A DNA stretch of 64,000 nucleotides from Candidatus Woesebacteria bacterium RIFCSPHIGHO2_01_FULL_44_10 (GTDB lineage Bacteria > Patescibacteriota > Microgenomatia > UBA8517), in assembly GCA_001792465.1 (NCBI GenBank), contig MGGO01000031.1:1172-65171 (forward strand), in the 5' to 3' direction. The position numbers and the translations under genes were made by a program. Within the stretch, counting starts at the first letter, position 1, and each line of letters starts with the position of its first letter. The notes beneath the pieces are model-generated. The model was not told the origin of the DNA. It did not search any database and worked only from the letters and a program-made list of their open reading frames with translations. Of this stretch, positions 1 through 64,000 are shown one piece after another.

Positions 1-588
1 ACCCAGGACGATAATATCAATCACTATCGGAACGGCCATGAAGGTTGCAATTTTCCTGAAGAGAGTGCTGTCGGGAACAAAGGAAAACCTAACACCAAGT
101 AAATAAAGGCCAACTGCAACAAGGGCCAAAACCAGAGCCACAATCCAAGCGTCTTTGACATCCTCGCGGCTTGAAAACATGGTATTGCCGATTTCAAAAA
201 CCCCGTAGCCGGCAGCCAACACTACCCAGAAATTTTTGAAAGCTTCATTTTTGATAAGTAAGCCAAATCCTAAAACAATAAGCACAATGCCCAAAATCAC
301 CGGGGCAACTCCAATAATGGTCCGACGAAAAGGATCAGCTTTGCCAATCGGCACACTCCCCAACTTCATTATTTTCCCCTCGCGTTCGGGGAAAAACTCA
401 GGCTGACCTACCGGAACAAATAAAATTAGAGCCGTTAAAAAATGAGCTATCTCATGGATAAATGTTCCGGGCAAAAATAAAACGGCAAAAAGGTAAGTTG
501 AAAGCATTCCCCCCAACTTCTTAGTCAGTTTTCGGGAAAGAAAATAAAGAACCAAAATCTCAAGTAAAAATAAAATCAGGTAAACCAT
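1..588 (-). CDS. Membrane zinc metallopeptidase-like protein (HEIAH motif). The 5' end (ATG at 588..586) is inside the window and the C-terminus runs off the window start, so the gene is partial.
   Basis: I translated the minus strand by hand. An open frame runs from ATG (588..586) to position 1. The protein is hydrophobic with multiple TM-like segments and an HExxH motif (FIHEIAHFL). Confidence 0.45.
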   Translation of the reverse strand, partial: MVYLILFLLEILVLYFLSRKLTKKLGGMLSTYLFAVLFLPGTFIHEIAHFLTALILFVPVGQPEFFPEREGKIMKLGSVPIGKADPFRRTIIGVAPVILGIVLIVLGFGLLIKNEAFKNFWVVLAAGYGVFEIGNTMFSSREDVKDAWIVALVLALVAVGLYLLGVRFSFVPDSTLFRKIATFMAVPIVIDIIVLG

Positions 589-591
589 TGT

Positions 592-981
592 CTAATTTGC
601 CGTTAGTTTTCTTAATTTTTGATCAAAAGTAAAAAGGCTGTATTCCTTTAGCCTTGACCGAGCAACCAGATAGCAATCGGTGAAACTGATTTTCTCCTGG
701 CTATAAATTTCAAGGCCCAACAAAAACGCTTCGCGATTCTCAACATCCAAGTAATCCGAGGATAAAATCATATCCAGCTTTTGGCCCACGGTTTTTTTGT
801 CCAATCCGTAATACTTCTCCAGCGAAAAAATAATTTCAAAAATAACAATGCTTGGCACAAATAATTTTATTTTCCGATTCTTCGCCTCTAAAAATAGAGA
901 CTTTACATCCTTGGTCTGCGGGGGAACATCCGCAAGCAGAAATCTTAAAAAAGCGTTCGTATCAACAAGGAAAGTTCTCAT
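592..981 (-). CDS. vapC: PIN-domain toxin (VapC-like)
   Basis: N-terminal 'FLVDTNAF' is a PIN signature. The size is about 129 aa. It overlaps the upstream antitoxin gene by 4 nt. Confidence 0.7.
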   Translation of the reverse strand: MRTFLVDTNAFLRFLLADVPPQTKDVKSLFLEAKNRKIKLFVPSIVIFEIIFSLEKYYGLDKKTVGQKLDMILSSDYLDVENREAFLLGLEIYSQEKISFTDCYLVARSRLKEYSLFTFDQKLRKLTAN

Positions 982-1214
982 AACCTGGCCAAATTTGCCT
1001 CAAATAACGCCCGCATTTTTTGAGCGGAGAGCGATTTTTTTTTGGTTTTGAGGCTTCCTTCCAACTCAAGAACGTCTTTAATCGGCTTGATCGTCAGCTG
1101 ATCGCCATCAATTCTGACTAAGGCGCGTCCCCTTTTTTTAAGGCCCAAAAAGCGCCGTGCCGCCACGGGAATACTTATCTGCCCCTGAGAAGTAATAGAA
1201 ACAGTGTACACCAT
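978..1214 (-). CDS. vapB: AbrB/MazE/SpoVT-type antitoxin (VapB-like)
   Basis: 78 aa. 'VYTVSITSQGQISIPVAARRFLGLKKG' is a swapped-hairpin AbrB-like motif. It is translationally coupled to the PIN gene. Confidence 0.6.
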   Translation of the reverse strand: MVYTVSITSQGQISIPVAARRFLGLKKRGRALVRIDGDQLTIKPIKDVLELEGSLKTKKKSLSAQKMRALFEANLARL

Positions 1215-1255
1215 ACATTAAATTTATCATTACTCATTATATTTGTCAATATGTA

Positions 1256-1981
1256 TTAAACTATTAAAAGTTTAATACCAACCAGAAGAAGAAAAATTGC
1301 TACAATTTTGCGAAATAATTTCTGCGGGATTTTGGTCACGACTTTCTCAGCAATTACTGCCCCCAGAAATGACGCGGGAATAAAAACCAAAAGCCCCAGG
1401 GTAAGCGCTCTGGGCAAGCCAATCCCACCGGCTGCGTAGCGGGTCAGCCGAGTTAAATCAACCAAAATGCCAATTGCGCCAGAGGTGGCAATATAGACGA
1501 CTTTGTCTAAGTTAAAAGCCGCCAGAAACGCTCCCCGCACCGGCCCACCCACACCAAAAATCCCTGCCAAAAACCCAGATAATGCTCCACCGGTTAGGCT
1601 ACTGCCTACATTTTGCGGTAGCTTGAATTTGTGGTTGACAAAAATGAAAACAGGATATGCTGCTAACACTGCTCCCAAAATCCGTGAAAGCGTGGCCTGT
1701 GGGACTGCAAAAACAAGTGAGGCGCCAGCAAGACTAGCTACTACTCCCGGGATGCCAAAAAGTAAAATCAGCCGCCATTTAATACCCTTTTTAAAAAGCA
1801 CTACTTTCCAAATGTCTCCAAAAAAGTGAATTATGCCCACCAGAAGCAAAGTAACCGGCAGAGGATAAAAAAGGGTTAGGACAGGAACCATAACAGTTGA
1901 AGTTCCAAACCCTGTCACAGTTCCCACTGCCGCAGCTACCACCGTCAAGCCCCCAATGAGTAAAATTTCCACTGGTTTCAT
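1256..1981 (-). CDS. TauE/SafE family (DUF81) sulfite/anion exporter-like membrane protein
   Basis: 241 aa, polytopic and Gly-rich in TM helices. It shows the two-fold repeat typical of TauE/SafE. Confidence 0.55.
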   Translation of the reverse strand: MKPVEILLIGGLTVVAAAVGTVTGFGTSTVMVPVLTLFYPLPVTLLLVGIIHFFGDIWKVVLFKKGIKWRLILLFGIPGVVASLAGASLVFAVPQATLSRILGAVLAAYPVFIFVNHKFKLPQNVGSSLTGGALSGFLAGIFGVGGPVRGAFLAAFNLDKVVYIATSGAIGILVDLTRLTRYAAGGIGLPRALTLGLLVFIPASFLGAVIAEKVVTKIPQKLFRKIVAIFLLLVGIKLLIV

Positions 1982-2000
1982 TATATAATGAATACCTATT

Positions 2001-2618
2001 ATGGCAGGAAAGAAAACAAAAGAAGTTATTTTTGACGTCGAGACTCAGAAGTGGTTTGATGAGATCGATTCGGAAAACCATGCTGATCTGGGGGTTTCAA
2101 TTGTTTCCGTCTACTCACGGCAACTTGACGGGGATTTCACCGAAAGTCAGGGGCAAATGCAGAGTTTTTGGGAAGATGAGATCACCCAAATGTGGCCACT
2201 TTTCCAAGAAGCAGATCGGGTCATTGGTTTTAATTCAATCGGCTTTGACGTCCCGGTTTTAATCCCATATGCTGCCTTTCCCCTCACCAAACTCCCCCAT
2301 TTTGACATCATGGCCAAAGTCAAAGAAGTTCTTGGGCACCGCTTAAGTCTTGACGCCATTGCCAAAGAAACCCTGAAAAGACAAAAAACAGAAACCGGCG
2401 CAATGGGAGTTGAGCTTTGGAAAAGGGGTGACAAAGAGTCGCTGGCCCGTTTGCAGCGTTATTGTGAAGCAGATGTCGCCATTACCCGGGATATTTATGA
2501 CATTGGTTTAAAAGAAAAACAACTCAAATACAAAGATAAATGGAACAGTCTCCGCACCTTTGAAGTTGATTTCTCCTACCCAGCCCCCGACCCGGTAAGC
2601 CAAGCGGGATTATTCTAA
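2001..2618 (+). CDS. DEDD-family 3'-5' exonuclease (DnaQ/RNase T-like)
   Basis: Exo I motif 'VIFDVETQ'. The C-terminal 'YCEADVAITRDIY' is an Exo III-like motif with a YxxxD core. Confidence 0.6.
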   Translation: MAGKKTKEVIFDVETQKWFDEIDSENHADLGVSIVSVYSRQLDGDFTESQGQMQSFWEDEITQMWPLFQEADRVIGFNSIGFDVPVLIPYAAFPLTKLPHFDIMAKVKEVLGHRLSLDAIAKETLKRQKTETGAMGVELWKRGDKESLARLQRYCEADVAITRDIYDIGLKEKQLKYKDKWNSLRTFEVDFSYPAPDPVSQAGLF

Positions 2619-2636
2619 TCCAGCTCGATTTTTGGT

Positions 2637-3062
2637 ATGACCCACTTTCCTGTATCGTCTAGATGGTACAATTGGGATATGCCCAAACCTAGCCCTTTTA
2701 AAGTACGTCCCAACCTCTTACCAAAATCCGATCCCAGATATAAAAAATGGAGAGAAAGCTTAAAGAAAAGGCCACCTCCGTGGGACGCTGGACACACAAA
2801 AGAAACACATCCGGGCCTAAAGAAAATCTCTGAGGCAAGAAAAAGGATTGACAACTTTGCCAAGTGGAGGCAACATGCTAGAGAAAATGGTTTAATTCCT
2901 GCATCATATCCGCCATTCGAAAAAACCAAAGATCTAGCAACTTTGATAGATTTGACTTTGGGTGATGGACACATCAATAAATTTCCCCGCACAGAAAAAC
3001 TATTCATCTACTCACGTATACTTACAACTTCGCCTTTTCAAACAGAAACGAGAAATTATTAA
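2637..3062 (+). CDS. Hypothetical protein
   Basis: ORF of 141 aa, basic and K/R-rich. No family recognised. Confidence 0.3.
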   Translation: MTHFPVSSRWYNWDMPKPSPFKVRPNLLPKSDPRYKKWRESLKKRPPPWDAGHTKETHPGLKKISEARKRIDNFAKWRQHARENGLIPASYPPFEKTKDLATLIDLTLGDGHINKFPRTEKLFIYSRILTTSPFQTETRNY

Positions 3063-3186
3063 AAGACGTCGAATTGGCATTAAAAAGACTTGATTTTCAT
3101 CCAGAAGTGCGAGCCTACGCAATTCGACTCAGGAAGAAAAATGAGGTAAAATACTTCAAGGAATTGATAAAATTCCGAGATTACAT

Positions 3187-3262
3187 TGCGGGGTAGTCTA
3201 ATGGTAGTTGACGTCGCTCTCTGGAAGCGAAGATCCAGGTTCAAGTCCTGGCCCCGCAGCCA
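3187..3262 (+). tRNA. tRNA-Gln (anticodon CTG), with encoded CCA
   Basis: I folded the sequence by hand. The acceptor stem is TGCGGGG/CCCCGCA. The anticodon stem is TCGCT/AGCGA with loop CTCTGGA, giving anticodon CUG. The T-stem is CCAGG/CCTGG with loop TTCAAGT. The discriminator is G, followed by CCA. Confidence 0.8.
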
Positions 3263-3502
3263 AGACGGGCACCCCAGTGACCGTGATGCCTAGAATAGCT
3301 CGAAAACACCTTCAAAAACCCCAGTCTTTATTCAAGACATTCGTACCACACGCTTGTTGTTCGGACAAATGCCTTGAAAGGGGCCTTTTTGAGTCGTTAT
3401 GTTGATAGTTTAAAGTAGTGTATTACTCTGGAGTTTGAACCTAGTGTTCTGCGATAGCTTTGCCCGGTCAGTCGGGAATAGTACCGAATAATCCCATAAT
3501 AC

Positions 3503-4816
3503 TCAGTGTGCCCGTAGCGAGGTAACATTTCTATTTTGGATAAATAGTGGAAAGTCAAAGAGGTTAAATAATTCTCGTTTTTCTTCAGTGTTTTTGTTTG
3601 TGAGAACATATCTGGCATAATCTCTGATATCCCAAACCCTTGAATTTGGATTAATGTCCTGTTGGAGGAATATTGCTTCTCTCATGTTTTTAAATTCCTC
3701 TAAACCCTCTTGGATTTTGTCTGTGAGTATCAGTTCGTGCCGGTGGGCAATGTACATGAAGTTGATAAGTTTAAGTAAACTTTTCGCTAATTTTTCTTCT
3801 GACACATAAGGCTCTTTGCAATCGTGATCCACTTGGCGTGAGCAATGATAATAAATATGATATCTTGGTTCACCGACCAATCTTTGTCGGTATCTGTCTT
3901 CTCCAACAATACTTGCTTTGCAATTTGCACATTTTAAGAGCCCTTTATAGGTAAAGTTTTTAGATCCCCACTTGGACTTAGCAGGAACTGTTAGTTTTTC
4001 CTGAACTTCATCGTATAACTGCTTCGTAATTAGAGGAGGGTATGCCCCTTTGTACCAATTTCCACTTTTAATGGGGAATTCAAATTCTCCGTAGTAAAAT
4101 GGATTTTTAAGCATCAAATAAATTTGACTTAAGGTAACTTTCTTTCCTGATTTATTAGTGAAATTTATCTCATCTAGCCATTTTTTAATTTTTCTCCCAC
4201 TTGCTTTTTCATCAATAACTTTTGTGAACATTTGGGCAACAACTGCCCCTCTTTCTGGATCAATAATTACGTCTTTGATGCCATTAAAAGATCTATTCAT
4301 ATAACCAATTGGCGTTGGTCCTGGTCGAAATCCCATTTCGCATTTTGCTCTAATTCCGCGTTTAACATTTATTCCTTTTTGGTCATTTTCCAGTTTTGCC
4401 TGACTACAAAGGATCATGAGTAAAAACTTTTCATTGGGATTATTTGAAAAAGTTTGGGAAAAGGTTCTAATTTTTAATAGTTTTCCTTGATCCATCAGGT
4501 CGACTAACATACCAAGATCTCCAGCGTTTCTACTTAGCCTATCAGGAGCCCAAGTTAAAATCCCGTCAAATCTTTTCTCTCTGATGTCATTTAGCAACTT
4601 CATGAACATTGGCCTTTGCCCTGAGTCTTTTGCAGAATGGCTTTCTTGCAAAACCTCTGCAACTTTCAGATTTTCTTTAACTGCAAGTGCCTGCATTTCT
4701 TTTAATTGGCTGTCTATGCTCATTATTTGCCGCTCATCACTTTCCGAAGATTTTCGGGCATACAAGCAGTATTTTATTTCCGGGGTACTATCCATTCTAG
4801 GGAGGGAGAGTACCAC
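3503..4816 (-). CDS. Large serine recombinase (integrase)
   Basis: The N-terminal resolvase catalytic region is 'YCLYARKSS..SIDSQ'. A recombinase domain and a Cys-rich zinc-ribbon region ('CANCKAS','YYHCSRQ') follow, for a total of 437 aa. The gene lies about 240 bp from tRNA-Gln. Confidence 0.75.
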   Translation of the reverse strand: MVLSLPRMDSTPEIKYCLYARKSSESDERQIMSIDSQLKEMQALAVKENLKVAEVLQESHSAKDSGQRPMFMKLLNDIREKRFDGILTWAPDRLSRNAGDLGMLVDLMDQGKLLKIRTFSQTFSNNPNEKFLLMILCSQAKLENDQKGINVKRGIRAKCEMGFRPGPTPIGYMNRSFNGIKDVIIDPERGAVVAQMFTKVIDEKASGRKIKKWLDEINFTNKSGKKVTLSQIYLMLKNPFYYGEFEFPIKSGNWYKGAYPPLITKQLYDEVQEKLTVPAKSKWGSKNFTYKGLLKCANCKASIVGEDRYRQRLVGEPRYHIYYHCSRQVDHDCKEPYVSEEKLAKSLLKLINFMYIAHRHELILTDKIQEGLEEFKNMREAIFLQQDINPNSRVWDIRDYARYVLTNKNTEEKRELFNLFDFPLFIQNRNVTSLRAH

Positions 4817-4831
4817 AAAGGTGGGGGAAGT

Positions 4832-6319
4832 CTAGCCGAAGTATCCGCGGTTCATCATTTCTGTAATACTTAGGCCTCGGTTGGGTGGTGGTCCATAGTC
4901 GGCAATATATATCTGCGGATCTACATGCGTATCCGAAATCAGATGTAAAATTAGTATAGAGAAAGCATCTGCTAAATCATCATGCTTTTCAATTCCAAAC
5001 CCAACAAGTTGCTCAATCAGTCTTTCTGCCCCTTTTCTTGGAAATAAAATCTTGCCTGTTCTTATCATGTGTGTTGTTAAAGAAAGTCGCGCTCTTTTAT
5101 CGCTTCCTTTTAATTTAACTCCCTCAGCTGGTATCTCTTTTTGTTCCAGTTGCTGAGTGAAAGCTGACTGGTATGCAACCTCTTCAATAAGCAGCTTAGT
5201 TGGAGTTCCCTCTCCTAGTGCTTTTGATAAGTTTTTAGCCTCCTCAATCGCATCAGGGAAAGATAGACGTTTGTTTATAGGATTAGGAAGGATATAAATC
5301 TTTCTTTCTTCAGAATAGTCATAAACGCTGGCAGATACCATGGCTGTATAGTCGGCTGTATCTTTTTCAGATATTGCAAGGTCAACTCCGGTCAATGTGT
5401 ACATAAATTCGTTTCCCGTAGGTGGTCCATCGTAATATTGTATCCACTCAGGATGAACAATCCTGTCTTCGTCAGATATTATTGTCAGTAAGAACTCTCG
5501 CGACCATGAGGATTCACTTGCCACTTTTAACTTTTGTTCTTTTACTGTCTTTTCATCTGGAAATTTTCCCGGCCAAATAATTTTATCGTCTTTAATCAAA
5601 GGATATTCTTTATAAGTTCCACTTAGCTTGTTTTTAATAATTTGATTTTTAAGCCTCATCATCAACGAGTCTTCGTGCAACAAATTGCCAATAATTACAT
5701 ATTTAGAGTTGGGGTTCCCGGCTGGGATAACATCTCCAGTTAACCATTCATAAGATTTGTTTCGTCCCTCTCTGGTTTTTACTGAATTTAGATCTTCCAC
5801 ATCATCGCAAATTATCAAGTCCGGCCTGTTTTGTAAGTGCCGAAGCCCTCTGATGCTCTCACCGCTTGATATCGCCGTTATTCTGGTATTATATTTTGAA
5901 AGGACTAAAGAGTTTGCCCGCCATTCGTCATCATCTTGTCCAAATGGCCCAAAGTCAGACATGAGTGTCGTGTTTGTTTCAAACTCTTTCTTGATGTTAG
6001 ATAGTATCAACCGTGATTGTTGCTGGGTTTGACTGATGAGAATTATGAATTTTTTGTTTAAATTACCAACCATCGCCCAGATGGGGTATGAGAGTGTCAT
6101 TATTGTTGATTTTGCCGAGCCTCTAAATGCAACAATTACTACAAACTTCTCGCTCTCGTTTTGAGTTAAACCAAAAATCTCTTTTTGGAAATCTGCAGTC
6201 TTGAATTCCACATAATGAGGGAAGTAGGTATTGAAAAACCAGAAATGGCTACGTTTTGTAAGGTGTATGCGAAATGACCTGTCCTGGATAAGCTTTTCAT
6301 GAATTTTGTGATCTTCCAT
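4832..6319 (-). CDS. Phage terminase large subunit-like ATPase/nuclease
   Basis: Walker A-like 'AFRGSAKST' and Walker B 'LIICDDVED'. A C-terminal acidic nuclease-like region is present. The size is 495 aa. Confidence 0.55.
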   Translation of the reverse strand: MEDHKIHEKLIQDRSFRIHLTKRSHFWFFNTYFPHYVEFKTADFQKEIFGLTQNESEKFVVIVAFRGSAKSTIMTLSYPIWAMVGNLNKKFIILISQTQQQSRLILSNIKKEFETNTTLMSDFGPFGQDDDEWRANSLVLSKYNTRITAISSGESIRGLRHLQNRPDLIICDDVEDLNSVKTREGRNKSYEWLTGDVIPAGNPNSKYVIIGNLLHEDSLMMRLKNQIIKNKLSGTYKEYPLIKDDKIIWPGKFPDEKTVKEQKLKVASESSWSREFLLTIISDEDRIVHPEWIQYYDGPPTGNEFMYTLTGVDLAISEKDTADYTAMVSASVYDYSEERKIYILPNPINKRLSFPDAIEEAKNLSKALGEGTPTKLLIEEVAYQSAFTQQLEQKEIPAEGVKLKGSDKRARLSLTTHMIRTGKILFPRKGAERLIEQLVGFGIEKHDDLADAFSILILHLISDTHVDPQIYIADYGPPPNRGLSITEMMNRGYFG

Positions 6320-6773
6320 TTTCTTCCTCCTTTCCAGCGTCTGGAATAAGTGACGCCAGCTCCAGCGCTCTTCTCACCACCTCCTCCTGATCAGGTTCAA
6401 GTTTTTCAATTTGTTTATTGGGAGTTGTTATCTCAACTCTGGTTGCATATGTTTTGTGATGGTGTTTAAGCCAGAAAATAATTGCCGTCATGTTTTGCTC
6501 TTTTATTGCGGAAAGCAATTGCGATTCTGCAATGTCGTTAACAAACGAAGATCCTTCTTCCAAAGCCTCATCCGCAGCCTTTGAGAAAGCCTCATCTTCT
6601 TTTTTCCAGCGATAATATGTCGCTCTGCTCACCCCAGTTTTTTGGCAAGCAACCTGTACAACTGGCGTCTTTTTAAATTCCTCTATCAAAGCAACCCTTT
6701 TGTTGTGTTGTCTTTTTAGTATTGAGCTACTCATGATATTTTCTTTGTTTCCTTCCCTGCGAGCTTCTCCCAA
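6297..6773 (-). CDS. HTH protein, terminase small subunit-like
   Basis: HTH 'KTGVSRATYYRWKK'. It is co-oriented with and overlaps the TerL-like gene. Confidence 0.4.
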   Translation of the reverse strand: MGEARREGNKENIMSSSILKRQHNKRVALIEEFKKTPVVQVACQKTGVSRATYYRWKKEDEAFSKAADEALEEGSSFVNDIAESQLLSAIKEQNMTAIIFWLKHHHKTYATRVEITTPNKQIEKLEPDQEEVVRRALELASLIPDAGKEEENGRSQNS

Positions 6774-8080
6774 CGTTTCTTAATTACCTCTGCATATACA
6801 GGGGACTTTTCCATTAGGTAACATTTTCTTTTCATTTTCGTGGCTGCAATTAAAGTAGAACCACTTCCACCGAAGGGCTCGATTATAAGATCGCCACGCT
6901 TAGTTAAAACTTTTATATACGGAGTTAATATTTCAATAGGCTTTGTCCCAAAGATTATTCCCTGGCCGGAGGATTTTTCATCGGATGCTTTATATTCGAT
7001 AAAATCAGTTGGGCAATACTTTTTGCCTTTCTCGTAACTTTCCCAGTTTGGTTTTCCTGAAGTGGCAAAAATGGCAGTTTCATACTCCTCTTGAAGTAGA
7101 GGCTCCTCCTCTGGAGTCATATTTAAGGATACCTTTCCTGAGGTTCCAACCATTGCAAAGTCGTACTTGTTAAAAAACTTATACTTTGCAGCAAACCCCT
7201 GCATTCTATTGGGTAAATGCCAGATTATTGTATTTCTGTATTTCCAGTGTTTTTCTAGTTCATTCCAAATAGTTCTTAAATTTTTCGGGTTTTCATAGAT
7301 GATAATTGAGAAATCAGCTTTCTGAATCTTAGCAATGTTATTCATCCACAACTGCGTAAAGTCCGGAGGTAATACATCTGTTTCCAAATATCTCCTGTCT
7401 CTTTTGGCTCCGAAGCCAGTAATTGCTCCTTTATATTTTTTCTTTCCCCGCAGATAGTCCAGGATATATGGAGGGTCAGTAAAGCACATATCAGCCTTCT
7501 CACCATCCATTAACTTGAGCACATCTGCTTCAACAGTTGAATCACCACACATAAGCCTCGAGTCTCCTAATGCATAAACATTCCCCTTTTGGATTTTTAT
7601 TTCCTTGATGTCCAGTTTTTGAAGCTCTTTTTCCAAATCAAATTGCTCAGGCGTAATATCAATTTCAAAAATATCGTCCAGCTCTTCAGAGGTAAAGCCA
7701 ATTTCCGATAAAATGTTCTCATCGAAATCGGCCAGTAATTTCCAATCCCAATCTCCAAGATTTTTATTTAGCCTGAGGTTTAGCTCTTTTTCTTTACTCT
7801 CATCTGGAATATTTAGATAGACTACGGGGATCTTTTTAAAGCCTAAGTCCCTTGCAACTTTAAGTCTAAAGTGCCCGCCAATTACAATGTTCTTTCTTTT
7901 CTCTGCTCCATTTACAATTATCGGGTCAACCAGGCCAAATTCTCCAATGCTTTCTTTTAAGCCATGAATTGCCTCCTCAGACCATTTTCTGGGGTTGTAA
8001 GTTGCAGGTTTTAATTCGTTTATATCAACCTGAACGATGTTGAGCTGGTTGGATACAGTTTCCATAAGTATCTGAAGCAT
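6731..8080 (-). CDS. ParB-like nuclease domain fused to beta-class DNA N6-adenine/N4-cytosine methyltransferase
   Basis: N-terminal ParB/Srx-like motif. The MTase motifs are 'FTDPPY' (motif IV) upstream of 'EPFGGSGST' (motif I), which is the beta-class order. Confidence 0.7.
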   Translation of the reverse strand: MLQILMETVSNQLNIVQVDINELKPATYNPRKWSEEAIHGLKESIGEFGLVDPIIVNGAEKRKNIVIGGHFRLKVARDLGFKKIPVVYLNIPDESKEKELNLRLNKNLGDWDWKLLADFDENILSEIGFTSEELDDIFEIDITPEQFDLEKELQKLDIKEIKIQKGNVYALGDSRLMCGDSTVEADVLKLMDGEKADMCFTDPPYILDYLRGKKKYKGAITGFGAKRDRRYLETDVLPPDFTQLWMNNIAKIQKADFSIIIYENPKNLRTIWNELEKHWKYRNTIIWHLPNRMQGFAAKYKFFNKYDFAMVGTSGKVSLNMTPEEEPLLQEEYETAIFATSGKPNWESYEKGKKYCPTDFIEYKASDEKSSGQGIIFGTKPIEILTPYIKVLTKRGDLIIEPFGGSGSTLIAATKMKRKCYLMEKSPVYAEVIKKRWEKLAGKETKKIS

Positions 8081-8137
8081 AAAACACTATAAAATCAGAA
8101 GAAACGATAAAATTGGAGGAAAAAAGGAGGAAATTTG

Positions 8138-8761
8138 TTAATTCATAAGTTTCCGAGCATACAGCAATCTATGACCATGCTTTCGTACTCTGCGTATCCC
8201 AACTTCAATACCTGCACGCCGCAAATATTTTTTTAAATCCCTTCTTATGTATCCAATCCCCTTTGATTCATCGGTAACATCTATCTTGTCCAGGAATTCT
8301 TTATCACTCACATAGTTATTTTTATAAGTTAATAACATCCTCAAGAATCTGCCGTGCTTAGACCCTGTGGTAATAATGCTAATTGGTTGATTGTTAAAAA
8401 GAAAAATACCCTCAAATGTAATAATCATATTGAATACTCCTTCATTTTCTTTAACTATCTCAACTTCCTGAATATTGGCAACAGGTTCAAACTGTAGGGC
8501 AAATGGATTCAACGCATATTGGAAACGTCGTGCCATGTGTGCCTGTGTTTCTTGAATGCTTCTTAATAACTCTGCAAAAGGAAAATTTAAAGCCGCTGAA
8601 ACAACCTCGTTATAGTGTTTAACCATATTTATATGCGCCAACCTGATTTCTTCTACTTGTTTTGCCAAGGCCATAGTGAGAGTCAATGCCTGATTTGGGT
8701 AAAAACTTAAGATGTCCGTTCTTTCTTCCATATCTAATTTTATCAGGCTATGCAAGTACAA
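8138..8761 (-). CDS. Hypothetical protein
   Basis: ORF of 207 aa with no recognisable motif. Confidence 0.3.
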   Translation of the reverse strand: MYLHSLIKLDMEERTDILSFYPNQALTLTMALAKQVEEIRLAHINMVKHYNEVVSAALNFPFAELLRSIQETQAHMARRFQYALNPFALQFEPVANIQEVEIVKENEGVFNMIITFEGIFLFNNQPISIITTGSKHGRFLRMLLTYKNNYVSDKEFLDKIDVTDESKGIGYIRRDLKKYLRRAGIEVGIRRVRKHGHRLLYARKLMN

Positions 8762-8830
8762 CTACTGCTCGAAGCGCCGAAAGTGGTAAAATTCATGTAA
8801 GTTTAAACTCTTGGACGTTGGAACTAAATA

Positions 8831-11800
8831 ATGTCGAGATATTATAGAAAATTTGACGCCAAAAAATATTGGGCTAGTAAGCCTTACTGCGAAGTATGCA
8901 AGACCAAAAAAGTTAAATATGGGAGAATATGTAGTGAGTGTGAAAAGAAAGCGGGTTTTAAAGAAGTTGAGATGAAAATAAATAATGACAAAATTAACAA
9001 TGATGATCTGGTTGCAAAATTCGCCTCGGCAGATCTTGAGCATACAGAAGCTGATCAAAGGTTAATATCGCTTGTTGGATATTTAAAAGATTGTGCCCAG
9101 GCTCTGCTGCGCTCAGTTGCTTTGAATGATTTGGGCACAAAAGATGTTTCTTTTCTTCCGATGTCCCCCGATTCTTTAGAGAAGTTAGCAGCTGATGATC
9201 TGGTTCTCAAAGGGCAGGAAGTGCTTGACCTGCTTTATAAACTAAAGGCAAGACCAACAGAATTCGAATTAATACTTGGAACACTTTTTGTAAAAGGGTT
9301 CAAAGGAAAAGGGGACAAAGTAACTCGTATTAACGCTCCCCTTATTTTTATAAAGCTTGAAGCCGAGAAAACGGAAGATGACTCAGTAGTTTTTAGTGTT
9401 AAAGAAGACATGATACATCTCAACCAATCCTTAGTGGCTAGTTTGGTTAGTGTAATCAATGAAGAGGAATTGGAAATACGTTTTCAAGATTTATGGAGCG
9501 CAACGCCAGAATGGCCATTGTCTTTTGAATCAATCCAACAATTTTATGAAAGTTTCAATAATTATTTTCCTGAAATTTTTTCTACAGATGAAAAAATTAG
9601 TAATTTTGTTGAACTGGATTCTATAGAAGCTAAAAAAGAAAAATATCAGATTTGTCCAGCTCACTGTCTGATAGTAGCACCAAAATTGGCAGCCGAGGGG
9701 ACTGTTGTCGAAGAAATAAACCAAATCCTGCAGGATATGAAAAACAACACGTCTGCAGATTTTCTGTTTCTGGAGAATAAAGCTGGCGGGGACCCCGTGT
9801 CTGAGGTAATAGATCAAACAACTGATGGATATTCAGAAGGAGGAAGTGAGGAGAATGAAAAATGGCACAACCTTTTTCCGTTTGACCTTAGTGATACACA
9901 GAAGGGTATTGTGCGCGCAGCTAGAGAAAACAATCTGACCGTTGTTTCTGGGCCACCTGGCACAGGGAAATCGTATACCATTGCTGCTATTATTTTAGAT
10001 CATTTGTTGGGTGGAAAACGCGTATTATTTGTTTCCCGAATGGACAAAGCGGTCGAGGTGGTAAGCGAGTGGCTTGAAGAATCTGTTGGTACTTTTTCTA
10101 TTGCTAGATCTGGAGGAAGAAAAGCACAACGTGCTTTAGCTGATAAGCTCGATTCCATTACTGGTGCAAAGACTCCAGTGAAGCACTATACAAAGGAAGA
10201 AATCGAAAGTGTGCTCAATGGATATTCCGACGCGCAAGAAAAACTAACAACTCTTGAAGAGCAGTTTTTGAATACGCTGTCTCAAGAAAGAACGTGGTCT
10301 AAGGTAAAGGAAGAAATTAATAACCTTGATGACAAAATAAAAACTGATCCAGATCTTTTATCTTTACCCATAGACAAGAAAAAAGCTGAGAAATTAAAGG
10401 AGAAAATCCGTGGAGCAGATTTTCTCATCAAGAATAAGAAGTTTTTCGTTCAGACATGGTGGGGAAACCACGTTCTCTCAAATGTCAAAAAACAGTTAGG
10501 TGCTAGAGATAATGCTACCCCGGATGAGTTAATTTATAAGGCAGAGCGCATAGAGAATGAAAGGAAGCTGGAAGAAGTTGAAAATGAAATCTCCAAATTT
10601 GACGAAATAAACCAATTGTGGACACAAATTTCTAGTCGAAAAGAAGAATTAAAGGATCTTGCTTTAAATAACCTAAAGGCTATGTTGTTGGGCAACTTAT
10701 ACACCATTGTACATAATTATGATAAACGTGTTGAGCTAAGAAACTTTATAAAATCGCTACGAACAGCAAATATGCGAGAAAAGTTGGCGCTCTTAGAGAA
10801 AGTCGAAACTGAAACTCTACTAAGCGCATTCCCTTGTTGGGCAAGTACAACTTATCACCTTTCCCAGATATTGCCCATAGAGCCTGGAATGTTTGATCTA
10901 GTCATTTTCGATGAATCTAGTCAGTGCGATTTAGCCTCTACGTTACCCGCTCTTTATAGAGCAAATAGAGCATTAATAGTTGGTGATCCGAAACAACTAA
11001 CTCATGTCGTATTTTTGGGGCGCCAGGCAGAATACTCTGCGTTTGCAAAGAATAACGTACCACCTGAAATGCAGGCCAACTATCGATTTTCGACACAAAG
11101 CCTGTTTAATGTGGCCGAAAATGCAGTTCCTCAAGCAAACTATTTTATGCTCGACGAACATTTTCGTTCTGATCCACATATCATAGGTTTTTCTAATAAG
11201 ATGTTTTATGAAGACAACATTAGAATTATGACCAATAGACCGAAACTCGGCTCAAATAAGGAAGATGCAGCAATTCAAATAGAATATATAAACGGCAAAC
11301 GTACCAATGGAGCAGCTAATCCGAAAGAGATAGAACATATTTTTTCACACGTAAGGCAGCTAATTGCGCAATCTCCGTTGGATAAACCAACTTCAATTGG
11401 AATACTTTCCCCTTTTAGGGACCAAGTAAATGCAATTACTAAAGAACTTCCGAATTGTGTAAATCTAAACGAAGTTGAGCGACATAATATTGTCGTGGGT
11501 ACTGCTCATAGTTTACAAGGTAACGAAAAGGATGTGGTAATTTTATCTTTGTCTCTTGACCCTAAGTTTCACCATGGGACATTGAGATTTCTAGAAACCC
11601 CTAATGTCTTTAATGTATCTATCACGCGCGCCAGAAAGAAATTAATTGTCATATCCTCCGTCGCTCTAGGCGACTTACCAAACGGGTTACTTAAGGAATT
11701 TTTATTATATGCAGGTGACTCTGCGACGAATATATTGCCTCGTGATGTGTTTGAATCCAGATTTGAGGAACAAGTTGCTCAAGCACTGGAACGAGAAGGT

Positions 11801-12064
11801 TTAAAGGTCTGGCCTCAATATGAGGCTGCCGGATTCTCAATCGACTTAGTAGTTAGAGATGGTAAGAATTGGATTGCAGTTGAGTGTGATGGGCCAACTC
11901 ATTTTGATATGAAACAAGGGCAGAGTTTTAACGATGCGTGGAGGCAAGGAATATTGGAAAGAGCTGGCTGGAAATTTGTAAGAATTCCTCATAGGGATTG
12001 GGAAAGAAATTCAGAAGAGCAAATTGAAAAGGTAAAGAAAAAATTGGATCAACTGCAGTATTAA
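8831..12064 (+). CDS. Zn-ribbon + Upf1-like SF1 helicase (AAA_11/AAA_12) + C-terminal DUF559 (Vsr-like PD-(D/E)xK) endonuclease
   Basis: N-terminal CxxC..CxxC. Walker A 'VVSGPPGTGKSYTIAAI' and Walker B 'VIFDESSQCD'. 'GDPKQL' and 'VGTAHSLQGNEKDVVILS' are helicase motifs. The C-terminal 'IAVECDGPTHF...AGWKFVRIP' is a DUF559 signature. Confidence 0.75.
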   Translation: MSRYYRKFDAKKYWASKPYCEVCKTKKVKYGRICSECEKKAGFKEVEMKINNDKINNDDLVAKFASADLEHTEADQRLISLVGYLKDCAQALLRSVALNDLGTKDVSFLPMSPDSLEKLAADDLVLKGQEVLDLLYKLKARPTEFELILGTLFVKGFKGKGDKVTRINAPLIFIKLEAEKTEDDSVVFSVKEDMIHLNQSLVASLVSVINEEELEIRFQDLWSATPEWPLSFESIQQFYESFNNYFPEIFSTDEKISNFVELDSIEAKKEKYQICPAHCLIVAPKLAAEGTVVEEINQILQDMKNNTSADFLFLENKAGGDPVSEVIDQTTDGYSEGGSEENEKWHNLFPFDLSDTQKGIVRAARENNLTVVSGPPGTGKSYTIAAIILDHLLGGKRVLFVSRMDKAVEVVSEWLEESVGTFSIARSGGRKAQRALADKLDSITGAKTPVKHYTKEEIESVLNGYSDAQEKLTTLEEQFLNTLSQERTWSKVKEEINNLDDKIKTDPDLLSLPIDKKKAEKLKEKIRGADFLIKNKKFFVQTWWGNHVLSNVKKQLGARDNATPDELIYKAERIENERKLEEVENEISKFDEINQLWTQISSRKEELKDLALNNLKAMLLGNLYTIVHNYDKRVELRNFIKSLRTANMREKLALLEKVETETLLSAFPCWASTTYHLSQILPIEPGMFDLVIFDESSQCDLASTLPALYRANRALIVGDPKQLTHVVFLGRQAEYSAFAKNNVPPEMQANYRFSTQSLFNVAENAVPQANYFMLDEHFRSDPHIIGFSNKMFYEDNIRIMTNRPKLGSNKEDAAIQIEYINGKRTNGAANPKEIEHIFSHVRQLIAQSPLDKPTSIGILSPFRDQVNAITKELPNCVNLNEVERHNIVVGTAHSLQGNEKDVVILSLSLDPKFHHGTLRFLETPNVFNVSITRARKKLIVISSVALGDLPNGLLKEFLLYAGDSATNILPRDVFESRFEEQVAQALEREGLKVWPQYEAAGFSIDLVVRDGKNWIAVECDGPTHFDMKQGQSFNDAWRQGILERAGWKFVRIPHRDWERNSEEQIEKVKKKLDQLQY

Positions 12065-12094
12065 AATCTGATATACTTTGACCTAGTCTCGAAG

Positions 12095-13510
12095 GTGAGA
12101 TATACTTCAACTATGAGTGATTCAAACAAAATTAAATGTCCAAAATGTGGAGAAAGTTTTGAACCTTCTGAGGCATACAAACATGAGTTAGAAGAATCTT
12201 TACTCAAAGAGACTCAGGCAAAGCATCAGGAAGATATTAAACGGCTTGAAAAGGAGAAGCTAGATCTTGCCGAATCAACGCGTCTCGAAACAGAAAAGAA
12301 AGCTAAAAAAGAGTTAGAAACTGCGGTAGAAGCAGCTAAAGAGGAAGCTGAGGCAAAAAATAAGCAAAATTCGAAACTTAAAGAAGAACTGGAAGAACAA
12401 AGTCAACTTTTAGCAGACCTAAAAGAAGAAAAAAGTAAGCTTCGTCGTGATCATGAACAAGAGCTTGAGGATGTCAGAAGGCAAACCGCCGAGATATCTC
12501 GTAAAGAAGCCGAAGAAAAAATTCGCAAAGAGCTTAAGAGTCAAATAACAGCCTCAAATGAGGAATCTAAAGCTCGTGAAGATCAAAACAAAGAACTCCA
12601 AGATCAGGTAAAAGAGTTACTTAAACAGATGCGCGAACTTAAAGATGATAGGGATAAATTAGGAATTGAATATGAAAAGAAGTTGCTTGAAGGTCAAGAC
12701 AAGATAAAACAAGATGCAAAAAAAGAAGCCCAGGACGAACTTAACCTCAGAATAGCTGAAAAAGATAAAAAACTTCAAGATGCAGAGAAACAAATACTTG
12801 AGTTGCAAAGGAAAATCCAACAAGGCCCCCAGAACCTACAAGGCGAGGTTCAGGAATTAGAACTACAAGAAATTCTATCAGTAGAATTTCCTTTTGATGA
12901 AATAAAAGAAGTGCCTAAAGGTGTCAGCGGAGCTGATGTACTTCAGACAGTTAAATCTCAGACTGGAGAAGTTTGTGGAACTATTATCTGGGAATCCAAG
13001 CGTACGAAGACTTGGGGTTCGGATTGGATTCAAAAATTAAAAGATGACCAAAGAATGATTAAAGCTGATCTCGCTATTTTGGTGTCTACAGTTCTGCCAC
13101 AAAATGTTTCTTCAATTGGCATTATTGATGGAGTTACGATCTGTGAATTGAGAATGGCTGTGAGCATTGCCCAACTTCTTAGACAGCAACTTATGAAGGT
13201 GCATTCGGCACAGGTTGCCAACGATGGCAAAGCTACAAAAGCTGAAATTGTTTACAATTATCTGATTAGTAATGAGTTTAGGCAGAGGATAGAGGTTTGG
13301 GTTGAATATTTTAAGGATAGACAGGAAAAAATCAATAGAGAAAGAATCTACTTTAACAAGAAGTGGCAAGAAGAAGAGAAAAGTATACAAAAAGTTATTA
13401 CAAACACAGCAGGTATTTATGGTGACTTGCAAGGCTTAATAGGAAATGCTTTACCAAAAGTGAGCTATCTTGAGCTTCCTGATTCTACAGAAGAGACAGA
13501 AAATAATTGA
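12095..13510 (+). CDS. Zn-ribbon / coiled-coil / C-terminal PD-(D/E)xK nuclease-like protein (DUF2130/RmuC-like)
   Basis: 'CPKCGESF' sits at the N-terminus. A coiled coil of about 250 aa rich in E/K/Q follows. The C-terminal 'GADVLQ...GTIIWESKRTK' gives a D...ExK nuclease core. Confidence 0.55.
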   Translation: MRYTSTMSDSNKIKCPKCGESFEPSEAYKHELEESLLKETQAKHQEDIKRLEKEKLDLAESTRLETEKKAKKELETAVEAAKEEAEAKNKQNSKLKEELEEQSQLLADLKEEKSKLRRDHEQELEDVRRQTAEISRKEAEEKIRKELKSQITASNEESKAREDQNKELQDQVKELLKQMRELKDDRDKLGIEYEKKLLEGQDKIKQDAKKEAQDELNLRIAEKDKKLQDAEKQILELQRKIQQGPQNLQGEVQELELQEILSVEFPFDEIKEVPKGVSGADVLQTVKSQTGEVCGTIIWESKRTKTWGSDWIQKLKDDQRMIKADLAILVSTVLPQNVSSIGIIDGVTICELRMAVSIAQLLRQQLMKVHSAQVANDGKATKAEIVYNYLISNEFRQRIEVWVEYFKDRQEKINRERIYFNKKWQEEEKSIQKVITNTAGIYGDLQGLIGNALPKVSYLELPDSTEETENN

Positions 13511-13606
13511 TTAATAAAGGTAAGTGTAAGTACTAAATTTTTGTCGTACAACAACCATTCTCAGTAGTGAATTTATTATTATTATCAAATGAGTTAAAAT
13601 ACGGCT

Positions 13607-14590
13607 ATGTCCGATAAAAATATGCATGAAAGGATTAATCAAATTTCAAAAGAAACAGGAGTACCGACAAAAAAGGTTCTCGATTTGTTATTTGCACTGC
13701 GAGATGGCGAAGTTGTTGAAAATAATGAATTGGTCCGAAAGGTAGGTGTTTCTAAAAATGCCCTAAATAAGGTAAAAGAGAGGCTGGCCTCGGTATTAGA
13801 ACCTGTGTCAAAAGACACACAACTTGATGGCGACCATGTTCAAGAAATACGAGCAATCTTTGATGAAGGCTATAAATTTGAAGATGCTATGTGGACTATC
13901 CTAGAAGATGATAAATACAAAAAGGCATCTGAATTGTTAGAAACTATTTCCGATAAGAGACCTTCACCTGAAAGAAGGTTTGATCAATTTACTGCAACTA
14001 TAGAAACAACGGCTCGTCGTGCTTCTCTCCTTCAATTCTTTGGAGACATTAAAGGTAAAAGAATTTTGTTTCTAGGTGATGACGATTTTACCTCGATAGG
14101 AGTGGCTTCTTTGGGATTGGCTGCTCATATAGAAGTACTAGATGTAGATAAACGCATTCTTGAGAGCATCAAAGGTGTCGCTGAGACAGAAGGTTTTACT
14201 ATTTCAACCACAAGAAGTGATTTAACACAGAGGCTGCCGAATCAGCTTATGAGAAATTTCGACATTGTATTTACAGATCCTCCGTACACGGAAAATGGCA
14301 TGAATCTATTTCTCTCAAGAGCTATTCAGGCATTGGATCCGGATAATCACGCAGCAAGGATATATACGTGCTATGGGAATAGTGACAGGGCTAGGGAGAG
14401 ATACCTGCCTGTACAAAGGTTATTTACAGAATCCGGATTAATGATGAGGTGGGTTTTTGACGGATTTAATCGCTACAGAGGGGCAGAATCGATTGGCAGC
14501 TCAAGTGCATTGTTAATAGCTGATGTAACACCAAAGACAAAACCTTTAGTTAAAGGAGGCTATGATAAACCCATCTATACCAACAATTGA
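13607..14590 (+). CDS. DUF43/BpsA-family aminopropyltransferase-like protein (class I SAM-fold; predicted dcSAM-dependent)
   Basis: Motif I is 'ILFLGDDDFTSIG' and the motif 'FTDPPY' is present. The N-terminus is winged-helix-like. The gene directly precedes and overlaps an AdoMetDC gene. Confidence 0.5.
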   Translation: MSDKNMHERINQISKETGVPTKKVLDLLFALRDGEVVENNELVRKVGVSKNALNKVKERLASVLEPVSKDTQLDGDHVQEIRAIFDEGYKFEDAMWTILEDDKYKKASELLETISDKRPSPERRFDQFTATIETTARRASLLQFFGDIKGKRILFLGDDDFTSIGVASLGLAAHIEVLDVDKRILESIKGVAETEGFTISTTRSDLTQRLPNQLMRNFDIVFTDPPYTENGMNLFLSRAIQALDPDNHAARIYTCYGNSDRARERYLPVQRLFTESGLMMRWVFDGFNRYRGAESIGSSSALLIADVTPKTKPLVKGGYDKPIYTNN

Positions 14591-14909
14591 ACACCATACG
14601 GCTCTTATTAAACTTGAAAAATTTCCCAACAATCAAAACAGCCTAGAACAGTTTGCTGATAAGCTAATAGAAAGTCTTAATTTGACTGTGGTTAAAAGCG
14701 TTTTTCATTCTTTCAAACCTCAAGGGAAAACTCTTGTATATATTCTTTCAGAGTCACACCTTGCAATTCACACATGGCCAGAATACAAGCTTCTTCATAT
14801 TGATTTGGTAAGTTGTGTTAAGGTCTTAAATTTTGAAAATTCATTGAAACTAATATTAAATAATTATGGGATTAGTAGTTTAAAGGTAAATCCGGCACTA
14901 GAAAGTTGA
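14562..14909 (+). CDS. speH: S-adenosylmethionine decarboxylase proenzyme (pyruvoyl-dependent, SpeH-type)
   Basis: 'VYILSESHLAIHTWPE' contains the ES self-cleavage site and the class 1 AdoMetDC signature. The size is about 115 aa. Confidence 0.75.
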   Translation: MINPSIPTIEHHTALIKLEKFPNNQNSLEQFADKLIESLNLTVVKSVFHSFKPQGKTLVYILSESHLAIHTWPEYKLLHIDLVSCVKVLNFENSLKLILNNYGISSLKVNPALES

Positions 14910-14997
14910 TGCCAGACAGTTTTGTGATACAATTATCATTAACAAAACTTAAATAAGAAAGTTTTGATGGTTAAACAAGCCATTTTAAATACGAGCT

Positions 14998-15567
14998 ATG
15001 GCAACTCGAAACCACACTAAACTAATAGTGGATCTTCTGGAGCTATATGGAGAGGATCCAAACAGAGAGGGACTCAAAGAAACTCCCGAAAGAGTTCTTC
15101 GAATGTACAAGGAGCTTCTGGGTGGTTATCAACAAGACCCATCTTCGGTAATTAAGACTTTCGAAGGAAATGGACATAATGACTTGGTGACTGTTAGCGA
15201 CATCGATTTTTATAGTCTTTGCGAACATCACATGATACCCTTTTTTGGAAAAGTTCATATAGGTTATATTCCAAACGGCCGAATACTTGGACTTTCGAAA
15301 TTCGTTCGATTGACAGAAATTTACGCCAGGAGACTTCAGGTACAGGAGCGGCTAACCAGACAAATAATGGATGCAATCGAAACAAATTTGCACCCACAAG
15401 GAGCAATCGTTCATGTTGAGGCGGAGCATCTTTGTATGGTAATGCGTGGTGTCAAGAAGAAAGGGGCAATCACCAAAACTACAGCTCTTTGTGGAGATTT
15501 TGAAAAAGACCCTTTACTTGTGGATAGATTTTTTAGACATATAAATCGTAGTGATAATTCAAAATGA
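14998..15567 (+). CDS. folE: GTP cyclohydrolase I
   Basis: 189 aa. 'FYSLCEHHMIPFFGKVHIGYIP' and 'VEAEHLCMVMRGV' are FolE signatures. Confidence 0.85.
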   Translation: MATRNHTKLIVDLLELYGEDPNREGLKETPERVLRMYKELLGGYQQDPSSVIKTFEGNGHNDLVTVSDIDFYSLCEHHMIPFFGKVHIGYIPNGRILGLSKFVRLTEIYARRLQVQERLTRQIMDAIETNLHPQGAIVHVEAEHLCMVMRGVKKKGAITKTTALCGDFEKDPLLVDRFFRHINRSDNSK

Positions 15568-16019
15568 AGGTAACAAAACAAATTGAGTGGGATATGGGGC
15601 ACAGAGTAACTAACCATCACTCTAAATGTCAAAACATACATGGCCACCGCTATCGGGCCGAAATATGCATGGAGGGGAAATTAGTAGACATAGAAGGCAT
15701 ATCAGAAGAAGGGATGGTTATTGATTTTGGAGATATTAAAAAGATTGCCATGGAACATGTCCACGATGTTTTAGATCATGGATTTATGGTCTGGAGGAAA
15801 GATAAGGAGGTTATGAAATTTTTTGAGGATAACCCAAAGCAAAAGCACATAATTGTTGATTTTGTGCCAACTTCCGAAAACATTGCAGCCTGGATTTTTA
15901 AAGAGTTAGATGGACGATTTATCGATAAATTTAAAACAGATTTGAGGCTTTGCTGGGTCAAACTTTGGGAAACACCAACGAGTGTTGCGATCTGCACCAG
16001 AGAGGATTTAGAAAAATAA
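15564..16019 (+). CDS. queD: 6-carboxy-5,6,7,8-tetrahydropterin synthase (PTPS family)
   Basis: 151 aa with a 'CQNIHGHRY' Zn-binding motif. It has a 4-nt overlap with folE. Confidence 0.8.
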   Translation: MKVTKQIEWDMGHRVTNHHSKCQNIHGHRYRAEICMEGKLVDIEGISEEGMVIDFGDIKKIAMEHVHDVLDHGFMVWRKDKEVMKFFEDNPKQKHIIVDFVPTSENIAAWIFKELDGRFIDKFKTDLRLCWVKLWETPTSVAICTREDLEK

Positions 16020-16020
16020 A

Positions 16021-16809
16021 ATGAGTGGCGAGAGACAGATTTACCAACCCACACCGGAGGATCGGGAAAGAATCAGGCCAAAACCTGACCTTCTTAAAGT
16101 AAGCGGAGATGGAGTTTTTGCTACTTTGCAAGGTGAGGGAGTTACAGCAGGAGAGCCTTCAGTATTTTTGCGGTTGCACTATTGCAACTTGACTTGTGGT
16201 AAACCTGAAGGGTGGAAGTGCGACACTTGGTATACATGGGATAAGGAAAGGGAGGAGTATTGGACGGAGTCATCTGATGTGAGTTTTAGAGAAATAGCAG
16301 CGACTATGGAAGCTGCTTGGGAAAGCGCTTTTGATGCTAATGGGACAAAAAGGGCGGTTATTACCGGAGGTGAGCCTCTTCTGCAACAAAGTAAAATTAT
16401 TAAGCTAATAGAAGAATTACCAGATTGGGACATAGAAATTGAGACTAATGGCACGATCGTTCCCGCCCCTGAGCTCGGTGATTGTCAATTTAATTGCTCG
16501 CCAAAACTGGAGAACAGCGGAAACAGTAAAGCGCGTAGATATAACCCATCGGCGCTAAAAGCAATAAATGCACTACCCAACTCATGGTTTAAATTCGTAG
16601 TTTCAGACACAAGCGATCTTGATGAAATAGATGAACTCGTGCGAGATTGCGAGCTCAATGAAGATAAATTACTTATAATGCCGGAGGGTCAAACAGCAGA
16701 TGTTGTCGAAGGACATGCACAACTTGTGAGAGATGCTGTTAATGAACGAGGGTGGAAAATTACTATGAGAAATCAACTAATTTGGTATGGTGACAAAAGA
16801 AGAACTTAA
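16021..16809 (+). CDS. queE: 7-carboxy-7-deazaguanine synthase (radical SAM)
   Basis: Cys cluster 'CNLTCGKPEGWKC' and 'ITGGEPLL'. It sits in que gene context. Confidence 0.7.
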   Translation: MSGERQIYQPTPEDRERIRPKPDLLKVSGDGVFATLQGEGVTAGEPSVFLRLHYCNLTCGKPEGWKCDTWYTWDKEREEYWTESSDVSFREIAATMEAAWESAFDANGTKRAVITGGEPLLQQSKIIKLIEELPDWDIEIETNGTIVPAPELGDCQFNCSPKLENSGNSKARRYNPSALKAINALPNSWFKFVVSDTSDLDEIDELVRDCELNEDKLLIMPEGQTADVVEGHAQLVRDAVNERGWKITMRNQLIWYGDKRRT

Positions 16810-17949
16810 ATGATAATTGGATCAATAGACAATAAAGAAGTAGATAGTTCAAATTTAATACTTGATACAGTTGATAATTTTCAGCTTGATGAAGTTGTTA
16901 GCAATGCATTGTTGCTTACACTGGCCGGATACTTAGAAAAAGATGACATCACAGTAAACGGTAAACAATACTTTGATAAAAAGAGACTTGAACAATTCTT
17001 TAGTTACGTTCTTAACGATAAAAGGGCAGCGCCACGAAAGTATAACCTTCAATTAAGTTTTTCGAACAAAAACCACGAAGTAAATTCTGCAAAGAAAAAC
17101 AATTACAAATACATTATTTCATATAGTGGTGGTATAGACAGCACTGCAGGGCTTTTGTACGCACTAGACAAGGGATACCCCATACAACCAGTTTGGGTTG
17201 GTTTTGGGCAAAAAAATGAAAAAGATGAGTTAGAGGTAATAAATAAAATCTGCAAGAAACTTAAAACCAGACCTATTGTTATCAATATTAATCTAAAGAG
17301 ATATGTTGATGAAGGTTGGAACAGGTGGAAAATGGGGATTATTCCTGGAAGAAACTATATTTTTGCGTCTATTGCTGCTTCTATGGTAAACCTATCAAGT
17401 AGCGATAAAAACACAATATATATTTGCGCGCATAAAGAAGAAATCAATCCTGTTAATACGGATAAAAGTGAAAGGTTTTACAACACATGTACTAAGATCT
17501 TTACAAAAAGCTACAACAAAGATATCGAGCTTACTACTCCATTTTTTAATGCCACTAAACCGGAAATTATCTATTACTGGATCAAGCACTGGAAACAGAA
17601 ATATAACATTTCACCACAAGAAACTGTTAGTTGCTATCACGGTACCAACTGTGGAATTTGTAAAGCTTGTATAAATCGTGCAGTTGCTTTTGCGTGTTGT
17701 GGGCTACAAACAGAAAGTTATAAAAATGATCCCTTTAAGGATACCGAGCATGTGATTCAAGAAGGATATATTGATCGATTTAATATATTAAAATTAGAAC
17801 GAAAACTTGATTTTCTTTTTGCCCTTAACTTTAACAAAAATTCCCTGCCAACAAACTTGAGAAACTTCGTAGATACAAACTATAAAAGATACAGCAACAA
17901 AATAATCGACAGACAAAAAATGATTAGAGAGGGTTTAAACATAAAATGA
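16810..17949 (+). CDS. queC: 7-cyano-7-deazaguanine synthase-like PP-loop ATPase (QueC) with an N-terminal extension of about 100 aa
   Basis: PP-loop 'ISYSGGIDST'. The C-terminal Zn site is 'CYHGTNCGICKAC'. The N-terminal extension was not recognised. Confidence 0.7.
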   Translation: MIIGSIDNKEVDSSNLILDTVDNFQLDEVVSNALLLTLAGYLEKDDITVNGKQYFDKKRLEQFFSYVLNDKRAAPRKYNLQLSFSNKNHEVNSAKKNNYKYIISYSGGIDSTAGLLYALDKGYPIQPVWVGFGQKNEKDELEVINKICKKLKTRPIVININLKRYVDEGWNRWKMGIIPGRNYIFASIAASMVNLSSSDKNTIYICAHKEEINPVNTDKSERFYNTCTKIFTKSYNKDIELTTPFFNATKPEIIYYWIKHWKQKYNISPQETVSCYHGTNCGICKACINRAVAFACCGLQTESYKNDPFKDTEHVIQEGYIDRFNILKLERKLDFLFALNFNKNSLPTNLRNFVDTNYKRYSNKIIDRQKMIREGLNIK

Positions 17950-18617
17950 AGCTATCAGTTGAATTACATAGCCTAGAGAGTAAGGATTCATTAACCTTAC
18001 TAAAAGCAATATATAAATCACTAGATGATTTCAAATCAGTGACCAAAGTTGATTTAGATAATATCCAAATTACGTGTACTAATAGCCATCGGCAGATGGA
18101 GCAAATACTTGGTTACAAGCGCCCAATGTGGGGAGTAAGCACTATCAAGAAAGGAAAGATATTTTTATATAATCCTAGGCTGTGGAACAAAAAACAAACA
18201 GGACACACTCCGGGCGATGTGGTAGCCAGCATTACTCATCAACTAGTACATCTTTACTTTGAGCAGGAAAAAATTAAATCACCTGTCTGGTTTGAGGAAG
18301 GGTATGCAACATATGTTAGCGATAGACAAAATGAAAAATTTAGGAAAAATGAGCTGAAAAAACTAGTTAAAAAGTATGGCGTATGTGACTATAACAGTCT
18401 AAAGGTCAGCTTTGCTAAACTTTCTGTTCCTGCGTTGTATTATCAAAGTTCATACGGCTTCATGTTTTATCTAGTTAAGCTACAAAAAGAAAATTCGCTT
18501 AACAAGTTAACTGATAAGTTAAAAAATGGAGAAAATTTCGAAAATAGTTTCATAAACATTTATGGCAGAAGTGCAAAAGATATATGGGAAGAGTTTAACA
18601 ATAAATTAATCAAATAA
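17946..18617 (+). CDS. Hypothetical protein with an HQxxH motif (possibly a metallopeptidase-like fold)
   Basis: 'ITHQLVHLYFEQE...EEGYATYV'. It is translationally coupled within the operon. Confidence 0.3.
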   Translation: MKLSVELHSLESKDSLTLLKAIYKSLDDFKSVTKVDLDNIQITCTNSHRQMEQILGYKRPMWGVSTIKKGKIFLYNPRLWNKKQTGHTPGDVVASITHQLVHLYFEQEKIKSPVWFEEGYATYVSDRQNEKFRKNELKKLVKKYGVCDYNSLKVSFAKLSVPALYYQSSYGFMFYLVKLQKENSLNKLTDKLKNGENFENSFINIYGRSAKDIWEEFNNKLIK

Positions 18618-18618
18618 T

Positions 18619-20298
18619 ATGAGCGGATATATTTTAGGAATCACCGGATGGTTTGAAAGAAGTCACGACGCATCTGCGTGTATTGTTAAAGACGGCAAGG
18701 TTTTGGTTATGGTTGAAGAGGAGAGATTTATCCGTAAGAAACATGCATACGACAAGACACCGGTTCGTTCGATTTCTTGGTGTTTAAATAAGTTGAGCCT
18801 AACTTTGGATGACATTGAGACTGTTGCGGTAGGTTGGGACTATAAGTATCTTTACCGTCTTGCTGGATTAAATGAGCCCAGATTGAATAATCTCGCAGAT
18901 GTGTTCTTTCCCAAAAAATATTTTTCGTATTCAAGGAAGCTAAAAATCGAAATTGTTCCCCATCATTTGGCACATGCGGCTTCATCGTATTTTCTCTCCG
19001 GATTAGACGAAGCAGCAATTTTAGTAGTAGATGGCCAAGGCGAAAACGAATCAACTACCATAGCTCGAGGTAGATCTGGAAAGATAGATATACTGCGAAC
19101 TTTTAGTATTGAGAATTCTTTAGGATATTTCTATGAAGCAGTGAGTGACTACATAGGACTAGGTCTTGACTCAGCTGGTAAGACCATGGGGCTTGCTTCA
19201 TATGGAGATATTATTTATGAATTTGACGAAATAAAGCTCTCTCCAAATGGGTATAAAGTTAATCTTAAGTTTGATAAAAAAGACAACTCACTTGATCAAC
19301 AGCAGCGTGTTCTTAGTGCATGGAAAAGAGTATTAATAGACACATTTGGTAAGCAAAACCAGGTGGACACAAAGTTTAATCCACTATATGGAGACTTCAC
19401 TAAAAGCGTGAAGATATCTAAGTTGCAAAAAGACACCGCCGCCTCAGCACAGGATGTTTTAGAAAGAACTTTGATGCATCTTTCTGAAATTGCTGTCAAC
19501 GAAACTGGCATAAAAGACTTATGTATGGCGGGTGGTGTGGCGTTAAACTGTTCGTCAAATACCAAAGTCGCCAGATCCGAGCACATAAACAGTCTATTTA
19601 TTCCACCCAACACTTCTGATGCCGGTGTTTCTCTTGGAGCTGCCCTGCTTATATCTGGAAAGGATAATTCGGGTGGGTCTCTGGAGTCTGCATATTTTGG
19701 ACCTTTATACACAAACTCTGAAATTAAATCTGTACTTGATAAAAACAATATCGCATATGAATACCATGAGGATATTGAAGATGTAGTTGCTAAACTACTA
19801 GCAAATGGAAAGATTGTTTCTTGGTTTCAGGACTCATTAGAGATTGGACCAAGGGCGCTTGGCAATCGAAGCATTGTAGCAAATCCAACGCTTGCGACAA
19901 TACACAAAAAGGTTAATGAGGCAAAAAACAGAGAGCAATGGAGGCCTCTAGCCCCCAGTATTCTAGAGGAGTCGATTGGTAAATATTTGGTAAATCCGAT
20001 GAAATCTCCTTTCATGCTTCATACATTTGATGTAAAAAAAGAAGTAAGAAGTAAAATTTCCGCGATTGTGCACGTTGATGGATCAACTAGACCTCAAACA
20101 GTGAGTAAAAAGGCAAACCCCCGATACCATAAAATGATCAGTAAATTTGGTAAATTAACAGGTTATGATCTTGTGCTTAATACATCTTTTAATGGTAGTC
20201 GTGAGCCAATAGTTTGCTCTCCATATGATGCATTAACCTCATTTATTAGTAATTCTACCGATTGCCTTGCTATTGGAAACTTTCTTGTAAGCAAATGA
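18619..20298 (+). CDS. NodU/CmcH-family carbamoyltransferase
   Basis: 559 aa. The N-terminal 'ILGITGWFERSHDASACIV' is a Kae1/YgjD-like carbamoyltransferase N-domain. A C-terminal YrdC-less CmcH-like domain is present. Confidence 0.7.
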   Translation: MSGYILGITGWFERSHDASACIVKDGKVLVMVEEERFIRKKHAYDKTPVRSISWCLNKLSLTLDDIETVAVGWDYKYLYRLAGLNEPRLNNLADVFFPKKYFSYSRKLKIEIVPHHLAHAASSYFLSGLDEAAILVVDGQGENESTTIARGRSGKIDILRTFSIENSLGYFYEAVSDYIGLGLDSAGKTMGLASYGDIIYEFDEIKLSPNGYKVNLKFDKKDNSLDQQQRVLSAWKRVLIDTFGKQNQVDTKFNPLYGDFTKSVKISKLQKDTAASAQDVLERTLMHLSEIAVNETGIKDLCMAGGVALNCSSNTKVARSEHINSLFIPPNTSDAGVSLGAALLISGKDNSGGSLESAYFGPLYTNSEIKSVLDKNNIAYEYHEDIEDVVAKLLANGKIVSWFQDSLEIGPRALGNRSIVANPTLATIHKKVNEAKNREQWRPLAPSILEESIGKYLVNPMKSPFMLHTFDVKKEVRSKISAIVHVDGSTRPQTVSKKANPRYHKMISKFGKLTGYDLVLNTSFNGSREPIVCSPYDALTSFISNSTDCLAIGNFLVSK

Positions 20299-21152
20299 AT
20301 ATCTCTGTAGTAATACCAGTATGTAATGATCTTAGGCTGAAAGCGTGCATAGATTCTATTGACGAAAAGGTCGAAGTTGTTATTTCTTTAAATAAACCAA
20401 CTAAAGAATTAAAAGACTTGATAAAGTCGATTCTGAAAGTTCAAAAAGAGAAAAATAAATATAAAAATATTAAATTTAATATTTGCGAGATCGGTTACCC
20501 CAGTATTGCAGGTGCCTATAACAATGGTATAAAACACGCGAGCTATGAAAATATTTTATTAATGGATTCTGATTGTATATTTGAAAAAGGATGTATCAGA
20601 AAGCTACATCAAAACATAAAAGGCCATCTTCTTTCGAAAGGAAAGGTTGTTTTCTCGAGTAATTCGCTTGTAACAAAAGTGGTGGCCAGAGCACGAGAGT
20701 TTCATACTTCCGATAAAGTCAGCGCATATTCTCCTCCCCTGCTTTTTAAAAAGAAAATAATCAACAAAATTGGTGGATATTATTTTCATCCTTCTTTGTG
20801 CTGGCTTGAAGATAGCGAATTTGATAAACGAGTTCAAAATGCCCAGTTAGAAATAGCATACGATAAATCTGCGAAGGTTATACACCCCTCTTTGAGTCCA
20901 GCACGGGATCTAAAGAGCGCCATTTGGTATGGAGTTGGAAAAAGAATAGGTGTAGAACTGGGAATTCACGATAAACCTACTGGCTTGATAGGCAGTATAA
21001 AGAAATATATTATTATGGCTCCCAAAAGCAAGGGATATTTGTCAGGCTTATATTTATTTACTTGGAAAATGGCTTTGTTTGTGGGTTATTATAGCCAAAA
21101 GTTTTTTAAGATAAGACCGGTGAGTATGATTATGTCTCAAAAAGAGAACTAA
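20295..21152 (+). CDS. Glycosyltransferase family 2
   Basis: 'MNISVVIPVCND' is a GT-A N-terminus and 'LMDSDC' is a DxD-like motif. The start was trimmed to the internal Met. Confidence 0.6.
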   Translation: MNISVVIPVCNDLRLKACIDSIDEKVEVVISLNKPTKELKDLIKSILKVQKEKNKYKNIKFNICEIGYPSIAGAYNNGIKHASYENILLMDSDCIFEKGCIRKLHQNIKGHLLSKGKVVFSSNSLVTKVVARAREFHTSDKVSAYSPPLLFKKKIINKIGGYYFHPSLCWLEDSEFDKRVQNAQLEIAYDKSAKVIHPSLSPARDLKSAIWYGVGKRIGVELGIHDKPTGLIGSIKKYIIMAPKSKGYLSGLYLFTWKMALFVGYYSQKFFKIRPVSMIMSQKEN

Positions 21153-21780
21153 ACCTTTTAATTGCAAATACTTCAGCAAAATCGCATTGCTCATGTAGCA
21201 ATCCTCGGTATTGATTTAAACCTTTTATTGCCAAGTCAATTCTGGAAGTTTCTAATTGCGATTTGTAATACGACATGGCTTTCATCTTAATTCCAATATA
21301 TTTAGTAATATCTTCAACTAGATTGTAAGCTTGAAGAGGCTTGTGCACTTCGTATAAAATCAACCCTTTTGTTTTTTTATTAGAATTTATATTGTATCTC
21401 CAGTAAGCTTGGGAAATTATTTGATAGGAAATTTTATGTTCATAATCAGCATCAAGGTCGTGGTTTATGTAAATAAAATCTGGTTTAATTTTTTTCCAAT
21501 ATTTTATAATTTTTGAAATATTCTGAACTGACACCTTGAATGTTTGATCTTTTAGTCGGAGAAATTGGCAATCAGTTATTTTCATATATGAACAAACTTT
21601 TTTCGCTTCTTCCTCTCTTCGTTTTTCTATCCTGTCGCCAGAAGATAAATATTGAATATAAACGTTGTTATTATTTTCTATCGCTTTAGCAATAGTTCCT
21701 CCACACCCTATAATTTCGTCATCTGGATGGGGTGCTATTACTAAAATTTTGTTTTTGGTACTTTTAGATGAATTTATCAT
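21130..21780 (-). CDS. PIG-L/LmbE-family N-acetylglucosaminyl deacetylase
   Basis: 'ILVIAPHPDDEIIGCGGTIA' signature. Confidence 0.7.
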   Translation of the reverse strand: MINSSKSTKNKILVIAPHPDDEIIGCGGTIAKAIENNNNVYIQYLSSGDRIEKRREEEAKKVCSYMKITDCQFLRLKDQTFKVSVQNISKIIKYWKKIKPDFIYINHDLDADYEHKISYQIISQAYWRYNINSNKKTKGLILYEVHKPLQAYNLVEDITKYIGIKMKAMSYYKSQLETSRIDLAIKGLNQYRGLLHEQCDFAEVFAIKRFSSLFET

Positions 21781-21825
21781 GAGCCTGTAGTATTATATCA
21801 AAGCTAATCGTAAATAACATTATAT

Positions 21826-22890
21826 ATGGATAAAGACAGGGATAAATTAACAAATCATGACCAACAAGCTCGTTCTGAGATAACTCTGATTATGAAATCT
21901 GGGTGGTCCGATATCGATATCGTAGATATTGAAGATCATACAGAACAAGGGTATTTCGGAGGAGTGTATTGTATAAAATCAACGGAGCGATCATACGCAT
22001 TAAAAAAACATCCAAGATCATTTAAAGGAAAATTTGATTTTCACAATCAAGTTTCTAATTTTATCAGCAACACTGGAGATGTTCGTTACTTCCCTTCCAC
22101 TATTCCAACTGAAAGTCGCGAACTGGCTGTTGATGAACCAGAGACTGATTCCTTTTGGGTACTAAATGAATGGGTAGAGGGGAGGGATATGAGATATCGT
22201 AGCAGACAAGAGAACGTAGATCACCATCTTCCGTTAATCTTTCGAAAAGTAGCACAAATGCATTCTCAGCTGGCTTCATTTCCCATAGGTGATGACAGCG
22301 TTGTGGATCGTAGCCTGTCAGAACACTGGGTACCAGAAATGTTAGAAAGATTTGATTTGGTCAGCAAAGGAGATTCGACCAGAAGAATAATTGATTTAAC
22401 CGGAATCGATTCTGCTAGTCTGACCAGATTTATGAGTATGAGTGACAGGTTTATTGAAGATATGTTGCAACATGACAAGCCTAAATATTGGGACCACAAT
22501 TTAACTAGAACTGTTATTCATGGTGATCTTAATCTCTCTCATGTTTTTGAAGCAAGTGGCGACTATGTATTGGTTGATATTGATAGGATGAAATACGGAA
22601 TGAGACTTGATGATCTTGGGAATCTAATCTCGGAGGCTTTTTTGTCTTGTGGGCAAAATACAGTGCTCGAGTCACTGCGTACGGCTGAGCAAGTGTTACC
22701 TTTAACAGATGTTGAAAAAGAAGACCTGACACAATACGTTAAATACGGTAAAATTAGGCAAAATTTTTGGTTGCTAAATGAAATTCTTACAAGAAATGAT
22801 CCTATGACATCTTTCCCTTTACAGCTTGAGCAAGAAGTTGCTAACACAGTTTTACTCGTTGAAAACTTAGAGATAAATGACAGAACGTAA
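21826..22890 (+). CDS. APH/choline-kinase-like phosphotransferase
   Basis: 'VIHGDLNLSHVF' is a Brenner HxDxxxxN-like motif and 'VLVDIDRM' is a DxD motif. Confidence 0.55.
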   Translation: MDKDRDKLTNHDQQARSEITLIMKSGWSDIDIVDIEDHTEQGYFGGVYCIKSTERSYALKKHPRSFKGKFDFHNQVSNFISNTGDVRYFPSTIPTESRELAVDEPETDSFWVLNEWVEGRDMRYRSRQENVDHHLPLIFRKVAQMHSQLASFPIGDDSVVDRSLSEHWVPEMLERFDLVSKGDSTRRIIDLTGIDSASLTRFMSMSDRFIEDMLQHDKPKYWDHNLTRTVIHGDLNLSHVFEASGDYVLVDIDRMKYGMRLDDLGNLISEAFLSCGQNTVLESLRTAEQVLPLTDVEKEDLTQYVKYGKIRQNFWLLNEILTRNDPMTSFPLQLEQEVANTVLLVENLEINDRT

Positions 22891-23599
22891 TAATAAATAT
22901 TTAAAACATTTTGAAGGAGACAGAGCACTAAAGAGATATCAAAATGAAATCCAGTGTGCCCAGATGTTTCCATTAATTACACCTCGTGTGATTTCAAGAG
23001 ATGATAAAAATCTTCGACTTGAATTCGAGTTGTTGCGGGGGGATAATACAGCGTTTACCAAATCGGGCTTGGTAGCCATTGGTAGAACTTTGGCTCAAAC
23101 TCACAAACAGGCAGGAATTGAATCAGGAGAATGGGTGGAGTCGGGACTACTTAGTAGGTACCAGGCAACTAATATTTCATCTCTCAGAGAGAGATATCAA
23201 AGCGCCAAAGGTGAGATTGAAGCGCCAAGATACAGCTTGACTCACGGAGATTACAGACGCAGAAATATATTTCTCACAGAGGGTGACGGGGTCAAGGTCA
23301 TCGACTGGGAATTTGCCGGTACAAATCTAATTTATTGGGATTTAGCAATCTTTATAGGAGATATGAGACATCAAAGATATCACAAGATACATGATTTAGA
23401 TGATTCACATTTTCTAGAAGCATACACTGGAGAGATTCCCTTAACCGATGAAGAAGCAAACTTCTGCCGTGTTTTAGGTGGAGTGGACATCGTACTTGAC
23501 CACATGGAACCAAGACAGGGAGAAAAACCGCCCGAACCGTCAGATTTGTTTGTGAATTTTAACGAAGAAGAAATGAAGTATTTATTACACAGTAACTAA
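22877..23599 (+). CDS. APH-like phosphotransferase (second paralog)
   Basis: 'LTHGDYRRRNIFL' and 'VKVIDWEFAG'. Confidence 0.55.
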   Translation: MTERNNKYLKHFEGDRALKRYQNEIQCAQMFPLITPRVISRDDKNLRLEFELLRGDNTAFTKSGLVAIGRTLAQTHKQAGIESGEWVESGLLSRYQATNISSLRERYQSAKGEIEAPRYSLTHGDYRRRNIFLTEGDGVKVIDWEFAGTNLIYWDLAIFIGDMRHQRYHKIHDLDDSHFLEAYTGEIPLTDEEANFCRVLGGVDIVLDHMEPRQGEKPPEPSDLFVNFNEEEMKYLLHSN

Positions 23600-23601
23600 T
23601 C

Positions 23602-24567
23602 ATGTCAATCGAAAATCAAATACGCACTAACTTGGAAGAAAACGAGGTTTATTTGTCAGAGAATCTTGGCCAACATATTTTGATAGATGAAGAAGCCCTA
23701 GAGTTAATCGGCCGTCAAGTAATTTCTGGTGGGAATGTGCTAGAGATTGGATCAGGGCCAGGAAATCTTACCGCAAAATTAACCGAACGGGCCAATCGAG
23801 TTGTAGGCATTGAGATAGACAGACAATTTGCCCCTGTATTAGAAGATCTTCAGGCAAGTTCACCAAATCTTGAGGTGATATATGGTGATGCATTAAGAGT
23901 TAATTTTCAACAGATAGTAGAATCTGAGAGAGATGAAGAGTGGCAAGTGGTATCTAACTTACCTTTCCATATCTCTGAACCGTTCTTAAAAAAGGTCGCA
24001 GGTCTTCCTGTCGAAAATGTCGTCCTAGTTGTAGGAGATGCTCTTGCAAGATCTATGCAAATTACAGATCCGGATTCTAGTGAGTTTAGTAGAACTTCTT
24101 TTTTGAGTCAAACCTTTTTTGAAACAAGTGTCATTGCAGATATTGAAAAGTCGGCTTTTTATCCTCCCCCTAGAACAAACGCAACAGCTGTTGTTTTGAC
24201 TCCGAGAGAAAGAGACGAGTTTAAATCAAATCCAAGGCTGGCAATCCAACATCGTTTATTTCTGACTGAGCATAAAAGTCCTACTGTGGGTAAAGTGATA
24301 AAGGAAGCCAGAGATAACCAAGTTGGTGGTGCGGGTAAAGATTCACACAGACCAAGCAGAAGAAAGGCAAGGCAAGAATTAAAACAACTTATTTACGAAG
24401 CTAACAATGGTGGTTTAGGGCAAGGGAATCGTCAGGATGGGGGAATTGGACACAGAGATGATAGTTTGGGTCTAGATGAGAGAATTCTAAGCACTCCATT
24501 TTCAAGGCTCGATAATCAAGAAGTTAGAGAACTGGCAAAAGCACTTAGAGATAAGTTTGGGCAGTGA
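23602..24567 (+). CDS. ksgA: rRNA adenine N6,N6-dimethyltransferase (KsgA/RsmA/Erm family) with an R/G/K-rich C-terminal extension
   Basis: 'LGQHILIDE', 'VLEIGSGPGNLT' and 'SNLPFHIS' (NLPY-like). An additional tail of about 60 aa, 'GGAGKDSHRPSRRKARQ..', is present. Confidence 0.7.
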   Translation: MSIENQIRTNLEENEVYLSENLGQHILIDEEALELIGRQVISGGNVLEIGSGPGNLTAKLTERANRVVGIEIDRQFAPVLEDLQASSPNLEVIYGDALRVNFQQIVESERDEEWQVVSNLPFHISEPFLKKVAGLPVENVVLVVGDALARSMQITDPDSSEFSRTSFLSQTFFETSVIADIEKSAFYPPPRTNATAVVLTPRERDEFKSNPRLAIQHRLFLTEHKSPTVGKVIKEARDNQVGGAGKDSHRPSRRKARQELKQLIYEANNGGLGQGNRQDGGIGHRDDSLGLDERILSTPFSRLDNQEVRELAKALRDKFGQ

Positions 24568-24619
24568 CGACTTGTACAAAATCTACCGTGCAATTGCGAG
24601 AAGGAAAGTAATATCTACT

Positions 24620-25027
24620 TCAGATTAAATCAAAAGCTTTCTTCTCGTCTTCGTGTTTCATTACTTCCTTAACTTTTTCGATCGGCATCCAATCATAACC
24701 GATACTTTCTTCATTTAGTTGAATCGATATATCTATGCGTTCAACTTTTAATGCTAAGAAATGGGCTTCAGTTAACCCATGTTTGCCCTCAAACTCAATT
24801 TTATAATTTAAGTTTTTGGTTTCTTTGAATTCGCTTGTCCCGAATTCTTCACCAGCCTCTCTTTTAGCTGCTTCCTCAAGGTTCTCATCTTTTTCAACGT
24901 CACCAAAAGTAATAGTCCATTCGTCCTCGTATTCGTCAAAAGGTTTATTGTGACGAAGTAAGAACCTTTTGTTTCCTTCTGGATCTATAGTCCATACTAT
25001 TACGGCTACTTTTTGATGTTTGCTCAT
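24620..25027 (-). CDS. NUDIX hydrolase (copy A of a duplicated module)
   Basis: Nudix box 'GDVEKDENLEEAAKREAGEEFG'. It is 135 aa and about 88% identical to the ORF at 42689..43096. Confidence 0.65.
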   Translation of the reverse strand: MSKHQKVAVIVWTIDPEGNKRFLLRHNKPFDEYEDEWTITFGDVEKDENLEEAAKREAGEEFGTSEFKETKNLNYKIEFEGKHGLTEAHFLALKVERIDISIQLNEESIGYDWMPIEKVKEVMKHEDEKKAFDLI

Positions 25028-25533
25028 ACTTTCAAGATTCTATTATAAAACTCATACTTTGCTCTTTGATAGTCCTTGTAATTTTTTCCATCAAAAGACA
25101 ATTTCAAATCTTCATACTCTTTTAATAATTTGTTGTTAGATCTTAGAATTTCATAGACTTTGATTTGCCTATCTGGAGGTTCTGTCAAATAAACTTCTAT
25201 CTCGTAACCGTCCTTATTAAATTTCCATTCAACGAAGGACTTTTTGACATATCTCCCTTGTTTATTAACTTCTCCAAAAAGCTTTTCAAAAGTTGGCAAA
25301 TACTTATCAAAGTCTTCCATGTTGGCAAGGGCATAAATATCAATGTCTTTTTGCCCTGATATTTCTAGAGCCACAGACCCCATGAACAGCACTTTAAGAT
25401 TAGAAAATGATTTTTTTATCTGTTTAACAATTGCTTCTCCTAATTTTTTGCCTTTTGAGTTAAATGGATGTATCGAGACTTTTCTATTAGGATCAATTTT
25501 TGATAAATAATCATTTTCTTCTTTGGTAAGCAT
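25024..25533 (-). CDS. GrpB-like nucleotidyltransferase-fold protein (copy A)
   Basis: 'LFMGSVALEISGQKDIDIYAL'. The annotated 234-aa ORF was trimmed to the internal Met (MLTKEEN) by comparison with its paralog at 43093..43590. Confidence 0.5.
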   Translation of the reverse strand: MLTKEENDYLSKIDPNRKVSIHPFNSKGKKLGEAIVKQIKKSFSNLKVLFMGSVALEISGQKDIDIYALANMEDFDKYLPTFEKLFGEVNKQGRYVKKSFVEWKFNKDGYEIEVYLTEPPDRQIKVYEILRSNNKLLKEYEDLKLSFDGKNYKDYQRAKYEFYNRILKV

Positions 25534-25569
25534 GTTTTGATTATATCGCACAACTGGTAAAATTGGATC

Positions 25570-25986
25570 ATGGCTAGAACTGGTACTCGCGCGGTTGCAA
25601 TAATTATCAAAGATAATAAAGTTGCCTTGATTCATCGTAAAAAAGAAGGAAGAGACTACTGGGTATTCCCTGGTGGTGGCGTAGAAAAAGGAGAAACCCC
25701 TGAAAAGGCAGTTATCAGAGAAGTGCAAGAGGAGTTGAGTTTGACAGGTAAGGTGGAAAGACTACTTTTTTCGGTAGAAAGTTACCCCAATGGCAATAAA
25801 GATCCATATTTTTTGTGCAGCGTTGGAAGCGAAGAAATTGAGTTGGGTGGACCAGAAAAGCAGCGACACTCAAAAGAGAATTGGTACGCCCCGCAGTGGG
25901 TTGAATTTGAAAAGGTTGGTAGCTTAAATTTATTACCCGAGACGGCTAAAGAACAATTTTTAGAAAAAGTTAGATCTGAGTTATAA
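25570..25986 (+). CDS. NUDIX hydrolase (MutT-like)
   Basis: 'GGGVEKGETPEKAVIREVQEELS' is a Nudix box. Confidence 0.65.
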   Translation: MARTGTRAVAIIIKDNKVALIHRKKEGRDYWVFPGGGVEKGETPEKAVIREVQEELSLTGKVERLLFSVESYPNGNKDPYFLCSVGSEEIELGGPEKQRHSKENWYAPQWVEFEKVGSLNLLPETAKEQFLEKVRSEL

Positions 25987-26044
25987 TCACATTTAGGTTG
26001 ATTTTGTAAAGTTATATCTCAAATTATAACTATACCAAACCACA

Positions 26045-26300
26045 TCAGGTATAGCAGCTGAGACAAATCCCTTTTTATACTGTCTCATTTGTCTCGTTTG
26101 GCCTCGTTTGTGATACACTTGAAGGAAGCAGCTATGGGATCGAAAGGTTCCAGACCGACATGCTCAGCCAAACAGGGCACCCCAGCGACCGAGATGCCTC
26201 GAGAAGCCCAACCTTTCCTTCTAAACCGCTAGTTTTTCTTCCAAACATTCGGACGGTACGCTCGTAATTCGGATATTAGCCTTGAAATAAGTCTCTGGTT
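26045..26300. repeat. Intergenic repeat family, copy 1, containing a GAGACAAAT/ATTTGTCTC hairpin and a degenerate tRNA-Gln-3'-like segment
   Basis: Shares 'GAGACA..CCCTTTTTATA.TGTCTCA..TGTCTC', 'GTGATACACTTG' and 'GGTTCCAGACC..GCTCAGCC' with the copies at 40362-40615 and 44842-45000. Its distal part, 'GGGCACCCCAGCGACCGAGATGCCT', matches 3266-3292 just downstream of tRNA-Gln. Confidence 0.5.
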
Positions 26301-26374
26301 AAGTGGACAGGTACCCCTTAAAATGCAAGAAGTTTCTATATAATTAGAAGCTTATTTTAAGGAGGTGATTTATT

Positions 26375-26632
26375 TTGAAACCTGTTATTGCCAAAGAAGT
26401 CAAAGAGGAAATATTGGCTAAAGTTAAGGCCGGTGAACCAGCCGCTTCAGTTGCCCAGAAATTCGGAATCTCGGTCAAAACGATATATGGCTGGTTAAGA
26501 TGGAATACCATTAAAGGAGTAAGTTGGCTAGATTATGCCAAGTTAAAGAGAGAAAATCAGCAACTAAAAGAGATTATTGGGGTATTGTCCCTTGAGGTTG
26601 CAAAGTCAAAAAAAAAGACAGGTAGGGCGTGA
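26375..26632 (+). CDS. IS3 transposase OrfA (HTH)
   Basis: 'VAQKFGISVKTIYGWLR' is the HTH. The leucine-zipper-like 'LKRENQQLKEIIGVL' follows. Confidence 0.7.
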   Translation: MKPVIAKEVKEEILAKVKAGEPAASVAQKFGISVKTIYGWLRWNTIKGVSWLDYAKLKRENQQLKEIIGVLSLEVAKSKKKTGRA

Positions 26633-27449
26633 GCTTGAAGCTAAACTGCCTGGAATCTCCAAACCCCTTATCTCCCGAACTCTTGGGATTGGAGAAAGAA
26701 ATCTTTACAACCAAAATACTAGACAAAAAGAGGCTGATCTGGCCCTAAAAGACCAGATACTCAAGGTTTTGGAACTAAACCCAAGTTATGGTCACAGAAG
26801 AGTCGCTTTAGCCTTGGGGATTGGCAAGAAAAGGACAAGAAGAGTTATGAGGCTGTTTGGTATCAAGCCTTACAAAAGAAAAGCTAGATGGACCAAAAAG
26901 AAGGATTATGGCAATCCACCCTCAGGAATTCCGAACCTTATCAAAGGTTCCTGCCCAGTTAAACCCAATGTTTATTTTGCCGGAGATTTTACAAGGCTAA
27001 TTTGGAATCAAAAGATTATCCATCTGGCCACTTTTATTGATTTATTTACCCGGGAAATTGTGGGCTGGTCAGTTTCCATTAGGCACACATCAGAATTTGT
27101 AATTGAAGCATTTTTAGATGCAGTGAGGAATGCGGGTTTACCTCTAATTGTCCATACCGATCAGGGAAGCGAATACAACTCAAAAGAATACACAAAGTTT
27201 ATGGAAAGCCTGGGAGTTAAGGTAAGTATGTCTGCTAAAGCCAGCCCTTGGGAAAATGGCTACCAAGAATCTTTCTATGACAACTTTAAAACTGATCTAG
27301 GAGCAGAATTTGAAAGGTTTGAGACCATCGGAGAGTTTGTCGAGGCTCTCCATTCAACAATTAACTATTACAACAACCGAAGGATTCACACCAAACTTAA
27401 AACATCTCCTCTCAAATTCAAGCTAGAATTTCTATCCCGTAATATGTAG
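26577..27449 (+). CDS. IS3 transposase OrfB (DDE/rve integrase core). It is expressed as an OrfAB fusion via a -1 frameshift.
   Basis: 'HTDQGSEYNS' marks the DDE region. The C-terminal 'YNNRRIHTKL' matches the conserved IS3 end. Confidence 0.7.
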   Translation: MGYCPLRLQSQKKRQVGRELEAKLPGISKPLISRTLGIGERNLYNQNTRQKEADLALKDQILKVLELNPSYGHRRVALALGIGKKRTRRVMRLFGIKPYKRKARWTKKKDYGNPPSGIPNLIKGSCPVKPNVYFAGDFTRLIWNQKIIHLATFIDLFTREIVGWSVSIRHTSEFVIEAFLDAVRNAGLPLIVHTDQGSEYNSKEYTKFMESLGVKVSMSAKASPWENGYQESFYDNFKTDLGAEFERFETIGEFVEALHSTINYYNNRRIHTKLKTSPLKFKLEFLSRNM

Positions 27450-27473
27450 AAAGTTTTTGCAAAAAAGGGGTAC

Positions 27474-27914
27474 TTGACACACGCGAGTTATCGGGAAAGA
27501 TATAAAGAGTTTTTGAAAATTGACTTTCCTCATATTCCGTATCCAAAAGATAAAAATAGCTTTAAGAAATTGGTTGCATTAGGTACAGAATTACGCTTGC
27601 TACATTTGCTTGAATCTCCGAAAGTAAACCAATTTATAACAACTTATCCTGTTGCTGGATCCAATGTAGTTGAAAAACCAAACTACAAAGATGGCAAAGT
27701 ATTTATTAATGAAAGCCAATATTTCGGAAGTGTTCCAGAAGTTGCATGGAACTTCTGGATTGGCGGTTACCAGCCAGCTCAAAAATGGCTTAAAGACAGA
27801 AAAGACAGAACTCTTACCAATGAAGACATTGAACATTATCAGAAGATGATTGTGGCGTTGGTGGAGACAGAAAGAATTATGAAAGAGATAGACAAAATTC
27901 CAAATGGTTTATAA
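27474..27914 (+). pseudogene. C-terminal fragment of a Type IIG/Type ISP/BREX-PglX-like DNA methyltransferase-restriction protein, truncated by the IS3 insertion
   Basis: 'YFGSVPEVAWNFWIGGYQPAQKWLKDRKDRTLTNEDIEHYQKMIVALVETERIMKEID' is the conserved C-terminal module of MmeI/PglX-like enzymes. The ORF begins inside the IS right end. Confidence 0.5.
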
Positions 27915-27962
27915 GCTGTATGACCTCGCACCGGAAGAAATTGCGATTATGGAGGGTAAAGA

Positions 27963-28970
27963 TTAGTTTCTCTCGGTATATTTATGGTTGTCGCTGAACC
28001 TTTTACAATCTCGACTTGCCTCATCTTTTTTAACCCCTACTTGCATCAGAGGATGAACTAACATCTTTTCTGCGAATTTCCCAAGCTTGACCCCCTGCGT
28101 TTTCGACACTGACTTTGCAAAGCTTATTTTCCCTTGTATTTTGCAGTAGTCATTGGAGGGAATGTATCCTTTCAATGACGCTGTTTCTAAAATTAAATTT
28201 CGTATCTGCTGGATGTGCCCCCTGCCAATTGAAAGCTTTCTGTTAACTGGTATACCTGTGACTTTTTGACTATAGTTTGAAGTTATCACTTTCACCTTTC
28301 GTTTTCTGACTGCATAGCCGTGCTTGACTAGTATTTTGATGATAGGTTCTATTGAGTCGGTAATACTCTTTTTACTGCCTGAAACGGTGATGTCATCAAT
28401 AAAAATGGTAATGTCTAGACCCGCGCTGTCGGCTACGGCTTTTATCTCTCCAAATACGGGTGCGAGTGCAAAGTTGCAAAGCAAAGGACTTGTTGGTGCA
28501 CCCTGGGGCAGTCTGTGTTGAAATGTAGTTAACTTGGTGAGTAGGTTTGCAGTCTTGTACCCGCAGCCAAAATGGTCAATCCACACTTGGTTTATCTGAT
28601 GATAATTCGTGCTGGGAAAACAGTTTTTTATATCGATGACCCCTATACATTCCTTTCCTATATGAATTTTCGCATTTTCGACAATTGACCTACCAGATAT
28701 TCCTCCCGTCATACCATCAGGCAGTCGGCGAATATTTCGATTGAGAATATTTTTAAGTATCCGTTTTTGGAGCGTCTTCAATGGGTGTTGGGGGTTATCT
28801 ATATGCCGCCACTTGTCTGTACCTTTTTTGTGGATATCAAAAGGTTGATAGTAACTACCAGCAGAGGTTGCGATTTTTTGCAACCTATCTCTTTTCGTGC
28901 CCAACAAGTATTCAAGGTATGAAAGCGAAACCAGTGGACGCAATTCTGGGGATTGTTTTTTTGTGCTCAC
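27963..28970 (-). CDS. Retron-type reverse transcriptase
   Basis: 'DIKNCFPS', 'LPQGAPTSPLLCNFAL', 'FIDDITVSG' (an F/YxDD variant) and 'KVTGIPV' (the retron VTG motif). It is collinear with RT-Ec86 over domains 2-7. The size is 335 aa. Confidence 0.7.
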   Translation of the reverse strand: MSTKKQSPELRPLVSLSYLEYLLGTKRDRLQKIATSAGSYYQPFDIHKKGTDKWRHIDNPQHPLKTLQKRILKNILNRNIRRLPDGMTGGISGRSIVENAKIHIGKECIGVIDIKNCFPSTNYHQINQVWIDHFGCGYKTANLLTKLTTFQHRLPQGAPTSPLLCNFALAPVFGEIKAVADSAGLDITIFIDDITVSGSKKSITDSIEPIIKILVKHGYAVRKRKVKVITSNYSQKVTGIPVNRKLSIGRGHIQQIRNLILETASLKGYIPSNDYCKIQGKISFAKSVSKTQGVKLGKFAEKMLVHPLMQVGVKKDEASRDCKRFSDNHKYTERN

Positions 28971-29254
28971 TATTTGTTCTCTAATAAAACATTGAGCAGA
29001 TTTTCGCCTATTTTATCTACACTTTTCTTATCCGAATTTTTAAGAACTTTTTTTTCAGAGGAGAGGAGGACCAGAAGATAAAATGGAACATCCAGCTTTT
29101 TGGCAATTTTTTCCAATACATCAATGCTGGGTGTCCTATCACCTTTCTCTATCCTTGACAAATAGCTATTATCCACGTTGAGAGCCTTAGCAAGGTCTTT
29201 TTGTGTTACACCTTTGGCAGCTCTAATGGTTTTTATTGCTTTTCCGTATTTCAT
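28970..29254 (-). CDS. XRE-family helix-turn-helix protein
   Basis: 'IRAAKGVTQKDLAKALNVDNSYLSRIEKG'. Its stop overlaps the RT start in an ATGA arrangement. Confidence 0.7.
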   Translation of the reverse strand: MKYGKAIKTIRAAKGVTQKDLAKALNVDNSYLSRIEKGDRTPSIDVLEKIAKKLDVPFYLLVLLSSEKKVLKNSDKKSVDKIGENLLNVLLENK

Positions 29255-29316
29255 ATCATCCTTACATAAAAATCTGAGTTTCCTCCGGTTTTTATATAAG
29301 AAATTAAGGATGAAGT

Positions 29317-29511
29317 TTATCGCACTTTCTCCAAAAGTTTCTTACAAATTTTATTAACCGATTCTTTAGCCTTGCGGTGATTTCTCACGCTCAGCGAGTG
29401 GTTAAAATCCTTCAGAGCTTTTTTCAAAAATCGCTCATCTTCTGATCCCAGCACTCCTGACTTAACAAGACTGTTGATAGAATCAACAATTTGTTGAAAT
29501 CGTTTAGCCAT
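29317..29511 (-). CDS. Small basic helical protein (64 aa) of unknown function
   Basis: The ORF has a strong RBS (AAGGAGGTG) 7 nt upstream. It is the first gene of the HTH-RT operon. Confidence 0.4.
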   Translation of the reverse strand: MAKRFQQIVDSINSLVKSGVLGSEDERFLKKALKDFNHSLSVRNHRKAKESVNKICKKLLEKVR

Positions 29512-29519
29512 AATATTTT

Positions 29520-29920
29520 CACCTCCTTAATCTGTAGCTGGCTCCTCTTTAGAAAGAGGACTACGAGTGCCACTCGTCCTCTTTATGAAAGTGTTGGGAT
29601 CTCCTTAATTCTTAAGGTGCCGTTAAGTTAAAGTATCAGCAGGATAGACGCGTGCAACGAAACATTGCATATCACGTTGTCCATTCATGCTCAAATACTC
29701 GCCCCGGCCAAAAAGCAGAGCAAATTATTACTCTGCGACCTTCCTTTCGGAAAATCATCAGTAGCTCGTTTGAGCTGAGCCAGTCGAAACTGACTTGTTA
29801 GGTACGATATGGCGTAAGGTGAAAAATTAATGTGCTAAGGCGGCATCCGCCGTCAGAAAGAATATAACAGCTCGTGTTCACTTTGTCAAATAGTTGTACT
29901 GATAGACAATTTTAGCCTGA
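29520..29920 (-). ncRNA. Candidate structured non-coding RNA (possible retron msr/msd-like region) upstream of the small-ORF/HTH/RT operon
   Basis: About 400 nt without a long ORF. Hairpins are present at 29538-29572 (tcctcttt..aaagaggac-acgag..ctcgt-cctcttt), 29706-29727 (gcagag..ctctgc), 29753-29768 and 29828-29843 (ggcgg..ccgcc). Confidence 0.3.
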
Positions 29921-29921
29921 C

Positions 29922-30716
29922 GTGTTATCATCCAATTACTTCCCTATGACCAATCAAATGGCAGAAAAAATGAATAAATACGGACAAAGAGGAGAGAAGT
30001 ACCGATACATGCCTGGTTCAAAGAAGCCGTTTAGTTTGAGCCGCAGCAAAATTGATCTCTTTTTAGAGTGTCCGCGCTGTTTTTATCTTGACAGAAGGGT
30101 TGGTCTGGGTAGGCCAGGCATGCCAGGCTGGCCTTTGAATAGTGCTGTGGATGAGCTTTTGAAAAAAGAGTTTGATCTGCTTCGAAAAAATGGCGAGGCA
30201 CACGCTATTATGGAAAAGTACAAAATTGACGCTGTTCCCTTTCAACACCCGGATATTGATACCTGGCGAGCAAACTTTACCGGCAGGCGTTTTCTTCACA
30301 AGCCCACCAACCTAGAAGTCTTTGGAGCCGTCGATGATATTTGGGTTAACAGAAAAGGAGAGCTCATTATTGTTGATTACAAAGCAACCTCTACCAGTAA
30401 AGAGATTTCCCTTGACGATGAGTATAAGGAAGGCTACAAAAAACAAATTGAAATTTACCAGTGGATTTACAGGCAAAACGGACACAAGGTGAGTGACACT
30501 GGCTACATAGTATATGCCAATGGGATAAAAGACCGGGACAAGTTTGATGGAATCTTGGAGTTTGAGATGAGCCTTCACCCGCACAAAGGTGATGATTCTT
30601 GGGTTGAGCCAACTATTTACGAAATGAAAAAGTGTCTAGATTCAGACAAAATTCCCGATCCCAATCCAAATTGTGAATTTTGCAAATATCGGGAATTAAT
30701 CAGAAAAGAAGAATGA
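29922..30716 (+). CDS. PD-(D/E)xK nuclease of the Cas4/RecB family with a four-Cys cluster
   Basis: 'VDDIWV...LIIVDYKAT' gives the D..D/EYK core. Cysteines occur at 'CPRCFY' (N-terminal) and 'CEFCKY' (C-terminal). Confidence 0.6.
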   Translation: MLSSNYFPMTNQMAEKMNKYGQRGEKYRYMPGSKKPFSLSRSKIDLFLECPRCFYLDRRVGLGRPGMPGWPLNSAVDELLKKEFDLLRKNGEAHAIMEKYKIDAVPFQHPDIDTWRANFTGRRFLHKPTNLEVFGAVDDIWVNRKGELIIVDYKATSTSKEISLDDEYKEGYKKQIEIYQWIYRQNGHKVSDTGYIVYANGIKDRDKFDGILEFEMSLHPHKGDDSWVEPTIYEMKKCLDSDKIPDPNPNCEFCKYRELIRKEE

Positions 30717-30767
30717 TGAAACAAAATGAGTTAAAATATTTGTTATGTCGGAAATAGACAAGAATAA

Positions 30768-31301
30768 ATGAAAATAAATAAAAACCCTGAAGATAATTAC
30801 AAAATTGAAGAGGCAATTAAATTTTTAGTCCTTTCAGTAGAAAAAACTGGGACAAATCCAAAACCAGTTATAACCCACTCTATTAGGGTTGCTTTTCGAT
30901 TGGATTTCTATGGTTATGGCATGGATGTTATTTTGGCAGCACTCCTTCATGATTTACTTGAGGATACTGTGACTTCTTTAGAAGAAATCGAAGATAAATT
31001 TGGGAAGACGGTTTCGGAGTTGGTATCGGCCAGCACTTTTAACAAAGAAATTGAGGATAAGGAAGAGAGATACAAAACAAGCTTTGATAAAGCTTTGCAA
31101 TCCGGTAGGAATGCTCTGGTAATACGAGCCGCCGACTTACTTGATAATAGTTTCTATTACTCTTTGGTTGACGATCAAAAAGTTTATAATCATTTGCTCG
31201 GAAAGTTATCCTACTTTCTAAAAACAGCCAAAAATAAAATAGGTAAGGAAAAAATATATAAGGATTTGGATGGTAGATTGAAGATACTTAAGAAAAAATG
31301 A
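30768..31301 (+). CDS. HD-domain phosphohydrolase ((p)ppGpp-hydrolase-like)
   Basis: 'HSIRVA' and 'AALLHDLLEDT' are HD motifs. Confidence 0.5.
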   Translation: MKINKNPEDNYKIEEAIKFLVLSVEKTGTNPKPVITHSIRVAFRLDFYGYGMDVILAALLHDLLEDTVTSLEEIEDKFGKTVSELVSASTFNKEIEDKEERYKTSFDKALQSGRNALVIRAADLLDNSFYYSLVDDQKVYNHLLGKLSYFLKTAKNKIGKEKIYKDLDGRLKILKKK

Positions 31302-32521
31302 AAATTCTTTACACAAATAACATAAAATTCCCGGGGGATAGTCCTTTTGAAGTAGTAGAAAGGAAAGGAATTGGTCATCCAGATACAGTCGCAGATGCGG
31401 TTGCCGAAAGAATTTCTGTGGATTATTCAAAATATTGCATTGAACACTTTGGTGCAATTTTACACCACAATGTTGATAAATTTGCCGCCCTTGGAGGTCT
31501 TGTAAATGTTGATTGGGGTAAGGCAGAAATGACCAAGCCTGTGCGGGCTTTGGTAAATGGGCGCATAAGTGGATCCTTCAATAAAAACACAATTCCTCTC
31601 AAAGAAATCTATAAAAAGGCTATTAAAGATCAGCTTGCGATTGCGCTACCTTCTCTGAACACAGACAAATCATTAGAAATAATTGATCACTTTACAACTT
31701 ATTCGAAAAACCCGCGTTGGTTTAATCCCTTGAGTTTAGATGATCTTCCTGACCACTCAAATTTGTTTGCCAACGACACTTCCGCGGTCGTGAGTTATTG
31801 GCCATTGACAAAAAGTGAGCAACTTGTATTGAAACTGGAAGGATATTTCTATGATAAAAATCAAAAACCCAAATTCAAAAACTTCGGTCAAGATATAAAG
31901 GTTATGGTTGTGAGAAGAGAGAATAAATTTGATATTACTCTCTGTGTTCCCTTTTTCTCAAAATATCTCGATGGTCCGGATTCATATTGGACTAAGTTAC
32001 ATGAACTCGAGTCTAAACTTACGAAGTATGCAAGAAGTCTTTTGGATATTGCAGCCACAATTGATCTTAAAGTAAATCCTCATGATCAAAGAAAAAAGGG
32101 CAGCATTGATGCCAAATCCTTTTACTTCGTAGCAGCCGGAGGAGCTTTGGACTATGGTGAAGAAGGAGTCGTGGGTCGCGGGAATAATCGCTTAGGCATA
32201 ATTCCATCGTTCAGACCATATACCATGGAGGCAGCTTGTGGCAAAAATCCCGTTTATCATGTGGGAAAAGTATTGGGGCTTGTGTCAGATGTACTAGCAA
32301 AGGAAATAGCAAAGAAATGCAAATGCAACGTAGAAGTTTGGATTATTACCAGGAATGCAGATCCCCTGTTTGAGCCTAATAATATAATAATAAATACATC
32401 TGAAAAGGTAGATAAACAGAAAATTGAGGGGGTTGTAAAGTCGATTCTTTCCCAAAGAGATTGGACAGATAAAATAATTCGTGAGGGAGTCATTATCCCT
32501 AAAACCGGAAACATGTATTAA
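31298..32521 (+). CDS. Archaeal-type S-adenosylmethionine synthetase
   Basis: '[19 protein letters not shown]'. The length of 407 aa is typical of archaeal/CPR MAT. Confidence 0.7.
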
Positions 32522-32563
32522 ATCCTCCACAGAATTTGATAATCACGCTCAATCGATGTATTA

Positions 32564-33445
32564 TTGCCCTATAATATGGTAATTACAGCACTAATAGGCT
32601 TGCCTGTCGAACACAGTGTCTCTCCAACGCTATTCTCCATTTATGCCAAATCCTCAGGACTTGAATACTCACACTTAAAAATAGACGTTCGAGCTAAAAA
32701 CTTGAAGAATGCTCTTGAAGCTTCTAAAACGTTGAATTTTAGTGGTCTGAACGTAACTCTGCCTTACAAAATGGACGTAATCAGATATCTGGATCATGTT
32801 GATAAGGAAGCTCTGAAAATAGGTGCCGTTAACACAATCGTAAATAAAAAAGGGAAATTGTATGGATTCAACACAGACTCCTATGGTGCTATAGAATCGA
32901 TAAAAGATCACAGTAAAATTGTTTCGAGGGAAGCGGTTGTTTTGGGTACTGGGGGTGCCGCTAGGGCCTTAGTAGCAGGTTTACTGGCTGGTGGTTGTAC
33001 AAGAGTTGTTGTTGCTTACAGAAGGCCAAAGTCCATCAGAACAAAAGGAATTATGAAGGACTTTAAAGGAAAAGTTGAATTTATCACTTATCACGATAAA
33101 AATCTTATTGAGAAACTGGCTGAGGCTAACATAGTCTGTAATGCTACCAGCTGTGGAATGGCTCCTAAGTCTACTGAGTCACCAATACCTTATGAAACCT
33201 TAAAAGAGGTTTCTCTTAAGGGAGATTTTGCAAAAAAATTGTTTTTCGACGCAATATTTAACCCTTATGAAACTCAGTTTTTGAAAAATGCCAAGAAGCT
33301 GGGGGCAGACATACAAGGAGGTACTGAGATGATGATTTATCAAGGAGTGAGGGCATTTGAACTCTGGACAGGGAAGAAAGTTAGCAGAAAATCTGTAGCG
33401 GAAGCTAAAAAAATGCTAAGAAAACATCTTTTGAAAGTCAAATGA
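32564..33445 (+). CDS. aroE: Shikimate/quinate dehydrogenase (AroE family)
   Basis: 'LIGLPVEHSVSP' and 'VLGTGGAARA'. Confidence 0.7.
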   Translation: MPYNMVITALIGLPVEHSVSPTLFSIYAKSSGLEYSHLKIDVRAKNLKNALEASKTLNFSGLNVTLPYKMDVIRYLDHVDKEALKIGAVNTIVNKKGKLYGFNTDSYGAIESIKDHSKIVSREAVVLGTGGAARALVAGLLAGGCTRVVVAYRRPKSIRTKGIMKDFKGKVEFITYHDKNLIEKLAEANIVCNATSCGMAPKSTESPIPYETLKEVSLKGDFAKKLFFDAIFNPYETQFLKNAKKLGADIQGGTEMMIYQGVRAFELWTGKKVSRKSVAEAKKMLRKHLLKVK

Positions 33446-35274
33446 AAAATAAGATTAACATCTCTATAAATCTTGATGAAATTTCTGATGATTTTGATAA
33501 AGCGGTGAAATTTCTAGTCAAGAATAAAGTCAAATTTGTGGAGATAAGGACAATAAATCGAAAGAACATTGTTGACTTCGATATTGAAGATGTAAAAAAA
33601 GTTGCAGCTGGCCTTTCTAAAAATGACCTGAAAGTCTCTGCGATTGCTTCCCCTCTTTTTAAGTGGTATCTAAACCAAACCGGAGAAAAAATTTTGCACG
33701 ATAATTTTTCATTTAACCCCGCTCTTAACGAAAACCAAAAACGAGAGTATATTTTGAAAACAATCAAAATCGCTAAGATCTTTGGTACGAAAAATGTCCG
33801 AGTATTTTCAAATCTCAAACAGGATGGATTAAAGTCAAAAGATTTATTTAGAGATGTGATGTTTAAATATATGCTTCAGGAATTCTCTAAGGCGAGGATC
33901 GTTCCCCTTTTGGAAAACGAACCAGTATGCTTAATTTCCAAAGCAGATGACTATCTAGTCACATTACAAAAATACGGGAAACAAGGACTTAAAGCATGGT
34001 GGGATATTGCCAACTCATATGACGTGGGCGATCTTGTCGACGGAAATCTCATTAAAAACCTAGCGATTTTTGTAGAATATCTCCATGTTAAAGACAAGGT
34101 ATCAAGAATTGAGAAAACATATGTTCCACTAGGAAAAGGATATATCAACTATAAAAGAATATTTTCAGATCTACTACCTGTTATCGAAAAGGATATCTTT
34201 TCCAGCATTGAAACCCATGTTCATTCAGACAAAGTTCAGGCAACGAAAACATCTTTAGATCATCTAAATGGTCTCTTAAACCAAAAAAGAGCTGCATACG
34301 CCATTGTTGGTGCCGGAAGGATTTCGAAGAAACACTCTCTGGCCATCAAAGAGAATATAAATTCAGAACTAAGGGGAGTATTTGATATAGATCGTAAAAA
34401 AGCGGAATCTTTTGCATCGGAAAGCGATGTTAAAAATTATCAGAATTTAAACGATCTTCTTTCAGACCAAAAAGTTGAAGTAGTTGATATCTGCACCCCT
34501 CATCATACACATATAAAAATTGCACAGAAAGTTATTGCCGTCAATAAGATCGTTCTTTCGGAAAAACCATTTTCTATTAACTCTAAAGGATTGGAGGAAT
34601 ACCTAAAGGACAACAAATCTGCCGGAAATACGTATGTCGTATTTCAAAATTTATTTAATAAACCAGTACAGCAATTTATTGACAATTTTAGAAAAGGTAA
34701 ATTTGGGAAAATACAATTTTTTGCTGCGAATATCAGGTGGAGTCGAGACGATGATTACTTTAAAGATTGGCATGGAAAAATCCGATTTTCAGGGGGATCA
34801 CTTTTCAATCAAGCAATTCATTCAATACAACTCTTACTCCTCTTGTTGGGAAACCAGACAAAAAATGTTTCCTATCAAAAAAGAACAGTTAGAAAAGGTT
34901 CTGAAGTGGAAGATATCGGAAATGCAGTTATTAATTTGAAAAACGGGGCTTTCGGATATCTGGAATTATGCTTGGTTAATAAAGGAGAAAATTTAGAATC
35001 CTCATTTTATTTATCTGGTACAAAAGGTTCAATGAAGATAGACGGTAAAGCTCTTAATAGCCTTGTTTATGAGTATTTTGATAGTGAAAAAAACAAACGT
35101 GTTTATGGAGGCAAGAGCATAAGCGATATTTATGGCAACGGCCACAAAATTCTTATCAAAACCCTGAGTGACAAAATTCTGGGCAAAAAAGATGTAAACC
35201 AGAAATATTTGATTAAAGCAAAGGATGTTCTGCCCGTTATTAGATTCATAGAAAAATTATATGGAAACTCTTAA
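33442..35274 (+). CDS. Fusion protein: N-terminal xylose-isomerase-like TIM barrel (sugar-phosphate isomerase/epimerase) and C-terminal Gfo/Idh/MocA oxidoreductase
   Basis: 'AYAIVGAGRISKKH' is the Rossmann N-terminus of the second half. The first half resembles a TIM barrel. 610 aa in total. Confidence 0.4.
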   Translation: MKNKINISINLDEISDDFDKAVKFLVKNKVKFVEIRTINRKNIVDFDIEDVKKVAAGLSKNDLKVSAIASPLFKWYLNQTGEKILHDNFSFNPALNENQKREYILKTIKIAKIFGTKNVRVFSNLKQDGLKSKDLFRDVMFKYMLQEFSKARIVPLLENEPVCLISKADDYLVTLQKYGKQGLKAWWDIANSYDVGDLVDGNLIKNLAIFVEYLHVKDKVSRIEKTYVPLGKGYINYKRIFSDLLPVIEKDIFSSIETHVHSDKVQATKTSLDHLNGLLNQKRAAYAIVGAGRISKKHSLAIKENINSELRGVFDIDRKKAESFASESDVKNYQNLNDLLSDQKVEVVDICTPHHTHIKIAQKVIAVNKIVLSEKPFSINSKGLEEYLKDNKSAGNTYVVFQNLFNKPVQQFIDNFRKGKFGKIQFFAANIRWSRDDDYFKDWHGKIRFSGGSLFNQAIHSIQLLLLLLGNQTKNVSYQKRTVRKGSEVEDIGNAVINLKNGAFGYLELCLVNKGENLESSFYLSGTKGSMKIDGKALNSLVYEYFDSEKNKRVYGGKSISDIYGNGHKILIKTLSDKILGKKDVNQKYLIKAKDVLPVIRFIEKLYGNS

Positions 35275-36289
35275 TAGGGCAGGTATAACTGAAAAACTAT
35301 CGGCTAGTTACTATTTAGGTAGCGGTGTTACGGGTTTGGTGCCTTTTGAAGTAATTGCCACCAAATCTTTGGATGAAGGATCAAAATTACCTTCTTCATT
35401 CGAAGTGGTAAGAGATAGTCATTCATCATCTCTATTTTTAGCAAGTAGTGAGACTCATAAAAAACCGGGTGATGATAGCGTGTTATTTATTCTCAAAGAC
35501 GATTCGGGACAGTCTCAAATCGAAGTTGTCTCTCCAGATTTATTTATAATAAACGGCCCCATAGATTCTGAGGGCTTTCAAGACCGTCTGCCGTACCTAT
35601 TTTATAATCTTGCCGAGAGGGCTAGGCAGGAAAAATTTGAATTGCTGACAGCACACGCTGCAGCAGTGTCCAAAGACGGAAGAGGAATACTAATACTTGG
35701 CGATAAAGGTTCAGGTAAAACTTCAATTATGTTGGCTCTGTGTTTAACTCAAGGCTACGAAATGGTTGGGAACGACTCTGTAATTTTAGGAACTCAAAGA
35801 GAATTATCAGTAATGGCAGGTAGTCGGCAAATTAATGTAAGGCTCCCTGTTGCAAAAAAACTTTCCCTACCGCTAAATGAAGAACTAAGAAAAGAGGATC
35901 AAATCGATTACGAAATAAAATCATCGTTTTTGCCTGAGGACTTAGGAATTAAAGCCAACGAATCGAGTAATCCAATATCTATGGTTGTGAGAATAAATCT
36001 ACACTCTGATAATCCCGACTTTGTTGCAACAAATATTCCATCACTTGAGATTGAGGCATTAAGACTGAGTGAAAATTTCTCCAGGTATATTCGTGGAATA
36101 CCTACTCCCTTAGAACTTTCCAGTACGGGAATACGCGGATATTTTCCTGATTTAGATTCTCCAGAATTGACCGAAACCAGAAATAACGTGGTTAATGCTC
36201 TATTGACACAGACAACCTATCTATATGTTGCAGGCAACGATCCAACACACACGGCCCAACAACTTGATGCCATAATTAAGAAATTATGA
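35261..36289 (+). CDS. P-loop protein with an HPr-kinase C-domain-like motif
   Basis: 'GRGILILGDKGSGKTSIMLAL'. Confidence 0.35.
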   Translation: METLNRAGITEKLSASYYLGSGVTGLVPFEVIATKSLDEGSKLPSSFEVVRDSHSSSLFLASSETHKKPGDDSVLFILKDDSGQSQIEVVSPDLFIINGPIDSEGFQDRLPYLFYNLAERARQEKFELLTAHAAAVSKDGRGILILGDKGSGKTSIMLALCLTQGYEMVGNDSVILGTQRELSVMAGSRQINVRLPVAKKLSLPLNEELRKEDQIDYEIKSSFLPEDLGIKANESSNPISMVVRINLHSDNPDFVATNIPSLEIEALRLSENFSRYIRGIPTPLELSSTGIRGYFPDLDSPELTETRNNVVNALLTQTTYLYVAGNDPTHTAQQLDAIIKKL

Positions 36290-37413
36290 AAATTATTGTA
36301 ATAATTCCTACTCTGAATGAAGCAGACAGTATTGCGTTTGTAACAAAAACGATTGATAAGGGTCTGAGAAAAATTTCAGGAAACCCCAGGGCACTAATCG
36401 TTAATTCTGATGGTGGCAGTACCGATAAGACTTCTGATGTTTTTCTTAAAACAGGCACTTTTTTCCCAAAAAAAGTAATCTCTTACAACGGTAAAAGAGT
36501 CGGCAAGGGAAGAAACGTTTTTGAGGTGCTAAAATTGTTTCATAACTCAGCTGATTACTTCTTAATGATCGATGGAGACATTACTTCTATTGAAACAGGT
36601 TGGGTAAGTAAACTTCTAAATCCTCTCTTGAACAAAAATGCTGATCTGGTTGTCCCTATCTACAAACGAAATAGATATGAAGGAAATACAACAAATCATT
36701 TCTCTTCACCATTAATTTACGCTTATTTTGGTAAAAACATTTCACAACCAATCGCTGGAGATTTTGCCTTTACAAAGAAGTTGGCAAAAAAGATCTATGC
36801 GTCTTTTTCTTCTGATTCGGATTATGGATACGGAGTGGATACGTTGATTACTTGGACTGCACTTTTAAGCCAATTCAAGATAAAACAAATTAGACTCGGC
36901 AGGAAAATTCATAAGCCCAGTTTTCCCAAGATAGTCCCGATGTTTGGACAGGTGTGTTTTTCAACCATTAATCTTCTTAGTGAGAATAGAGAGAGCATTA
37001 AAAAAAGATTGAGTATCAAGAGAAAGCAATTATCTAATATGTTAGAAGTAATCGACGATACTTATATCAAAGTACCAACTACAAAAAAGGTAGTCGAAAT
37101 TGAAAATATTGTTCATAAGTTATTAAAAAAACAAAGAATTTCGGAAGAAATCCCGGGAAGTAAAACCACAAGTTGCCTTAATATGGATATTTGGACAGAT
37201 ATTTTATGTAAGCATATAAATATTGTTCTAAAAAAGAAACTCAAAAAGAAAGAAAAGGATGAATTTATAGAATCAATCACTGCATATTATTTACTGAGAG
37301 TGCTGGGCTACTTTAAGGAAATAGAAAAGCTGTCGGCAAAAGAAATCGATCGGCTTTTAATCGCGCAAAAACAAATGCTTCAAGAGAAAGTTGGCAAGAT
37401 GCTGTCTGATTAG
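36286..37413 (+). CDS. GT-A fold glycosyltransferase (glucosyl/mannosyl-3-phosphoglycerate synthase-like)
   Basis: 'KIIVIIPTLNEADSI' and 'MIDGD' (DxD). Confidence 0.5.
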   Translation: MKIIVIIPTLNEADSIAFVTKTIDKGLRKISGNPRALIVNSDGGSTDKTSDVFLKTGTFFPKKVISYNGKRVGKGRNVFEVLKLFHNSADYFLMIDGDITSIETGWVSKLLNPLLNKNADLVVPIYKRNRYEGNTTNHFSSPLIYAYFGKNISQPIAGDFAFTKKLAKKIYASFSSDSDYGYGVDTLITWTALLSQFKIKQIRLGRKIHKPSFPKIVPMFGQVCFSTINLLSENRESIKKRLSIKRKQLSNMLEVIDDTYIKVPTTKKVVEIENIVHKLLKKQRISEEIPGSKTTSCLNMDIWTDILCKHINIVLKKKLKKKEKDEFIESITAYYLLRVLGYFKEIEKLSAKEIDRLLIAQKQMLQEKVGKMLSD

Positions 37414-38420
37414 GTTGAGGAATAAACCCCGTGGGTAGATAACCAATCTCGAGCTTCTCTGACCTTTCGTTCTAGTTGATTTTTAGATAGTTTCTCTGAA
37501 GGCTTTTCTACAACAACCCATCTATCCAAATCTTTATCCAATTGAAGTCTTCCAAACCCAAAAAATACTTCTTCGGTTTCTAACCCAGGACACTTGTCAA
37601 AAAAATAACAGGTGTTTCTTAAGTAATTAACGATATCTTCGTGCTTCTTGGTTCTGTAAACGTTTGCGACCGCTTCGGGAGATTCCAGATGATAGGCGTG
37701 GATATCTTCCCTGTAAACAGTATGGTAATCATGGTTTGAATGAAGTCTGTAAGAAAGCTCTTGATCATAATTTCCCCAGCCGATGTAACTTTCATCGAAT
37801 TCTACTTCAGGATTATTGGGAACACTCAGGTTACATGCGAAGGCGGCTCTCCACGGGGATTTTGAATGCAACCATTGTTTTCTTTTTTCGCTCTCACCCA
37901 GCTCTCTTCTTTCGGAGACTTCGTCTGTCTGCCAATCGTGTTCAAGGTCGTTCAATGCCACCCTGATAGGTTTACCGTCCAGAGACTCAAATACAATCGG
38001 GTTTATTTCACCCCTCCAGTTTCTGTTTCCTGCAACTATCAACTTGGGTTGAACATGTGTTTCCATATGTTTTTTGACTAAATCAATGCTAGGTACCATG
38101 TCTCCTGCAAGAAAAAGCAAATAATTCCCTCTTGCCAGTCTTATGCCATTGTTAAAGGACACATTCTCTCGCATCCCCCTGTCTTGTTGCCAGACGTATT
38201 TAAGAGGAATACCAGCCCTATCAAAATCTTGATAAATCCCTAAAAATGTATCTGAATCAGAGCCGTCGTCGGCAACAATAACCTCTTGAAAGCCAGTAAA
38301 ATCCTGAGCAAGCAATGAACGCAAAGCCAACTTCAAGGATAGTGGTTGATTATGAACATTTATAATTACACTAACGTCTATATCAAGCCTCTCTTTGGAA
38401 ATCTCAGATTCTTTGAACAT
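37410..38420 (-). CDS. Glycosyltransferase family 2
   Basis: 'VSVIINVHNQ' and 'VIVADDGSDSD'. Confidence 0.55.
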   Translation of the reverse strand: MFKESEISKERLDIDVSVIINVHNQPLSLKLALRSLLAQDFTGFQEVIVADDGSDSDTFLGIYQDFDRAGIPLKYVWQQDRGMRENVSFNNGIRLARGNYLLFLAGDMVPSIDLVKKHMETHVQPKLIVAGNRNWRGEINPIVFESLDGKPIRVALNDLEHDWQTDEVSERRELGESEKRKQWLHSKSPWRAAFACNLSVPNNPEVEFDESYIGWGNYDQELSYRLHSNHDYHTVYREDIHAYHLESPEAVANVYRTKKHEDIVNYLRNTCYFFDKCPGLETEEVFFGFGRLQLDKDLDRWVVVEKPSEKLSKNQLERKVREARDWLSTHGVYSST

Positions 38421-38511
38421 ATTGTGGCTATTGTAGCATAATTAGCAACAAAGACTAACCTATAGCCTTTGATTTGTTGGATGTTATTCTCATGCTATAA
38501 TAGCGGCAGTT

Positions 38512-39255
38512 ATGATAAGACGAGAATTTGATCGTGGTTTAGAGGGGAATGTAGAGCAATTTACAACAATTGCCATACCAGGAATACCTGAAATCAAGGA
38601 AGGCGATGACATTGGAACGATAATTTGTAAGCAGAGTCGTGGGATTGGAGGTTTATTGGGCGGTGATATTATAGTTGTAGCTTCAAAAATAATATCCAAA
38701 GCAGAAGGAAGAATAATTGATAAATCGAGTATAAAAGTATCCGATAAAGCCAATGAATTGTCTCAAGCTACGGGCAAACCTGCTCCCGTTTGTCAACTTA
38801 TCTTGGATGAGTCGAGTGATTTAATTGTTCGAGGACACACTATAGTTGCACACCACAAATTGGGTTATATTCTGACCTCAGCCGGAGTTGACCAAGTTGA
38901 TGAATTTCATATTTCTTTAATACCAGAAGATCCTGATTTGTCTGCCAAAAAAATGAGAGAAAAGATAGAAGAGCTTTCGGGTAAAAAAATAGCAGTTGTT
39001 ATTACTGATAGTGAGGGGAGGGAGGATAGGGCTGGAGCTGGGGCTGTTGCACTAGGAGTATCTGGTATAGATTCCATCAGAAGGACCGCTTCTCCATCCG
39101 GAAAACAGCAAGAGGAAACAATATCGGATATGATTGCTAATGCAGCAAGTTTATTAATTGGGCAGAGAGGGAAAAATACTCCCGCGGTTGTATTAAGAGG
39201 ACTTAACATTGGAAGAAATACAGAGTCTAGGCTCCAAGATTATTTGCGAAAGTAG
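38512..39255 (+). CDS. CofE-like (F420-0:gamma-glutamyl ligase family) protein
   Basis: 'EGDDIG..I' and 'VVASKIISKAEGR'. The region is Gly-rich. 247 aa. Confidence 0.5.
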   Translation: MIRREFDRGLEGNVEQFTTIAIPGIPEIKEGDDIGTIICKQSRGIGGLLGGDIIVVASKIISKAEGRIIDKSSIKVSDKANELSQATGKPAPVCQLILDESSDLIVRGHTIVAHHKLGYILTSAGVDQVDEFHISLIPEDPDLSAKKMREKIEELSGKKIAVVITDSEGREDRAGAGAVALGVSGIDSIRRTASPSGKQQEETISDMIANAASLLIGQRGKNTPAVVLRGLNIGRNTESRLQDYLRK

Positions 39256-39263
39256 CTATTTAA

Positions 39264-39941
39264 CTACTTCTCTTCTAGGTCTGAAAATATCTCCATCGCT
39301 TTATCTTCATAAACAGGCTCTTTAGTCTCTGTGTCTCGATAACTATGGTCTGCTTTTGGAATTTCAAAATACCTAATTTGTCTTGATTTGACATCTTTTA
39401 AATCTCCTTTAACAACTTCAATATTACCAAATTTATCTTTTTCTCCTTGAATAACAGTGATGGGACCGTTGAAGTTTTTAAGTCTTAGGCTTCCGGTTAC
39501 ATAACCTAAAATTATTATTGAAAATTTACTTCTCAAACTTTTATTTAATTTATCCAAATAAAAACTGGCAACAATTCCACCTAGTGATTTACTAATTAAT
39601 CTTACTTTTTTATACTTTTTATAGTCACAGAAGTCTAAAAATTTTTGTAAAACTCCCAATTCTTCCACAAGCTCAGGACCGGATGATTGATCTTGACCTC
39701 GCTCGGCAAAAGGAAAATTAAAAGCGATTACGCTGTGACCCTGATTGACTGACAGTTGATAAACCTTCCTTATAAGTGACATTTCCATTCCTTCCGATGA
39801 GCCTCCGTGAAGAATTACATCTAAGGTGTCTGATTTGGAATTATGATAGATCTGAAAACTAGTAAAGTCCATCATGTTGTGTTTATAAATCCATTTTATA
39901 ATGATATTTATCTTTTTCCTTACCAATTCTCTTAAAACCAT
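39264..39941 (-). CDS. Alpha/beta hydrolase
   Basis: The nucleophile elbow is 'ISKSLGG'. 'VILHGGSS' is also present. Confidence 0.5.
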   Translation of the reverse strand: MVLRELVRKKINIIIKWIYKHNMMDFTSFQIYHNSKSDTLDVILHGGSSEGMEMSLIRKVYQLSVNQGHSVIAFNFPFAERGQDQSSGPELVEELGVLQKFLDFCDYKKYKKVRLISKSLGGIVASFYLDKLNKSLRSKFSIIILGYVTGSLRLKNFNGPITVIQGEKDKFGNIEVVKGDLKDVKSRQIRYFEIPKADHSYRDTETKEPVYEDKAMEIFSDLEEK

Positions 39942-40344
39942 TCTTCTCGTAAAAACGATGAGCTCTTTTCATTAGAAAATGGGTATTTAATACTACCTCT
40001 TTATAACCCTGTTTTTTCGCAAAAGCTATTGCATGATTAAATAAAGCTTGTCCTACTCCTTTGCCATGATAATCACTCAAAACAAACATTCTATTTAGTT
40101 TTGCGGTGTCATTCCCCATATCTCTAATGGCAACGGTTCCAATTACCAGGTCTCCTTCAAGAGCAACCCAGAATCTGCCTCTGTCTTTATAAATTTCAGG
40201 AATCTGGTATAAGTCTTCATCTTGAAGTGGTTCATCAGATTTAGGAATTACTTCAAGCTCCATCAAACCTTTTCCCACTACATCAACTACTTGGCCTTGA
40301 TATTTTGGCTCAAACTCGGCTATTTCAAAATTTATTTCAGCCAT
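39883..40344 (-). CDS. GNAT-family N-acetyltransferase
   Basis: 'VLSDYHGKGVGQALFNHAIAFAKKQGY' is the acetyl-CoA binding motif A. Confidence 0.7.
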   Translation of the reverse strand: MAEINFEIAEFEPKYQGQVVDVVGKGLMELEVIPKSDEPLQDEDLYQIPEIYKDRGRFWVALEGDLVIGTVAIRDMGNDTAKLNRMFVLSDYHGKGVGQALFNHAIAFAKKQGYKEVVLNTHFLMKRAHRFYEKNGFKRIGKEKDKYHYKMDL

Positions 40345-40361
40345 AACTAAAGTTTACCATA

Positions 40362-40615
40362 AATATTACTATATCAAAATGTATCAAGACTGAAATTTGA
40401 GACACCCTTTTTTATACTGTCTCATTTGTCTCATTTAGCCTTGATGTGAGACAATTACACCACCGAGTTATAAGGATAGAAAGGGTCCAGACCGGCCTGC
40501 TCAGCCGATTCGACTCGCTACGCTCGCTCACGGCTTACAGCCCAAAACCAAGAATTGTCCTGTTATACACTTATACACCCCAGGGGTGGTCTAGGTTGGC
40601 ACAGGTGGGATTTTG
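40362..40615. repeat. Intergenic repeat family, copy 2, adjacent to the IS200-like TnpA remnant
   Basis: 'TATCAAAATGTATCAAGACTGAAATTTGAGACACCC...TGTCTCATTTGTCTC...GGTCCAGACCGGCCTGCTCAGCC'. Confidence 0.5.
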
Positions 40616-40619
40616 TTAT

Positions 40620-41290
40620 TTACTCTAATATCAAGCCTTTAATCTTTCCTAGTTTTCTCTGATAATCCGCTTGGTTGTATACAAATTGTTCATATTTTCC
40701 CCTAGAACCTACCATTTTAGTTATAAATGATGAATTTATTAGATCGTTATTATCTTCTTTTTCGGCTAAATAATAAGGAAACGATGTCCACGGGTATTTA
40801 TCTAAATCCACTATATTAATAAGAAATGAAGTTACCGGATTTAAATGTATATACCTTGACAGGTGCAGTAAATAATTATCTTTTTCTATTCTTTTTGCTT
40901 TAAAAGGTCCTTGAAAGACGCTTCCGAATCTTTTATTTCTTAAATTATAGTATTTTGCAAAACTGTTTTGTAAATTAGAGATAAACTGTACAACTCCATA
41001 ATCTTTGATTTGTTTAAGAAGAATGTGATAATGATTAGGCATAAAGGCAAATGAATAAATTTCTACAATTGGGGTTGATTTTCGAAAATTATCTTCATAT
41101 GTCTTTTTGAGATCTTTTTGAAGTGTTAAGTATTTAGAAAACTTTAATTTTTATGGAAATCTATAAAAGTCGATAAGGGAAAGAGCTCTCTTTAGTATTT
41201 TATTGCCTTTATATATTGATATTGCTCCAGTTGAACGATTAAACAAATGGTAATATTCATTATTTGCAAAGACTACTTTTCTTTTGGGCA
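40620..41290 (-). pseudogene. Decayed IS200/IS605-family (Y1/HuH) TnpA or RAYT-like transposase
   Basis: The ORF at 40620..41042 begins at the HuH motif 'MPNHYHILL' and carries the Tyr region 'LSRYIHLNPV'. The missing N-terminal segment ('YYHLFNRSTGAISIYKG') is found upstream in the same orientation but is separated by a stop. Confidence 0.55.
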
Positions 41291-41457
41291 CAATTAAAGA
41301 TTAATCGGAAAATCCCAGGTGCGTCAACCCAATCCACACCTGGTGTGTATTATGGTGTGTATTATTTTGAGCAAGCAAAGCTTGTTCTTGAATTTTTCGA
41401 AATGACTCCGTTCCTTGTAGTAAACTTCTTGAGATTTTGATTGTCTGAGGGTGGGCG

Positions 41458-42090
41458 GTGTTCATGTTCAGATTATGCCCAATAATTTGGTACAATACCA
41501 AAGAGTTTATTTATATGAGTAACTCAGATGTTTATTACAAAAAGACAATTGAATATCCTTTTAATGGTCAGAAGTTTTCGTTTGATGTCGCAAATACATT
41601 ATTCTCAACTTTTGAGATGGACCATGGCACTGACATTTTAATTCGTTCTATTGTTACAAAAAGTCCAAAAACTATTCTTGATTTGGGATGTGGTTATGGA
41701 CCTCTGGGAGTTATTCTTGCAAAAACCAATCCAAAAGCAGAAGTTACTATGCTTGACTCAAACCTTCTTGCTGTGCGTTATTCCAAATATAACTTGCTGA
41801 AAAATAATGTTACTAACGCAACCGTTGTGGGGAGTGTTGGTATTGAGGCAGTAAAAGATAAAACATTTGATTTAATTGTTTCAAATATCCCGGCTAAAAT
41901 TGGCGATGAAGCGATTACTCAGGAGTTCATTTTGGCACCATATGAGCTTCTTGACCCAGGAGGAGAATTGTGGGTTGTGGTAGTCAGTGCGCTAAACAGA
42001 TTAATACCAAAAATAGGAGGCGAACATAATATTAAAATTAGAAATGTACGGAAACGCCGTGGGCACACTGTTTATCAGATAACAAAATAA
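41458..42090 (+). CDS. Class I SAM-dependent methyltransferase (RsmC/small-domain type)
   Basis: 'ILDLGCGYGPLG' and 'VSNIPAK'. Confidence 0.55.
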   Translation: MFMFRLCPIIWYNTKEFIYMSNSDVYYKKTIEYPFNGQKFSFDVANTLFSTFEMDHGTDILIRSIVTKSPKTILDLGCGYGPLGVILAKTNPKAEVTMLDSNLLAVRYSKYNLLKNNVTNATVVGSVGIEAVKDKTFDLIVSNIPAKIGDEAITQEFILAPYELLDPGGELWVVVVSALNRLIPKIGGEHNIKIRNVRKRRGHTVYQITK

Positions 42091-42094
42091 TAAT

Positions 42095-42697
42095 ATGACT
42101 GAAGAAAAAGAATTATTAACAATTTTATCTGAAGACGAGTACAAACGAGTTTTGGCCCGTTTGCGAAAGGAGTTTGGTGAGCCTAAAACTCAAAAACGTC
42201 TATCGCTCCAATCTGATGATTATAGTCAAACAGATATTGATACCAGAATCCGGATTACAAATGGCAATGCTGAGTTGATGCAAAAGGTTGGTGATTGGAA
42301 GAATATTACCAAAGGAAAGTCCCGCACAGAAATTTCTATCCCTCTACCAAGTGACTCCAATGTAATTGCGGGTTTATACAGAATAATTCGTAATCTAATG
42401 AAAGGGCCGAAGATTGAAAATATTGTTATGCAGTTTGAAAGTTTTATCTGGGAAACTAAGAATATCGAAATTAAGCTGACTCATCAGTTTGGCAAAAGTG
42501 ATGCTTACAACTGTGAATTTGAGGTGCTAGATAGCTCGTACAAACCTAAAGATCTTATGAAAAAATATAATGTCCCTATAAATTCACCCACACAAACTGA
42601 GGATTTTTGGAGAAAGTGGAATGAAAAGGTAAATTTAAACGCTGACCAACTAGCTGATGAGGAGTTATTGGAGATTATTAAAAAATATCTAGATTAA
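42095..42697 (+). CDS. Hypothetical protein with possible weak CYTH-like features
   Basis: 'QSDDYSQTDIDTRIRITNG...LMQK' resembles the CYTH 'D.YFDT..LRiR..g..LT.K' pattern. Confidence 0.25.
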   Translation: MTEEKELLTILSEDEYKRVLARLRKEFGEPKTQKRLSLQSDDYSQTDIDTRIRITNGNAELMQKVGDWKNITKGKSRTEISIPLPSDSNVIAGLYRIIRNLMKGPKIENIVMQFESFIWETKNIEIKLTHQFGKSDAYNCEFEVLDSSYKPKDLMKKYNVPINSPTQTEDFWRKWNEKVNLNADQLADEELLEIIKKYLD

Positions 42698-43096
42698 ATC
42701 AAAAGCTTTCTTCTCGTCTTCATGTTTCATAATCCCTTTTACTTTTTCAATTAACTTCCAGTCACATCCAATACTTTCTTCATTTAAAGTAATGGTGACA
42801 TCCAAATTTTCCACTTTTAGTGCTATAAAATGAGCTTCGGTTGGCCCGTGTTTGCCCTCAAACTCAATTTTATGATTTAAGTTTTTGGTTTCTTTGAATT
42901 CGCTTATCCCTAATTCTTCACTGGCCTCTCTTTTAGCTGCTTCCTCAAGGTTCTCACCATCTTCAACATCTCCAAAGGTGATAGTCCACTCATTCTCGTA
43001 TCCATCAAAAGGTTTGTTGTGCCGAAGCAGAAATCTTTTATTTCCTTCTGGGTCAATTGTCCAAACAATTACAGCTACTTTTTGATGTTTGCTCAT
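42689..43096 (-). CDS. NUDIX hydrolase (copy B)
   Basis: Near-identical to the ORF at 24620..25027. Confidence 0.65.
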   Translation of the reverse strand: MSKHQKVAVIVWTIDPEGNKRFLLRHNKPFDGYENEWTITFGDVEDGENLEEAAKREASEELGISEFKETKNLNHKIEFEGKHGPTEAHFIALKVENLDVTITLNEESIGCDWKLIEKVKGIMKHEDEKKAFDLI

Positions 43097-43590
43097 ACTT
43101 TCAAGATTCTACTATAAAATTCATACTTCGCTTTTTGATAATCTTTATAACTTTTTCCATCAAAAGATAGCTTCAAGTCTTCGTATTCTTCTAATAATTT
43201 TTGGTTGGATCTCAGAATTTCATAAACTTTAATCTGCCTTTCTGGTGATTCAGTCAAATAAACTTCTATCTCGTAACCATCTTTCTGAAATTTCCACTCA
43301 ACAAAGGTTTTGTGTGTATGCTTTGGTTTTCCAAATAGGTTTTCTAAAGCTGGCAAGTATTCACCGAATTTATTAGATTCTGATAACGCATAAATATCAA
43401 TATCATTCTGTCCTGCAATTCCAAGTGCTGTTGCTCCCATAAATGATACCTCAACATCAGGCAACTTCTCTTTGATTCTTTTAACTATCAAATCTCCAGC
43501 CTCTTTTGCTTTTGGATCGAAAGGCAAGACAGCAATTTTCTTTTTCGGATCAATTTTAGCTAAATAATTTTGTTCATCTCGCGTAAGCAT
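43093..43590 (-). CDS. GrpB-like nucleotidyltransferase-fold protein (copy B)
   Basis: 'SFMGATALGIAGQNDIDIYAL'. The C-terminal 90 aa are near-identical to copy A. Confidence 0.5.
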   Translation of the reverse strand: MLTRDEQNYLAKIDPKKKIAVLPFDPKAKEAGDLIVKRIKEKLPDVEVSFMGATALGIAGQNDIDIYALSESNKFGEYLPALENLFGKPKHTHKTFVEWKFQKDGYEIEVYLTESPERQIKVYEILRSNQKLLEEYEDLKLSFDGKSYKDYQKAKYEFYSRILKV

Positions 43591-44569
43591 GTTTTATTAT
43601 ACCCGTGTTGAGACTATAATTCATTGTATGAAAGTAATCATCGGCTCCAACAACAAAGATAAAATAAAGATCGCTAAAGATGCTTTAGGTGAACTTCATC
43701 TGGATGTTGAAGTTGAAGGGAAAAAAGCAGATTCTGGGATTGCAGATCAACCACTGGACAAAGAAACCACTCAAGCAGGTGCAATAAACCGTGCTAGAAA
43801 TACAAAGATGCAAAATCCAGAGGCTGATTTTTCGCTTGGATTGGAAGGCGGACTCCATGATTACGGCGAGGGTTATCATCTCGTAACTTTTGCTTGTTTA
43901 GTTGACAAAACCGGTAACAAATTTGTCGGTGAAGGCGAGGAAATCCACTTGCCGATAGAAGTTTCTGAAAAAGTAAAAAACGGAGAATGGTTTGGAAAAG
44001 TTATTCGAGAGTACGCAAAGAAAAACAAAATTGACAACAATTTAATAACCAGATTGTCTCCTTTTGCCCAAGCAATTCAAAACGCATATGCTGAATATCT
44101 CAAAAGTTATGGAGACTTGGGACATAGGGATAAAGCTTCAGGAGTTATTACGAATAGTGATGGTAAGCTTTTGATAGTTCAATTAACTACCTACGGGGAA
44201 GGCCAATGGAATTTTCCTGGCGGGGGGATTGAAGACAACGAATCCGAAGACCAAACTATTTTGAGGGAGCTTAAAGAAGAGTTGGGAACAGATAAGTTTG
44301 AGATTGTCAGAAAAAGTAGGTACATTGAAAAATACGAATGGCCGCCTTTTGTAATTGCTAAACGGCTAAAAGCTGAAAAAAGAACCTGGAGAGGTCAAAG
44401 AGTAAGATATTTTTTAATTAAGTTTCTCGGCAACGACAAAGATTTAAAACCTGATTCTGGAGAAATCGAAAAAATAAAATGGATTAAGAAGGAAGAACTA
44501 AAAGGCCATTTCATTTTTCCTAAACAATTGGAATTAGCAGAAAAGGTGATTGAAGAGTTTCTTATTTAA
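43589..44569 (+). CDS. YjjX/ITPase-like non-canonical NTP pyrophosphatase fused to a C-terminal NUDIX domain
   Basis: The N-terminal 'VIIGSNNKDKI..' through 'EADFSLGLEGG' is collinear with YjjX. The C-terminal 'GGGIEDNESEDQTILRELKEELG' is a Nudix box. Confidence 0.5.
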   Translation: MFYYTRVETIIHCMKVIIGSNNKDKIKIAKDALGELHLDVEVEGKKADSGIADQPLDKETTQAGAINRARNTKMQNPEADFSLGLEGGLHDYGEGYHLVTFACLVDKTGNKFVGEGEEIHLPIEVSEKVKNGEWFGKVIREYAKKNKIDNNLITRLSPFAQAIQNAYAEYLKSYGDLGHRDKASGVITNSDGKLLIVQLTTYGEGQWNFPGGGIEDNESEDQTILRELKEELGTDKFEIVRKSRYIEKYEWPPFVIAKRLKAEKRTWRGQRVRYFLIKFLGNDKDLKPDSGEIEKIKWIKKEELKGHFIFPKQLELAEKVIEEFLI

Positions 44570-44825
44570 AGCCAATTACTTGATATCCGTGTTTTTCAAT
44601 TTCTTCTTTACTCCAAAAAGACAAGTCCTTGGTTTTAACAATGTAAGTAACCTTTTTATCAATGGTTCTACCCGTGTAATCTTTTCTTTCTGGATCCCAT
44701 TCGCGGAGGACCAGAACATCTCCTTTATTGCACCCAAAGTCAGCCAACCTAATTTCAAAAGTTTTATCGCCCCTAAGAATTGCCTCAAAATACTTTGGCC
44801 AGACTTTCTTTTCTATTTTTGCCAT
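44562..44825 (-). CDS. ASCH/DUF3850-like small protein
   Basis: 'WPKYFEAILRGDKTFEIR' and 'GDVLVLREW'. Confidence 0.45.
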   Translation of the reverse strand: MAKIEKKVWPKYFEAILRGDKTFEIRLADFGCNKGDVLVLREWDPERKDYTGRTIDKKVTYIVKTKDLSFWSKEEIEKHGYQVIGFK

Positions 44826-44841
44826 AACTTAAGTCTACCAC

Positions 44842-45000
44842 AAACAAAACTGTATCAAAACATATCAAGATTGAAGTTTGAGACAACCCCTTTTTATAGT
44901 GTCTTAAATGTCTCACTTCGGCTACACTCAGTGCAGGCATTTAGCCTTAAAAGTGATACACTTGGAGTTAGAGCATATGGGACTATCTGGTACTAGACCC
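44842..45000. repeat. Intergenic repeat family, copy 3
   Basis: 'TGTATCAAAACATATCAAGATTGAAGTTTGAGACAACCCC...GTGATACACTTGGAG...CTAGACCCTGAAGCTCAGC'. Confidence 0.45.
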
Positions 45001-45096
45001 TGAAGCTCAGCAAGTGAGCTTTATTTTTATTGACATAACCTCTTAAAACTTTTGTTTAAAACCTGCTAAAATGTGTCCAGAATAAGGTTTTGATCC

Positions 45097-45438
45097 ATGA
45101 AATTAATAGCTAAAAAGATTTCTCTAAAAGCTATCGAAAAACTGGCGAAAGCTAAATTTGGGAATTTAGTTAAGGCTGTGGTCGATGTTGAAAAAGAGAT
45201 CATGGTCGTTGACGGTGAGCTTCATTCGGATGAGGAGGCACTCCTTTTGTCCCATAGTTCAAAACAAGAAAATCTTTGGGGTATCAACCTCTACCCGCAG
45301 CTGAAAGGAGAGGATTTTATCGAATTTGATTCCATGATAAATGTCAGGCCATCTTTCGGAAATAGCTCCCGAGGCATTGATAACCCTAAAGTAAGAGAGA
45401 AAATAGTGGAGATTGTCGAAAAATTGGTTAAAAAATGA
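45097..45438 (+). CDS. Hypothetical protein
   Basis: ORF of 113 aa. It overlaps the next ORF by 4 nt, so the two may be a coupled pair. Confidence 0.3.
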   Translation: MKLIAKKISLKAIEKLAKAKFGNLVKAVVDVEKEIMVVDGELHSDEEALLLSHSSKQENLWGINLYPQLKGEDFIEFDSMINVRPSFGNSSRGIDNPKVREKIVEIVEKLVKK

Positions 45439-45797
45439 GTGTCCAACACAAAAACTTAGCGTCCGGTAATTGGGGTAAAATGCCTCTTGCCGCGCAGCTT
45501 GCCAATGTAGGCAGCGAAGTAGAAAGAACAATTTCCTGGAGTCAAAAAGGCAACCAAGATTACAGCCAAAAAGCATTTGCGCGGGCGCTTGAGCTTCTGG
45601 CTCTGACAAAAACTCACTGCAAGAAAAATTCTCAACTGAAAGAAGTTGGTAGAATTTATGAACTTTTGGTCGATTATTTTGCAGGCAAAAACGACTATGG
45701 CTCAACTGACCAGTTGTGGAAAAGATATTTTAGCTGCTACACCTACCTGACCGCTAATGTTAGAAACACATCCTTAGATACAAATTTGATATCTTGA
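45435..45797 (+). CDS. Hypothetical protein
   Basis: ORF of 120 aa. Confidence 0.3.
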   Translation: MSVQHKNLASGNWGKMPLAAQLANVGSEVERTISWSQKGNQDYSQKAFARALELLALTKTHCKKNSQLKEVGRIYELLVDYFAGKNDYGSTDQLWKRYFSCYTYLTANVRNTSLDTNLIS

Positions 45798-45827
45798 CTT
45801 CGGGAAATATTTGGTCTATCGTAAATT

Positions 45828-46658
45828 ATGCCCGTAGAAAAAATTGCCCTCTTCAAAGGTAAAAAAATTCGCCGTCATTGGGAAAACAATCAAGAACAGT
45901 GGTATTTTTCTGTAATCGACATTGTCGCTGTATTAACAGAAAGTACAATCCCCAAAAGGTACTGGTCAGACCTAAAAAGTAAACTTCGTGAAGAAGGTAG
46001 TGAGGTGTACGAAAAAATCGTACACCTGAAAATGGTAGCACCAGATGGTAAATATTATCCAACCGATGCTGCAGATACTGAGACTGTGCTGCGTCTAATC
46101 CAGTCGATCCCCTCACCCAATGCCGAGCCGTTCAAACTCTGGCTGGCACGGGTGGGTTATGAGCGACTTGAAGAAACTGCCGACCCTGAATTAGCTATAA
46201 ATCGTGCCCTCAAAATTTATCTTCAAAAAGGTTACAGCCGCGAGTGGATCAATCAAAGGCTCAAAAGCATAGAAATTCGTAAAGACCTGACTGATGAATG
46301 GGAAACACGTGGCGTCAAAGAGGGAATAGAGTTTGCTATACTAACAGATGAAATTACCCAAGCCTGGGCAGGTTTAACTACAAGACAATACAAAAATCTC
46401 AAAAGCCTAAAAAAAGAAAGCCTGCGGGATAACATGACTAATTTGGAATTAGTCTTGAATATGCTGGCTGAAACGGTCACAACTGAAATATCAAAAAAAC
46501 GAAAACCAAAAGGCTTCATTCCAAGTAAAAAGATTGCCAAAGAGGGCGGCGGTATTGCCGGCAATGCCAGAAAACAAATCGAAAGAAAAACCGATAAAAA
46601 AGTTGTCACTAAAGAAAATTTTCAAACCATGAACAGGAAGAAATTGACAAAAGGCTAA
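45828..46658 (+). CDS. Bro-N/KilA-N domain protein, DinD/RhuM-like
   Basis: The N-terminal Bro-N-like region precedes the conserved 'LIQSIPSPNAEPFKLWLARVGYERL'. It is a paralog of the ORF at 51430..52305. Confidence 0.5.
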   Translation: MPVEKIALFKGKKIRRHWENNQEQWYFSVIDIVAVLTESTIPKRYWSDLKSKLREEGSEVYEKIVHLKMVAPDGKYYPTDAADTETVLRLIQSIPSPNAEPFKLWLARVGYERLEETADPELAINRALKIYLQKGYSREWINQRLKSIEIRKDLTDEWETRGVKEGIEFAILTDEITQAWAGLTTRQYKNLKSLKKESLRDNMTNLELVLNMLAETVTTEISKKRKPKGFIPSKKIAKEGGGIAGNARKQIERKTDKKVVTKENFQTMNRKKLTKG

Positions 46659-46681
46659 CTTTTAAGTTATCGTAGTCAGAC

Positions 46682-47095
46682 ATGAAAACTGCAGTTATAG
46701 TTGTAGTTTTAATTGCTGTTTTGGCCGGGGGTGGGTTTTTTGCTTATCGATCAATGACTTCCAGGACCCCCAGCCAACCTGCAGTTACCGAAACGGCAAC
46801 TGTTACAACGCAAACCCCTCAAGCTTCACCAACAATTACATATGATAGCTCCGGCTTTTCTCCAGCGACCATCACCGTTGGCGTCGGGGAGGCCGTAACT
46901 TTTGTAAATCAGTCAAGCCGCGCAATGTGGATTGCCAGCAATCCCCACCCGATTCACACCGGTCTGGCTGGTTTTGACGCCAAAAAAGGCATTGGTAACG
47001 GGGAAAGTTTCAGTTTCAGTTTCACCAAGGCAGGAGAATTTGGCTATCATAACCATCTCAATCTTTCTGATACGGGAACCGTTGTTGTCGAGTAG
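46682..47095 (+). CDS. Secreted or membrane-anchored cupredoxin-like protein lacking the canonical Cys ligand
   Basis: An N-terminal TM helix is present. The C-terminal 'EFGYHNHLNLSDTGTVVV' is beta-rich. Confidence 0.3.
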   Translation: MKTAVIVVVLIAVLAGGGFFAYRSMTSRTPSQPAVTETATVTTQTPQASPTITYDSSGFSPATITVGVGEAVTFVNQSSRAMWIASNPHPIHTGLAGFDAKKGIGNGESFSFSFTKAGEFGYHNHLNLSDTGTVVVE

Positions 47096-47097
47096 AA

Positions 47098-48543
47098 TTA
47101 TTTCTGATGGCGATCTGTGTAGCCCGGGAAAAAGTCTGTTTTGATCCCTGCCACTTTCATCTTTGAAAGCATTTTGGCAAAAATATCAACCATCGGTTGG
47201 GGGCCGGAGACGTAATAAATTCTTTTTTTCCAGTCGGGGACTTTTGTTTTAATCAGTGCTTCGTCAATATAACCGTCCTTTTCGGTAACAACATAATGGG
47301 TTTTAATCCCCACCTTTTGGGCTTCGTCAAAAAGCTTTCTAAAAGCAATATCCTGGAGCGTGGAATTTGAATATAAAAGCACAATGTCTCTTTCTTGCTT
47401 TTTATCAATCAACCAGCGGGCCATGCTGGCAAAGGGCGTGATCCCGATACCTCCGGCGATAAAAGCCAGGGGAATTGTTTTATCTTTGGGCAGGACAAAT
47501 TCACCAGCCGCGTCCATGGCCACAATTTGGTCCCCTCCTTTGAGGTTGGAAAGAGTCTTTTTAAAAGAACTGGCCTCATCTGGAACCCTGACCGCAATCA
47601 TAATGTCTTTTTGGGTTGGTGAGGAGGCAATGGTGAAATAGCGCCGTACGCCCCGGGCGTCAGGTCCAACGTGAGGCAGAGTCCAGTGCAGAAATTGGCC
47701 GGGCCGATAATCAAACGAAGCCGTTTTTGCAAAATGAAACGCGTAGGTATTGTTGGCCAGTTTTTCTTTGGTTTTTAAAGTCAGAATTGTCCTGAAAGGC
47801 AGAGAAAGCAAGTAAAAAAGAATATTACCCGCCAGAAGTGAAGCTTCCAGGGTGTAGCCCACTTTTACAAACTGCTGAGTTAGAATAAGCACGACCGCGA
47901 CAAAGCCGGCATAAATAATTTGTTTTTTGGTTTCCACCGGGGAGGTCAAAGGCTCAATAAGCATGACCGAAACAAAAAAGATAATCGGGCTTACTCCCAG
48001 AAAGCCTGATCCAAGCAAGTAAGTTGCCAAAAAGACGGCTGCCAGTGTAAATCTTTTGATTTTAGTCAGAATCAAAAAGCCACCAATGGCTGTAAAGGCA
48101 GTTAAAGGTGGGCTGCCCACCCACCACGAAGCACCAATACCGCCAAAAACCGCCATTGCCGTTACTGCCAAAGCCGCCGGGTTGAAAATGTGCCTTTTCC
48201 TGATTGCCAGAACGTATTTTGAGACCATGGCGGCAATTGCCACTAAAGTCAGAAAAACAAGCTGTCCGGGAAAATCTACCGGACCGACAATTAAGGAAAG
48301 AATTAAGGCGGTAATGGTGGCCGATTCGGAATTGGTAACCGCACCAAAAATTTTCGAAAAAATTCTGTTGGCAATATTTGCTACCAGAAAAAGATAAACA
48401 GCCTGAAGAGCAATCTGAACCGGCGGGAGTGGTAAAACTCCCAAAAAACCTTCAACGACCGCAAGTGTTAAATAACCAATCAATACATACAGGATTAACC
48501 GATACATGGTTAGCCTATTGAGAAGATTGGTCAGCCAAGTCAT
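47098..48543 (-). CDS. Membrane protein (RnfD/NqrB-like polytopic N-terminus) fused to an FNR-type FAD/NAD(P)-binding oxidoreductase domain
   Basis: 'RRYFTIAS' is the RxYS FAD motif. 'AFIAGGIGITPF' is the NAD(P) GxGxxP motif. At least 8 TM helices are present in the N-terminal half. Confidence 0.55.
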   Translation of the reverse strand: MTWLTNLLNRLTMYRLILYVLIGYLTLAVVEGFLGVLPLPPVQIALQAVYLFLVANIANRIFSKIFGAVTNSESATITALILSLIVGPVDFPGQLVFLTLVAIAAMVSKYVLAIRKRHIFNPAALAVTAMAVFGGIGASWWVGSPPLTAFTAIGGFLILTKIKRFTLAAVFLATYLLGSGFLGVSPIIFFVSVMLIEPLTSPVETKKQIIYAGFVAVVLILTQQFVKVGYTLEASLLAGNILFYLLSLPFRTILTLKTKEKLANNTYAFHFAKTASFDYRPGQFLHWTLPHVGPDARGVRRYFTIASSPTQKDIMIAVRVPDEASSFKKTLSNLKGGDQIVAMDAAGEFVLPKDKTIPLAFIAGGIGITPFASMARWLIDKKQERDIVLLYSNSTLQDIAFRKLFDEAQKVGIKTHYVVTEKDGYIDEALIKTKVPDWKKRIYYVSGPQPMVDIFAKMLSKMKVAGIKTDFFPGYTDRHQK

Positions 48544-48549
48544 ATCCTA

Positions 48550-49155
48550 ATGTTATCAAACAATTTGGCATTAATTTTCATTCTGATGCTATTATATACC
48601 TGCAATATGAAAATCGTTGCCACACTAAGAAATCAACAATATATATTCGAAACCAAGCCAGGTTTGTTTTCAAAAGACAAAATAGATTTAGGAACTCGGT
48701 TATTAATTGAAAATATGGAAATCAAAAATGGTGATACCGTCGTAGATCTGGGGTGCGGCTACGGCCCCATTGGCATTGTTGCAGCCAATCTTGCACCCGA
48801 AGGAAGAGTCTATCTGGTCGATATAGATATTCGAGCCCTCAAATACGCAAAAATTAACGCCGAGATCAATAGCACAAAAAATGTCGAAATTCTGGCAAGC
48901 GATGGTTTTGAAAAAATACCGCCCGAAATAAATTTTGATGTTGTGCTGTCAAACCCTCCAAGTCATATGCCTAAAGAAACGATTATTGAGTTTATAGAAA
49001 ATTCAAAAATGCGACTCAGAGAAAACGGCAAATTATATTTTGTAACCGTAAAGAGGATCAAACCGCTGATTAAGCGTGAATTTGAAAGAGTCTTTGGCAA
49101 TTACAGCTCAGTTGCGTCAAAGTATGAACACGTAATCTCATTAGCTAATATATAA
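48550..49155 (+). CDS. Class I SAM-dependent methyltransferase (RsmC-like, NPPSH motif)
   Basis: 'VVDLGCGYGPIG' and 'LSNPPSH'. It is a paralog of the ORF at 41458..42090. Confidence 0.55.
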   Translation: MLSNNLALIFILMLLYTCNMKIVATLRNQQYIFETKPGLFSKDKIDLGTRLLIENMEIKNGDTVVDLGCGYGPIGIVAANLAPEGRVYLVDIDIRALKYAKINAEINSTKNVEILASDGFEKIPPEINFDVVLSNPPSHMPKETIIEFIENSKMRLRENGKLYFVTVKRIKPLIKREFERVFGNYSSVASKYEHVISLANI

Positions 49156-49299
49156 AATGATTGTCAAGAGAAAAACTGGTTACTTTGTTTTAAGCGAGAA
49201 AACGCGGAGGAACTTGGGTGGACCGTACAAAACCAGAGAAGAAGCCAAAAAGCGCCTGCGGCAGGTGGAATTTTTCAAAAGGCAAAAAAAGTAACTATC

Positions 49300-49923
49300 T
49301 TAAGCAGGTTCCATAATATAACCTCTAGTCACACAGTTTTCCCGCATCTTTCTGATTTTCCCCATTAAATCAGCGTTAGAAACTAATCCGTCGAGATGCA
49401 GTTTATAACTGAATAAGGTTCCACTCTTGATAGAATCGTGTGTAGTTGTTTCTTCATAGACCGGTGGCTGGTCCGGAAGATTGAGAAGCCGCTGTCTGAA
49501 TTGATGCATACTTTTTACAGTGGCTCCTCGTAAAAAATTCATGCGAGGAAAATTCTCACTAAAATTGTCTTCATTTCTCCACCAATCAACCAAGGCTGAT
49601 AGGGCAGCCCCAAAAACCGTGCCGTATTTAATAGGATTGCCTTTACCATACCTGCTTGAGTACCGATCAGGATAAAAATGCATGTGCCAACTATTCCCTG
49701 TACGCTCAATTCTCAAGCCGGTATTTCCAAAAGCTACGGCGTGAATGTTTTCTCCATCATATATATACTTAGTCTCAAAATTTATTGGCTCGAGCTTTTT
49801 TTCCTCTTCCATCATATAATTAAATAATACTATAGCCCTTGACAGATAAAATTCATATATGCGTATACTGGTATATAAGTTTTTTGAAGGGGGTGAGGAG
49901 AAATGGCAGCAAAAAAACCTCAA
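49300..49923 (-). CDS. Hypothetical protein
   Basis: ORF. The true start is probably the internal 'MMEEEKK'. Confidence 0.3.
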   Translation of the reverse strand: MRFFCCHFSSPPSKNLYTSIRIYEFYLSRAIVLFNYMMEEEKKLEPINFETKYIYDGENIHAVAFGNTGLRIERTGNSWHMHFYPDRYSSRYGKGNPIKYGTVFGAALSALVDWWRNEDNFSENFPRMNFLRGATVKSMHQFRQRLLNLPDQPPVYEETTTHDSIKSGTLFSYKLHLDGLVSNADLMGKIRKMRENCVTRGYIMEPA

Positions 49924-50115
49924 ATGAAAGGGTTAGATTGGGTAGCTTGGGTACTTGTGGTTGTGGGTGCCCTTAACTGGGGATTCGTAGGAGTAGCTAA
50001 CTTGAACTTGGTAGAATCAGTTTTTGGCGTTAGCGCTTCCCTAGTTTCAGTCTTTTACATACTAGTTGGCCTCGGAGGACTCTATATGGTCTGGATGGCC
50101 CTAGGAAAGAAGTAA
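49903..50115 (+). CDS. DUF378-like small membrane protein
   Basis: 'VLVVVGALNWGFVGVANLNLVESVFG'. Confidence 0.5.
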   Translation: MAAKKPQMKGLDWVAWVLVVVGALNWGFVGVANLNLVESVFGVSASLVSVFYILVGLGGLYMVWMALGKK

Positions 50116-50401
50116 GGAGTTTATAACTTTCACCTGATCTCTAATCAATTGTCCTGCGTCGCTATCGATCTTTTCGTTTAAGTATTGAATGATTGATTCG
50201 TCGTAGGGGTTTAAGTGGAATTTATCCAAGAACTCTTCGTGATGGTCAGAGTGGAGGTTGTCTAAGATGCAACCGACTATTTTGTGGTGGATAAGTTCAT
50301 CTACTATCTGCCACAATTCTTCTTTCTCTTCCTGAGTTTGCGCTACTTTACTGATGTGTTTTTCTACGTCAGATAAATCTAGTAAACTGTCGTAGAAAAT
50401 T

Positions 50402-51394
50402 TTAGACATTGATTAAATTCACTCCTTCTAAGTTTAGTTTATTATATTCCACCGGACCAATGGGAACTTGATTTTGTGGATCATCAACAAAGAAAAGGAC
50501 GACCGGTCCCTTTTTGTAGCGCGAGCCACCAAGGTAATCCATAACTTCCGGGCTACCACCAAAATGTTTCCCTGTCCAGGCCGCCGGGCCGGAGTCGGCA
50601 ATGGCGGCAACGACTGCGTTTCCATTGGCAGTGTTTACAATTAAAACTTTACGATATTTATACCAATCCCGCAGGTACGGTTGGCGGCGACCCCAGTCAG
50701 GCAGATACAGAGTTTGAACTACGGCATACCAGCGTTCGGTTTCCTCCAAGTTACGGGTAAACTTGTCTTTTGAAGGGGCAAAATAACCCCAGGCTCCAAG
50801 GCCCGGAGCAATGCCCTCTTTAAGCATTTCGCTGTCCTGGCTGTGATTGGCCAGGGTATCGCCGGGGTAGCGCCTCAAGTGCTGCTCAGCCCCAATGTAG
50901 CCGTAAGTGGTGTTAAGGTGCTCCCCCTCTAATGTTGCCCGTGCTTTAATTCCAATAACACCCTCAAAAACCTGCTCAAGATTTTTTTCTTCTTCGCGGC
51001 TCAAGGGCCTGGGTTTTTCGGGAATAACCTCTTTCAAGGATTCAATCAATACTTTTTTGGGTGCTTCAGGAGATTGAGTAGATTCACCCACAGTTTTTAG
51101 TCTTTCCACAACTTCATGGGCAGGGGGCAGGGCTTTTTGCCCCTTAGGTGGGGAAAGAAGAAGCACTCCGGCCAAAGCGCTAGCACCAATGATTTTAGCG
51201 GAGTGCTCACGGACACGGCCCAAATCCAGCCCCTTCTTTTCCAAATATTTCTTTGCTTTGGGATACTTTTGGGCAAACTCATCTCTTACCTCGAACTGTT
51301 TGACTTTGAGCTTTTGCCGCAGGGCCTCGGCTTTCTCCCGGGCAGCATCAACTTTAATGTCAAAATAAGTCTGTGTGGGTACCTTTCCCCCCAT
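50402..51394 (-). CDS. Hypothetical secreted protein with a possible DPBB (RlpA/3D-like) C-terminal domain
   Basis: 'VLIVNTANGNAVVAAIADSGPAAWTGK'. Confidence 0.3.
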   Translation of the reverse strand: MGGKVPTQTYFDIKVDAAREKAEALRQKLKVKQFEVRDEFAQKYPKAKKYLEKKGLDLGRVREHSAKIIGASALAGVLLLSPPKGQKALPPAHEVVERLKTVGESTQSPEAPKKVLIESLKEVIPEKPRPLSREEEKNLEQVFEGVIGIKARATLEGEHLNTTYGYIGAEQHLRRYPGDTLANHSQDSEMLKEGIAPGLGAWGYFAPSKDKFTRNLEETERWYAVVQTLYLPDWGRRQPYLRDWYKYRKVLIVNTANGNAVVAAIADSGPAAWTGKHFGGSPEVMDYLGGSRYKKGPVVLFFVDDPQNQVPIGPVEYNKLNLEGVNLINV

Positions 51395-51429
51395 GTTATT
51401 TCATTATACAATGAAGTTGGACAAGTTCA

Positions 51430-52305
51430 TTATCCTCCAATCAACTTTTTACTCTGGGGCAAAAAATTCTTCCTGGAAACAATTGAGCGCTTGAGGCGCT
51501 TCTCAAGTTTTTTTCTGGCACCACCGGCAATATCTCCACCGGCGCGGGCATCTTTTTTAAGTTTGGGCACCCCTTTTGAGTCCTCAACCCGATGGATCTC
51601 AGTTGTGGCCCGCTCTCCCAACATGGTAAAAATCAATTCAAAATCGTCCATATGGTCGCGTAGATTTTCCCTTTTTAGCCCCTTTAATCTTTTGTACTGG
51701 CTGGGGGTAACTCCAAATGCGGCTTTGGAAATCTCAGCGGTCAAAATTTTGTAATCTTTTTTGGCTTTTGCGCCACGTTTTTGCCACTCGTCGGTTAGTT
51801 CTTCACGAATAACAATCCCACGCATCCTTTTTTCAATCCAGTCGCCAGGGTAACCTTTGGCTTTATACAAAACCCTGGTTCTCTTAGTCGCCAATTCCGG
51901 ATCTTCAATCTCTTGAATGCGTTCATACCCAACCTTTGCCAACCATCGTTTAAATGGCTCTGCCTTCGGGGAAGGGATAGATTGAATGAGGCGAAATATC
52001 CCTTCTGTGTTCCAACAATAAGCCTTCTGTTTGCCTCCAGGAGTTCTAATTTCCAACATAAGGGGTGGTACAAATTGTACCCCCCCTTTGCTCATTAATT
52101 TTCTCAACTCAGTATCCCTGGATTTGAGGCGCTTGAAATACTGAGCCGGATCTCTGGAGTCTGTCAGAGCTTCAATTATGTCGTTAACCACGAACCACCA
52201 CTCATTTTTATAAATGGTCTTTCTAATTCCTTTCCCCCTAAAAATGGCAATCTTTGTGTTTTCTTCCATTTCTTTATTTGTATCAACTCCGACACCAAAA
52301 CACAA
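51430..52305 (-). CDS. Bro-N domain protein, DinD/RhuM-like (paralog)
   Basis: 'LIQSIPSPKAEPFKRWLAKVGYERI'. It is about 50% identical to the ORF at 45828..46658. Confidence 0.5.
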   Translation of the reverse strand: MCFGVGVDTNKEMEENTKIAIFRGKGIRKTIYKNEWWFVVNDIIEALTDSRDPAQYFKRLKSRDTELRKLMSKGGVQFVPPLMLEIRTPGGKQKAYCWNTEGIFRLIQSIPSPKAEPFKRWLAKVGYERIQEIEDPELATKRTRVLYKAKGYPGDWIEKRMRGIVIREELTDEWQKRGAKAKKDYKILTAEISKAAFGVTPSQYKRLKGLKRENLRDHMDDFELIFTMLGERATTEIHRVEDSKGVPKLKKDARAGGDIAGGARKKLEKRLKRSIVSRKNFLPQSKKLIGG

Positions 52306-52399
52306 TTGCCCAACTTAAGCCCAGAAATTATACAAGAATGAAGTCTAAACTCGAATCAGTTTTTGAAATACGTGCAAGGACGGACCTTGTACGTCATTC

Positions 52400-53626
52400 C
52401 TAGCCCAGAACTTTTTGAAGTCTTTTGATGGATTCCTCCCTCCCTAAAATCTCAATTGATTCATTGATCGGGGGGGTGATTTTTTGACCGGTGAGGGCAA
52501 TACGTAAGTCCATAAAAAAGTCCCCTACTTTAAAGCCATTCTTTTGGGGAACTTTATCTAAAGATTCGTTCTTCTCCAAAGCTGCAATAGCGGCAGCAAG
52601 ATGCTTTTTATAATTCCTGCCTAGTAATTTTCTATCCACTTCCACTTCGGAAGTGGCCAGAAAGAAAGAGCACAGCGAGTCGAATTCTTTGAGAGTTTTG
52701 ATGCGGGTTTTTACTAAGGGAACTAATTTTTCGACTAGATCTTTATCATACTTACCTTCAAAGAAATCATAAATTTTTGCTTTTAGATCCTCGTTTTTCA
52801 TTTCCCGAATATATTCACCGTTGATCCAATCGAGTTTATCTCTGTCAAAAATTGGTCCGGTCTTGCGGACGCGGGCAAGGTCAAGATTTTTAACAAAATC
52901 GTCAAAAGAAAAAATTTCTTTTTCTTCCGGATGACTCCAGCCCAAAAGGCATAAAAAATTTACCAAAGCTTCGGGTAGATAGCCTTCCTGCTGATACCAA
53001 GACAAAGCCACCGGATTTTTTCGCTTAGAAATTTTGCTGCGGTCAGCGTTTCGCAAAAGCGGCATGTGGCCAAACTCCGGCAAGGCGGCCCCAAGCGCCT
53101 GATAAACCGTAATTTGGCGGGGGGTGTTGCTGATGTGATCCTCGGCCCGAATGACGTGGCTTATTTTCATCTCAATATCGTCAACCACGACCGCAAAATT
53201 GTAAGTCGGAAAGCCGTCTTTTTTGATGATGGCAAAATCTTTCATTTCTTCCTTAGGAAAAGTAATTTCTCCTCGAATCAGGTCTTGCCAAGAAACGTAC
53301 TCTCGGGGTACGCGCAAAATTATACCCCCGTCTTCCTCATACGCTTTATCTTCATCCAGAAGCCTTTGAGCATATTTTTTATAAACATCCAGCCGGTCGG
53401 ACTGACGGTAAAATTCATCCCAAGTAAAACCCAACCATTTTAGTCCTTCCTCAATCACTTTGATTCCACCTTCCACTTCCCGTTTTTTATCCGTATCTTC
53501 GATTCTTAAAATAAATTTACCTTTATTTTTGCGGGCCATGGCCAGATTAAACAAAGCAATGTAGGCTGTCCCCACATGAGCAAAGCCGGTAGGTGATGGG
53601 GCGATTCTGGTTCGTACGTTAGGCAT
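52400..53626 (-). CDS. gltX: Glutamyl-tRNA synthetase
   Basis: HIGH-class 'PSPTGFAHVGTA' and KMSKS 'KISKRKN'. The start was trimmed to 'MPNVRTRIAPSPTG'. Confidence 0.75.
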   Translation of the reverse strand: MPNVRTRIAPSPTGFAHVGTAYIALFNLAMARKNKGKFILRIEDTDKKREVEGGIKVIEEGLKWLGFTWDEFYRQSDRLDVYKKYAQRLLDEDKAYEEDGGIILRVPREYVSWQDLIRGEITFPKEEMKDFAIIKKDGFPTYNFAVVVDDIEMKISHVIRAEDHISNTPRQITVYQALGAALPEFGHMPLLRNADRSKISKRKNPVALSWYQQEGYLPEALVNFLCLLGWSHPEEKEIFSFDDFVKNLDLARVRKTGPIFDRDKLDWINGEYIREMKNEDLKAKIYDFFEGKYDKDLVEKLVPLVKTRIKTLKEFDSLCSFFLATSEVEVDRKLLGRNYKKHLAAAIAALEKNESLDKVPQKNGFKVGDFFMDLRIALTGQKITPPINESIEILGREESIKRLQKVLG

Positions 53627-53632
53627 CTTCAA

Positions 53633-54715
53633 TTGAATTTTACCACCGACCCCACGTATACTCAAAAGAGAATGACCAGTCTGACTCAAGTTGCTATCTC
53701 AACCCGAAAAATAATCCGCTATGGCATCTACGGTATCTTGGGATTAATTGCTTTAAGAATTATTTTTGGGCTGGGTATTAATTTGTACAAAAGGCTTTTC
53801 CCCAAGCCTCCGCCTCCCCCAACGGTCGCTTTTGGCAAATTGCCTGGTTTGCCGTTTCCTGAAAAAGAGCGACCGCAAGTAACCTATACTCTGCAAACCG
53901 TAACTGGGCAGCTGCCTGCTCTGCCTACCCAGACCAAGGTTTACTTCATGCCCCAGCTGTCATCTAACCTATTGGCCCTGGAGTCGGCCAAACAAAAGGC
54001 CACTTCTCTAGGTTTTGTCAGCGAACCAATTGCCAAAAGTGAAACTATTTACACTTTTCCCCATCCCAGAGTTCCATCAGATCTTGAAATGAATATCATT
54101 ACCGGAAGCTTCTCCATTAGTTACAACCTCTCCATTGATTCCTCTCCAGTTGAAAGAAGGCCTTCCTCACCAGAAATTGCGGCAAGCCAGGTAAGGAGCT
54201 TTCTGTCCTCGGCAAATCTTCTACCGGAAGATCTAACCGGCCAGACCAGCCATGAATTCCTAAAAATTGAAGCTCTCAGGCTGGTTGACGCTATTTCTCT
54301 CTCAGAGGCAGATCTGGTCCGGGTAAACCTTTTCAGACGTGCTTACGATGAGTTGCCGGCGGTCACTCCGGATCCTAAGCGAGCTAATGTTTGGTTCTTG
54401 GTAACAGGGGCCAGCCAGCGCGAAAAACAAATTGTCAACGGTGAGTATCACTACTTCCCCGTCGATGAAGAGCAGTCCTCTACCTACCCCATTAAAACCG
54501 CGCAGGACGCCTACAATGAGCTTGCCGCGGGCGCAGGATATATCGCCAATATGGGACAAAGTGAGAGTGGGCAGGTAGTGATAAGGGAAGTGTATTTAGC
54601 TTACTATGACGCCGGTGAACAAGTAGAATTTTACCAGCCAGTTATTGTCTTTGCCGGCGACAACAACTTTATAGCCTACGTCCCCGCTGTCACGGCTGAT
54701 TATTACGAAGAGTGA
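53633..54715 (+). CDS. Hypothetical exported protein
   Basis: An N-terminal TM/signal segment is present. 360 aa. Confidence 0.35.
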   Translation: MNFTTDPTYTQKRMTSLTQVAISTRKIIRYGIYGILGLIALRIIFGLGINLYKRLFPKPPPPPTVAFGKLPGLPFPEKERPQVTYTLQTVTGQLPALPTQTKVYFMPQLSSNLLALESAKQKATSLGFVSEPIAKSETIYTFPHPRVPSDLEMNIITGSFSISYNLSIDSSPVERRPSSPEIAASQVRSFLSSANLLPEDLTGQTSHEFLKIEALRLVDAISLSEADLVRVNLFRRAYDELPAVTPDPKRANVWFLVTGASQREKQIVNGEYHYFPVDEEQSSTYPIKTAQDAYNELAAGAGYIANMGQSESGQVVIREVYLAYYDAGEQVEFYQPVIVFAGDNNFIAYVPAVTADYYEE

Positions 54716-55131
54716 AAATCATCCCCTTCGAAGCTCTCGAAAAAGCAATCCCGCCCCTAAAAGCAAAATCCCCCACGACACAATAATCAGTAAGGTTAAA
54801 TTACTCATCGTAAACTCATGTTACCTTTTCTTTATCAGAAAGTAAATAAATAAATAAAGCAAACCCGTTAGGGCAGTTGCCACCGAGAAAATCCTTATAA
54901 TATCTTCAAAATTCATAAATTAACTACTTTTATTAATCAGCAAGGCGAAACTTACAGAAACCAAAGATAAAGATAGCCCCCATATTCCAGTAGTAATAAT
55001 ATTCTGTAAATCCCTGGTTGAAAAGATGGGGGCGACAACTCCACCGGCAAACCAAGTAACCCCCACATTCGCGACGAACTCAGAAAGTATGCGGCGCTGG
55101 TGGACAGTTAACCTCACTAATAAATTCTAAC

Positions 55132-56022
55132 CTAAAATTTAACTTCTTGCCAGGAGTAATTTTCAAAAATCCAATCAATTAATTCCCTTGTTTCACCAAA
55201 CCGATCTTGGGAACCTAGAAGAGCAATAATTATTTTGTGCCCATCCCGCTCAATATAAGTTACCAGATTCTCCCGTGCATCCTCAGTCCAGCCGGTCTTA
55301 ATGCCAACAACCCCGTCAACCACCCCCAAAAGCTCATTGATATTAATTAGATAATGAGCAATTTCTCCGTCAACGCTCGTGACTCTGGTTTCCTTAGTCC
55401 CAACAATCTGGGCAAATTCTGGATTTTGCATGGCAATTTGAGAAAGCCGAACTAAATCTCTGGCCGTGGAAACGTGATCCTCACCATCAAGACCGGTGGG
55501 GTTTGCAAATAGGGTGTGGTCAAGATGGTACCTGGCCGCTTTCATATTCATGGCTGCGACAAACATTTCTCTGCCACCGGGATAGTCAGCGGCCAGTGCT
55601 TCAGCCGCGTCATTGGCTGAATAAATCAAAAGACCCTTCAAAAGATCCTTCGCGACCATTTCCTCCCCTGCTATCAATCCCATTTTTTGCCCGACCACTG
55701 ACAGCGGTTTGACTTTCACTACATAGTCGTCAGGGTAATAGTCCATGGCAACCAGCGCCGTCATTATCTTAGTTGTTGAGGCAGGAAGAAGTGTTTGGTC
55801 CGCATTTTTCTCATACATAACAACTGACGAGTCGAGGTCAACCGCAGTCACCCCTTGGGCTGAAAGCACGGGAAACCCCTCGGTGTTGCCCAAAACCGGC
55901 AGAAGGCTAAAGGCAGCAACCGGTTTTGGTTGGCTAACCACAACAAAGTCAGGTTTGGACAAGGCCAGGGCCGAGCTGGCTATAAAAACAAATGAGAGCA
56001 TGGACAGCAAGAGAAGTTTCAT
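55132..56022 (-). CDS. dacA: D-alanyl-D-alanine carboxypeptidase (S11, PBP5 family)
   Basis: The SxxK motif is 'PASTTKIMTA'. An N-terminal signal peptide is present. Confidence 0.7.
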   Translation of the reverse strand: MKLLLLSMLSFVFIASSALALSKPDFVVVSQPKPVAAFSLLPVLGNTEGFPVLSAQGVTAVDLDSSVVMYEKNADQTLLPASTTKIMTALVAMDYYPDDYVVKVKPLSVVGQKMGLIAGEEMVAKDLLKGLLIYSANDAAEALAADYPGGREMFVAAMNMKAARYHLDHTLFANPTGLDGEDHVSTARDLVRLSQIAMQNPEFAQIVGTKETRVTSVDGEIAHYLININELLGVVDGVVGIKTGWTEDARENLVTYIERDGHKIIIALLGSQDRFGETRELIDWIFENYSWQEVKF

Positions 56023-57299
56023 GGTTTTAATCTCTTCACGTCACGAGGCAGAAAAGTCGCTTCTTTTACACTTGGTAAATCAAGAATTTTCATGACGATC
56101 CGCCCAGGTCCAATTCCACCACCGCCGTGTGGGGGACAACCATATCTAAAAAAGTTCAGGTAATCTTTTAAATCGTCCAAGGACATCTTCTTTTCTTTTG
56201 CTTGCTTTTCCAAAACTTCAATTCTATGTTCCCGTTGAGCTCCAGTTGTAATTTCAATACCTTTGTAAAGTAAGTCAAAACTCATCGTTAAATCAGGATT
56301 ATCTTTATGTCGCATGTGGTAAAAGGGTCTTGCCTCCTTCGGATAATCAATCAAGAATACAAAATCGTGCCCGGTTTCCTCCTTGATTAGACGTGATAAT
56401 TCTTTTTCTTCTTCGGGAGTTACATCGTATTCTTTCTCACTTTCTATTCCCAACTTATTCAATTTATTTTTAGCCTCAGCCATAGAAATTTTTGGGAACG
56501 GAATTTGGGGAATTTCTAGATCTACACCCACATCTGCTTTAACTCTCTTAAATGCGCTTACCAACATCTTCTCTTCTTCAGCCATAACGTCGTAATGCGA
56601 CTCAATAAATGAGATCTCGAAATCCCAACCTGTAAACTCGGTCATGTGTCTAGTAGTAAACGAGAGCTCGGCTCGAAAAACTGGACCAACCATGAAAATT
56701 TTTTCAAAACCAGCCGCCATTGCCATCTGTTTGTAAAACTGGGGTGACTGTGCAAGAAACGCTTTTCTTTCAAAATATTTTACCTCGAAAACCTCCGCTC
56801 CTGATTCACTTGCTGTGCTCATAAACGATGGGGAATAAACCTGAACATAGCCACCCTGTTCCCAATAGTCACGAAAGCCCTTTTCCAAAGCAGTCCATAC
56901 CTCAAAAATTTGTCTTTTTCCTTCCTGCCTCAAGTTGATCCAACGCCAGTTAAATCTTTTTGTGGCTCCAACTTCTCCCTCTTTCGCTTGTATGGGTATA
57001 GGCAGCTCATCGGCAAGAGATAGAATTTTTAGCTTTTTTATTTGAATCTCCACTACGCCTGTTTCAAGATTTTTGTTGACTAGCTTTTCCGGGCGTTTTT
57101 TGACTTCGCCAGCAATTTCTACTACTGACTCTGGTGTAACTCTCGGTAAACCTTTACCAACACATTGGACTAATCCACTTCGGTCCCTCAAATCAATGAA
57201 GGTAATCCCACCATGATCCCGGACTGAGTCCACCCAACCTTTAAGGAGAACTTTCTCCCCAACTTTTTTTGTTGTCTCAATGGCTAACGTTCTGTCCAT
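56019..57299 (-). CDS. aspS: Aspartyl-tRNA synthetase, archaeal/eukaryal-type (class IIb)
   Basis: The N-terminal OB fold is 'VLLKGWVDSVRDHGGITFIDLRD'. Class II motifs are 'FRAE' and 'GGGIGPGR'. Confidence 0.75.
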   Translation of the reverse strand: MDRTLAIETTKKVGEKVLLKGWVDSVRDHGGITFIDLRDRSGLVQCVGKGLPRVTPESVVEIAGEVKKRPEKLVNKNLETGVVEIQIKKLKILSLADELPIPIQAKEGEVGATKRFNWRWINLRQEGKRQIFEVWTALEKGFRDYWEQGGYVQVYSPSFMSTASESGAEVFEVKYFERKAFLAQSPQFYKQMAMAAGFEKIFMVGPVFRAELSFTTRHMTEFTGWDFEISFIESHYDVMAEEEKMLVSAFKRVKADVGVDLEIPQIPFPKISMAEAKNKLNKLGIESEKEYDVTPEEEKELSRLIKEETGHDFVFLIDYPKEARPFYHMRHKDNPDLTMSFDLLYKGIEITTGAQREHRIEVLEKQAKEKKMSLDDLKDYLNFFRYGCPPHGGGGIGPGRIVMKILDLPSVKEATFLPRDVKRLKP

Positions 57300-57562
57300 A
57301 CTGTCCGTATTTTAGCCCGCTTGACAGACAATCGCAAGCTGTTATAAAATTTCTCGGCATGGCAAACCAACTCCTAAGGACTAGGGGTTTTTTAATGCTT
57401 ATGGCGGAAAGAGAACAAATTGAAAAAATGGTTCGCGGGGCTGACCCTGAACAAGTGTTACACCTTAAAGTGTTGACGGCTCGGCTGCTGTCACAGCGTA
57501 AAAAAGTGGATTTCGGACCAGCTTTATGCAAAGTAGCCACAAATGAGAGGCTGATTGAGCAA

Positions 57563-59197
57563 CTAACTGTCTTGGCCAATGGCTCGAATGTCTCTAACTT
57601 TCAATTGTAAGCTTTTGTGGCCGTTCCAGACGTTTTCTTCCAGATTATAAGCGATGTCAATTTGATCTCCCAGAGATAGTTTTTGGGCTAGGTGGCCAAA
57701 GCTAAATGCAATGGCTTCAAATACTTTTTCTTGATTTCGCAGTACCAACTTCAAATGTTTATTATCTCCCCCCACGCTGCGTGCTTCCAATACTTCAACA
57801 CCAAAAGTCGCAAAGCTGGGCGTCGGATTACCCAACCCCGTAGGGTCAAAGTCGGCAATTTTTTCAGCCAGATCCTGGGTAAGGCTGCCAAAGCCAATTT
57901 CCGTATCAACGGTTAGACTACGAGATAAAACCTCGTCGGTTAACAAGGGCTTGGCTATTTCATCCAGTTTTTGGTGGAATTCACTAATTCTTTCGGTTTT
58001 AATGCTAAATCCGGCCGCCATCGGATGGCCTCCGCCCTCTTCAATTAAGTCAGAAAGCTGCCGGATCGCCGCAATAATATTAAAGCCCGGAATTGAGCGG
58101 GCAGAGGCTTTGCTCATTTCACTGCCTTTGGCAATAACAACCGCTGGCCGCCAATGAGCTTCAACCAGCTTTGCCGCCGCCAAGCCAATCACCCCCTCGT
58201 GATAACTCTCATGAGCCAAAAGAATTACCCCCTTAAAACTTTTGTCTTTACTTGCCCCCCGGGTATGGGCAACAACCTCTTCAACGATTCTCTGCCGCTC
58301 GCTATTGGTTCTCCCCAAAAGCTGAGCTAATTCTTGAGCGCGACTTTGCGCCGGGGTACACAAAAGCCGCAGTGAATCCAGAGCATGGGCAAGTCTGCCC
58401 ATGGCATTGATTCGGGGTGCAATCACAAAGCCCACGTGGTAAGCGCCAACCCCTCCAGGGAATAAAGCTGCCTCACGCAAAAGTTCCAAGAGTCCCGGCC
58501 GCTGGGTGGTATTAAGATCGTTAAGACCGTATTTGGCAAATGATCGATTGGGGCCAATCAGAGGCAAAACGTCTGCAATGGTTCCAATTCCAGCCAGTTC
58601 CAAACCACTTTGACTGCCCAGTTCGCGGGCCAGAATCCAGGCTAGTCCCGCGCCACCGATTTTGTCCGTATGCACAGTTGCATACGCTTTGGGTAATTTT
58701 TTTTCTTTTTGATGGTGATCCGAAATAATAACATCAATCCCCAACTTGTTAGCTGTGTCAACACCTTTGTGGGCTACTATCCCGTTATCAACGGTAAGTA
58801 TTAATTTGAGGCCAGGATTTTGGTCCGCCAGCCGGCGGATTGAGTCTTTGTTGAGTCCGTATCCTTCTGAAAACCTCTCCGGAATATAGGGCATCACGTC
58901 AGCACCAAGGCTGTGAAGCGCTTCCCAGGCAATGGCAGTGGCACAAACTCCGTCTGCGTCATAATCCCCATAAACAATTATTTTTTCTTTGGCTTTGATG
59001 GCTTTTTTGATTCTTGCTGCCGCCTTTTTTACCTCACCTGATGAAATTCCAAGCTCTTTGAGAGTCAAATCCTTTGGGTGTTTAGGATTAAAAAATTCTT
59101 GACTGTTTTTAACACCTCTGTTTTCCAAAAGAATCTCTACAATTCTACTTGCACTACTTTTACTACTTGTAATACTTTTCTTAACTTCCCACTGCAT
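57563..59197 (-). CDS. recJ: Single-stranded-DNA-specific exonuclease RecJ (DHH/DHHA1)
   Basis: 'IVYGDYDADGVCAT' and 'DHH'. The GGGH DHHA1 motif is 'GGGHPMAAG'. Confidence 0.75.
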   Translation of the reverse strand: MQWEVKKSITSSKSSASRIVEILLENRGVKNSQEFFNPKHPKDLTLKELGISSGEVKKAAARIKKAIKAKEKIIVYGDYDADGVCATAIAWEALHSLGADVMPYIPERFSEGYGLNKDSIRRLADQNPGLKLILTVDNGIVAHKGVDTANKLGIDVIISDHHQKEKKLPKAYATVHTDKIGGAGLAWILARELGSQSGLELAGIGTIADVLPLIGPNRSFAKYGLNDLNTTQRPGLLELLREAALFPGGVGAYHVGFVIAPRINAMGRLAHALDSLRLLCTPAQSRAQELAQLLGRTNSERQRIVEEVVAHTRGASKDKSFKGVILLAHESYHEGVIGLAAAKLVEAHWRPAVVIAKGSEMSKASARSIPGFNIIAAIRQLSDLIEEGGGHPMAAGFSIKTERISEFHQKLDEIAKPLLTDEVLSRSLTVDTEIGFGSLTQDLAEKIADFDPTGLGNPTPSFATFGVEVLEARSVGGDNKHLKLVLRNQEKVFEAIAFSFGHLAQKLSLGDQIDIAYNLEENVWNGHKSLQLKVRDIRAIGQDS

Positions 59198-59214
59198 ACT
59201 GGTATACTAAAACT

Positions 59215-60552
59215 ATGCACTTCACTATACCAGATGAGGTTGGCGGTGTAATCGCTAAGTTTGAGAAAGCCGGCTTTGAAATCTACATCGTTGGCGGAGC
59301 CGTTCGTGACTTGCTTATGGGTAAGAGCGTTATTGACTGGGACTTTGCCACCAATGCCACGCCCGATGAATCACAAAAAGTATTAGGCAAAGACAGCTAT
59401 CATCAGGGATTCGGTACGGTCGGCCTCCCGACCCAAACCGAGGGCTTTAAACCATTTGAAATTACTACCTACCGGATTGAATTTGGTTACTCTGACAAAA
59501 GACGGCCGGACAAAGTCGCCTGGGGTAAAACTCTTGAAGAAGATCTCAAAAGAAGAGATTTTACGATTAATGCCATGGGGCTTACTAAAGTAAAAATAAT
59601 TGATCCACACGGTGGGCAAAAAGATTTAGAAAAAAAACTGATCCGTGCCGTCGGTGGCCCCCAGGAGCGCTTTGCCGAGGATACTCTGCGCATGATGCGG
59701 GCGGTACGCCTGGCAGCTGAGCTTAATTTTAAGATTGAAAAAAAGACACTTGATGCCATCAAAGCAAACTCTACTTTAATCAATAAAATTGCCAGAGAGC
59801 GCATTAGAGACGAACTCATTAAAATCTTGGCTTCACCAAATCCTCACGAAGGTGTGCTCCACTTAAGAGAAACAGGTCTCCTGATCGAGATTCTTCCGGA
59901 GCTCGAAAAAGCTTTTGGAGTCGAACAAAAATCTCCTCAAAGACACCACATTTACGACGTCGGGACACACTGTTTGCTTTCTTTGAAACACTGCCAGTCG
60001 ACTGATCCCATTGTCCGCTTTGCCACTCTTATTCATGACATAGGCAAACCCCAGACTTACAAAAAAATGCCCAACGGGGTAATTACTTTTTATAATCACG
60101 AGGTCGTGGGAACTAGAATTGCCAAAAGGATCGCCGAACGTCTGCGTTTTTCCAATGAACAGGCCAGAAAGTTAATTAAACTGGTCCGCTGGCATCAGTT
60201 CTCGGTTGGCGAAACCCAGACCGATAAAGCCTTGAGAAGGTTTATCACTCGGGTGGGAGTGGAAAATGTTGAAGATATGCTTGAGCTTCGGCGGGCTGAC
60301 CGTCTGGGCAGCGGCGCTCGTGAGACTTCCTGGCGCACGGAGGAGTTTAAAAAGCGCCTCATTGAAGTCCAAAAACAACCCTTTACCATTCACGATCTAA
60401 AAATTACCGGTAACGACGTTATGAAAGTGCTCGGAATTAAACCGGGGCCAAAGATAGGGGAAATTTTAGAAAAACTCTTCGCTGAAGTTGTGGATCAGAA
60501 ACTGCCTAACGACAAAAAGGCCCAATTGACAAGATTAAAAGAACTGGAGTGA
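59215..60552 (+). CDS. cca: CCA-adding tRNA nucleotidyltransferase with HD domain
   Basis: 'IYIVGGAVRDLLMG', 'DWDFAT' and the C-terminal HD 'LIHDIGK'. Confidence 0.7.
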   Translation: MHFTIPDEVGGVIAKFEKAGFEIYIVGGAVRDLLMGKSVIDWDFATNATPDESQKVLGKDSYHQGFGTVGLPTQTEGFKPFEITTYRIEFGYSDKRRPDKVAWGKTLEEDLKRRDFTINAMGLTKVKIIDPHGGQKDLEKKLIRAVGGPQERFAEDTLRMMRAVRLAAELNFKIEKKTLDAIKANSTLINKIARERIRDELIKILASPNPHEGVLHLRETGLLIEILPELEKAFGVEQKSPQRHHIYDVGTHCLLSLKHCQSTDPIVRFATLIHDIGKPQTYKKMPNGVITFYNHEVVGTRIAKRIAERLRFSNEQARKLIKLVRWHQFSVGETQTDKALRRFITRVGVENVEDMLELRRADRLGSGARETSWRTEEFKKRLIEVQKQPFTIHDLKITGNDVMKVLGIKPGPKIGEILEKLFAEVVDQKLPNDKKAQLTRLKELE

Positions 60553-60933
60553 ATATCATATGTGATATTATCTAACTATAAAAAATAAAATTTACACCTT
60601 CGAGAATCATCTTAAAGAAAGCCTTAAGGCCCCGAGTTTCGAAAGACTTGGGAAGATCCGAAGCTTGAGTCTTGGGCGGCAAAACAACTAAACAAACATC
60701 GTTGCCGTCAAAAATTGAGGTTGAAGAATTGTCTTTAGATTGTTTAAAATTATCTGGGGTTGATTAAATCAAAAGGTCACGGCTTCTTGAAATCTTCCTC
60801 TAAAGAAAAAAAGAAAAACTTGGTGTGTTGTACTGGTTGATTCGTTTTCCCATTCGGAAAACTTTATCACAAATAAAATACAGCCGGTTACCAGTTTTGT
60901 GCCGGCAGTGGTTTAAGATGGTACAACTCACGC

Positions 60934-61062
60934 AAAACCGACTCGGATGGTAATCCGAACGTTTTCAATCTGAATCACAACGAAGATGGCCTCTGGTTGA
61001 ATGACAATTGGGCCAATCCTGACAGTCGGTGGAATTCTGACAACGAATTCGTTTTCTCTCTA
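60934..61062 (+). repeat. DGR template repeat (TR)
   Basis: About 125 bp, near-identical to the reverse complement of 62480-62606. Every mismatch is an A in this copy against a non-A in the other. Confidence 0.8.
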
Positions 61063-61080
61063 ACGAAAGTCTTTCTTTTT

Positions 61081-61107
61081 ACCGCACCATTCTAGGTGCG
61101 GTTTTTC
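61081..61107 (+). terminator. Hairpin (ACCGCAC/GTGCGGT stem) followed by a T5 run immediately after the TR. It is terminator-like, or may be a DGR-associated structural element.
   Basis: Read directly from the sequence: a 7-bp perfect stem, an 8-nt loop, then TTTTT. Confidence 0.45.
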
Positions 61108-61361
61108 TTCCAGCCACCAAACATTCTCCCAACCTCATCTAATTTCACCGCCGTTCGCTCGTATTGTTTATGAGAAATAAACTTCGCCTCCCAAGCGATT
61201 GAAACTAGAAATTTAAGAGCATCCAAACAAACAATGCATTCCGTAATTTTTTGGATTTTTGTTTCTTTCGGGCTAAAATAGGCTACATATGAAAACTCCA
61301 AAAGATCCAGAAATTTATTTTCAATTCTGGCTCCAATTAAGTAGCGTGCAGACTTGGGCAT
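61092..61361 (-). CDS. avd: DGR accessory variability determinant (Avd, four-helix-bundle family)
   Basis: '...LVSIAWEAKFISHKQYE...LDEVGRMFGGWKK' matches the Avd/TIGR02436 C-terminus. The annotated ORF start at 61484 runs through the (GA)n tract, so the gene was trimmed to the internal Met. Confidence 0.6.
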   Translation of the reverse strand: MPKSARYLIGARIENKFLDLLEFSYVAYFSPKETKIQKITECIVCLDALKFLVSIAWEAKFISHKQYERTAVKLDEVGRMFGGWKKNRT

Positions 61362-61398
61362 ATGAGGAACGCTAGCCAGCCACAACAAGTATCCCTCT

Positions 61399-62583
61399 TT
61401 GATTTTCCTCAAAATCGAGGAGCTCACCGAGAGAGAGAGAGAGAGAGAGAGAGTAAGGCTGCGCCATACATATAATGATATCATCCGCCTTGAAAATTTT
61501 CTTTCATCCTGGCAAGAGTTTCTAAAGGGTAAGAAAAAGCGCAGGGATGTTTTTGAATTTTCCCTCCACCTGATCGATAATCTTGTTGATCTTCACAAGA
61601 AGTTGACTGACAAAACTTACAGGCACGGAGAATATTTTGCCTTTAAGATAAACGATCCAAAACCAAGGAGTATCCACAAAGCGGGGGTGGCAGACAGACT
61701 TCTCCACCACGCAATCTATAGAATTCTGTATCCCTATTTTGATAAAAAATTCATTTTTGACTCCTATTCTTGCCGTATTGATAAGGGCACTCACAAGGCC
61801 ATCAACCGCTTTCGATACTTCGCCAGAAAAGCTTCCAAAAACAACACACGAACTGCCTGGGTACTAAAATGCGATATCAAAAAATTTTTTGCCAATATCG
61901 ACCACCAAATCTTAAAAAAGATCCTCAAAAATCACATCGCAGACCAAGAAGTACTTTGGTTGCTCAGGCAAGTTATAGATAGTTTTGAAACACCTGAAAA
62001 GCCAGAGACTGGTTTGCCGCTGGGAAACCTAACCAGTCAGCTTTTGGTGAACGTTTACATGAATGAATTTGATCGGTTTATTAAAAGGAAACTCAAAGTG
62101 AAATACTATCTTCGTTATGCCGATGACTTTACCGCCCTGAGTGAAGACAAACAATATTTAGTCGATCTAATTCCTAAAATGTCTCAGTTTTTGCAAACTG
62201 AGCTAAAACTTTCTTTGCACCCAAAAAAAATTTTCATCAAAACGCTGGTTTCCGGAGTTGACTTTTTAGGTTGGACCCACTTTCCCCACCATAGAGTGCT
62301 AAGAACAAGCACAAAACGAAGAATGCTAACAAAATTAAGCAAAAACTTTTCACTAGAAAGCTTGGCCTCGTACCTGGGCCTTTTGAGCCACGGAGACACC
62401 TTCAAACTAAGACAAAAAATCACCAGTAGGCGCCCCGCTTGCGCCGCCAAAGTGTCAAAGAGGCAAAATCTCAAGATTACTTGCGGAGAGAGAAAACGAA
62501 CGCGCTGCCAGAACGCCACCGACTGTCAGGACTGGCCCAATAGTCATCCAACCAGAGGCCATCCCCGTCGTGATCCAGAATGA
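61399..62583 (+). CDS. DGR reverse transcriptase
   Basis: 'LPLGNLTSQLL' is the [I/L]GxxxSQ motif diagnostic of DGR RTs. 'YLRYADDF' is YxDD. The N-terminal 'LKGKKKRRDVFEF..LHKKLTDKTYRHGEY' is typical. The apparent start is TTG, and the exact 5' and 3' ends are uncertain. Confidence 0.8.
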   Translation: MIFLKIEELTERERERERVRLRHTYNDIIRLENFLSSWQEFLKGKKKRRDVFEFSLHLIDNLVDLHKKLTDKTYRHGEYFAFKINDPKPRSIHKAGVADRLLHHAIYRILYPYFDKKFIFDSYSCRIDKGTHKAINRFRYFARKASKNNTRTAWVLKCDIKKFFANIDHQILKKILKNHIADQEVLWLLRQVIDSFETPEKPETGLPLGNLTSQLLVNVYMNEFDRFIKRKLKVKYYLRYADDFTALSEDKQYLVDLIPKMSQFLQTELKLSLHPKKIFIKTLVSGVDFLGWTHFPHHRVLRTSTKRRMLTKLSKNFSLESLASYLGLLSHGDTFKLRQKITSRRPACAAKVSKRQNLKITCGERKRTRCQNATDCQDWPNSHPTRGHPRRDPE

Positions 62584-64000
62584 AAACGTCCGGACCACCA
62601 CCCGAGTCGGCGACTTGTTTCATGCCAATAAATAACCATTCATATAGAGGCTGATCTTTGTATTTCAAGCGCAAAGATGGTCCGACTTCCGCAGGACACA
62701 ACTCAAGTCCCAAAGATTGTGCTTTTGCATATATCTCATCGGTTGTCGCTCCTCTTTCAAAACCCAAGGTACTAATTGTCAACCTAACCAGAGCCAATTT
62801 CCGAGGATTTTTCTCGACTTCAAATTCTCTATTTCGCATCATACTTTCCGCATAGTCACTTACATTAATTCCCTGCCTCTTTAATTCGTTTTGAAGCTGA
62901 TCTTTTGTTTTTCCCCCAATTGTTAAGATTTCACGTCCTATTTTGCCTTCCGGAAAGGACGTATATATCTCAATAGATTCAGGCAAAAACTCAAAAATCC
63001 CCGGGAAGAGTGATCCAATATAGGCTTTTGTACGCTCGTTTATGACGTCAGATGGTCCCCAAGCGATTTGATTGTTATAGATAATTTTAGCGTCACCTAT
63101 CGGATCGCGATCTGGCCTCAATCTTAACTCGGCAATCCGAGGGTCATCTTCATACCCAAATCCCTGTATCTTGGAGTCAACTTCATAAATAAATCTCAAA
63201 TCTTCAATTGATAATTCTTGTCCCTTGTTTACTTTTTCCTCAAGCCCAGTCAATCGCTTCATATCAGCAGAGGCTTTGCGGTACTTTTCCGCGCCAGGAA
63301 GTTGGTCAATTTTTTCCTCGGCAATGGTAACCATATTTGCTTCCAAGTTTTGATCTTTATCTGCTACTCCCCGGGCTTCAAAAATTTCTCCCTTTTGCAT
63401 CCGGATGGCAATTCTGGGAATTGTTGGATTACCGTATTTATCAGGTGTGTAGTAAACATAAAAATCCCCACCTTCCAGTTGTGCCTTTGCGGTGCCAAAA
63501 CCAGCAGTGCACCAAGAGGTACCTTTATTTTGCAGTGATTTCCAAAGTTCAGTTGGGTCAGACCCTTGACGGTAAGCAATCCACATTCCTTTGGTTTCCT
63601 CTTTCATCTCAGAGGTGATCTCGCCCTTTTGTTTTATTCCTTCAGCATATTGGTCAGCAAACGACATCCTTGCAAATTCCCGCGCTTCTCTTTGTGTTAA
63701 AACGTCGTTTTCTGGGACATTCATCCTTCTTTGCGCTTTTTGAATATTCTCAAGAGCCCGATTGTCATACGCCGCGCTGATCATATCCTGAACATACCCC
63801 AAAGCACTCCTGTCTATATCCGGAAAAAGAAAGTTCGTTCCTGGAGAGCGCTTGGGGAACTTACCTTCATCCTTGTCCCAACGACCTAAACTTAAAATAC
63901 TTCGGAAAGCATAGTAGCGGAACCATGGGGCATATGGCTCATTGGGGTCAGAAAAATAATTTATCCATTGGTCCAGCGATTTTTCCAGATCCTCAACTGC
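62477..64000 (-). CDS. DGR target protein with C-terminal variable repeat. The N-terminus runs off the window end, so the gene is partial.
   Basis: The reading frame stays open to position 64000 upstream of the annotated start. The C-terminal 42 aa are encoded by the VR. Confidence 0.7.
   Translation of the reverse strand, partial: AVEDLEKSLDQWINYFSDPNEPYAPWFRYYAFRSILSLGRWDKDEGKFPKRSPGTNFLFPDIDRSALGYVQDMISAAYDNRALENIQKAQRRMNVPENDVLTQREAREFARMSFADQYAEGIKQKGEITSEMKEETKGMWIAYRQGSDPTELWKSLQNKGTSWCTAGFGTAKAQLEGGDFYVYYTPDKYGNPTIPRIAIRMQKGEIFEARGVADKDQNLEANMVTIAEEKIDQLPGAEKYRKASADMKRLTGLEEKVNKGQELSIEDLRFIYEVDSKIQGFGYEDDPRIAELRLRPDRDPIGDAKIIYNNQIAWGPSDVINERTKAYIGSLFPGIFEFLPESIEIYTSFPEGKIGREILTIGGKTKDQLQNELKRQGINVSDYAESMMRNREFEVEKNPRKLALVRLTISTLGFERGATTDEIYAKAQSLGLELCPAEVGPSLRLKYKDQPLYEWLFIGMKQVADSGGGPDVFILDHDGDGLWLDDYWASPDSRWRSGSAFVFSLRK
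62480..62606 (-). repeat. DGR variable repeat (VR) at the 3' end of the target gene
   Basis: See the TR entry. The TR-A to VR-N substitutions include GG, G, T, G, CG, G, G and C. Confidence 0.8.

What the first reader, a model, noticed from the sequence alone, without database searches (positions are those of the whole stretch)
24620..25986. Duplicated GrpB-like NTase + NUDIX two-gene module (second copy 42689-43590), each next to a divergent NUDIX gene
Two direct copies of the same minus-strand gene pair lie about 17 kb apart. The NUDIX proteins are about 88% identical and the NTase C-termini are near-identical. Each copy is followed by a divergently transcribed NUDIX gene, a plain NUDIX in copy A and a YjjX-ITPase-NUDIX fusion in copy B. 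A GrpB-like nucleotidyltransferase-fold protein paired with a NUDIX hydrolase suggests a nucleotide-modifying and nucleotide-removing pair, possibly toxin/antitoxin-like or signalling. The direct repeats could also mediate deletion or duplication of the intervening 17 kb, which holds the IS3 element, the retron, the Cas4-like nuclease, MAT, AroE and others.
Basis: seen in the sequence. Interest (0 to 1): 0.5.

Follow-up and report, generated by a model that had tools for sequence, protein, structure and literature searches.

The report
Paralogous GrpB–NUDIX operons in Woesebacteria
Two old, partly recombined copies of a two-gene operon (an uncharacterised GrpB-type nucleotidyltransferase followed by a small NUDIX hydrolase) sit 18 kb apart in a Woesebacteria genome. 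They look like ordinary chromosomal nucleotide-handling genes rather than a toxin/antitoxin or mobile module, but their conserved neighbours give a testable lead to what GrpB proteins do.

Summary
Two minus-strand GrpB→NUDIX pairs (24620-25533 and 42689-43590) each overlap by 4 nt (ATGA), and each faces a divergent NUDIX gene about 37 nt away. The small NUDIX proteins are 85% identical, not 88%. The GrpB proteins are 64% identical overall, but this is a mosaic: codons 1-98 share 61% nt and codons 99-end share 84.5% nt.

Copy B GrpB is a chimera. Its N-terminal 94 aa belong to one paralogue lineage ('B-type') and its C-terminal 71 aa to the other ('A-type'). The repeat is therefore an old recombination/gene-conversion tract (dS about 1.1, dN/dS about 0.06), not a recent duplication.

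With 84% identity and a longest exact match of 38 nt, it is a poor substrate for recombination. None of about 65 independent contigs shows a deletion variant.

In related Woesebacteria, GrpB stays near NUDIX genes, ITPases (YjjX or the unrelated Ham1), a CYTH/TTM-fold protein and an MTS methyltransferase, in shuffled orders. It is fused to PPase-like, HAD, NUDIX, methyltransferase and, more widely, APH-kinase and glycan-enzyme domains. No toxin/antitoxin or defence signature was found.

Best reading: a metabolic nucleotidyl-transfer and pyrophosphohydrolysis pair. The substrate is unknown. Interest is modest.

The parts
24620..25027 (-). Small NUDIX hydrolase, copy A (135 aa), intact Nudix box; its start overlaps the GrpB stop by 4 nt (ATGA)
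   Evidence: identical to A2630_00600
25024..25533 (-). GrpB-family nucleotidyltransferase, copy A ('A-type', 169 aa; true ATG at 25533)
25570..25986 (+). Divergent MutT-like NUDIX (138 aa), 36 nt from the GrpB start
24622..25238 (.). Repeat tract A: NUDIX plus the 3' third of GrpB, 84% nt identical to 42691-43307
42689..43096 (-). Small NUDIX hydrolase, copy B (135 aa), 85% identical to copy A
43093..43590 (-). GrpB-family nucleotidyltransferase, copy B (165 aa). Chimera of a 'B-type' N-terminal 94 aa and an 'A-type' C-terminal 71 aa. AF2 pLDDT 96.7.
42691..43307 (.). Repeat tract B (recombination/conversion tract); breakpoint near 43307 (GrpB codon ~95-99)
43589..44569 (+). Divergent YjjX (ITP/XTPase, PF01931)-NUDIX (RppH/Ap4A-hydrolase-like) fusion; probable start 43628
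42095..42697 (+). Conserved 200-aa neighbour, convergent with NUDIX B and overlapping it by 9 nt. CYTH/triphosphate-tunnel fold with no Pfam hit.
41458..42090 (+). MTS-type (RsmC-like) methyltransferase, co-directional with the CYTH gene; recurs near GrpB in related loci
44562..44825 (-). ASCH/DUF3850 protein next to copy B; an ASCH domain is fused to GrpB in L008
23602..24567 (+). RsmA/KsgA-like rRNA adenine dimethylase, convergent with copy A; the same family is fused to or adjacent to GrpB elsewhere
20262..23599 (.). GT2, PIG-L deacetylase (-) and two APH-fold kinases beside copy A; the same families are fused to GrpB in the wider subfamily

Best explanation
These are two paralogous chromosomal operons of Candidatus Woesebacteria (RIFCSPHIGHO2_01_FULL_44_10 or a near-identical population).

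Shown:
- Each operon encodes a divergent GrpB-family, pol-beta-fold nucleotidyltransferase with an intact G[S/A]...DxD...E catalytic pattern. It is followed by a small NUDIX pyrophosphohydrolase with an intact Nudix box, and the two genes overlap by ATGA, an arrangement usually taken to indicate translational coupling.
- The two GrpB genes belong to two old paralogue lineages.
- The 3' third of GrpB plus the whole NUDIX gene of copy B was replaced long ago by A-type sequence through recombination or gene conversion. That tract is the 619-nt 'repeat'.
- Both copies are kept by purifying selection.

Inferred mechanism:
- GrpB uses an NTP to nucleotidylate a small metabolite, most likely a phosphorylated sugar-like or nucleotide acceptor. 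This releases PPi and yields a nucleoside-diphosphate-linked product (NDP-X).
- The co-translated NUDIX hydrolyses that product, or aberrant NTP substrates, and so sets the level or fidelity of the pool.
- The neighbours remove PPi/PPPi and non-canonical NTPs. These neighbours are the PPase-like domain fused to GrpB in sister genomes, the CYTH/TTM protein, the YjjX or Ham1 ITPase, and a MutT-like NUDIX.

Overall this is a metabolic 'make and break' nucleotide-handling pair in a salvage-dependent organism. It is not a toxin/antitoxin, a defence system or a mobile module.
For: Family and fold:
- Pfam GrpB scores above the gathering threshold for both copies.
- G52, G60, Q61, D63, D65 and E109 are invariant or nearly invariant across 70 homologues.

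NUDIX:
- The Nudix box is intact in both copies.
- The nearest solved relatives are NUDT2-type Ap4A hydrolase, NudI and MTH1.

Operon: the 4-nt overlap is conserved in L001, L050, L058 and L071, with an 8-nt overlap in L055.

Mosaic:
- Identity jumps from about 0.6 to about 0.85 at GrpB codon ~99. dS is about 1.1 and dN/dS 0.06-0.07 in the tract.
- Copy B's N-part is nearest to B-type homologues (76%) and its C-part is nearest to A-types (mean 83%, against 62-71% for the closest B-types).

Neighbourhood:
- NUDIX is the commonest +1 neighbour (13/91) and the commonest -1 neighbour (9/88).
- In the clade at least 53% identical to the window proteins, 21 of 35 loci have a NUDIX within 3 genes or fused.
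- YjjX-NUDIX or the non-homologous Ham1 ITPase, CYTH, MTS and PPase-like genes recur in shuffled orders.

Fusions:
- Local set: PPase-like 7, HAD 6, methyltransferase 4, NUDIX 1, ASCH 1.
- Wider subfamily: APH kinase 8 of 29, PIG-L 3, polysaccharide deacetylase, glycosyltransferases, NUDIX 2, HAD 2.
- Copy A lies beside GT2, PIG-L and two APH genes.

Against: - No GrpB-family protein has a demonstrated enzymatic reaction in the literature I could search. The only functional report is a folding role for the UPF0157 domain of M. tuberculosis CoaE (PMC2765170).
- Adjacency enrichment over the NUDIX-rich local background is modest: OR 2.3, p = 0.03 in the close clade, and OR 1.8, p = 0.08 overall.
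- Part of the conserved synteny could be inheritance among related small genomes rather than selection for proximity.
- Pol-beta-fold NTases usually attack with a hydroxyl group, so an NDP-X product is an assumption.
- The small NUDIX resembles Ap4A and NTP hydrolases more than NDP-sugar hydrolases.
- The partner sets point to two different themes, nucleotide house-cleaning and sugar/glycan metabolism, which I could not separate.
Confidence: 0.5

Rival explanations
1. Pure house-cleaning island. GrpB itself acts on aberrant (deaminated, oxidised or modified) NTPs, for example with water or another nucleotide as acceptor. The NUDIX genes, ITPase, PPase-like domain, HAD-IA nucleotidase and CYTH are parallel or consecutive steps that detoxify the salvaged nucleotide pool. 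No NDP-X product is involved.
For: - In the closest clade the partners are almost all classic house-cleaning hydrolases: MutT-like and Ap4A/RppH-like NUDIX, YjjX or Ham1 ITPase, a PPase-like fusion, and a HAD-IA domain nearest to YjjG-type nucleotidases.
- Salvage-dependent cells need pool sanitation (PMC12887539).
Against: - I know of no precedent for a pol-beta-fold NTase acting as an NTP pyrophosphatase.
- It does not explain the fusions to APH kinases, PIG-L or polysaccharide deacetylases and glycosyltransferases in the wider subfamily.
Confidence: 0.18
2. No functional coupling. GrpB and NUDIX are adjacent because NUDIX genes are very abundant in this part of Woesebacteria genomes and gene order is inherited. 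The duplicated pair is just a relic of segmental duplication plus conversion.
For: - NUDIX makes up 10.7% of the non-adjacent genes in the close-clade loci, so chance adjacency is common.
- 79 of 95 loci across Patescibacteria have no adjacent NUDIX.
- Neighbourhoods outside the close clade are highly variable.
Against: - The 4-nt ATGA overlap is conserved.
- Independent GrpB-NUDIX fusion proteins exist.
- Proximity is kept despite shuffled order and orientation.
- YjjX is replaced by the non-homologous Ham1.
- The conversion tract spans the GrpB 3' end and the NUDIX as one unit.
Confidence: 0.14
3. Xenobiotic or antibiotic modification. GrpB is an ANT/Lnu-like nucleotidyltransferase that inactivates an aminoglycoside- or lincosamide-like compound. 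It works beside APH-type kinases, GNAT acetyltransferases and an Erm/KsgA-like rRNA methyltransferase.
For: - Fusion or neighbour partners include APH (8 of 29), GNAT and RrnaAD.
- Copy A lies next to two APH-fold kinases and an RrnaAD gene.
- ANT and LinB share the fold.
Against: - NCBIfam, which I understand to include NCBI's resistance-gene models, gives no hit for either GrpB.
- The RrnaAD scores closer to KsgA than to Erm.
- This reading gives no role to the NUDIX, ITPase, PPase-like or CYTH partners.
Confidence: 0.08
4. One reading: a toxin/antitoxin-like or second-messenger pair. The GrpB NTase makes a toxic or signalling nucleotide (or nucleotidylates a target) and the NUDIX removes it, possibly as a defence module.
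For: - The pair is small, overlapping and duplicated.
- An IS3, a reverse transcriptase and a Type ISP fragment lie next to copy A.
Against: - PADLOC gives only a generic NUDIX match and nothing for GrpB.
- Pairing is not obligate.
- GrpB is fused to metabolic enzymes.
- dN/dS is 0.06, and both copies have a stable chromosomal context in more than 40 contigs.
- GrpB structures are the clear top fold hits, ahead of the signalling NTases.
Confidence: 0.05

Closest known systems
GrpB / UPF0157 family (PF04229; E. faecalis EF_0920, PDB 2NRK; C-terminal domain of mycobacterial CoaE, PDB 6N39)
   Different: Only 15-18% identity to the solved members. A profile of the subfamily finds no PDB sequence at E<=1. 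It is a Patescibacteria-centred subfamily with its own partner set of NUDIX, PPase-like, HAD, CYTH and ITPase. The biochemical function is unknown for both.
NadM-Nudix bifunctional enzyme (NMN adenylyltransferase fused to an ADP-ribose pyrophosphatase)
   Same: A nucleotidyltransferase that makes an NDP-X compound and releases PPi is coupled to a NUDIX hydrolase. GrpB-NUDIX fusions exist (L011). The divergent NUDIX gives weak NCBIfam hits to the NadM-Nudix models.
   Different: NadM is, to my knowledge, a Rossmann-type (HIGH-motif) nucleotidyltransferase and not pol-beta fold. All the hits are far below cutoff. Nothing here links the system to NAD.
House-cleaning nucleotide hydrolases (MutT/NUDIX, YjjX and Ham1/RdgB ITPases, YjjG HAD nucleotidase)
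   Same: The same enzyme families cluster around GrpB in Woesebacteria.
   Different: Known house-cleaning sets do not, to my knowledge, include a GrpB nucleotidyltransferase or a CYTH protein, and they are usually dispersed rather than clustered.
Anomeric sugar kinase plus sugar-1-phosphate nucleotidylyltransferase salvage pairs (e.g. AmgK/MurU with the HAD phosphatase MupP; LicA/LicC)
   Same: APH-fold kinase, HAD phosphatase, nucleotidyltransferase, PPi removal and glycan enzymes occur as GrpB fusion partners or neighbours.
   Different: The known NTases of these pathways (MurU, LicC) are, to my knowledge, Rossmann-like and not pol-beta fold. The comparison rests on my knowledge of those pathways and was not tested here.

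Membership tests
GrpB / UPF0157 (PF04229) | Match to the family HMM above the curated threshold | tested here: met
   33.4 bits (copy A) and 41.6 bits (copy B) against a cutoff of 25.5
GrpB / UPF0157 (PF04229) | GrpB fold: closest solved structures are GrpB domains | tested here: met
   [not shown]
GrpB / UPF0157 (PF04229) | Pol-beta NTase catalytic pattern (G-[S/A], DxD, third carboxylate) conserved | tested here: met
   G52, D63, D65 and E109 are invariant or at least 90% conserved in 70 sequences. Their placement on strands 1, 2 and 4 follows the model's secondary structure. The spatial clustering was not measured.
GrpB / UPF0157 (PF04229) | Direct sequence similarity to solved GrpB proteins | tested here: not met
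   A profile of 20 homologues finds no PDB chain at E<=1, so this is a remote subfamily.
GrpB / UPF0157 (PF04229) | Nucleotidyl-transfer activity | not testable with these tools
   No GrpB activity is reported in the searched literature.
NUDIX hydrolases (PF00293) | HMM match and intact Nudix box GX5EX7REUXEEXGU | tested here: met
   All four NUDIX genes match at 51.9-65.4 bits against a cutoff of 21.1. The box regex matches exactly these four ORFs in the window.
YjjX-type ITP/XTPase (PF01931) fused to NUDIX | Both domains present in one ORF | tested here: met
   NTPase_I-T at 101.5 bits (residues 19-150) plus NUDIX at 63.4 bits (residues 179-304). PDB relatives are VC0702/YjjX and lupin Ap4A hydrolase/RppH.
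CYTH / triphosphate tunnel metalloenzymes (for ORF 42095-42697) | Eight-stranded tunnel fold with conserved acidic and basic residues | tested here: met
   [not shown]
CYTH / triphosphate tunnel metalloenzymes (for ORF 42095-42697) | Match to the Pfam CYTH model | tested here: not met
   No Pfam family at E<=0.01.
Toxin/antitoxin or anti-phage defence system | Match to known defence or TA protein models | tested here: not met
   PADLOC gives nothing for either GrpB and only the generic NUDIX model PDC-S07.
Toxin/antitoxin or anti-phage defence system | Obligate two-gene pairing across homologues | tested here: not met
   A NUDIX is fused or adjacent in 16 of 95 loci.
Toxin/antitoxin or anti-phage defence system | Toxicity of one partner neutralised by the other | not testable with these tools
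   Needs expression experiments.
Recombinogenic direct repeats (segmental duplication prone to deletion) | Long stretches of near-identical DNA | tested here: not met
   84% identity over 619 nt; longest exact match 38 nt.
Recombinogenic direct repeats (segmental duplication prone to deletion) | Structural variants joining the two copies in public assemblies | tested here: not met
   No hybrid context among 21 + 23 + 21 contigs. Short-read assemblies only, so rare variants would be missed.
ANT / Lnu antibiotic nucleotidyltransferases | Match to curated resistance-family models or closest fold | tested here: not met
   [not shown]

The most novel reading that the evidence does not exclude
The conserved cluster would be a bacterial RNA 5'-end (cap-like) writer/eraser system. 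The CYTH/TTM protein has the fold of the Cet1 and mimivirus RNA triphosphatases and would trim the 5' triphosphate. The GrpB NTase's fold neighbours include TUTases and poly(A) polymerases, and it would add a nucleotidyl group. The adjacent or fused methyltransferases would methylate the product. The NUDT2/RppH-like NUDIX enzymes would remove the cap. In this reading the co-converted GrpB C-terminal domain and NUDIX form a co-adapted interacting unit.
Probability: 0.05. Interest if true: 0.85.

Novelty: new variant of a known kind. Interest (0 to 1): 0.33.

Why it matters
GrpB/UPF0157 is a widespread bacterial family with solved structures, and I found no reported reaction for it.

This Patescibacteria subfamily carries an unusually informative set of linked partners:
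- an overlapping (ATGA), probably translationally coupled NUDIX;
- fusions to PPase-like, HAD and NUDIX domains;
- ITPases of two unrelated folds;
- a CYTH protein;
- in the wider subfamily, APH kinases and glycan enzymes.

Together these narrow the hypothesis to an NTP-consuming, PPi-releasing transfer onto a small phospho- or hydroxy-metabolite, and they suggest direct assays.

For genome biology the case is ordinary. It shows that a 'duplicated module' can be an old gene-conversion mosaic between paralogues rather than a recent or mobile duplication.

Tried and rejected
- **Assembly artefact or strain chimera as the cause of the duplication.** Rejected. Both copies recur with identical context in more than 20 independent contigs each.
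- **Recent segmental duplication.** Rejected. dS is about 1.1 in the tract, and the GrpB N-terminal parts belong to different paralogue lineages.
- **Defence or TA assignment.** PADLOC was negative.
- **Promoter and terminator scans around both copies.** Nothing above shuffled expectation.
- **Rfam on the window and on the repeated intergenic element.** Only the tRNA was found. RNAalifold found no stable consensus structure for the element.
- **Separating a PPi-removal role for the fused HAD domains.** NCBIfam shows a generic HAD-IA domain nearest to YjjG-type nucleotidases and sugar phosphatases, not specifically PpaX.
- **Literature.** No paper links GrpB with NUDIX in a functional sense.
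- **Direction of the conversion and which locus is ancestral.** Not resolved. A-type loci in other genomes carry the YjjX-NUDIX/CYTH context that copy B has here.
Full report
**1. Observation**

The ORF lists show two minus-strand gene pairs:
- Copy A: NUDIX 24620-25027 and GrpB 25024-25533.
- Copy B: NUDIX 42689-43096 and GrpB 43093-43590.

In each pair the NUDIX start overlaps the GrpB stop by 4 nt (ATGA). Each GrpB faces a divergently transcribed NUDIX gene. In copy A this is a plain 138-aa NUDIX at 25570-25986. In copy B it is a 326-aa ORF at 43589-44569, whose called start in public assemblies corresponds to 43628. This leaves an intergenic spacer of about 37 nt in both copies.

- GrpB PF04229 scores 33.4 and 41.6 bits against a cutoff of 25.5.
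- NUDIX hits all four NUDIX genes.
- NTPase_I-T (YjjX) plus NUDIX hit the fusion.

The small NUDIX proteins are 85% identical. The GrpB proteins are 64% identical. The over-long ORF listed for copy A (TTG at 25728) is not the gene. The 169-aa product from the ATG at 25533 is identical to A2630_00605 of Candidatus Woesebacteria bacterium RIFCSPHIGHO2_01_FULL_44_10. The small NUDIX A is A2630_00600, and the 200-aa ORF beside copy B is A2630_00710. The window therefore comes from that genome or a near-identical population.

**2. The repeat is a mosaic, not a simple duplication**

blastn delimits the nucleotide repeat to 24622-25238 versus 42691-43307, 84% identical over 619 nt. Only weak similarity continues up to the GrpB start codons.

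A codon-based comparison shows a sharp step at GrpB codon ~99:

| Segment | nt identity | dN | Synonymous sites | dN/dS |
|---|---|---|---|---|
| GrpB codons 1-98 | 61% | 0.37 | saturated | not computable |
| GrpB codons 99-end | 84.5% | 0.066 | pS 0.58, dS about 1.1 | 0.06 |
| NUDIX | 83% | 0.08 | pS 0.58, dS about 1.1 | 0.07 |

A nearest-neighbour test against 99 homologues explains the step:
- The N-terminal 94 residues of copy B are closest to one group of homologues ('B-type', up to 76%). They are only 49-58% identical to the group that contains copy A ('A-type').
- The C-terminal 71 residues of copy B are closest to A-type proteins (mean 83%, and 88% to copy A). They are only 62-71% identical to the closest B-type proteins.

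Several genomes carry both lineages (L001 and L005 in one MAG; two GrpB genes in the complete genome CP055307, L004), so the paralogy is old. Copy B is thus a chimera. Its 3' third plus its NUDIX were replaced by A-type sequence through recombination or gene conversion. The event is old enough for about 58% of synonymous sites to differ.

A related contig (L071) is 98-100% identical to copy A through GrpB and the first ~25 NUDIX codons. It then drops to 58-78%. This locus is therefore either recombination-prone among populations or prone to assembly switching at the conserved junction.

**3. Not an artefact, and not an active rearrangement substrate**

The exact copy B GrpB is on 21 contigs and the exact copy A GrpB on 23 contigs from ENA, JGI and Logan assemblies. 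Each is always in the context seen here.

The longest exact match between the copies is 38 nt.

Among 21 contigs carrying the RsmA-like gene that flanks copy A, every contig that extends far enough shows the A-type pair. None shows the hybrid junction expected from a deletion. Several contigs end inside NUDIX A, as repeats do in short-read assemblies.

**4. What the proteins are**

GrpB:
- The copy B model is confident (pLDDT 96.7).
- G52, G60, Q61, D63, D65 and E109 are conserved across 70 homologues. This is the pattern expected of an active nucleotidyltransferase.
- At sequence level the subfamily is remote: a profile finds no PDB chain.

NUDIX proteins:
- The small NUDIX has an intact Nudix box. 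Its nearest solved relatives are NUDT2-type Ap4A hydrolase, NudI, NUDX1 and MTH1.
- The divergent NUDIX of copy A is MutT-like.
- The NUDIX half of the YjjX fusion is nearest to lupin Ap4A hydrolase and RppH.

The 200-aa ORF convergent with NUDIX B (42095-42697):
- It has no Pfam hit.
- It carries conserved (invariant or near-invariant) ExE, R, RxR, K, E, ExK and ExE tunnel residues.

**5. Context in other genomes**

I collected 49 genome loci and 80 metagenome loci that encode the GrpB subfamily. All titled genome records are Patescibacteria or unclassified MAGs. The set reduces to 104 non-redundant GrpB domains.

Neighbours and fusions:
- NUDIX is the commonest family at the +1 position (13/91; RrnaAD is next with 5) and at the -1 position (9/88). 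YjjX (3) and Ham1 (2) also occur at -1.
- Of 24 fused extensions, 7 are PPase-like, 6 HAD-IA, 4 methyltransferases (2 of them RrnaAD), 2 a second canonical GrpB, 2 DUF4202, 1 NUDIX and 1 ASCH.

The signal is clade-dependent:
- Among loci at least 53% identical to the window proteins, 21 of 35 have a NUDIX within three genes or fused. Among more distant loci the figure is 7 of 62.
- Against the NUDIX-rich local background (10.7% of other genes), adjacency is enriched 2.3-fold in the close clade (p = 0.03). Overall it is enriched 1.8-fold (p = 0.08).

In that clade GrpB, small NUDIX, YjjX-NUDIX (or the unrelated Ham1 ITPase), CYTH, MTS methyltransferase, PPase-like and RrnaAD genes recur together in different orders and orientations. 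This argues for selection on proximity rather than inherited order alone.

An exhaustive profile search finds 761 representative clusters. Among 29 multidomain proteins in the best 150, 8 carry an APH-fold kinase, 3 PIG-L, 2 polysaccharide deacetylase, 2-3 glycosyltransferases, 2 NUDIX and 2 HAD. One 1155-aa protein strings together HAD, GrpB, APH, a P-loop kinase and an FAD_binding_4 domain. Copy A in the window lies directly beside GT2, PIG-L, two APH-fold kinases and an RsmA-like methyltransferase.

**6. Mechanism**

Shown:
- Two paralogous, overlapping (ATGA) GrpB→NUDIX operons.
- Conserved catalytic motifs in both enzymes.
- Strong purifying selection.
- Conserved association with enzymes that cleave phosphoanhydride or phosphoester bonds of nucleotides.

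Inferred:
- GrpB consumes an NTP and releases PPi. This would explain the fused PPase-like domain and the CYTH neighbour.
- It transfers NMP to a small acceptor. If the acceptor is a phosphate (a kinase product, which would explain the APH and CoaE fusions), the product is an NDP-X compound. That is the defining substrate class of NUDIX enzymes.
- The NUDIX would then turn over the product or proof-read the NTP pool.

I cannot decide between a nucleotide house-cleaning role and a sugar/glycan-precursor role. I rate the general 'NTase plus pyrophosphohydrolase metabolic pair' reading at about 0.5.

Less likely readings:
- The TA/defence/signalling reading has no positive support and several counter-indications.
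- The antibiotic-NTase reading lacks model or fold support.
- Pure synteny remains possible (about 0.14).

**7. Comparison and novelty**

The proteins are members of known families (GrpB, NUDIX, YjjX, CYTH). The searched literature holds no enzymatic function for GrpB and no functional GrpB-NUDIX link.

The coupling resembles NadM-Nudix and kinase/NTase salvage pairs in logic but uses a different NTase fold. I class it as a new variant of a known kind.

It is of modest interest. The duplication itself is ordinary, and the value lies in a testable lead for GrpB function.

**8. Other observations**

A diversity-generating retroelement lies at 60938-63802. All 18 differences between the template and variable repeats fall on template adenines.

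A ~135-nt intergenic element occurs three times in the window and in several related loci.

Noticed in passing
window 60938-63802: Diversity-generating retroelement. A 124-nt template repeat (60938-61061) matches the reverse complement of 62487-62610, the 3' end of the minus-strand ORF 62477-63802. There are 18 mismatches, all at adenines of the template. A YADD-motif reverse transcriptase lies at 61399-62583(+) and a 130-aa ORF at 61092-61484(-), in the position and size range of a DGR accessory (Avd) protein; its family was not tested.
   Followed up: yes
window 26027-26170, 40364-40509, 44846-45000; also L001, L003, L024, L058, L065, L068, L072: A conserved ~135-nt intergenic element with the core TTTTTATAnTGTCTCAnnTGTCTC followed by ...GGATCGAAAGGTTCCAGACCGACCTGCTCAGCC. 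Two of the three window copies lie just to the right of the two GrpB modules. In some related loci it sits directly upstream of GrpB. It has no Rfam match and no stable consensus fold. It may be a promoter/operator or a leader.
   Followed up: partly
[not shown]
   Followed up: yes
L071:3536-4917 vs window 24620-25995: A related contig is 98-100% identical to copy A through GrpB and the first ~25 codons of the NUDIX. Identity then drops abruptly to 58-78%. This is either a recent allelic recombination breakpoint or an assembly switch at the conserved GrpB/NUDIX junction.
   Followed up: partly
window 26375-~30700: A mobile/defence islet lies directly right of copy A. It holds an IS3-family element (26375-27449), a Type ISP restriction-enzyme C-terminal fragment (27474-27914), a reverse transcriptase (27963-28970, -) with an HTH gene, and a PDDEXK nuclease. 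The same arrangement is present in independent assemblies (L140, L141).
   Followed up: partly
window 20262-24567: GT2, PIG-L (BshB-like) deacetylase, two APH/CotS-fold kinases and an RsmA/KsgA-like methyltransferase with a long charged C-terminal tail flank copy A. These are the same families found fused to GrpB elsewhere.
   Followed up: partly
window 40620-41042 (-): A 140-aa ORF has a weak, sub-threshold match to the C-terminal part of an IS200-like Y1 transposase. It is possibly a remnant.
   Followed up: no
L035, L101 and other loci: Unusual GrpB architectures occur in other Patescibacteria: a tandem of a canonical GrpB (179 bits) with this subfamily's GrpB (L035), an RrnaAD-GrpB fusion (L101), and GrpB-DUF4202 fusions (L026, L037).
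   Followed up: no

Follow-up and report, generated by a model that had tools for sequence, protein, structure and literature searches.

Genomic islands and prophages are reportedly found integrated in tandem at tRNA and tmRNA genes. Large serine recombinases have preferred sites too: CcrAB or CcrC insert the SCC elements (SCCmec) at the 3' end of rlmH, and phiRv1 of Mycobacterium tuberculosis, also a large-serine-recombinase element, has its attB inside the multi-copy REP13E12 repeat. The large serine integrases known so far cross over at 2 bp shared by attP and attB sites that are otherwise dissimilar, and ~28 nt of shared sequence is neither needed nor created. But how are genes gained in the Candidate Phyla Radiation (CPR, or Patescibacteria), whose small genomes hold few recognised mobile elements and for which genetic tools are almost lacking? 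The window analysed here, a stretch of 64,000 nucleotides from a Candidatus Woesebacteria genome, carries three copies of an intergenic repeat downstream of a tRNA-Gln gene. On balance, we favour the explanation that these copies are the right-end junctions of three elements inserted in tandem beside that tRNA gene, and that they are neither pseudo-tRNA genes nor MITE/PATE-like elements. The three segments were probably inserted by a large serine recombinase. An earlier note on this DNA had offered three readings of the repeat, and "relics of integration sites" is the one that fits the evidence.

How does the locus compare with these systems? As in tRNA-linked tandem islands, an integrase gene adjoins an intact tRNA, the composition is distinct, accessory and defence genes are present, a sequence like a tRNA 3' end recurs, directly oriented, at the distal junctions, and older units are progressively decayed. 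Unlike such islands, the recombinase here is of the large serine type and not a tyrosine integrase, the repeat is a diverged mimic (16-17 of 28 positions) with no exact copy of the tRNA end, and each junction adds a near-invariant box of ~40 bp (the L box) that is common across phyla. It is this tRNA-mimic site with a serine recombinase, together with the conservation of the L box, that goes beyond the textbook tRNA-linked island. With SCC the locus shares a large serine recombinase, a single chromosomal site, composite arrays bounded by short direct repeats and some units devoid of a recombinase, but here the target is tRNA-3'-end-like, the repeats are ~28 nt long with tRNA geometry, nothing in SCC corresponds to the L box and the hosts are CPR bacteria. 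An attB-type site within a multi-copy repeated element is also seen with phiRv1; REP13E12, however, is ~1.4 kb long and belongs to one genus, whereas the module described here measures ~0.1-0.2 kb, is superphylum-wide and has a tRNA-like core.

Three co-oriented copies of an intergenic module

We call the repeat L-M-T, an intergenic module of ~80-220 bp. Its L box (~40 bp) is almost invariant and consists of GAGACA, a T-run, TATA[C/G]T and two direct TGTCTCAT (TGTCTC) repeats. M is a variable middle of ~5 to >150 nt, and the T block comprises 28 nt: a T-loop-like T[T/A]C[C/T]AGA, 5 nt, a 7-nt 'acceptor' strand, a G and CCA. All three copies lie on the + strand, the same strand as tRNA-Gln, and were delimited by sequence reading, alignment, and core and profile searches:

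26005-26170, + strand: copy 1 (TATCAA-type box ~26029-26049; L box 26060-26099; GTGATACACTTG 26110-26121; T block 26143-26170)
40345-40507, + strand: copy 2 (TATCAA box 40368-40388; L box 40399-40438; T block 40480-40507)
44826-45013, + strand: copy 3 (TATCAA box 44850-44870; L box 44880-44920; 24-nt insertion; GTGATACACTTG 44953-44964; T block 44986-45013)
45001-45033, + strand: terminator-like hairpin and T-run using the 3' half of the third T block (copy 3 only)

That there are three copies, as the earlier note had it, is borne out: the core CCYTTTTTATANTGTCTNANNTGTCTC has exactly three occurrences in the window and none in 100 shuffles, even allowing 3 mismatches. Searches of the window with L-box and T-block profiles likewise return exactly three sites, which are copies 1-3; there are no T-only sites, and every copy has its own L box. 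The units start earlier than had been described, taking in a TATCAAA..ATATCA box. The palindrome said to be shared is a 9-bp GAGACAAAT/ATTTGTCTC in copy 1, but copies 2 and 3 have a 6-bp GAGACA/TGTCTC instead. Likewise, the block GTGATACACTTG is exact in copies 1 and 3, while copy 2 reads GTGAGACAATTA. Over full units the copies are pairwise 64-71% identical with large indels, and between their L boxes identity is 80-88%.

Is the T block a piece of tRNA-Gln? Its layout is exactly that of a tRNA 3' end; 16-17 of 28 positions match the last 28 nt of the tRNA-Gln gene, and among themselves the three T blocks agree at 15-24 of 28 (copy 1 ends in GACATGCTCAGCCA, the tRNA gene in CCCCGCAGCCA). The T blocks of the window are thus, to judge from their letters, diverged mimics of the tRNA-Gln end and not exact copies or fresh duplications, a point we count against tandem insertion.

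An island beside tRNA-Gln

GC content is 0.33-0.40 at ~4-46 kb of the window as opposed to 0.40-0.47 outside, and the low-GC block spans the interval from tRNA-Gln to copy 3. Its features are:

3187-3262, + strand: tRNA-Gln(CUG) gene (ARAGORN; Rfam tRNA model, 60.7 bits)
3263-26170, no strand: segment E1 (Pfam, low GC)
3263-3389, + strand: spacer F1, between tRNA-Gln and the recombinase gene, homologous to 26171-26288
3503-4816, - strand: large serine recombinase gene (Pfam Resolvase, Recombinase, Zn_ribbon_recom)
24620-25986, mixed strands: NUDIX (-), GrpB (-) and NUDIX (+) genes left of copy 1, paralogous to 42689-44569, left of copy 3
26171-40507, no strand: segment E2 (Pfam, low GC)
26171-26288, + strand: spacer F2, homologue of F1 by alignment, directly after copy 1
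26304-27479, + strand: IS3-family insertion sequence, orfA/orfB (Pfam HTH_Tnp_1, rve; ~33-nt terminal inverted repeats)
40508-45013, no strand: segment E3 (Pfam; right end paralogous to that of E1)
40508-40560, + strand: spacer after copy 2, of another type than F (ATTCGACTCGCTACGCTCGCT...), also found after the T block of locus L006
40620-41042, - strand: Y1_Tnp-like ORF beside copy 2 (Pfam E = 3.6e-4, sub-cutoff, C-terminal half of the profile)

The tRNA-Gln(CUG) gene, with its intact cloverleaf and encoded CCA, would form the left junction of the island. The recombinase gene has its 3' end toward it, 240 nt away. By Pfam, E1 also encodes terminase-like and small-terminase-like proteins, a ParB-methylase, a helicase-nuclease, DUF2130 and FolE/QueD/QueE-like/QueC, and has NUDIX-GrpB-NUDIX at its right end. 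E2 holds the IS3 element, a restriction-gene fragment, a type VI retron RT with HTH, a Cas4-like nuclease, HD, SAM synthetase, sugar and glycosyltransferase genes and GNAT, and E3 the Y1_Tnp-like remnant, a methyltransferase, a NUDIX-GrpB-NTPase/NUDIX set and DUF3850. Such gene content is typical of mobile, defence and accessory regions. The metabolic genes of E2 (SAM synthetase, shikimate dehydrogenase) could, however, be host genes, which counts against tandem insertion. In order of arrival, E1 would be the newest insertion, E2 an older one whose recombinase is gone, and E3 the oldest and most decayed, a 4.5-kb remnant.

What ties these segments to one another? Spacers F1 (beginning AGACGGGCACCCCAGTGACC) and F2 (beginning AACAGGGCACCCCAGCGACC) are homologous, 81% identical in their first 35 nt and 67% identical in an alignment of ~128 columns; the match between the continuation of copy 1 and the 3' flank of tRNA-Gln, pointed out in the earlier note, is real and longer than claimed. 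A 50-mer that runs from the tRNA-Gln 3' end into its flank agrees with copy 1 at 35 of 50 positions (maximum 31 in 200 shuffles). The F2 homology is terminated by the IS3 element, which adjoins a truncated Type ISP/IIG restriction gene (a Type_ISP_C fragment). In other loci, F-like spacers are found after a T block (L048) and after tRNA-Gln(UUG) (L132). F1 may represent the recombinase-proximal arm of E1, and F2 the leftover recombinase-proximal arm of the older E2. The right ends of E1 and E3 are paralogous as well: their NUDIX proteins share 85% and their GrpB proteins 64% amino acid identity, and the third pair a short NUDIX-domain match alone (17/47, E = 3e-9).

In the mechanism that we propose for tandem insertion, T would be a DNA recombination junction. 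The circular element would carry cargo, L, M and T in this order, then F and the recombinase gene on the reverse strand. The large serine recombinase would recombine the element site with either a resident T block or the tRNA-Gln 3' end, crossing over at, or just past, the position equivalent to CCA. The integrated element would then have a left junction reading tRNA (or T) followed by F and the recombinase gene, and a right junction reading cargo, L, M and T followed by the old flank. With T kept at the right junction and the tRNA left whole, more elements could land, which would generate co-oriented tandem arrays. The three segments downstream of tRNA-Gln(CUG) would then be a still complete E1, an E2 with just its F spacer (cut by IS3) and the remnant E3. 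This integration-site reading is supported by the copies being co-oriented with tRNA-Gln in a low-GC block that starts at the tRNA, by the large serine recombinase gene adjoining tRNA-Gln, by the recurrence of the tRNA-proximal spacer after copy 1 and by the behaviour of T in other genomes, where it is a homology breakpoint and bounds cassettes.

Could the copies instead be tRNA-derived, non-autonomous MITE/PATE elements moved by an IS200/IS605-type TnpA, another reading offered at the outset? They are multiple and intergenic, each unit has one hairpin-forming palindrome, and a weak Y1_Tnp-like ORF adjoins copy 2. This ORF, which had been taken for a decayed IS200-like TnpA gene, does match Y1_Tnp, but weakly and with a score short of the Pfam cutoff. 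A single orientation (83:0), identities of 64-71% with large indels, no second end structure (neither a terminal hairpin nor a terminal inverted repeat) and clustering in one island rather than dispersal all speak against such elements, as does the absence of Y1_Tnp from the recurrent neighbour families, that is, no Y1 enrichment nearby. We regard this origin as extremely improbable.

The module across the Candidate Phyla Radiation

The L box is not confined to the window. An exact-pattern scan places the L pattern in more than 120 species genomes (at least), mostly Patescibacteria, and in only two IMG/VR contigs. Among the L matches listed, 89 of 126 (~70%) have the T-loop motif within 260 nt after L. 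Of 86 T sites in the loci listed, 81 keep the fixed tRNA-like spacing, 72 have G as the discriminator base and 50 have G-CCA; where tRNAs carry a purine in the T-loop, the T block has a pyrimidine. All 83 T hits among these loci are on the L strand, 17 of them T-only sites, and the 10 listed loci with several L boxes have them all co-oriented. On one contig, six L boxes lie within 15 kb. The neighbour families are highly diverse (202 nearest neighbours), with no conserved neighbour gene or synteny, and a Zn-ribbon/AAA protein lacking an informative Pfam match recurs upstream in 17 of the loci listed. A blastn search of copy 1 against phage records gave no match, a metagenome scan with the junction pattern CAGCCAANNNNGGGCACCCCAG gave 18 unrelated high-GC matches lacking a tRNA, L, T or recombinase, and the literature on the motif and topic, and on type VI retrons, yielded no description of the L-M-T module.

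Where does homology stop? In three pairs of related genomes (L019/L091, L081/L089 and L055/L058) it extends for 0.8-3.4 kb through L-M-T and ends at the last bases of T, and in all three both sequences run on past this breakpoint. In L087, a 3-kb unit comprising a recombinase and one gene is flanked by two T blocks. L056, L106 and L052 have an L-M-T head and then T-only sites directly after stop codons. In arrays with one L-M-T head, the T-only sites bound cassettes of 0.5-2.5 kb, and the T sites of one array have ~28 nt in common, a length unlike that of phage serine integrase sites and nearer to SCC-type sites. Serine recombinase homologues adjoin the module in 12 of the ~120 loci listed, just after T or upstream of L and always on the strand opposite to L-M-T, with 46-62% identity to the recombinase of the window. 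In the IMG/VR contig L132, a 66% identical recombinase lies beside tRNA-Gln(UUG) with its F-like spacer. Resolvase/Recombinase is the sole clearly recombination-related Pfam family recurring among nearest neighbours. We suppose that the serine recombinase acts on T and that the crossover may lie where we have proposed it.

Several observations count against tandem insertion. The ~28 nt common to T sites are atypical of large serine integrases. A recombinase lies within 8 kb in just ~10% of the loci listed and in neither E2 nor E3. No empty site was found, the recombinase being present in all 12 of the listed contigs with the left-flank protein that extend past tRNA-Gln (exact-protein look-up), and no circular junction of the window's elements was found either. 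Lastly, a role in recombination does not account for the extreme conservation of L.

Would L-M-T be better understood as a regulatory region only, with divergent promoters and operators of phage-like elements, T serving as an RNA-level signal (a 5'-UTR or processing site, say) and the copies reflecting related elements or gene duplications? The TGTCTC/GAGACA repeats, present in both orientations, resemble operator half-sites; the repeat of copies 2 and 3 reaches as far as the leftward gene's start codon; IMG/VR contig L122 has the module between divergent operons of an element bearing a terminase and a methylase; and 6 other loci have a ParB-methylase cluster on the opposite strand, upstream of L. 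We nevertheless hold a purely regulatory module to be very unlikely, given homology breakpoints exactly at the T end in three genome pairs, T-only sites that bound cassettes, recombinase genes that adjoin T and the extreme diversity of neighbour genes. A repressor/operator role of the TGTCTC repeats is in any case compatible with tandem insertion.

The arrays bring integrons to mind, in which attI and Pc precede attC cassettes. As in integrons, some loci have a promoter-like head, co-oriented short cassettes and a conserved end site, and the module could be imagined as a cassette-capture device with L-M-T as head, T-only cassette sites and a serine recombinase in the place of IntI. In L056, L106, L052 and L087 the head is followed by co-oriented, mostly single-gene and mostly ORFan cassettes, each ending in T directly after a stop codon; in L021, L005 and L064 the recombinase adjoins L and is divergent from it, as in the intI/attI layout; and the nearest downstream gene is co-oriented with L in 71 of 101 cases among the loci listed. 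Unlike integrons, however, there is no IntI, the sites are not folded palindromes of the attC type (the T stem has at most 2-5 bp), and in the window each junction has its own head and large segments: no T-only sites occur, and the copies are separated by 4.5-23 kb with genes on both strands. Nor is there a recombinase near most loci; Phage_integrase (tyrosine) is absent from the 25 families seen most often among the 202 nearest neighbours, and ordinary tandem integration fits the same data. We consider cassette capture unlikely as an account of the copies.

A broader idea, which we put forward as a speculation with a modest chance of being right, is that L-M-T modules together with T-only sites make up a system for gene capture throughout the CPR, in which the tRNA-3'-end mimic would be a universal serine-recombinase site and a radiation-wide factor, of the host or of the element, would read the L box as a promoter/operator to express or control whatever lands downstream. 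If true, this system would be the serine-recombinase counterpart of integrons, shaping the variable gene pool of reduced genomes. A short cis-element conserved nearly base for base in many CPR phyla and tied to an insertion point and a recombinase family would also offer a handle on gene gain and loss in CPR bacteria. L-M-T would serve as a marker for genomic islands in CPR metagenome-assembled genomes, and the landing site, the recombinase and the promoter would be candidate parts for engineering these organisms.

Promoter-like and RNA-like features

Does L act as a promoter? The L box has the look of a promoter that points rightward and overlaps with operator-type repeats, and L may be an outward promoter/operator. 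With TATA[C/G]T as the -10 element, copies 2 and 3 score 9/12 as sigma-70 matches, though the number of matches is no higher than in shuffles. The spacing from GAGACA to TATA is bimodal, 7-10 or 14-17 nt. An archaeal BRE/TATA reading of L was set aside because most carrier genomes are labelled bacterial.

If L is a promoter, is there an RNA? tRNA-like RNA domains are known, such as the tRNA-like domain of tmRNA and YrlA, and the T block resembles them in its T-loop-like motif, acceptor-strand spacing and G-CCA end. L-M-T could then encode a small RNA whose 3' end is tRNA-like (L the promoter, M-T the RNA) and be a gene used as an integration target, incoming elements carrying a replacement 3' end and hence duplicating T. 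The exact tRNA 3' geometry of T, with G73-CCA at 50 of 86 sites, is in line with such a gene, and a long T sequence common within arrays is what would be expected if an element must restore the 3' end of the gene. G-T wobbles in the short T stem suit the + strand (TTGGG/CCTAG in L011 and L122); the -10-like TATA[C/G]T lies upstream, with GAGACA at 16-17 nt in 20 loci; and a terminator directly follows T in copy 3 and in L096. Genomes L019 and L091 have an L-M-T in common after which the recombinase element is inserted, and in L035 the module is directly upstream of tRNA genes.

Other results run counter to an RNA gene. Unlike the tmRNA domain and YrlA, L-M-T has no D-arm analogue, no covariation and no Rfam or ARAGORN match, and neither folds nor alignment reveal a consistent 5' acceptor partner for the 3' strand of T. 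Rfam 15, run at the gathering threshold on the window and 18 loci and at E <= 10 on copy 1, returned tRNAs and a meaningless mir-84 match and nothing else. The Rfam tRNA model has no match at the copies, even at E <= 10. RNAalifold on 18 members gives -3.9 kcal/mol, practically no covariation and no conserved structure. Single-sequence folds of members range from z = +2.6 to -3.7, with the window copies (z = +1.0, -0.4 and -1.7) not significantly better than shuffles. Terminators are not enriched after T (6 of 79 sites, as against 4 control windows), M varies from ~5 to >150 nt, and synteny is not conserved. In three loci the recombinase gene starts 87-230 nt upstream of L, which is easier to reconcile with a module carried by the element than with a target gene. 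The "small RNA family" of the earlier note is thus unsupported, and a small-RNA gene doubling as a target seems to us doubtful, if well short of far-fetched.

Could the module still be some unusual tRNA? An odd tRNA, a split tRNA half and a piece of a permuted tmRNA were considered and rejected, since ARAGORN finds none at the module: the sole tRNA in the window is that at 3187-3262, and none lies at the module in 60 other loci. The 'tRNA-???' of L035 is a separate gene just downstream of the module. As a side observation, inspection by eye shows the 3' strand of T paired with G-rich stretches of M in some members; the registers shift from member to member, and these pairings were therefore not counted as covariation.

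Three copies of the L-M-T module and their tRNA-like end

The repeat is best described as an L-M-T module, in which an L box (~40 bp, with GAGACA/TGTCTC repeats) is followed by a variable stretch M and a 28-nt T block laid out like the 3' end of a tRNA. Direct reading and alignment of the three regions place every copy on the + strand, with a common order of elements.

Modules of the window
26005-26170, +, copy 1
40345-40507, +, copy 2
44826-45013, +, copy 3

Order of elements in the module, from the left
1, all copies: TATCAAA..ATATCA-type box
2, all copies: GAGACA
3, all copies: CC[C/T]TTTTTATA[C/G]TGTCT.A..TGTCTC
4, all copies: ATTTAGCCT
5: variable stretch, with GTGATACACTTG in copies 1 and 3 and GTGAGACAATTA in copy 2
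6, all copies: GG(G)T.C.AGACC + 5 bases + GCTCAGC

An earlier note had claimed a three-copy repeat family whose first member continues with sequence matching the 3' flank of tRNA-Gln. A 27-nt core occurs three times in the window and in 0/100 shuffles with up to three mismatches permitted, and profile HMMs of both conserved blocks recover exactly copies 1-3 and nothing further in the window. Pairwise identity is 64-71% overall, 80-88% in the L box and 15-24 of 28 positions in the T blocks. The sequence past copy 1 matches the flank of the window's sole tRNA, tRNA-Gln(CUG) at 3187-3262, with 81% identity in the first 35 nt and 67% across ~128 columns; a 50-mer across the tRNA end and flank scores 35/50 against copy 1 (best of 200 shuffles, 31). 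Together these results bear out the family and the continuation, with minor corrections: the 9-bp palindrome said to be common to all copies is confined to copy 1, the GTGATACACTTG block is present in copies 1 and 3 and missing from copy 2, and the true starts lie ~40 nt further left.

Is the T block part of an RNA? The module could be a gene for a tRNA-like RNA that needs its 3' end restored, a reading kept in play by the long stretch of sequence common to T sites. The pseudo-tRNA segment proposed earlier found no match when checked: tRNA, tmRNA and Rfam models do not recognise the module in the window or in the other loci checked. T has no 5' acceptor strand, RNAalifold finds no conserved structure among 18 members, folds of the window copies do not surpass those of shuffled sequence, and terminators are not enriched past T. 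We regard such an RNA gene as unlikely. Judged by defining features (for tRNA pseudogenes, a tRNA-model match and a 5' acceptor strand), the module is no tRNA pseudogene, nor a MITE/PATE element or an integron.

The T block as a probable DNA junction in other genomes

Searching for the L box by exact pattern, with one genome per species, gave at least 120 loci. Among the matches listed, 81 carry CPR/Patescibacteria names in their record titles, from many lineages (Paceibacterota, Woesebacteria, Shapirobacteria, Levyibacteriota, Gottesmanbacteria, Saccharibacteria, Peregrinibacteria/Peribacteria, WWE3, Dojkabacteria, Gracilibacteria, Doudnabacteria and others); 21 of the remaining listed loci are third-party MAGs labelled, as submitted, Gammaproteobacteria or Pseudomonadales, with modules near-identical to the CPR ones, and a few loci (L033, L046, L088) look like chance pattern matches. 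A T-loop-like motif (variants TTCCAGA, TTCTAGA and TACTAGA) lies within 260 nt past the L box in 89/126 occurrences among the matches listed, and L and T are ~5 nt apart at the closest (L045, L107, L119) and over 150 nt at the widest. Of 86 T sites, 81 keep the spacing 'loop, 12 nt, discriminator'; the discriminator position is G in 72 of the 86, and CCA comes next in 50. Neither the L box nor the module as a whole turned up in the searchable literature; the module bears on both CPR and mobile-element biology. The L box can gain TGTCTCATT repeats, with four in tandem in L052 (2678-2715). Recurring in 17 loci is a ~700-aa protein that combines several CxxC zinc-ribbon motifs with a P-loop kinase-like domain at its C-terminus; AAA_18/AAA_33 aside, Pfam gives no informative match. 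It ends 30-70 nt ahead of the L box in L081 (503-2599), L089 and L090; in most other loci it is located upstream of L, within a few kb.

All T matches (83/83) fall on the L strand; 17 of them are T-only, and most of these lie downstream of an L. Where a locus has more than one L box (ten loci), the boxes are co-oriented; Saccharibacteria contig CAYGOB010000001 (L084 and L107) packs six L boxes and three T blocks into 15 kb, again all in one orientation. Where does the shared sequence stop? In three independent pairs of related genomes, 0.8-3.4 kb of homology runs through L-M-T and breaks off at the final bases of T (..GCTCAGCCA|, ..GCTCCGC| and ..GCTCCGCC|), with both sequences of each pair extending well past the breakpoint. 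In L056, L106 and L052 T-only sites come at 0.5-2.5 kb intervals behind an L-M-T head, directly past stop codons and enclosing 1-3 co-oriented ORFs, mostly without Pfam match. Such a long stretch of sequence common to T sites is atypical of phage-type serine integrases; beside the RNA gene, it leaves in play an integron-like capture system, which we consider the more improbable of the two. In L008, a Peregrinibacteria contig, the core GGGTACTAGACCC lies ~100 nt past a tRNA-Gln(CUG) without an L box (228-240) and again 1.6 kb on within an L-M-T module (1829-1841), an arrangement suggestive of a small, bounded insert next to a tRNA of the species present in the window.

Nearest neighbours of the modules (n=202) are diverse, from aminoacyl-tRNA synthetases to Abi proteins, and among the Pfam families that recur there, Resolvase/Recombinase alone is clearly tied to recombination. 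Homologues of the window's serine recombinase occur in 12 loci, every time on the strand opposite to the module: directly past T in L011, L019, L053, L087 and L094, 87-230 nt upstream of L in L021 and L005, and farther upstream in L040, L064, L109 and L118. Two T blocks in L087 flank a 3-kb unit of recombinase plus one gene. A recombinase on an IMG/VR contig, 66% identical to the window's, likewise neighbours a tRNA-Gln, here tRNA-Gln(UUG) at a distance of ~110 nt, and its spacer is F-like, resembling the one after the window's tRNA-Gln. In L019 and L053 the complement of the T block encodes the enzyme's final codons (in L019 at ~+52 to +75 after the L motif, oriented, with tail WLSMSV and the stop codon within the T-loop motif), so recombination at T could change its C-terminus.

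The island and a model of its assembly

Genes flanking the proposed junctions
3503-4816, strand opposite to tRNA-Gln: large serine recombinase (Resolvase, Recombinase and Zn-ribbon domains)
26304-27479: IS3-family insertion sequence (orfA/orfB, ~33-nt terminal inverted repeats), directly after spacer F2, the stretch following copy 1

GC is 0.33-0.40 across the middle against 0.42-0.47 at 1-4 kb and, mostly, past 46 kb; the low-GC block thus begins at the tRNA and stops ~1 kb beyond copy 3. The recombinase gene lies 240 nt downstream of tRNA-Gln. Beyond it are terminase-like and small-terminase-like genes and, at 6731-17949, a ParB-fused DNA methylase, a helicase-nuclease, DUF2130, FolE (GTP cyclohydrolase I), QueD, a radical-SAM enzyme and QueC, a gene set that suggests 7-deazaguanine modification of DNA; the helicase-nuclease (1077 aa) best matches PDC-S37, MkoC and Hhe in PADLOC, its DpdJ match being weak. 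The IS3 element, with inverted ends TGGACAGGTACCCCTT.. and ..AAGGGGTACTTGACA, adjoins what truncation has left of a Type ISP/IIG restriction-methylase gene, its C-terminal fragment (27474-27914). The 1.2-2.3 kb left of copy 1 is paralogous to the same-side flank of copy 3 (protein identity 85% for NUDIX, 64% for GrpB), and each flank holds one more NUDIX-type gene on the other strand. Also within the low-GC island, beside shikimate dehydrogenase and sugar-modifying genes, is a SAM synthetase of PF01941 (AdoMet_Synthase, the archaeal-type family; 31298-32521).

How might such an island be built? In our model an element would be ordered F - recombinase (reverse strand) - cargo - [L - M] - T, its circular form bearing L-M-T|F, and it would integrate at the tRNA-Gln 3' end or at a resident T. 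Integration would leave tRNA|F-recombinase at the left junction and cargo-L-M-T|old flank at the right. Both layouts seen elsewhere (T then recombinase, recombinase then L) follow from this, as do the co-oriented arrays. The window would then hold E1 (3263-26170), an intact segment; E2 (26171-40507), which would have kept F2 and lost its recombinase beside the IS3 element, whose insertion there would explain why none follows F2; and E3 (40508-45013), a remnant, its right end being paralogous to E1's. The spacer past copy 2 (ATTCGACTCGCTACGCTCGCT) is also found after the T block of L006, and so may be a recurring element-side arm. We infer that crossover at or after the CCA position is likelier than in the T-loop, because the tRNA-Gln acceptor stem is intact and T blocks are not complementary to it. 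Neither an empty site nor a circular form was found in 12 contigs with the tRNA-Gln left-flank protein or in a metagenome junction-pattern scan. The architecture works like that of tRNA-linked tandem islands and SCC composite islands.

What is the function of the L box? Its near base-for-base conservation across phyla is not accounted for by the model. L holds a good -10-like TATA[C/G]T, with GAGACA 16-17 nt upstream in 20 loci and merely 7-10 nt in 43, the group to which the window copies belong; the second TTGTCT could serve as -35 for TAnAAT-like motifs in M in ~20 loci. Nearest downstream genes are co-oriented with L in 71/101 cases, and the TGTCTC/GAGACA repeats look like operator half-sites. 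L is therefore read as a putative outward promoter/operator at the element end, the weakest link of the model.

Other elements

In L122 (IMGVR_UViG_3300020195_001307) an ORF pattern and the L motif recur at 9117 bp spacing over 14.5 kb, a periodicity that suggests a 9.1-kb element repeated in tandem or as a concatemer. Besides one L-M-T module, its unit has two methylases, terminase-like genes for a large and a small subunit, a NUDIX gene and a ribonucleotide reductase; no recombinase was seen in the 14.5 kb examined. Within E2 lies a type VI retron gene pair (27963-29254, - strand), its reverse transcriptase matching RT_VI (E = 6e-72) and its Cro/C1-type HTH protein HTH_VI (E = 5e-27) in PADLOC. 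A 40-nt stretch inside this reverse transcriptase ORF, on the opposite strand (28545-28584), resembles the tRNA-Gln 3' end and the start of the spacer after it (28/40, core 25/33; maxima of 200 shuffles 26 and 23), and the Pfam domain is unbroken across it. The window also contains a complete diversity-generating retroelement at 60938-63802.

Parts of the diversity-generating retroelement
60938-61061: template repeat
61092-61484, -: bAvd-like gene
61399-62583, +: reverse transcriptase gene
62487-62610: variable repeat, located at the 3' end of the target gene (441 aa, - strand)

Template and variable repeat differ at 18 positions, every one of them an adenine in the template.

Follow-up and report, generated by a model that had tools for sequence, protein, structure and literature searches.

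Here, we provide evidence that the minus strand of a Candidatus Woesebacteria contig most probably carries an intact Type VI retron, an anti-phage system of the abortive-infection type, in a CPR (Woesebacteria-like) genome. Within the window, by which we mean the whole 64,000-nt stretch of DNA that was analyzed, the locus occupies 27963-29854 on the minus strand and comprises a reverse transcriptase (RT; 335 aa), an XRE-HTH protein (94 aa), a 64-aa open reading frame (ORF) encoding a small protein (SP), and a structured leader of ~345 nt. By family assignment the locus is a Type VI retron, with PADLOC placing the RT in RT_VI and the HTH protein in HTH_VI, and further in silico support comes from gene content, a promoter, a covarying RNA structure, sequestration of the ribosome binding site (RBS) and AUG, and concerted change of a short repeat, with about 90 related loci (L-numbered) serving as the comparison set. 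The initial annotation had described a retron-type RT with an XRE-HTH gene, a small ORF and a structured upstream region, and our analysis confirmed both the ORFs and the structure. We found no support for its suggestion of a possible unusual variant marked by the noncoding RNA (ncRNA) and small ORF, as two preprints establish this arrangement as canonical for Type VI: SP-HTH-RT behind an ncRNA that is continuous with the SP mRNA (“hybrid RNA”) (10.1101/2025.10.22.683967; 10.64898/2026.04.27.721009). Type VI retrons are already known, their mechanism having been reported in 2025-2026, and the locus adds a further member; for the window locus, we infer by analogy with the characterized systems that msDNA is made, that SP is toxic, how the HTH protein acts and what the trigger is.

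The RT (27963..28970, minus strand) matched RVT_1 at 1.8e-22 and the PADLOC model RT_VI at 6e-72 (240 bits, model positions 4-276 of 279), with RT_III-A as the second-best type at 189 bits, and retron RT types made up all of the best 25 of 43 PADLOC matches. NCBIfam retron models scored 127-158 bits on the same protein, while group II intron, DGR, Abi and DRT identities were rejected on scores (group II intron, 27 bits; Drt2, 15 bits). All sequence matches in the PDB were to retron RTs, among them Ec86 at 2.4e-26 over residues 31-289, and the translation contains NAKIH (the retron NAxxH motif), LPQGAPTSP, FIDD and VTG. The call of a retron RT, first made on the last three of these motifs, is therefore well founded given the motifs, the lead of the retron models and the PDB matches, and we saw no grouping with group II intron, DGR or Abi enzymes as judged on model scores and PDB matches. 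The HTH and RT genes had also been described as sharing start and stop through an ATGA overlap; an overlap exists, of 1 nt, but the junction reads TAGTG and the RT starts with GTG. In a tblastn search of PLSDB plasmids with the RT, identities did not exceed 34% and none of the matches was an annotated Type VI relative of use for comparison. The closest solved structure is that of Retron-Eco1 (Ec86, Type II-A), which has an msr-msd with a1/a2 inverted repeats, as found here. In Ec86, abundant msDNA acts as the antitoxin and the effector is a nucleoside deoxyribosyltransferase-like protein; unlike the window locus, it lacks an HTH protein, and its ncRNA is not joined to an effector mRNA.

Upstream of the RT, the Cro/C1-type HTH protein (28970..29254, minus strand; HTH_3, 6.3e-19) matched HTH_VI over its full length at 4.9e-27 (model positions 2-89 of 92), so that the HTH-accessory retron architecture, recognized earlier with its assignment left open, is that of the Type VI accessory. 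Nearly all related loci have the HTH gene immediately before the RT, and by analogy with Retron-Vpa2 and Sen3 its product would partner RT and SP as antitoxin or repressor. The third gene, encoding SP (29317..29511, minus strand), had been noted as a 64-aa ORF with a strong RBS before the HTH gene, which is accurate: its Shine-Dalgarno (SD) sequence AAGGAGGTGA lies 8 nt upstream of the ATG. Homologues were recovered by tblastn in about 50 related loci, always on the same strand and upstream of the HTH gene; 34 extracted SP ORFs measured about 42-72 aa, most with a conserved RBS, and SP and HTH genes were fused in frame in L085, as a separate 182-aa SP-HTH protein, and in L086. SP evolves under purifying selection (dN/dS 0.10-0.20) and is modelled by AF2 as a three-helix bundle (pLDDT 89), for which Foldseek returned no PDB match at E <= 0.001, just generic three-helix bundles. 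A family search found 14 close homologues, none with a name, and the sequence is highly charged, without an obvious C-terminal hydrophobic core. Because position and size are kept in ~50 loci, dN/dS is 0.1-0.2 and the model is a helical bundle, we consider SP a conserved gene and count this small helical protein, as a candidate toxin, toward the retron reading.

The retron promoter (29861..29889, minus strand) consists of a -35 TTGACA (29889..29884), a 17-nt spacer and a TG-extended -10 TATATT (29866..29861), and with 11/12 matches is the best sigma-70 promoter of the region, which would place the transcription start at ~29854. Its position relative to the RNA is conserved, with 31-39 nt between TTGACAA and the start of the RNA model in 24 loci and 35-38 nt in 21 of these 24. 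Just upstream of the -35 lies an operator-like palindrome, TTGTCTATCAG(T)ACAA (29894..29909), which also holds the -35 (TAGACA, 29903..29908) of a divergent promoter on the plus strand (TAGACA-17-TATCAT, 10/12 matches) for the neighboring nuclease gene discussed below. In relatives the palindrome reads TTGTCT-ATC-AGACAA, ATGTCT-AAC-AGACAT or TGACT-ACC-AGTCA, both arms changing symmetrically, and it is a putative HTH binding site.

The intergenic region upstream of SP (29512..29921, 410 nt) had been described as a hairpin-rich, noncoding stretch of ~400 nt where an msr/msd would be expected, and this is where we found an msr-msd-like RNA with flanking inverted repeats. Folding was far more stable than that of shuffled sequences, none of which folded as stably, for both 29255-29921 (z = -6.15) and 29500-29854 (z = -5.95). 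Within 27000-31000, Rfam returned just two chance-level matches at E <= 10 (rnk_leader and potC), placing the RNA outside curated families. The 5' domain (29709..29854, minus strand) contains a GNRA-like hairpin (29851..29839), the 5' inverted repeat and four short stem-loops, the last at 29736..29715 and followed by U5. A model of this domain (R1) gave one match in the window and recovered 16 loci outside its training set; in an alignment that, being fitted with the covariance model, favors the modelled structure, 94.9% of cells were paired compared with 30-44% when partners were slid, and 28 of 30 pairs had changed on both sides. A model of the 3' domain (R2) recovered close relatives only, and for distant loci long-range pairings were judged by comparing cognate with non-cognate duplex energies.

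Two such pairings tie the leader to SP. The 5' inverted repeat (a2-like; UUAGC-CAU-UUUUCACCUU, 29816..29838, minus strand) pairs in the minimum free energy (MFE) fold with 29525..29504, part of a 3' inverted repeat (a1-like; 29504..29528, minus strand) that overlaps both the Shine-Dalgarno sequence (29528..29519) and the start codon (29511..29509) of SP; the MFE and centroid folds agree in holding SD and AUG in base pairs. Across 21 loci, duplexes between the 5' repeat and SD/AUG averaged -15.7 kcal/mol for cognate and -11.3 kcal/mol for non-cognate partners (permutation p < 1e-4), and in L033 and L072 a non-canonical RBS comes with a matching 5' sequence. Repeats of the a1/a2 kind and conserved structure in homologous loci, whose absence the initial annotation had named as evidence against a retron, were thus both found. 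The second pairing brackets the SP coding sequence (CDS): IR1 (AAUUAAGGA, 29602..29610, minus strand) is the 5' arm of a long-range stem with IR2 (UCCUUAAUU, 29302..29310, minus strand), which lies 7 nt past the SP stop codon. This stem shows compensatory change at one pair in 4/9 sequences, and across 16 loci cognate duplexes reached -16.4 compared with -11.2 kcal/mol for non-cognate ones (p < 5e-5). Downstream, a hairpin with a U-rich tail (29259..29301, minus strand) covers the HTH RBS (AAGGA, 29263..29259), carries compensatory changes in its conserved stem, and may be the 3' end of the hybrid RNA or an attenuator. A single transcript of ~580 nt is what the promoter and this terminator-like hairpin would together delimit.

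Between the 5' domain and IR1 lies a long, sequence-variable hairpin (29617..29708, minus strand), present in the MFE fold, whose sequence and length vary while its flanks are conserved. Its position is that of the Vpa2 msd stem-loop and of Sen3 SL3, making it the candidate msd, and thereby the candidate template for reverse transcription. Direct repeat 1 (CGGCAC, 29622..29617) sits at its 3' foot, and direct repeat 2 (UGGCAC, 29572..29567) in the loop of a riboregulator hairpin (GAGGAC...GUCCUC, 29556..29581, minus strand) whose stem of 8 bp shows compensatory changes. The repeat is 5-9 nt long (GGCAC in the window), and both copies change in concert across loci, with the same variant in each: GGUAC in L001, CGACACA in L033 and L072, and ACGGCACGG in L077. 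Intramolecular RNA pairing cannot explain this covariation, which fits the annealing of a cDNA of one repeat to the other.

We propose that the locus would work as follows. Transcription from the strong sigma-70 promoter (29889..29861) would start near 29854, and the first ~580 nt would constitute the hybrid RNA, an msr-msd-like leader joined to the SP mRNA; the HTH and RT genes would come next. At rest, the SP Shine-Dalgarno/AUG would be covered by the 5' inverted repeat and the IR1/IR2 stem would close around the SP CDS, blocking SP translation. As in Vpa2, RT, HTH protein and hybrid RNA would form one complex in which the HTH protein restrains reverse transcription, and the HTH protein would probably also autoregulate via the palindrome at the -35. 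Upon phage infection, msDNA copied from the long variable hairpin would accumulate; triggers in the model systems are recombination proteins or RecBCD inhibition (10.1101/2025.10.22.683967; 10.64898/2026.04.27.721009). The 5' part of this msDNA, carrying the complement of direct repeat 1, would pair with direct repeat 2 within the loop of the riboregulator and free the RBS, so that SP would be made and the infected cell arrested.

This model draws on Retron-Vpa2 of Vibrio parahaemolyticus, which resembles the window locus in the order of structured RNA, SP, HTH and RT, in carrying msr-msd and SP mRNA on one transcript, in having RBS and AUG within stems and inverted repeats that tie the 3' end past SP to the leader, and in a short direct repeat with one copy at the msd and another in the loop of the riboregulator. 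The two differ in RNA length (an estimated ~580 nt here and ~470 nt in Vpa2, compared by published description), in the RT catalytic motif (FIDD here, YADD in Vpa2), in the CPR host and in SP, which has 64 aa here and 55 aa in Vpa2; the C-terminal hydrophobic core of Vpa2 SP is essential (10.1101/2025.10.22.683967), whereas in the window SP no aromatic or hydrophobic C-terminus is obvious, a point against our reading. Type VI retrons do not all follow the Vpa2 mechanism, since Sen3 acts post-translationally with constitutive ssDNA (10.64898/2026.04.27.721009). We regard it as rather unlikely that the window locus works in the Sen3 manner, with ssDNA and SP made constitutively and the HTH protein neutralizing SP post-translationally as a classical antitoxin, and as similarly doubtful that phage inhibition of a host nuclease triggers defense while the RNA serves mainly as RT template and scaffold. 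Retron-Sen3 of Salmonella and the cl2075 lineage do share with the window the SP-HTH-RT order, a short stem-loop that directly precedes the 5' inverted repeat, an extended internal hairpin whose center varies, the SP RBS in a basal stem, IR1-IR2 pairing around the SP CDS, and RNA pairing that reaches into SP codons, and the in-frame SP-HTH fusions of L085 and L086 fit a direct protein-protein pairing of toxin and antitoxin. However, the covarying direct repeats and strongly selected SD/AUG sequestration point to control at the RNA level as in Vpa2, and the cl2075 lineage is proteobacterial according to the Sen3 preprint (10.64898/2026.04.27.721009), with an SP of 79 aa that has an N-terminal extension and an amphipathic C-terminal helix, compared with 64 aa in the CPR window locus. 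The Sen3-like and Vpa2-like mechanisms are compatible and not mutually exclusive.

Related Type VI retrons have been studied in vivo. In the Sen3 preprint, six Type VI retrons, one of them from Levybacteria, are cited as yielding no detectable ssDNA in E. coli (10.64898/2026.04.27.721009), and the preprints describe the tested members as mostly without detectable msDNA at baseline (10.1101/2025.10.22.683967; 10.64898/2026.04.27.721009). Given those six retrons, a baseline msDNA gel for the window locus would probably be negative, which would not refute the Type VI call. The Candidatus Levybacteria retron is Mestre-729 (Mestre et al. 2020) and was among those tested in the retron census of Khan et al. 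2025, according to the Sen3 preprint (10.64898/2026.04.27.721009); its negative ssDNA result counts against our reading. Our comparison locus L003, from a Levybacteria metagenome-assembled genome (MAG), is probably the Mestre-729 record, an assumption based on the organism name; it is 55% (RT), 61% (HTH) and 51% (SP) identical to the window proteins and has the same promoter, palindrome and RNA domains, but its upstream neighbor is a DUF2779 nuclease where the window has a 250-aa Cas4-like protein.

On the opposite side, the retron adjoins signs of decay. A C-terminal Type IIG/ISP RM remnant of 146 aa (27474..27914, plus strand; Type_ISP_C, 3.9e-40; PADLOC REase_MTase_IIG, 4.8e-53) is convergent with the RT and has been truncated by an IS3 element (about 26306..27478), exactly at whose right end it starts; for the IS3 ends a repeat search returned no inverted repeat, imperfect ends of ~23-25 bp being read by eye. 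An IS3 element and an RM/BREX remnant had been noted here; the first and the RM remnant are borne out, while the remnant bears no mark of BREX. The remnant is context and lies outside the retron. Intact RM genes are convergent with the RT in L084, L085 and L091-L095, and the remnant had no similarity at E < 1e-5 to RM genes beside relatives or to those beside the nuclease in L088, so the RM systems differ between loci. That the retron itself is a decaying, non-functional remnant of a degraded defense island might be read from the adjoining IS3, the truncated RM gene and the GTG start of the RT, yet we judge this highly improbable: none of the three ORFs is shortened and all align collinearly with those of relatives, catalytic motifs are intact, as are promoter, RBSs and every conserved RNA element, and other public contigs carry an RT identical except for the GTG start residue and the same SP, which matches hypothetical protein A2630_00640 (Candidatus Woesebacteria bacterium) at 100% identity. 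As all retron parts are intact, we rejected the decayed-locus reading.

A divergent Cas4-family PD-(D/E)XK nuclease gene (29946..30716, plus strand; PDDEXK_1, 4.9e-13; Cas4 models, about 1e-12) shares the control region with the retron, its likely start being ATG 29946 and not GTG 29922. Earlier placed in a decayed neighborhood, this gene is intact and belongs to a very abundant Patescibacteria family. Among the 12 close relatives for which upstream sequence exists, 11 have a Cas4-family nuclease gene that divergently adjoins the retron (7 of the window's family, 1 distant Cas4-like and 3 DUF2779 with a Cas4-like N-domain), the distant RT lineages L016 and L077 are arranged alike, the divergent promoter with its -35 in the palindrome is kept in all nuclease-adjacent loci and absent from the one nuclease-less locus, and nuclease adjacency persists while the RM genes on the opposite side switch type. 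These observations would fit a four-gene unit in this CPR clade, with the nuclease as a working retron partner co-regulated via the shared palindrome; it would, for example, turn over basal msDNA or be a guarded host factor, comparable to RecBCD for Vpa2 and Sen3, and would have been swapped among at least three Cas4-like families with its position kept. We nevertheless consider such a unit unlikely. Homologues in the window's nuclease family number at least 8000 (64-88% identity), most of them from Patescibacteria and most without a retron beside them; the two viewed in context lacked one and had an RM system plus KAP NTPase, or a LexA-like gene, upstream, and the pattern looks like that of a core gene flanking a defense hot spot. 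Furthermore, the window's Cas4-like family lies upstream in just 6/45 broader Type VI loci, and six more distant loci that we checked had upstream genes other than nucleases of the Cas4-like kind. RT and nuclease identities correlate weakly (r = 0.45), the window nuclease most resembling the one in L016, a locus with an RT of 32% identity, and a nuclease partner goes unmentioned in the Vpa2 and Sen3 preprints (10.1101/2025.10.22.683967; 10.64898/2026.04.27.721009). The nuclease neighbor aside, the locus is otherwise an ordinary intact defense gene cluster within a defense island.

Our findings add a CPR (Patescibacteria) lineage to the recently characterized Type VI retrons and provide independent comparative support for the Type VI logic, in which the mRNA of a toxin is joined to the template for reverse transcription. 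The concerted change of the direct repeats bears on an untested step of the Vpa2 model, the annealing of the cDNA of one repeat to the second. The recurrence of the nuclease could hint at how Type VI retrons sense infection in hosts that possibly lack RecBCD.

Three consecutive minus-strand ORFs make up the retron operon, encoding in order the 64-aa small helical protein SP, a candidate toxin (29317..29511), the 94-aa Cro/C1-type protein HTH (28970..29254), and the 335-aa reverse transcriptase RT (27963..28970), as the initial annotation had described. The RT translation contains NAKIH as well as the retron motifs claimed for it (LPQGAPTSP, FIDD, and VTG), but the HTH/RT junction proved to be TAGTG, with a GTG start sharing 1 nt with the HTH stop, rather than an ATGA overlap. 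Pfam recovered RVT_1 in RT (1.8e-22) and HTH_3 in HTH (6.3e-19), and the best PADLOC models were RT_VI (6e-72; 240 bits, with the next retron type scoring 189) and, for HTH, HTH_VI (4.9e-27, over the full length). Retron models of NCBIfam scored 127-158 bits against RT, compared with 27 for group II intron maturase and 15 for Drt2, and 12 of 12 PDB sequence matches were retron RTs, led by Ec86 (2.4e-26), all of which supports the earlier retron-type reading. SP had no match in Pfam, PADLOC, or NCBIfam. Judged by these sequence matches, the locus belongs to the Type VI retrons as defined by Mestre et al. 2020.

Type VI retrons are canonically arranged SP-HTH-RT, with four SP clusters, and their conserved ncRNA has a stem-loop directly before the 5' inverted repeat, the SP RBS within the basal stem, and the SP CDS bracketed by an IR1-IR2 stem (Garcia-Rodriguez et al., 10.64898/2026.04.27.721009). 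Retron-Vpa2 transcribes a hybrid RNA of ~470 nt in which msr-msd is continuous with the mRNA for SP, a small toxic protein; this RNA sequesters the RBS and AUG of SP and forms a complex with RT and HTH (Zhang et al., 10.1101/2025.10.22.683967). Its msDNA is undetectable before the trigger by phage recombination proteins, SP translation requires msDNA once triggered, and a conserved 7-nt direct repeat has copies in the msd and in the riboregulator loop (10.1101/2025.10.22.683967). In Sen3, ssDNA is constitutive, HTH is the antitoxin, and the trigger is RecBCD inhibition (10.64898/2026.04.27.721009). Because the layout described in both studies includes SP and an upstream RNA, the small ORF and RNA found here are expected parts and not, as first suggested, signs of an unusual variant; the architecture is canonical SP-HTH-RT with a hybrid RNA, an already described kind of retron.

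RT had 233 relatives at E <= 1e-20, and ~90 loci fetched from genomes, metagenomes, and assemblies formed the comparison set, in which the closest named relatives were CPR bacteria (Saccharibacteria, Paceibacterota, Levybacteria, and Woesebacteria). At 100% identity, SP matches a hypothetical protein from a Candidatus Woesebacteria bacterium, and therefore the host is a CPR bacterium. SP is also a real gene: tblastn found homologues in ~50 loci, all on the same strand 5' of the HTH gene, and dN/dS was 0.10-0.20 against seven relatives wherever dS was unsaturated. Its Shine-Dalgarno sequence, AAGGAGGTGA, lies 8 nt 5' of the ATG, and a conserved RBS precedes most of the extracted ORFs, which span ~42-72 aa apart from one 182-aa SP-HTH fusion (locus L085). 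AlphaFold2 modeled SP as a three-helix bundle (helices 2-17, 23-41, and 45-63; pLDDT 89), for which a structure search returned no significant PDB neighbor. In two independent assemblies (L085:866-1414 and L086:857-1405) the SP stop codon is absent and the frame reads through the spacer into HTH to give 182 aa, which may represent a natural toxin-antitoxin fusion.

The 410 nt between SP and the divergent PD-(D/E)XK gene hold no credible ORF, and the leader folds far more stably than its shuffled counterparts (z = -6.15 for 29255-29921; z = -5.95 for 29500-29854), confirming the structured, noncoding leader of about 400 nt that had been proposed. In the nine close loci, over the span between the inferred TSS (29854) and the HTH ATG, RNAalifold predicted 87 pairs, 41 with compensatory changes. 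A covariance model of the 5' domain (29709..29854) had a single match in the window and also recovered 16 loci that were not in its training set, always 5' of SP-HTH-RT. In a 25-sequence alignment of this domain, 94.9% of cells were paired against 30-44% in slid controls, with both-sided changes at 28 of 30 pairs; the alignment was model-fitted, which somewhat inflates these figures, but the margin over controls is large. The last stem-loop of the domain (29715-29736, minus strand; GCAGAG...CUCUGC followed by U5) scores as an intrinsic terminator and is kept with covariation in 25 of 25 aligned loci; its role could be attenuation, with a short RNA of ~140 nt as the product, or purely structural.

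The minimum free energy fold of 29854..29500 is closed by an a2-like 5' segment (29838..29816) pairing with GAGGUGAAAA and AUGGCUAA, the Shine-Dalgarno sequence and start codon of SP. Over 21 loci, duplexes between this segment and the SP initiation region averaged -15.7 kcal/mol for cognate and -11.3 for non-cognate partners (p < 1e-4), and two loci (L033 and L072) have a non-canonical SP RBS and carry the matching complement. A second long-range stem joins AAUUAAGGA (29610..29602) to UCCUUAAUU (29310..29302), 7 nt past the SP stop (cognate -16.4, non-cognate -11.2; p < 5e-5), and a 3' hairpin with a U-rich tail (29301..29259) covers the HTH RBS. Between the RNA domains, a long hairpin variable in sequence and length (about 29708..29622) is the candidate msd. 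At its foot lies one direct repeat, CGGCAC (29622..29617), and a second, UGGCAC (29572..29567), occupies the loop of a GAGGAC/GUCCUC hairpin. The two copies vary jointly from locus to locus, both reading GGUAC, CGACACA, AGGCAC, or ACGGCACGG; they are unable to pair with each other in RNA, and their concerted change is predicted by the Vpa2 model, in which a cDNA copy of repeat 1 would anneal to repeat 2 in the hairpin loop.

Our conclusion is that this locus functions as a Type VI retron, and we favor a Vpa2-type translational switch. In the comparisons, the clearest constraint falls on the paired repeats and on sequestration of the RBS and AUG. A post-translational mode like that of Sen3 is possible and compatible with such a switch. 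By analogy with Vpa2 and Sen3, we infer msDNA synthesis, SP toxicity, the roles of HTH, and the trigger.

The retron promoter (29889..29861, minus strand; 11/12 in a promoter scan, with a TG extension) has an invariant TTGACAA, 17-nt spacer, and TATATT in an alignment of nine close loci, and its -35 element lies 31-39 nt before the start of the RNA model in 24 loci (35-38 nt in 21 of them). Immediately 5' of the -35 is a palindrome, TTGTCTATCAG(T)ACAA in the window and TTGTCT-ATC-AGACAA, ATGTCT-AAC-AGACAT, or TGACT-ACC-AGTCA in relatives, which is probably the HTH operator.

Downstream of RT, an IS3-family element (about 26306-27478, plus strand) with two overlapping transposase ORFs (26375..26632 and 26577..27449) and imperfect terminal repeats of ~23-25 bp abuts a Type IIG/ISP restriction enzyme remnant (27474-27914, plus strand), of which the last 146 codons remain and the rest is absent from the window. 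Each close relative for which genes were called has a restriction-modification system of varying type convergent with RT; the system is intact in eight relatives (Type IIG in L084 and L092; Type I in L091 and L094; Type III-like in L085, L086, L093, and L095).

The divergent Cas4-family PD-(D/E)XK nuclease gene (29946-30716, plus strand) is intact, at odds with its earlier placement in a decayed neighborhood. Its family, whose members are named PD-(D/E)XK nuclease in Patescibacteria, numbers at least 8,000 homologues with 64-88% identity. Of the 12 closest retron loci for which upstream sequence exists, 11 have a Cas4-family nuclease gene divergently adjacent (including L001:422-1939, L003:508-2004, L030:1-1008, L084:210-983, L091:2385-3023, L093:2255-2890, and L094:123-791), the exception, L002, having SmpB instead. 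Three nuclease families are represented: the window's own accounts for seven cases and DUF2779 proteins with a Cas4-like N-domain for three (L001, L003, and L030), the remaining one being a distant Cas4-like protein (L094). Two loci of distant RT lineages, L016 and L077, share the arrangement. Nuclease and retron share a bidirectional control region, and the nuclease promoter (TAGACA -35 within the retron's palindrome, 16-17-nt spacer, TG-extended TATNAT) occurs in 9 of 10 nuclease-adjacent loci examined and is absent from L002; L016 has a promoter-like site without the palindrome.

Two explanations would account for this adjacency, an insertion hot spot and a functional partnership in which the nuclease is a fourth component. 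Two retron-free genomes carry other cargo upstream of the Cas4-like gene (SNF2/PLD, an MmeI-like RM enzyme, and a KAP NTPase in L088:1-8008; a LexA-like gene in the second), which suggests a core gene next to a defense hot spot. The correlation between RT identity and nuclease identity is weak (r = 0.45), and the window nuclease is closest to that of L016, though the L016 RT is just 32% identical. We regard a partnership as unlikely. L016 (CAYQNE010000036.1) comes from a MAG labeled Gammaproteobacteria, and its Cas4-like gene, beside a divergent Type VI retron, is 62% identical to the CPR-type gene of the window; either the contig is mis-binned or the gene was horizontally transferred. In retron-free CPR contigs (L088:8001-10033; L090:7320-9358) the Cas4-like gene is directly followed by a ~428-aa Trypsin_2 protease gene as a conserved two-gene module; in the window, the gene after it is an HD-domain-like ORF (30768-31301).

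What this analysis mainly adds is support, from comparison of loci, for the msDNA-riboregulator step, together with a nuclease neighbor that recurs and merits a systematic census.
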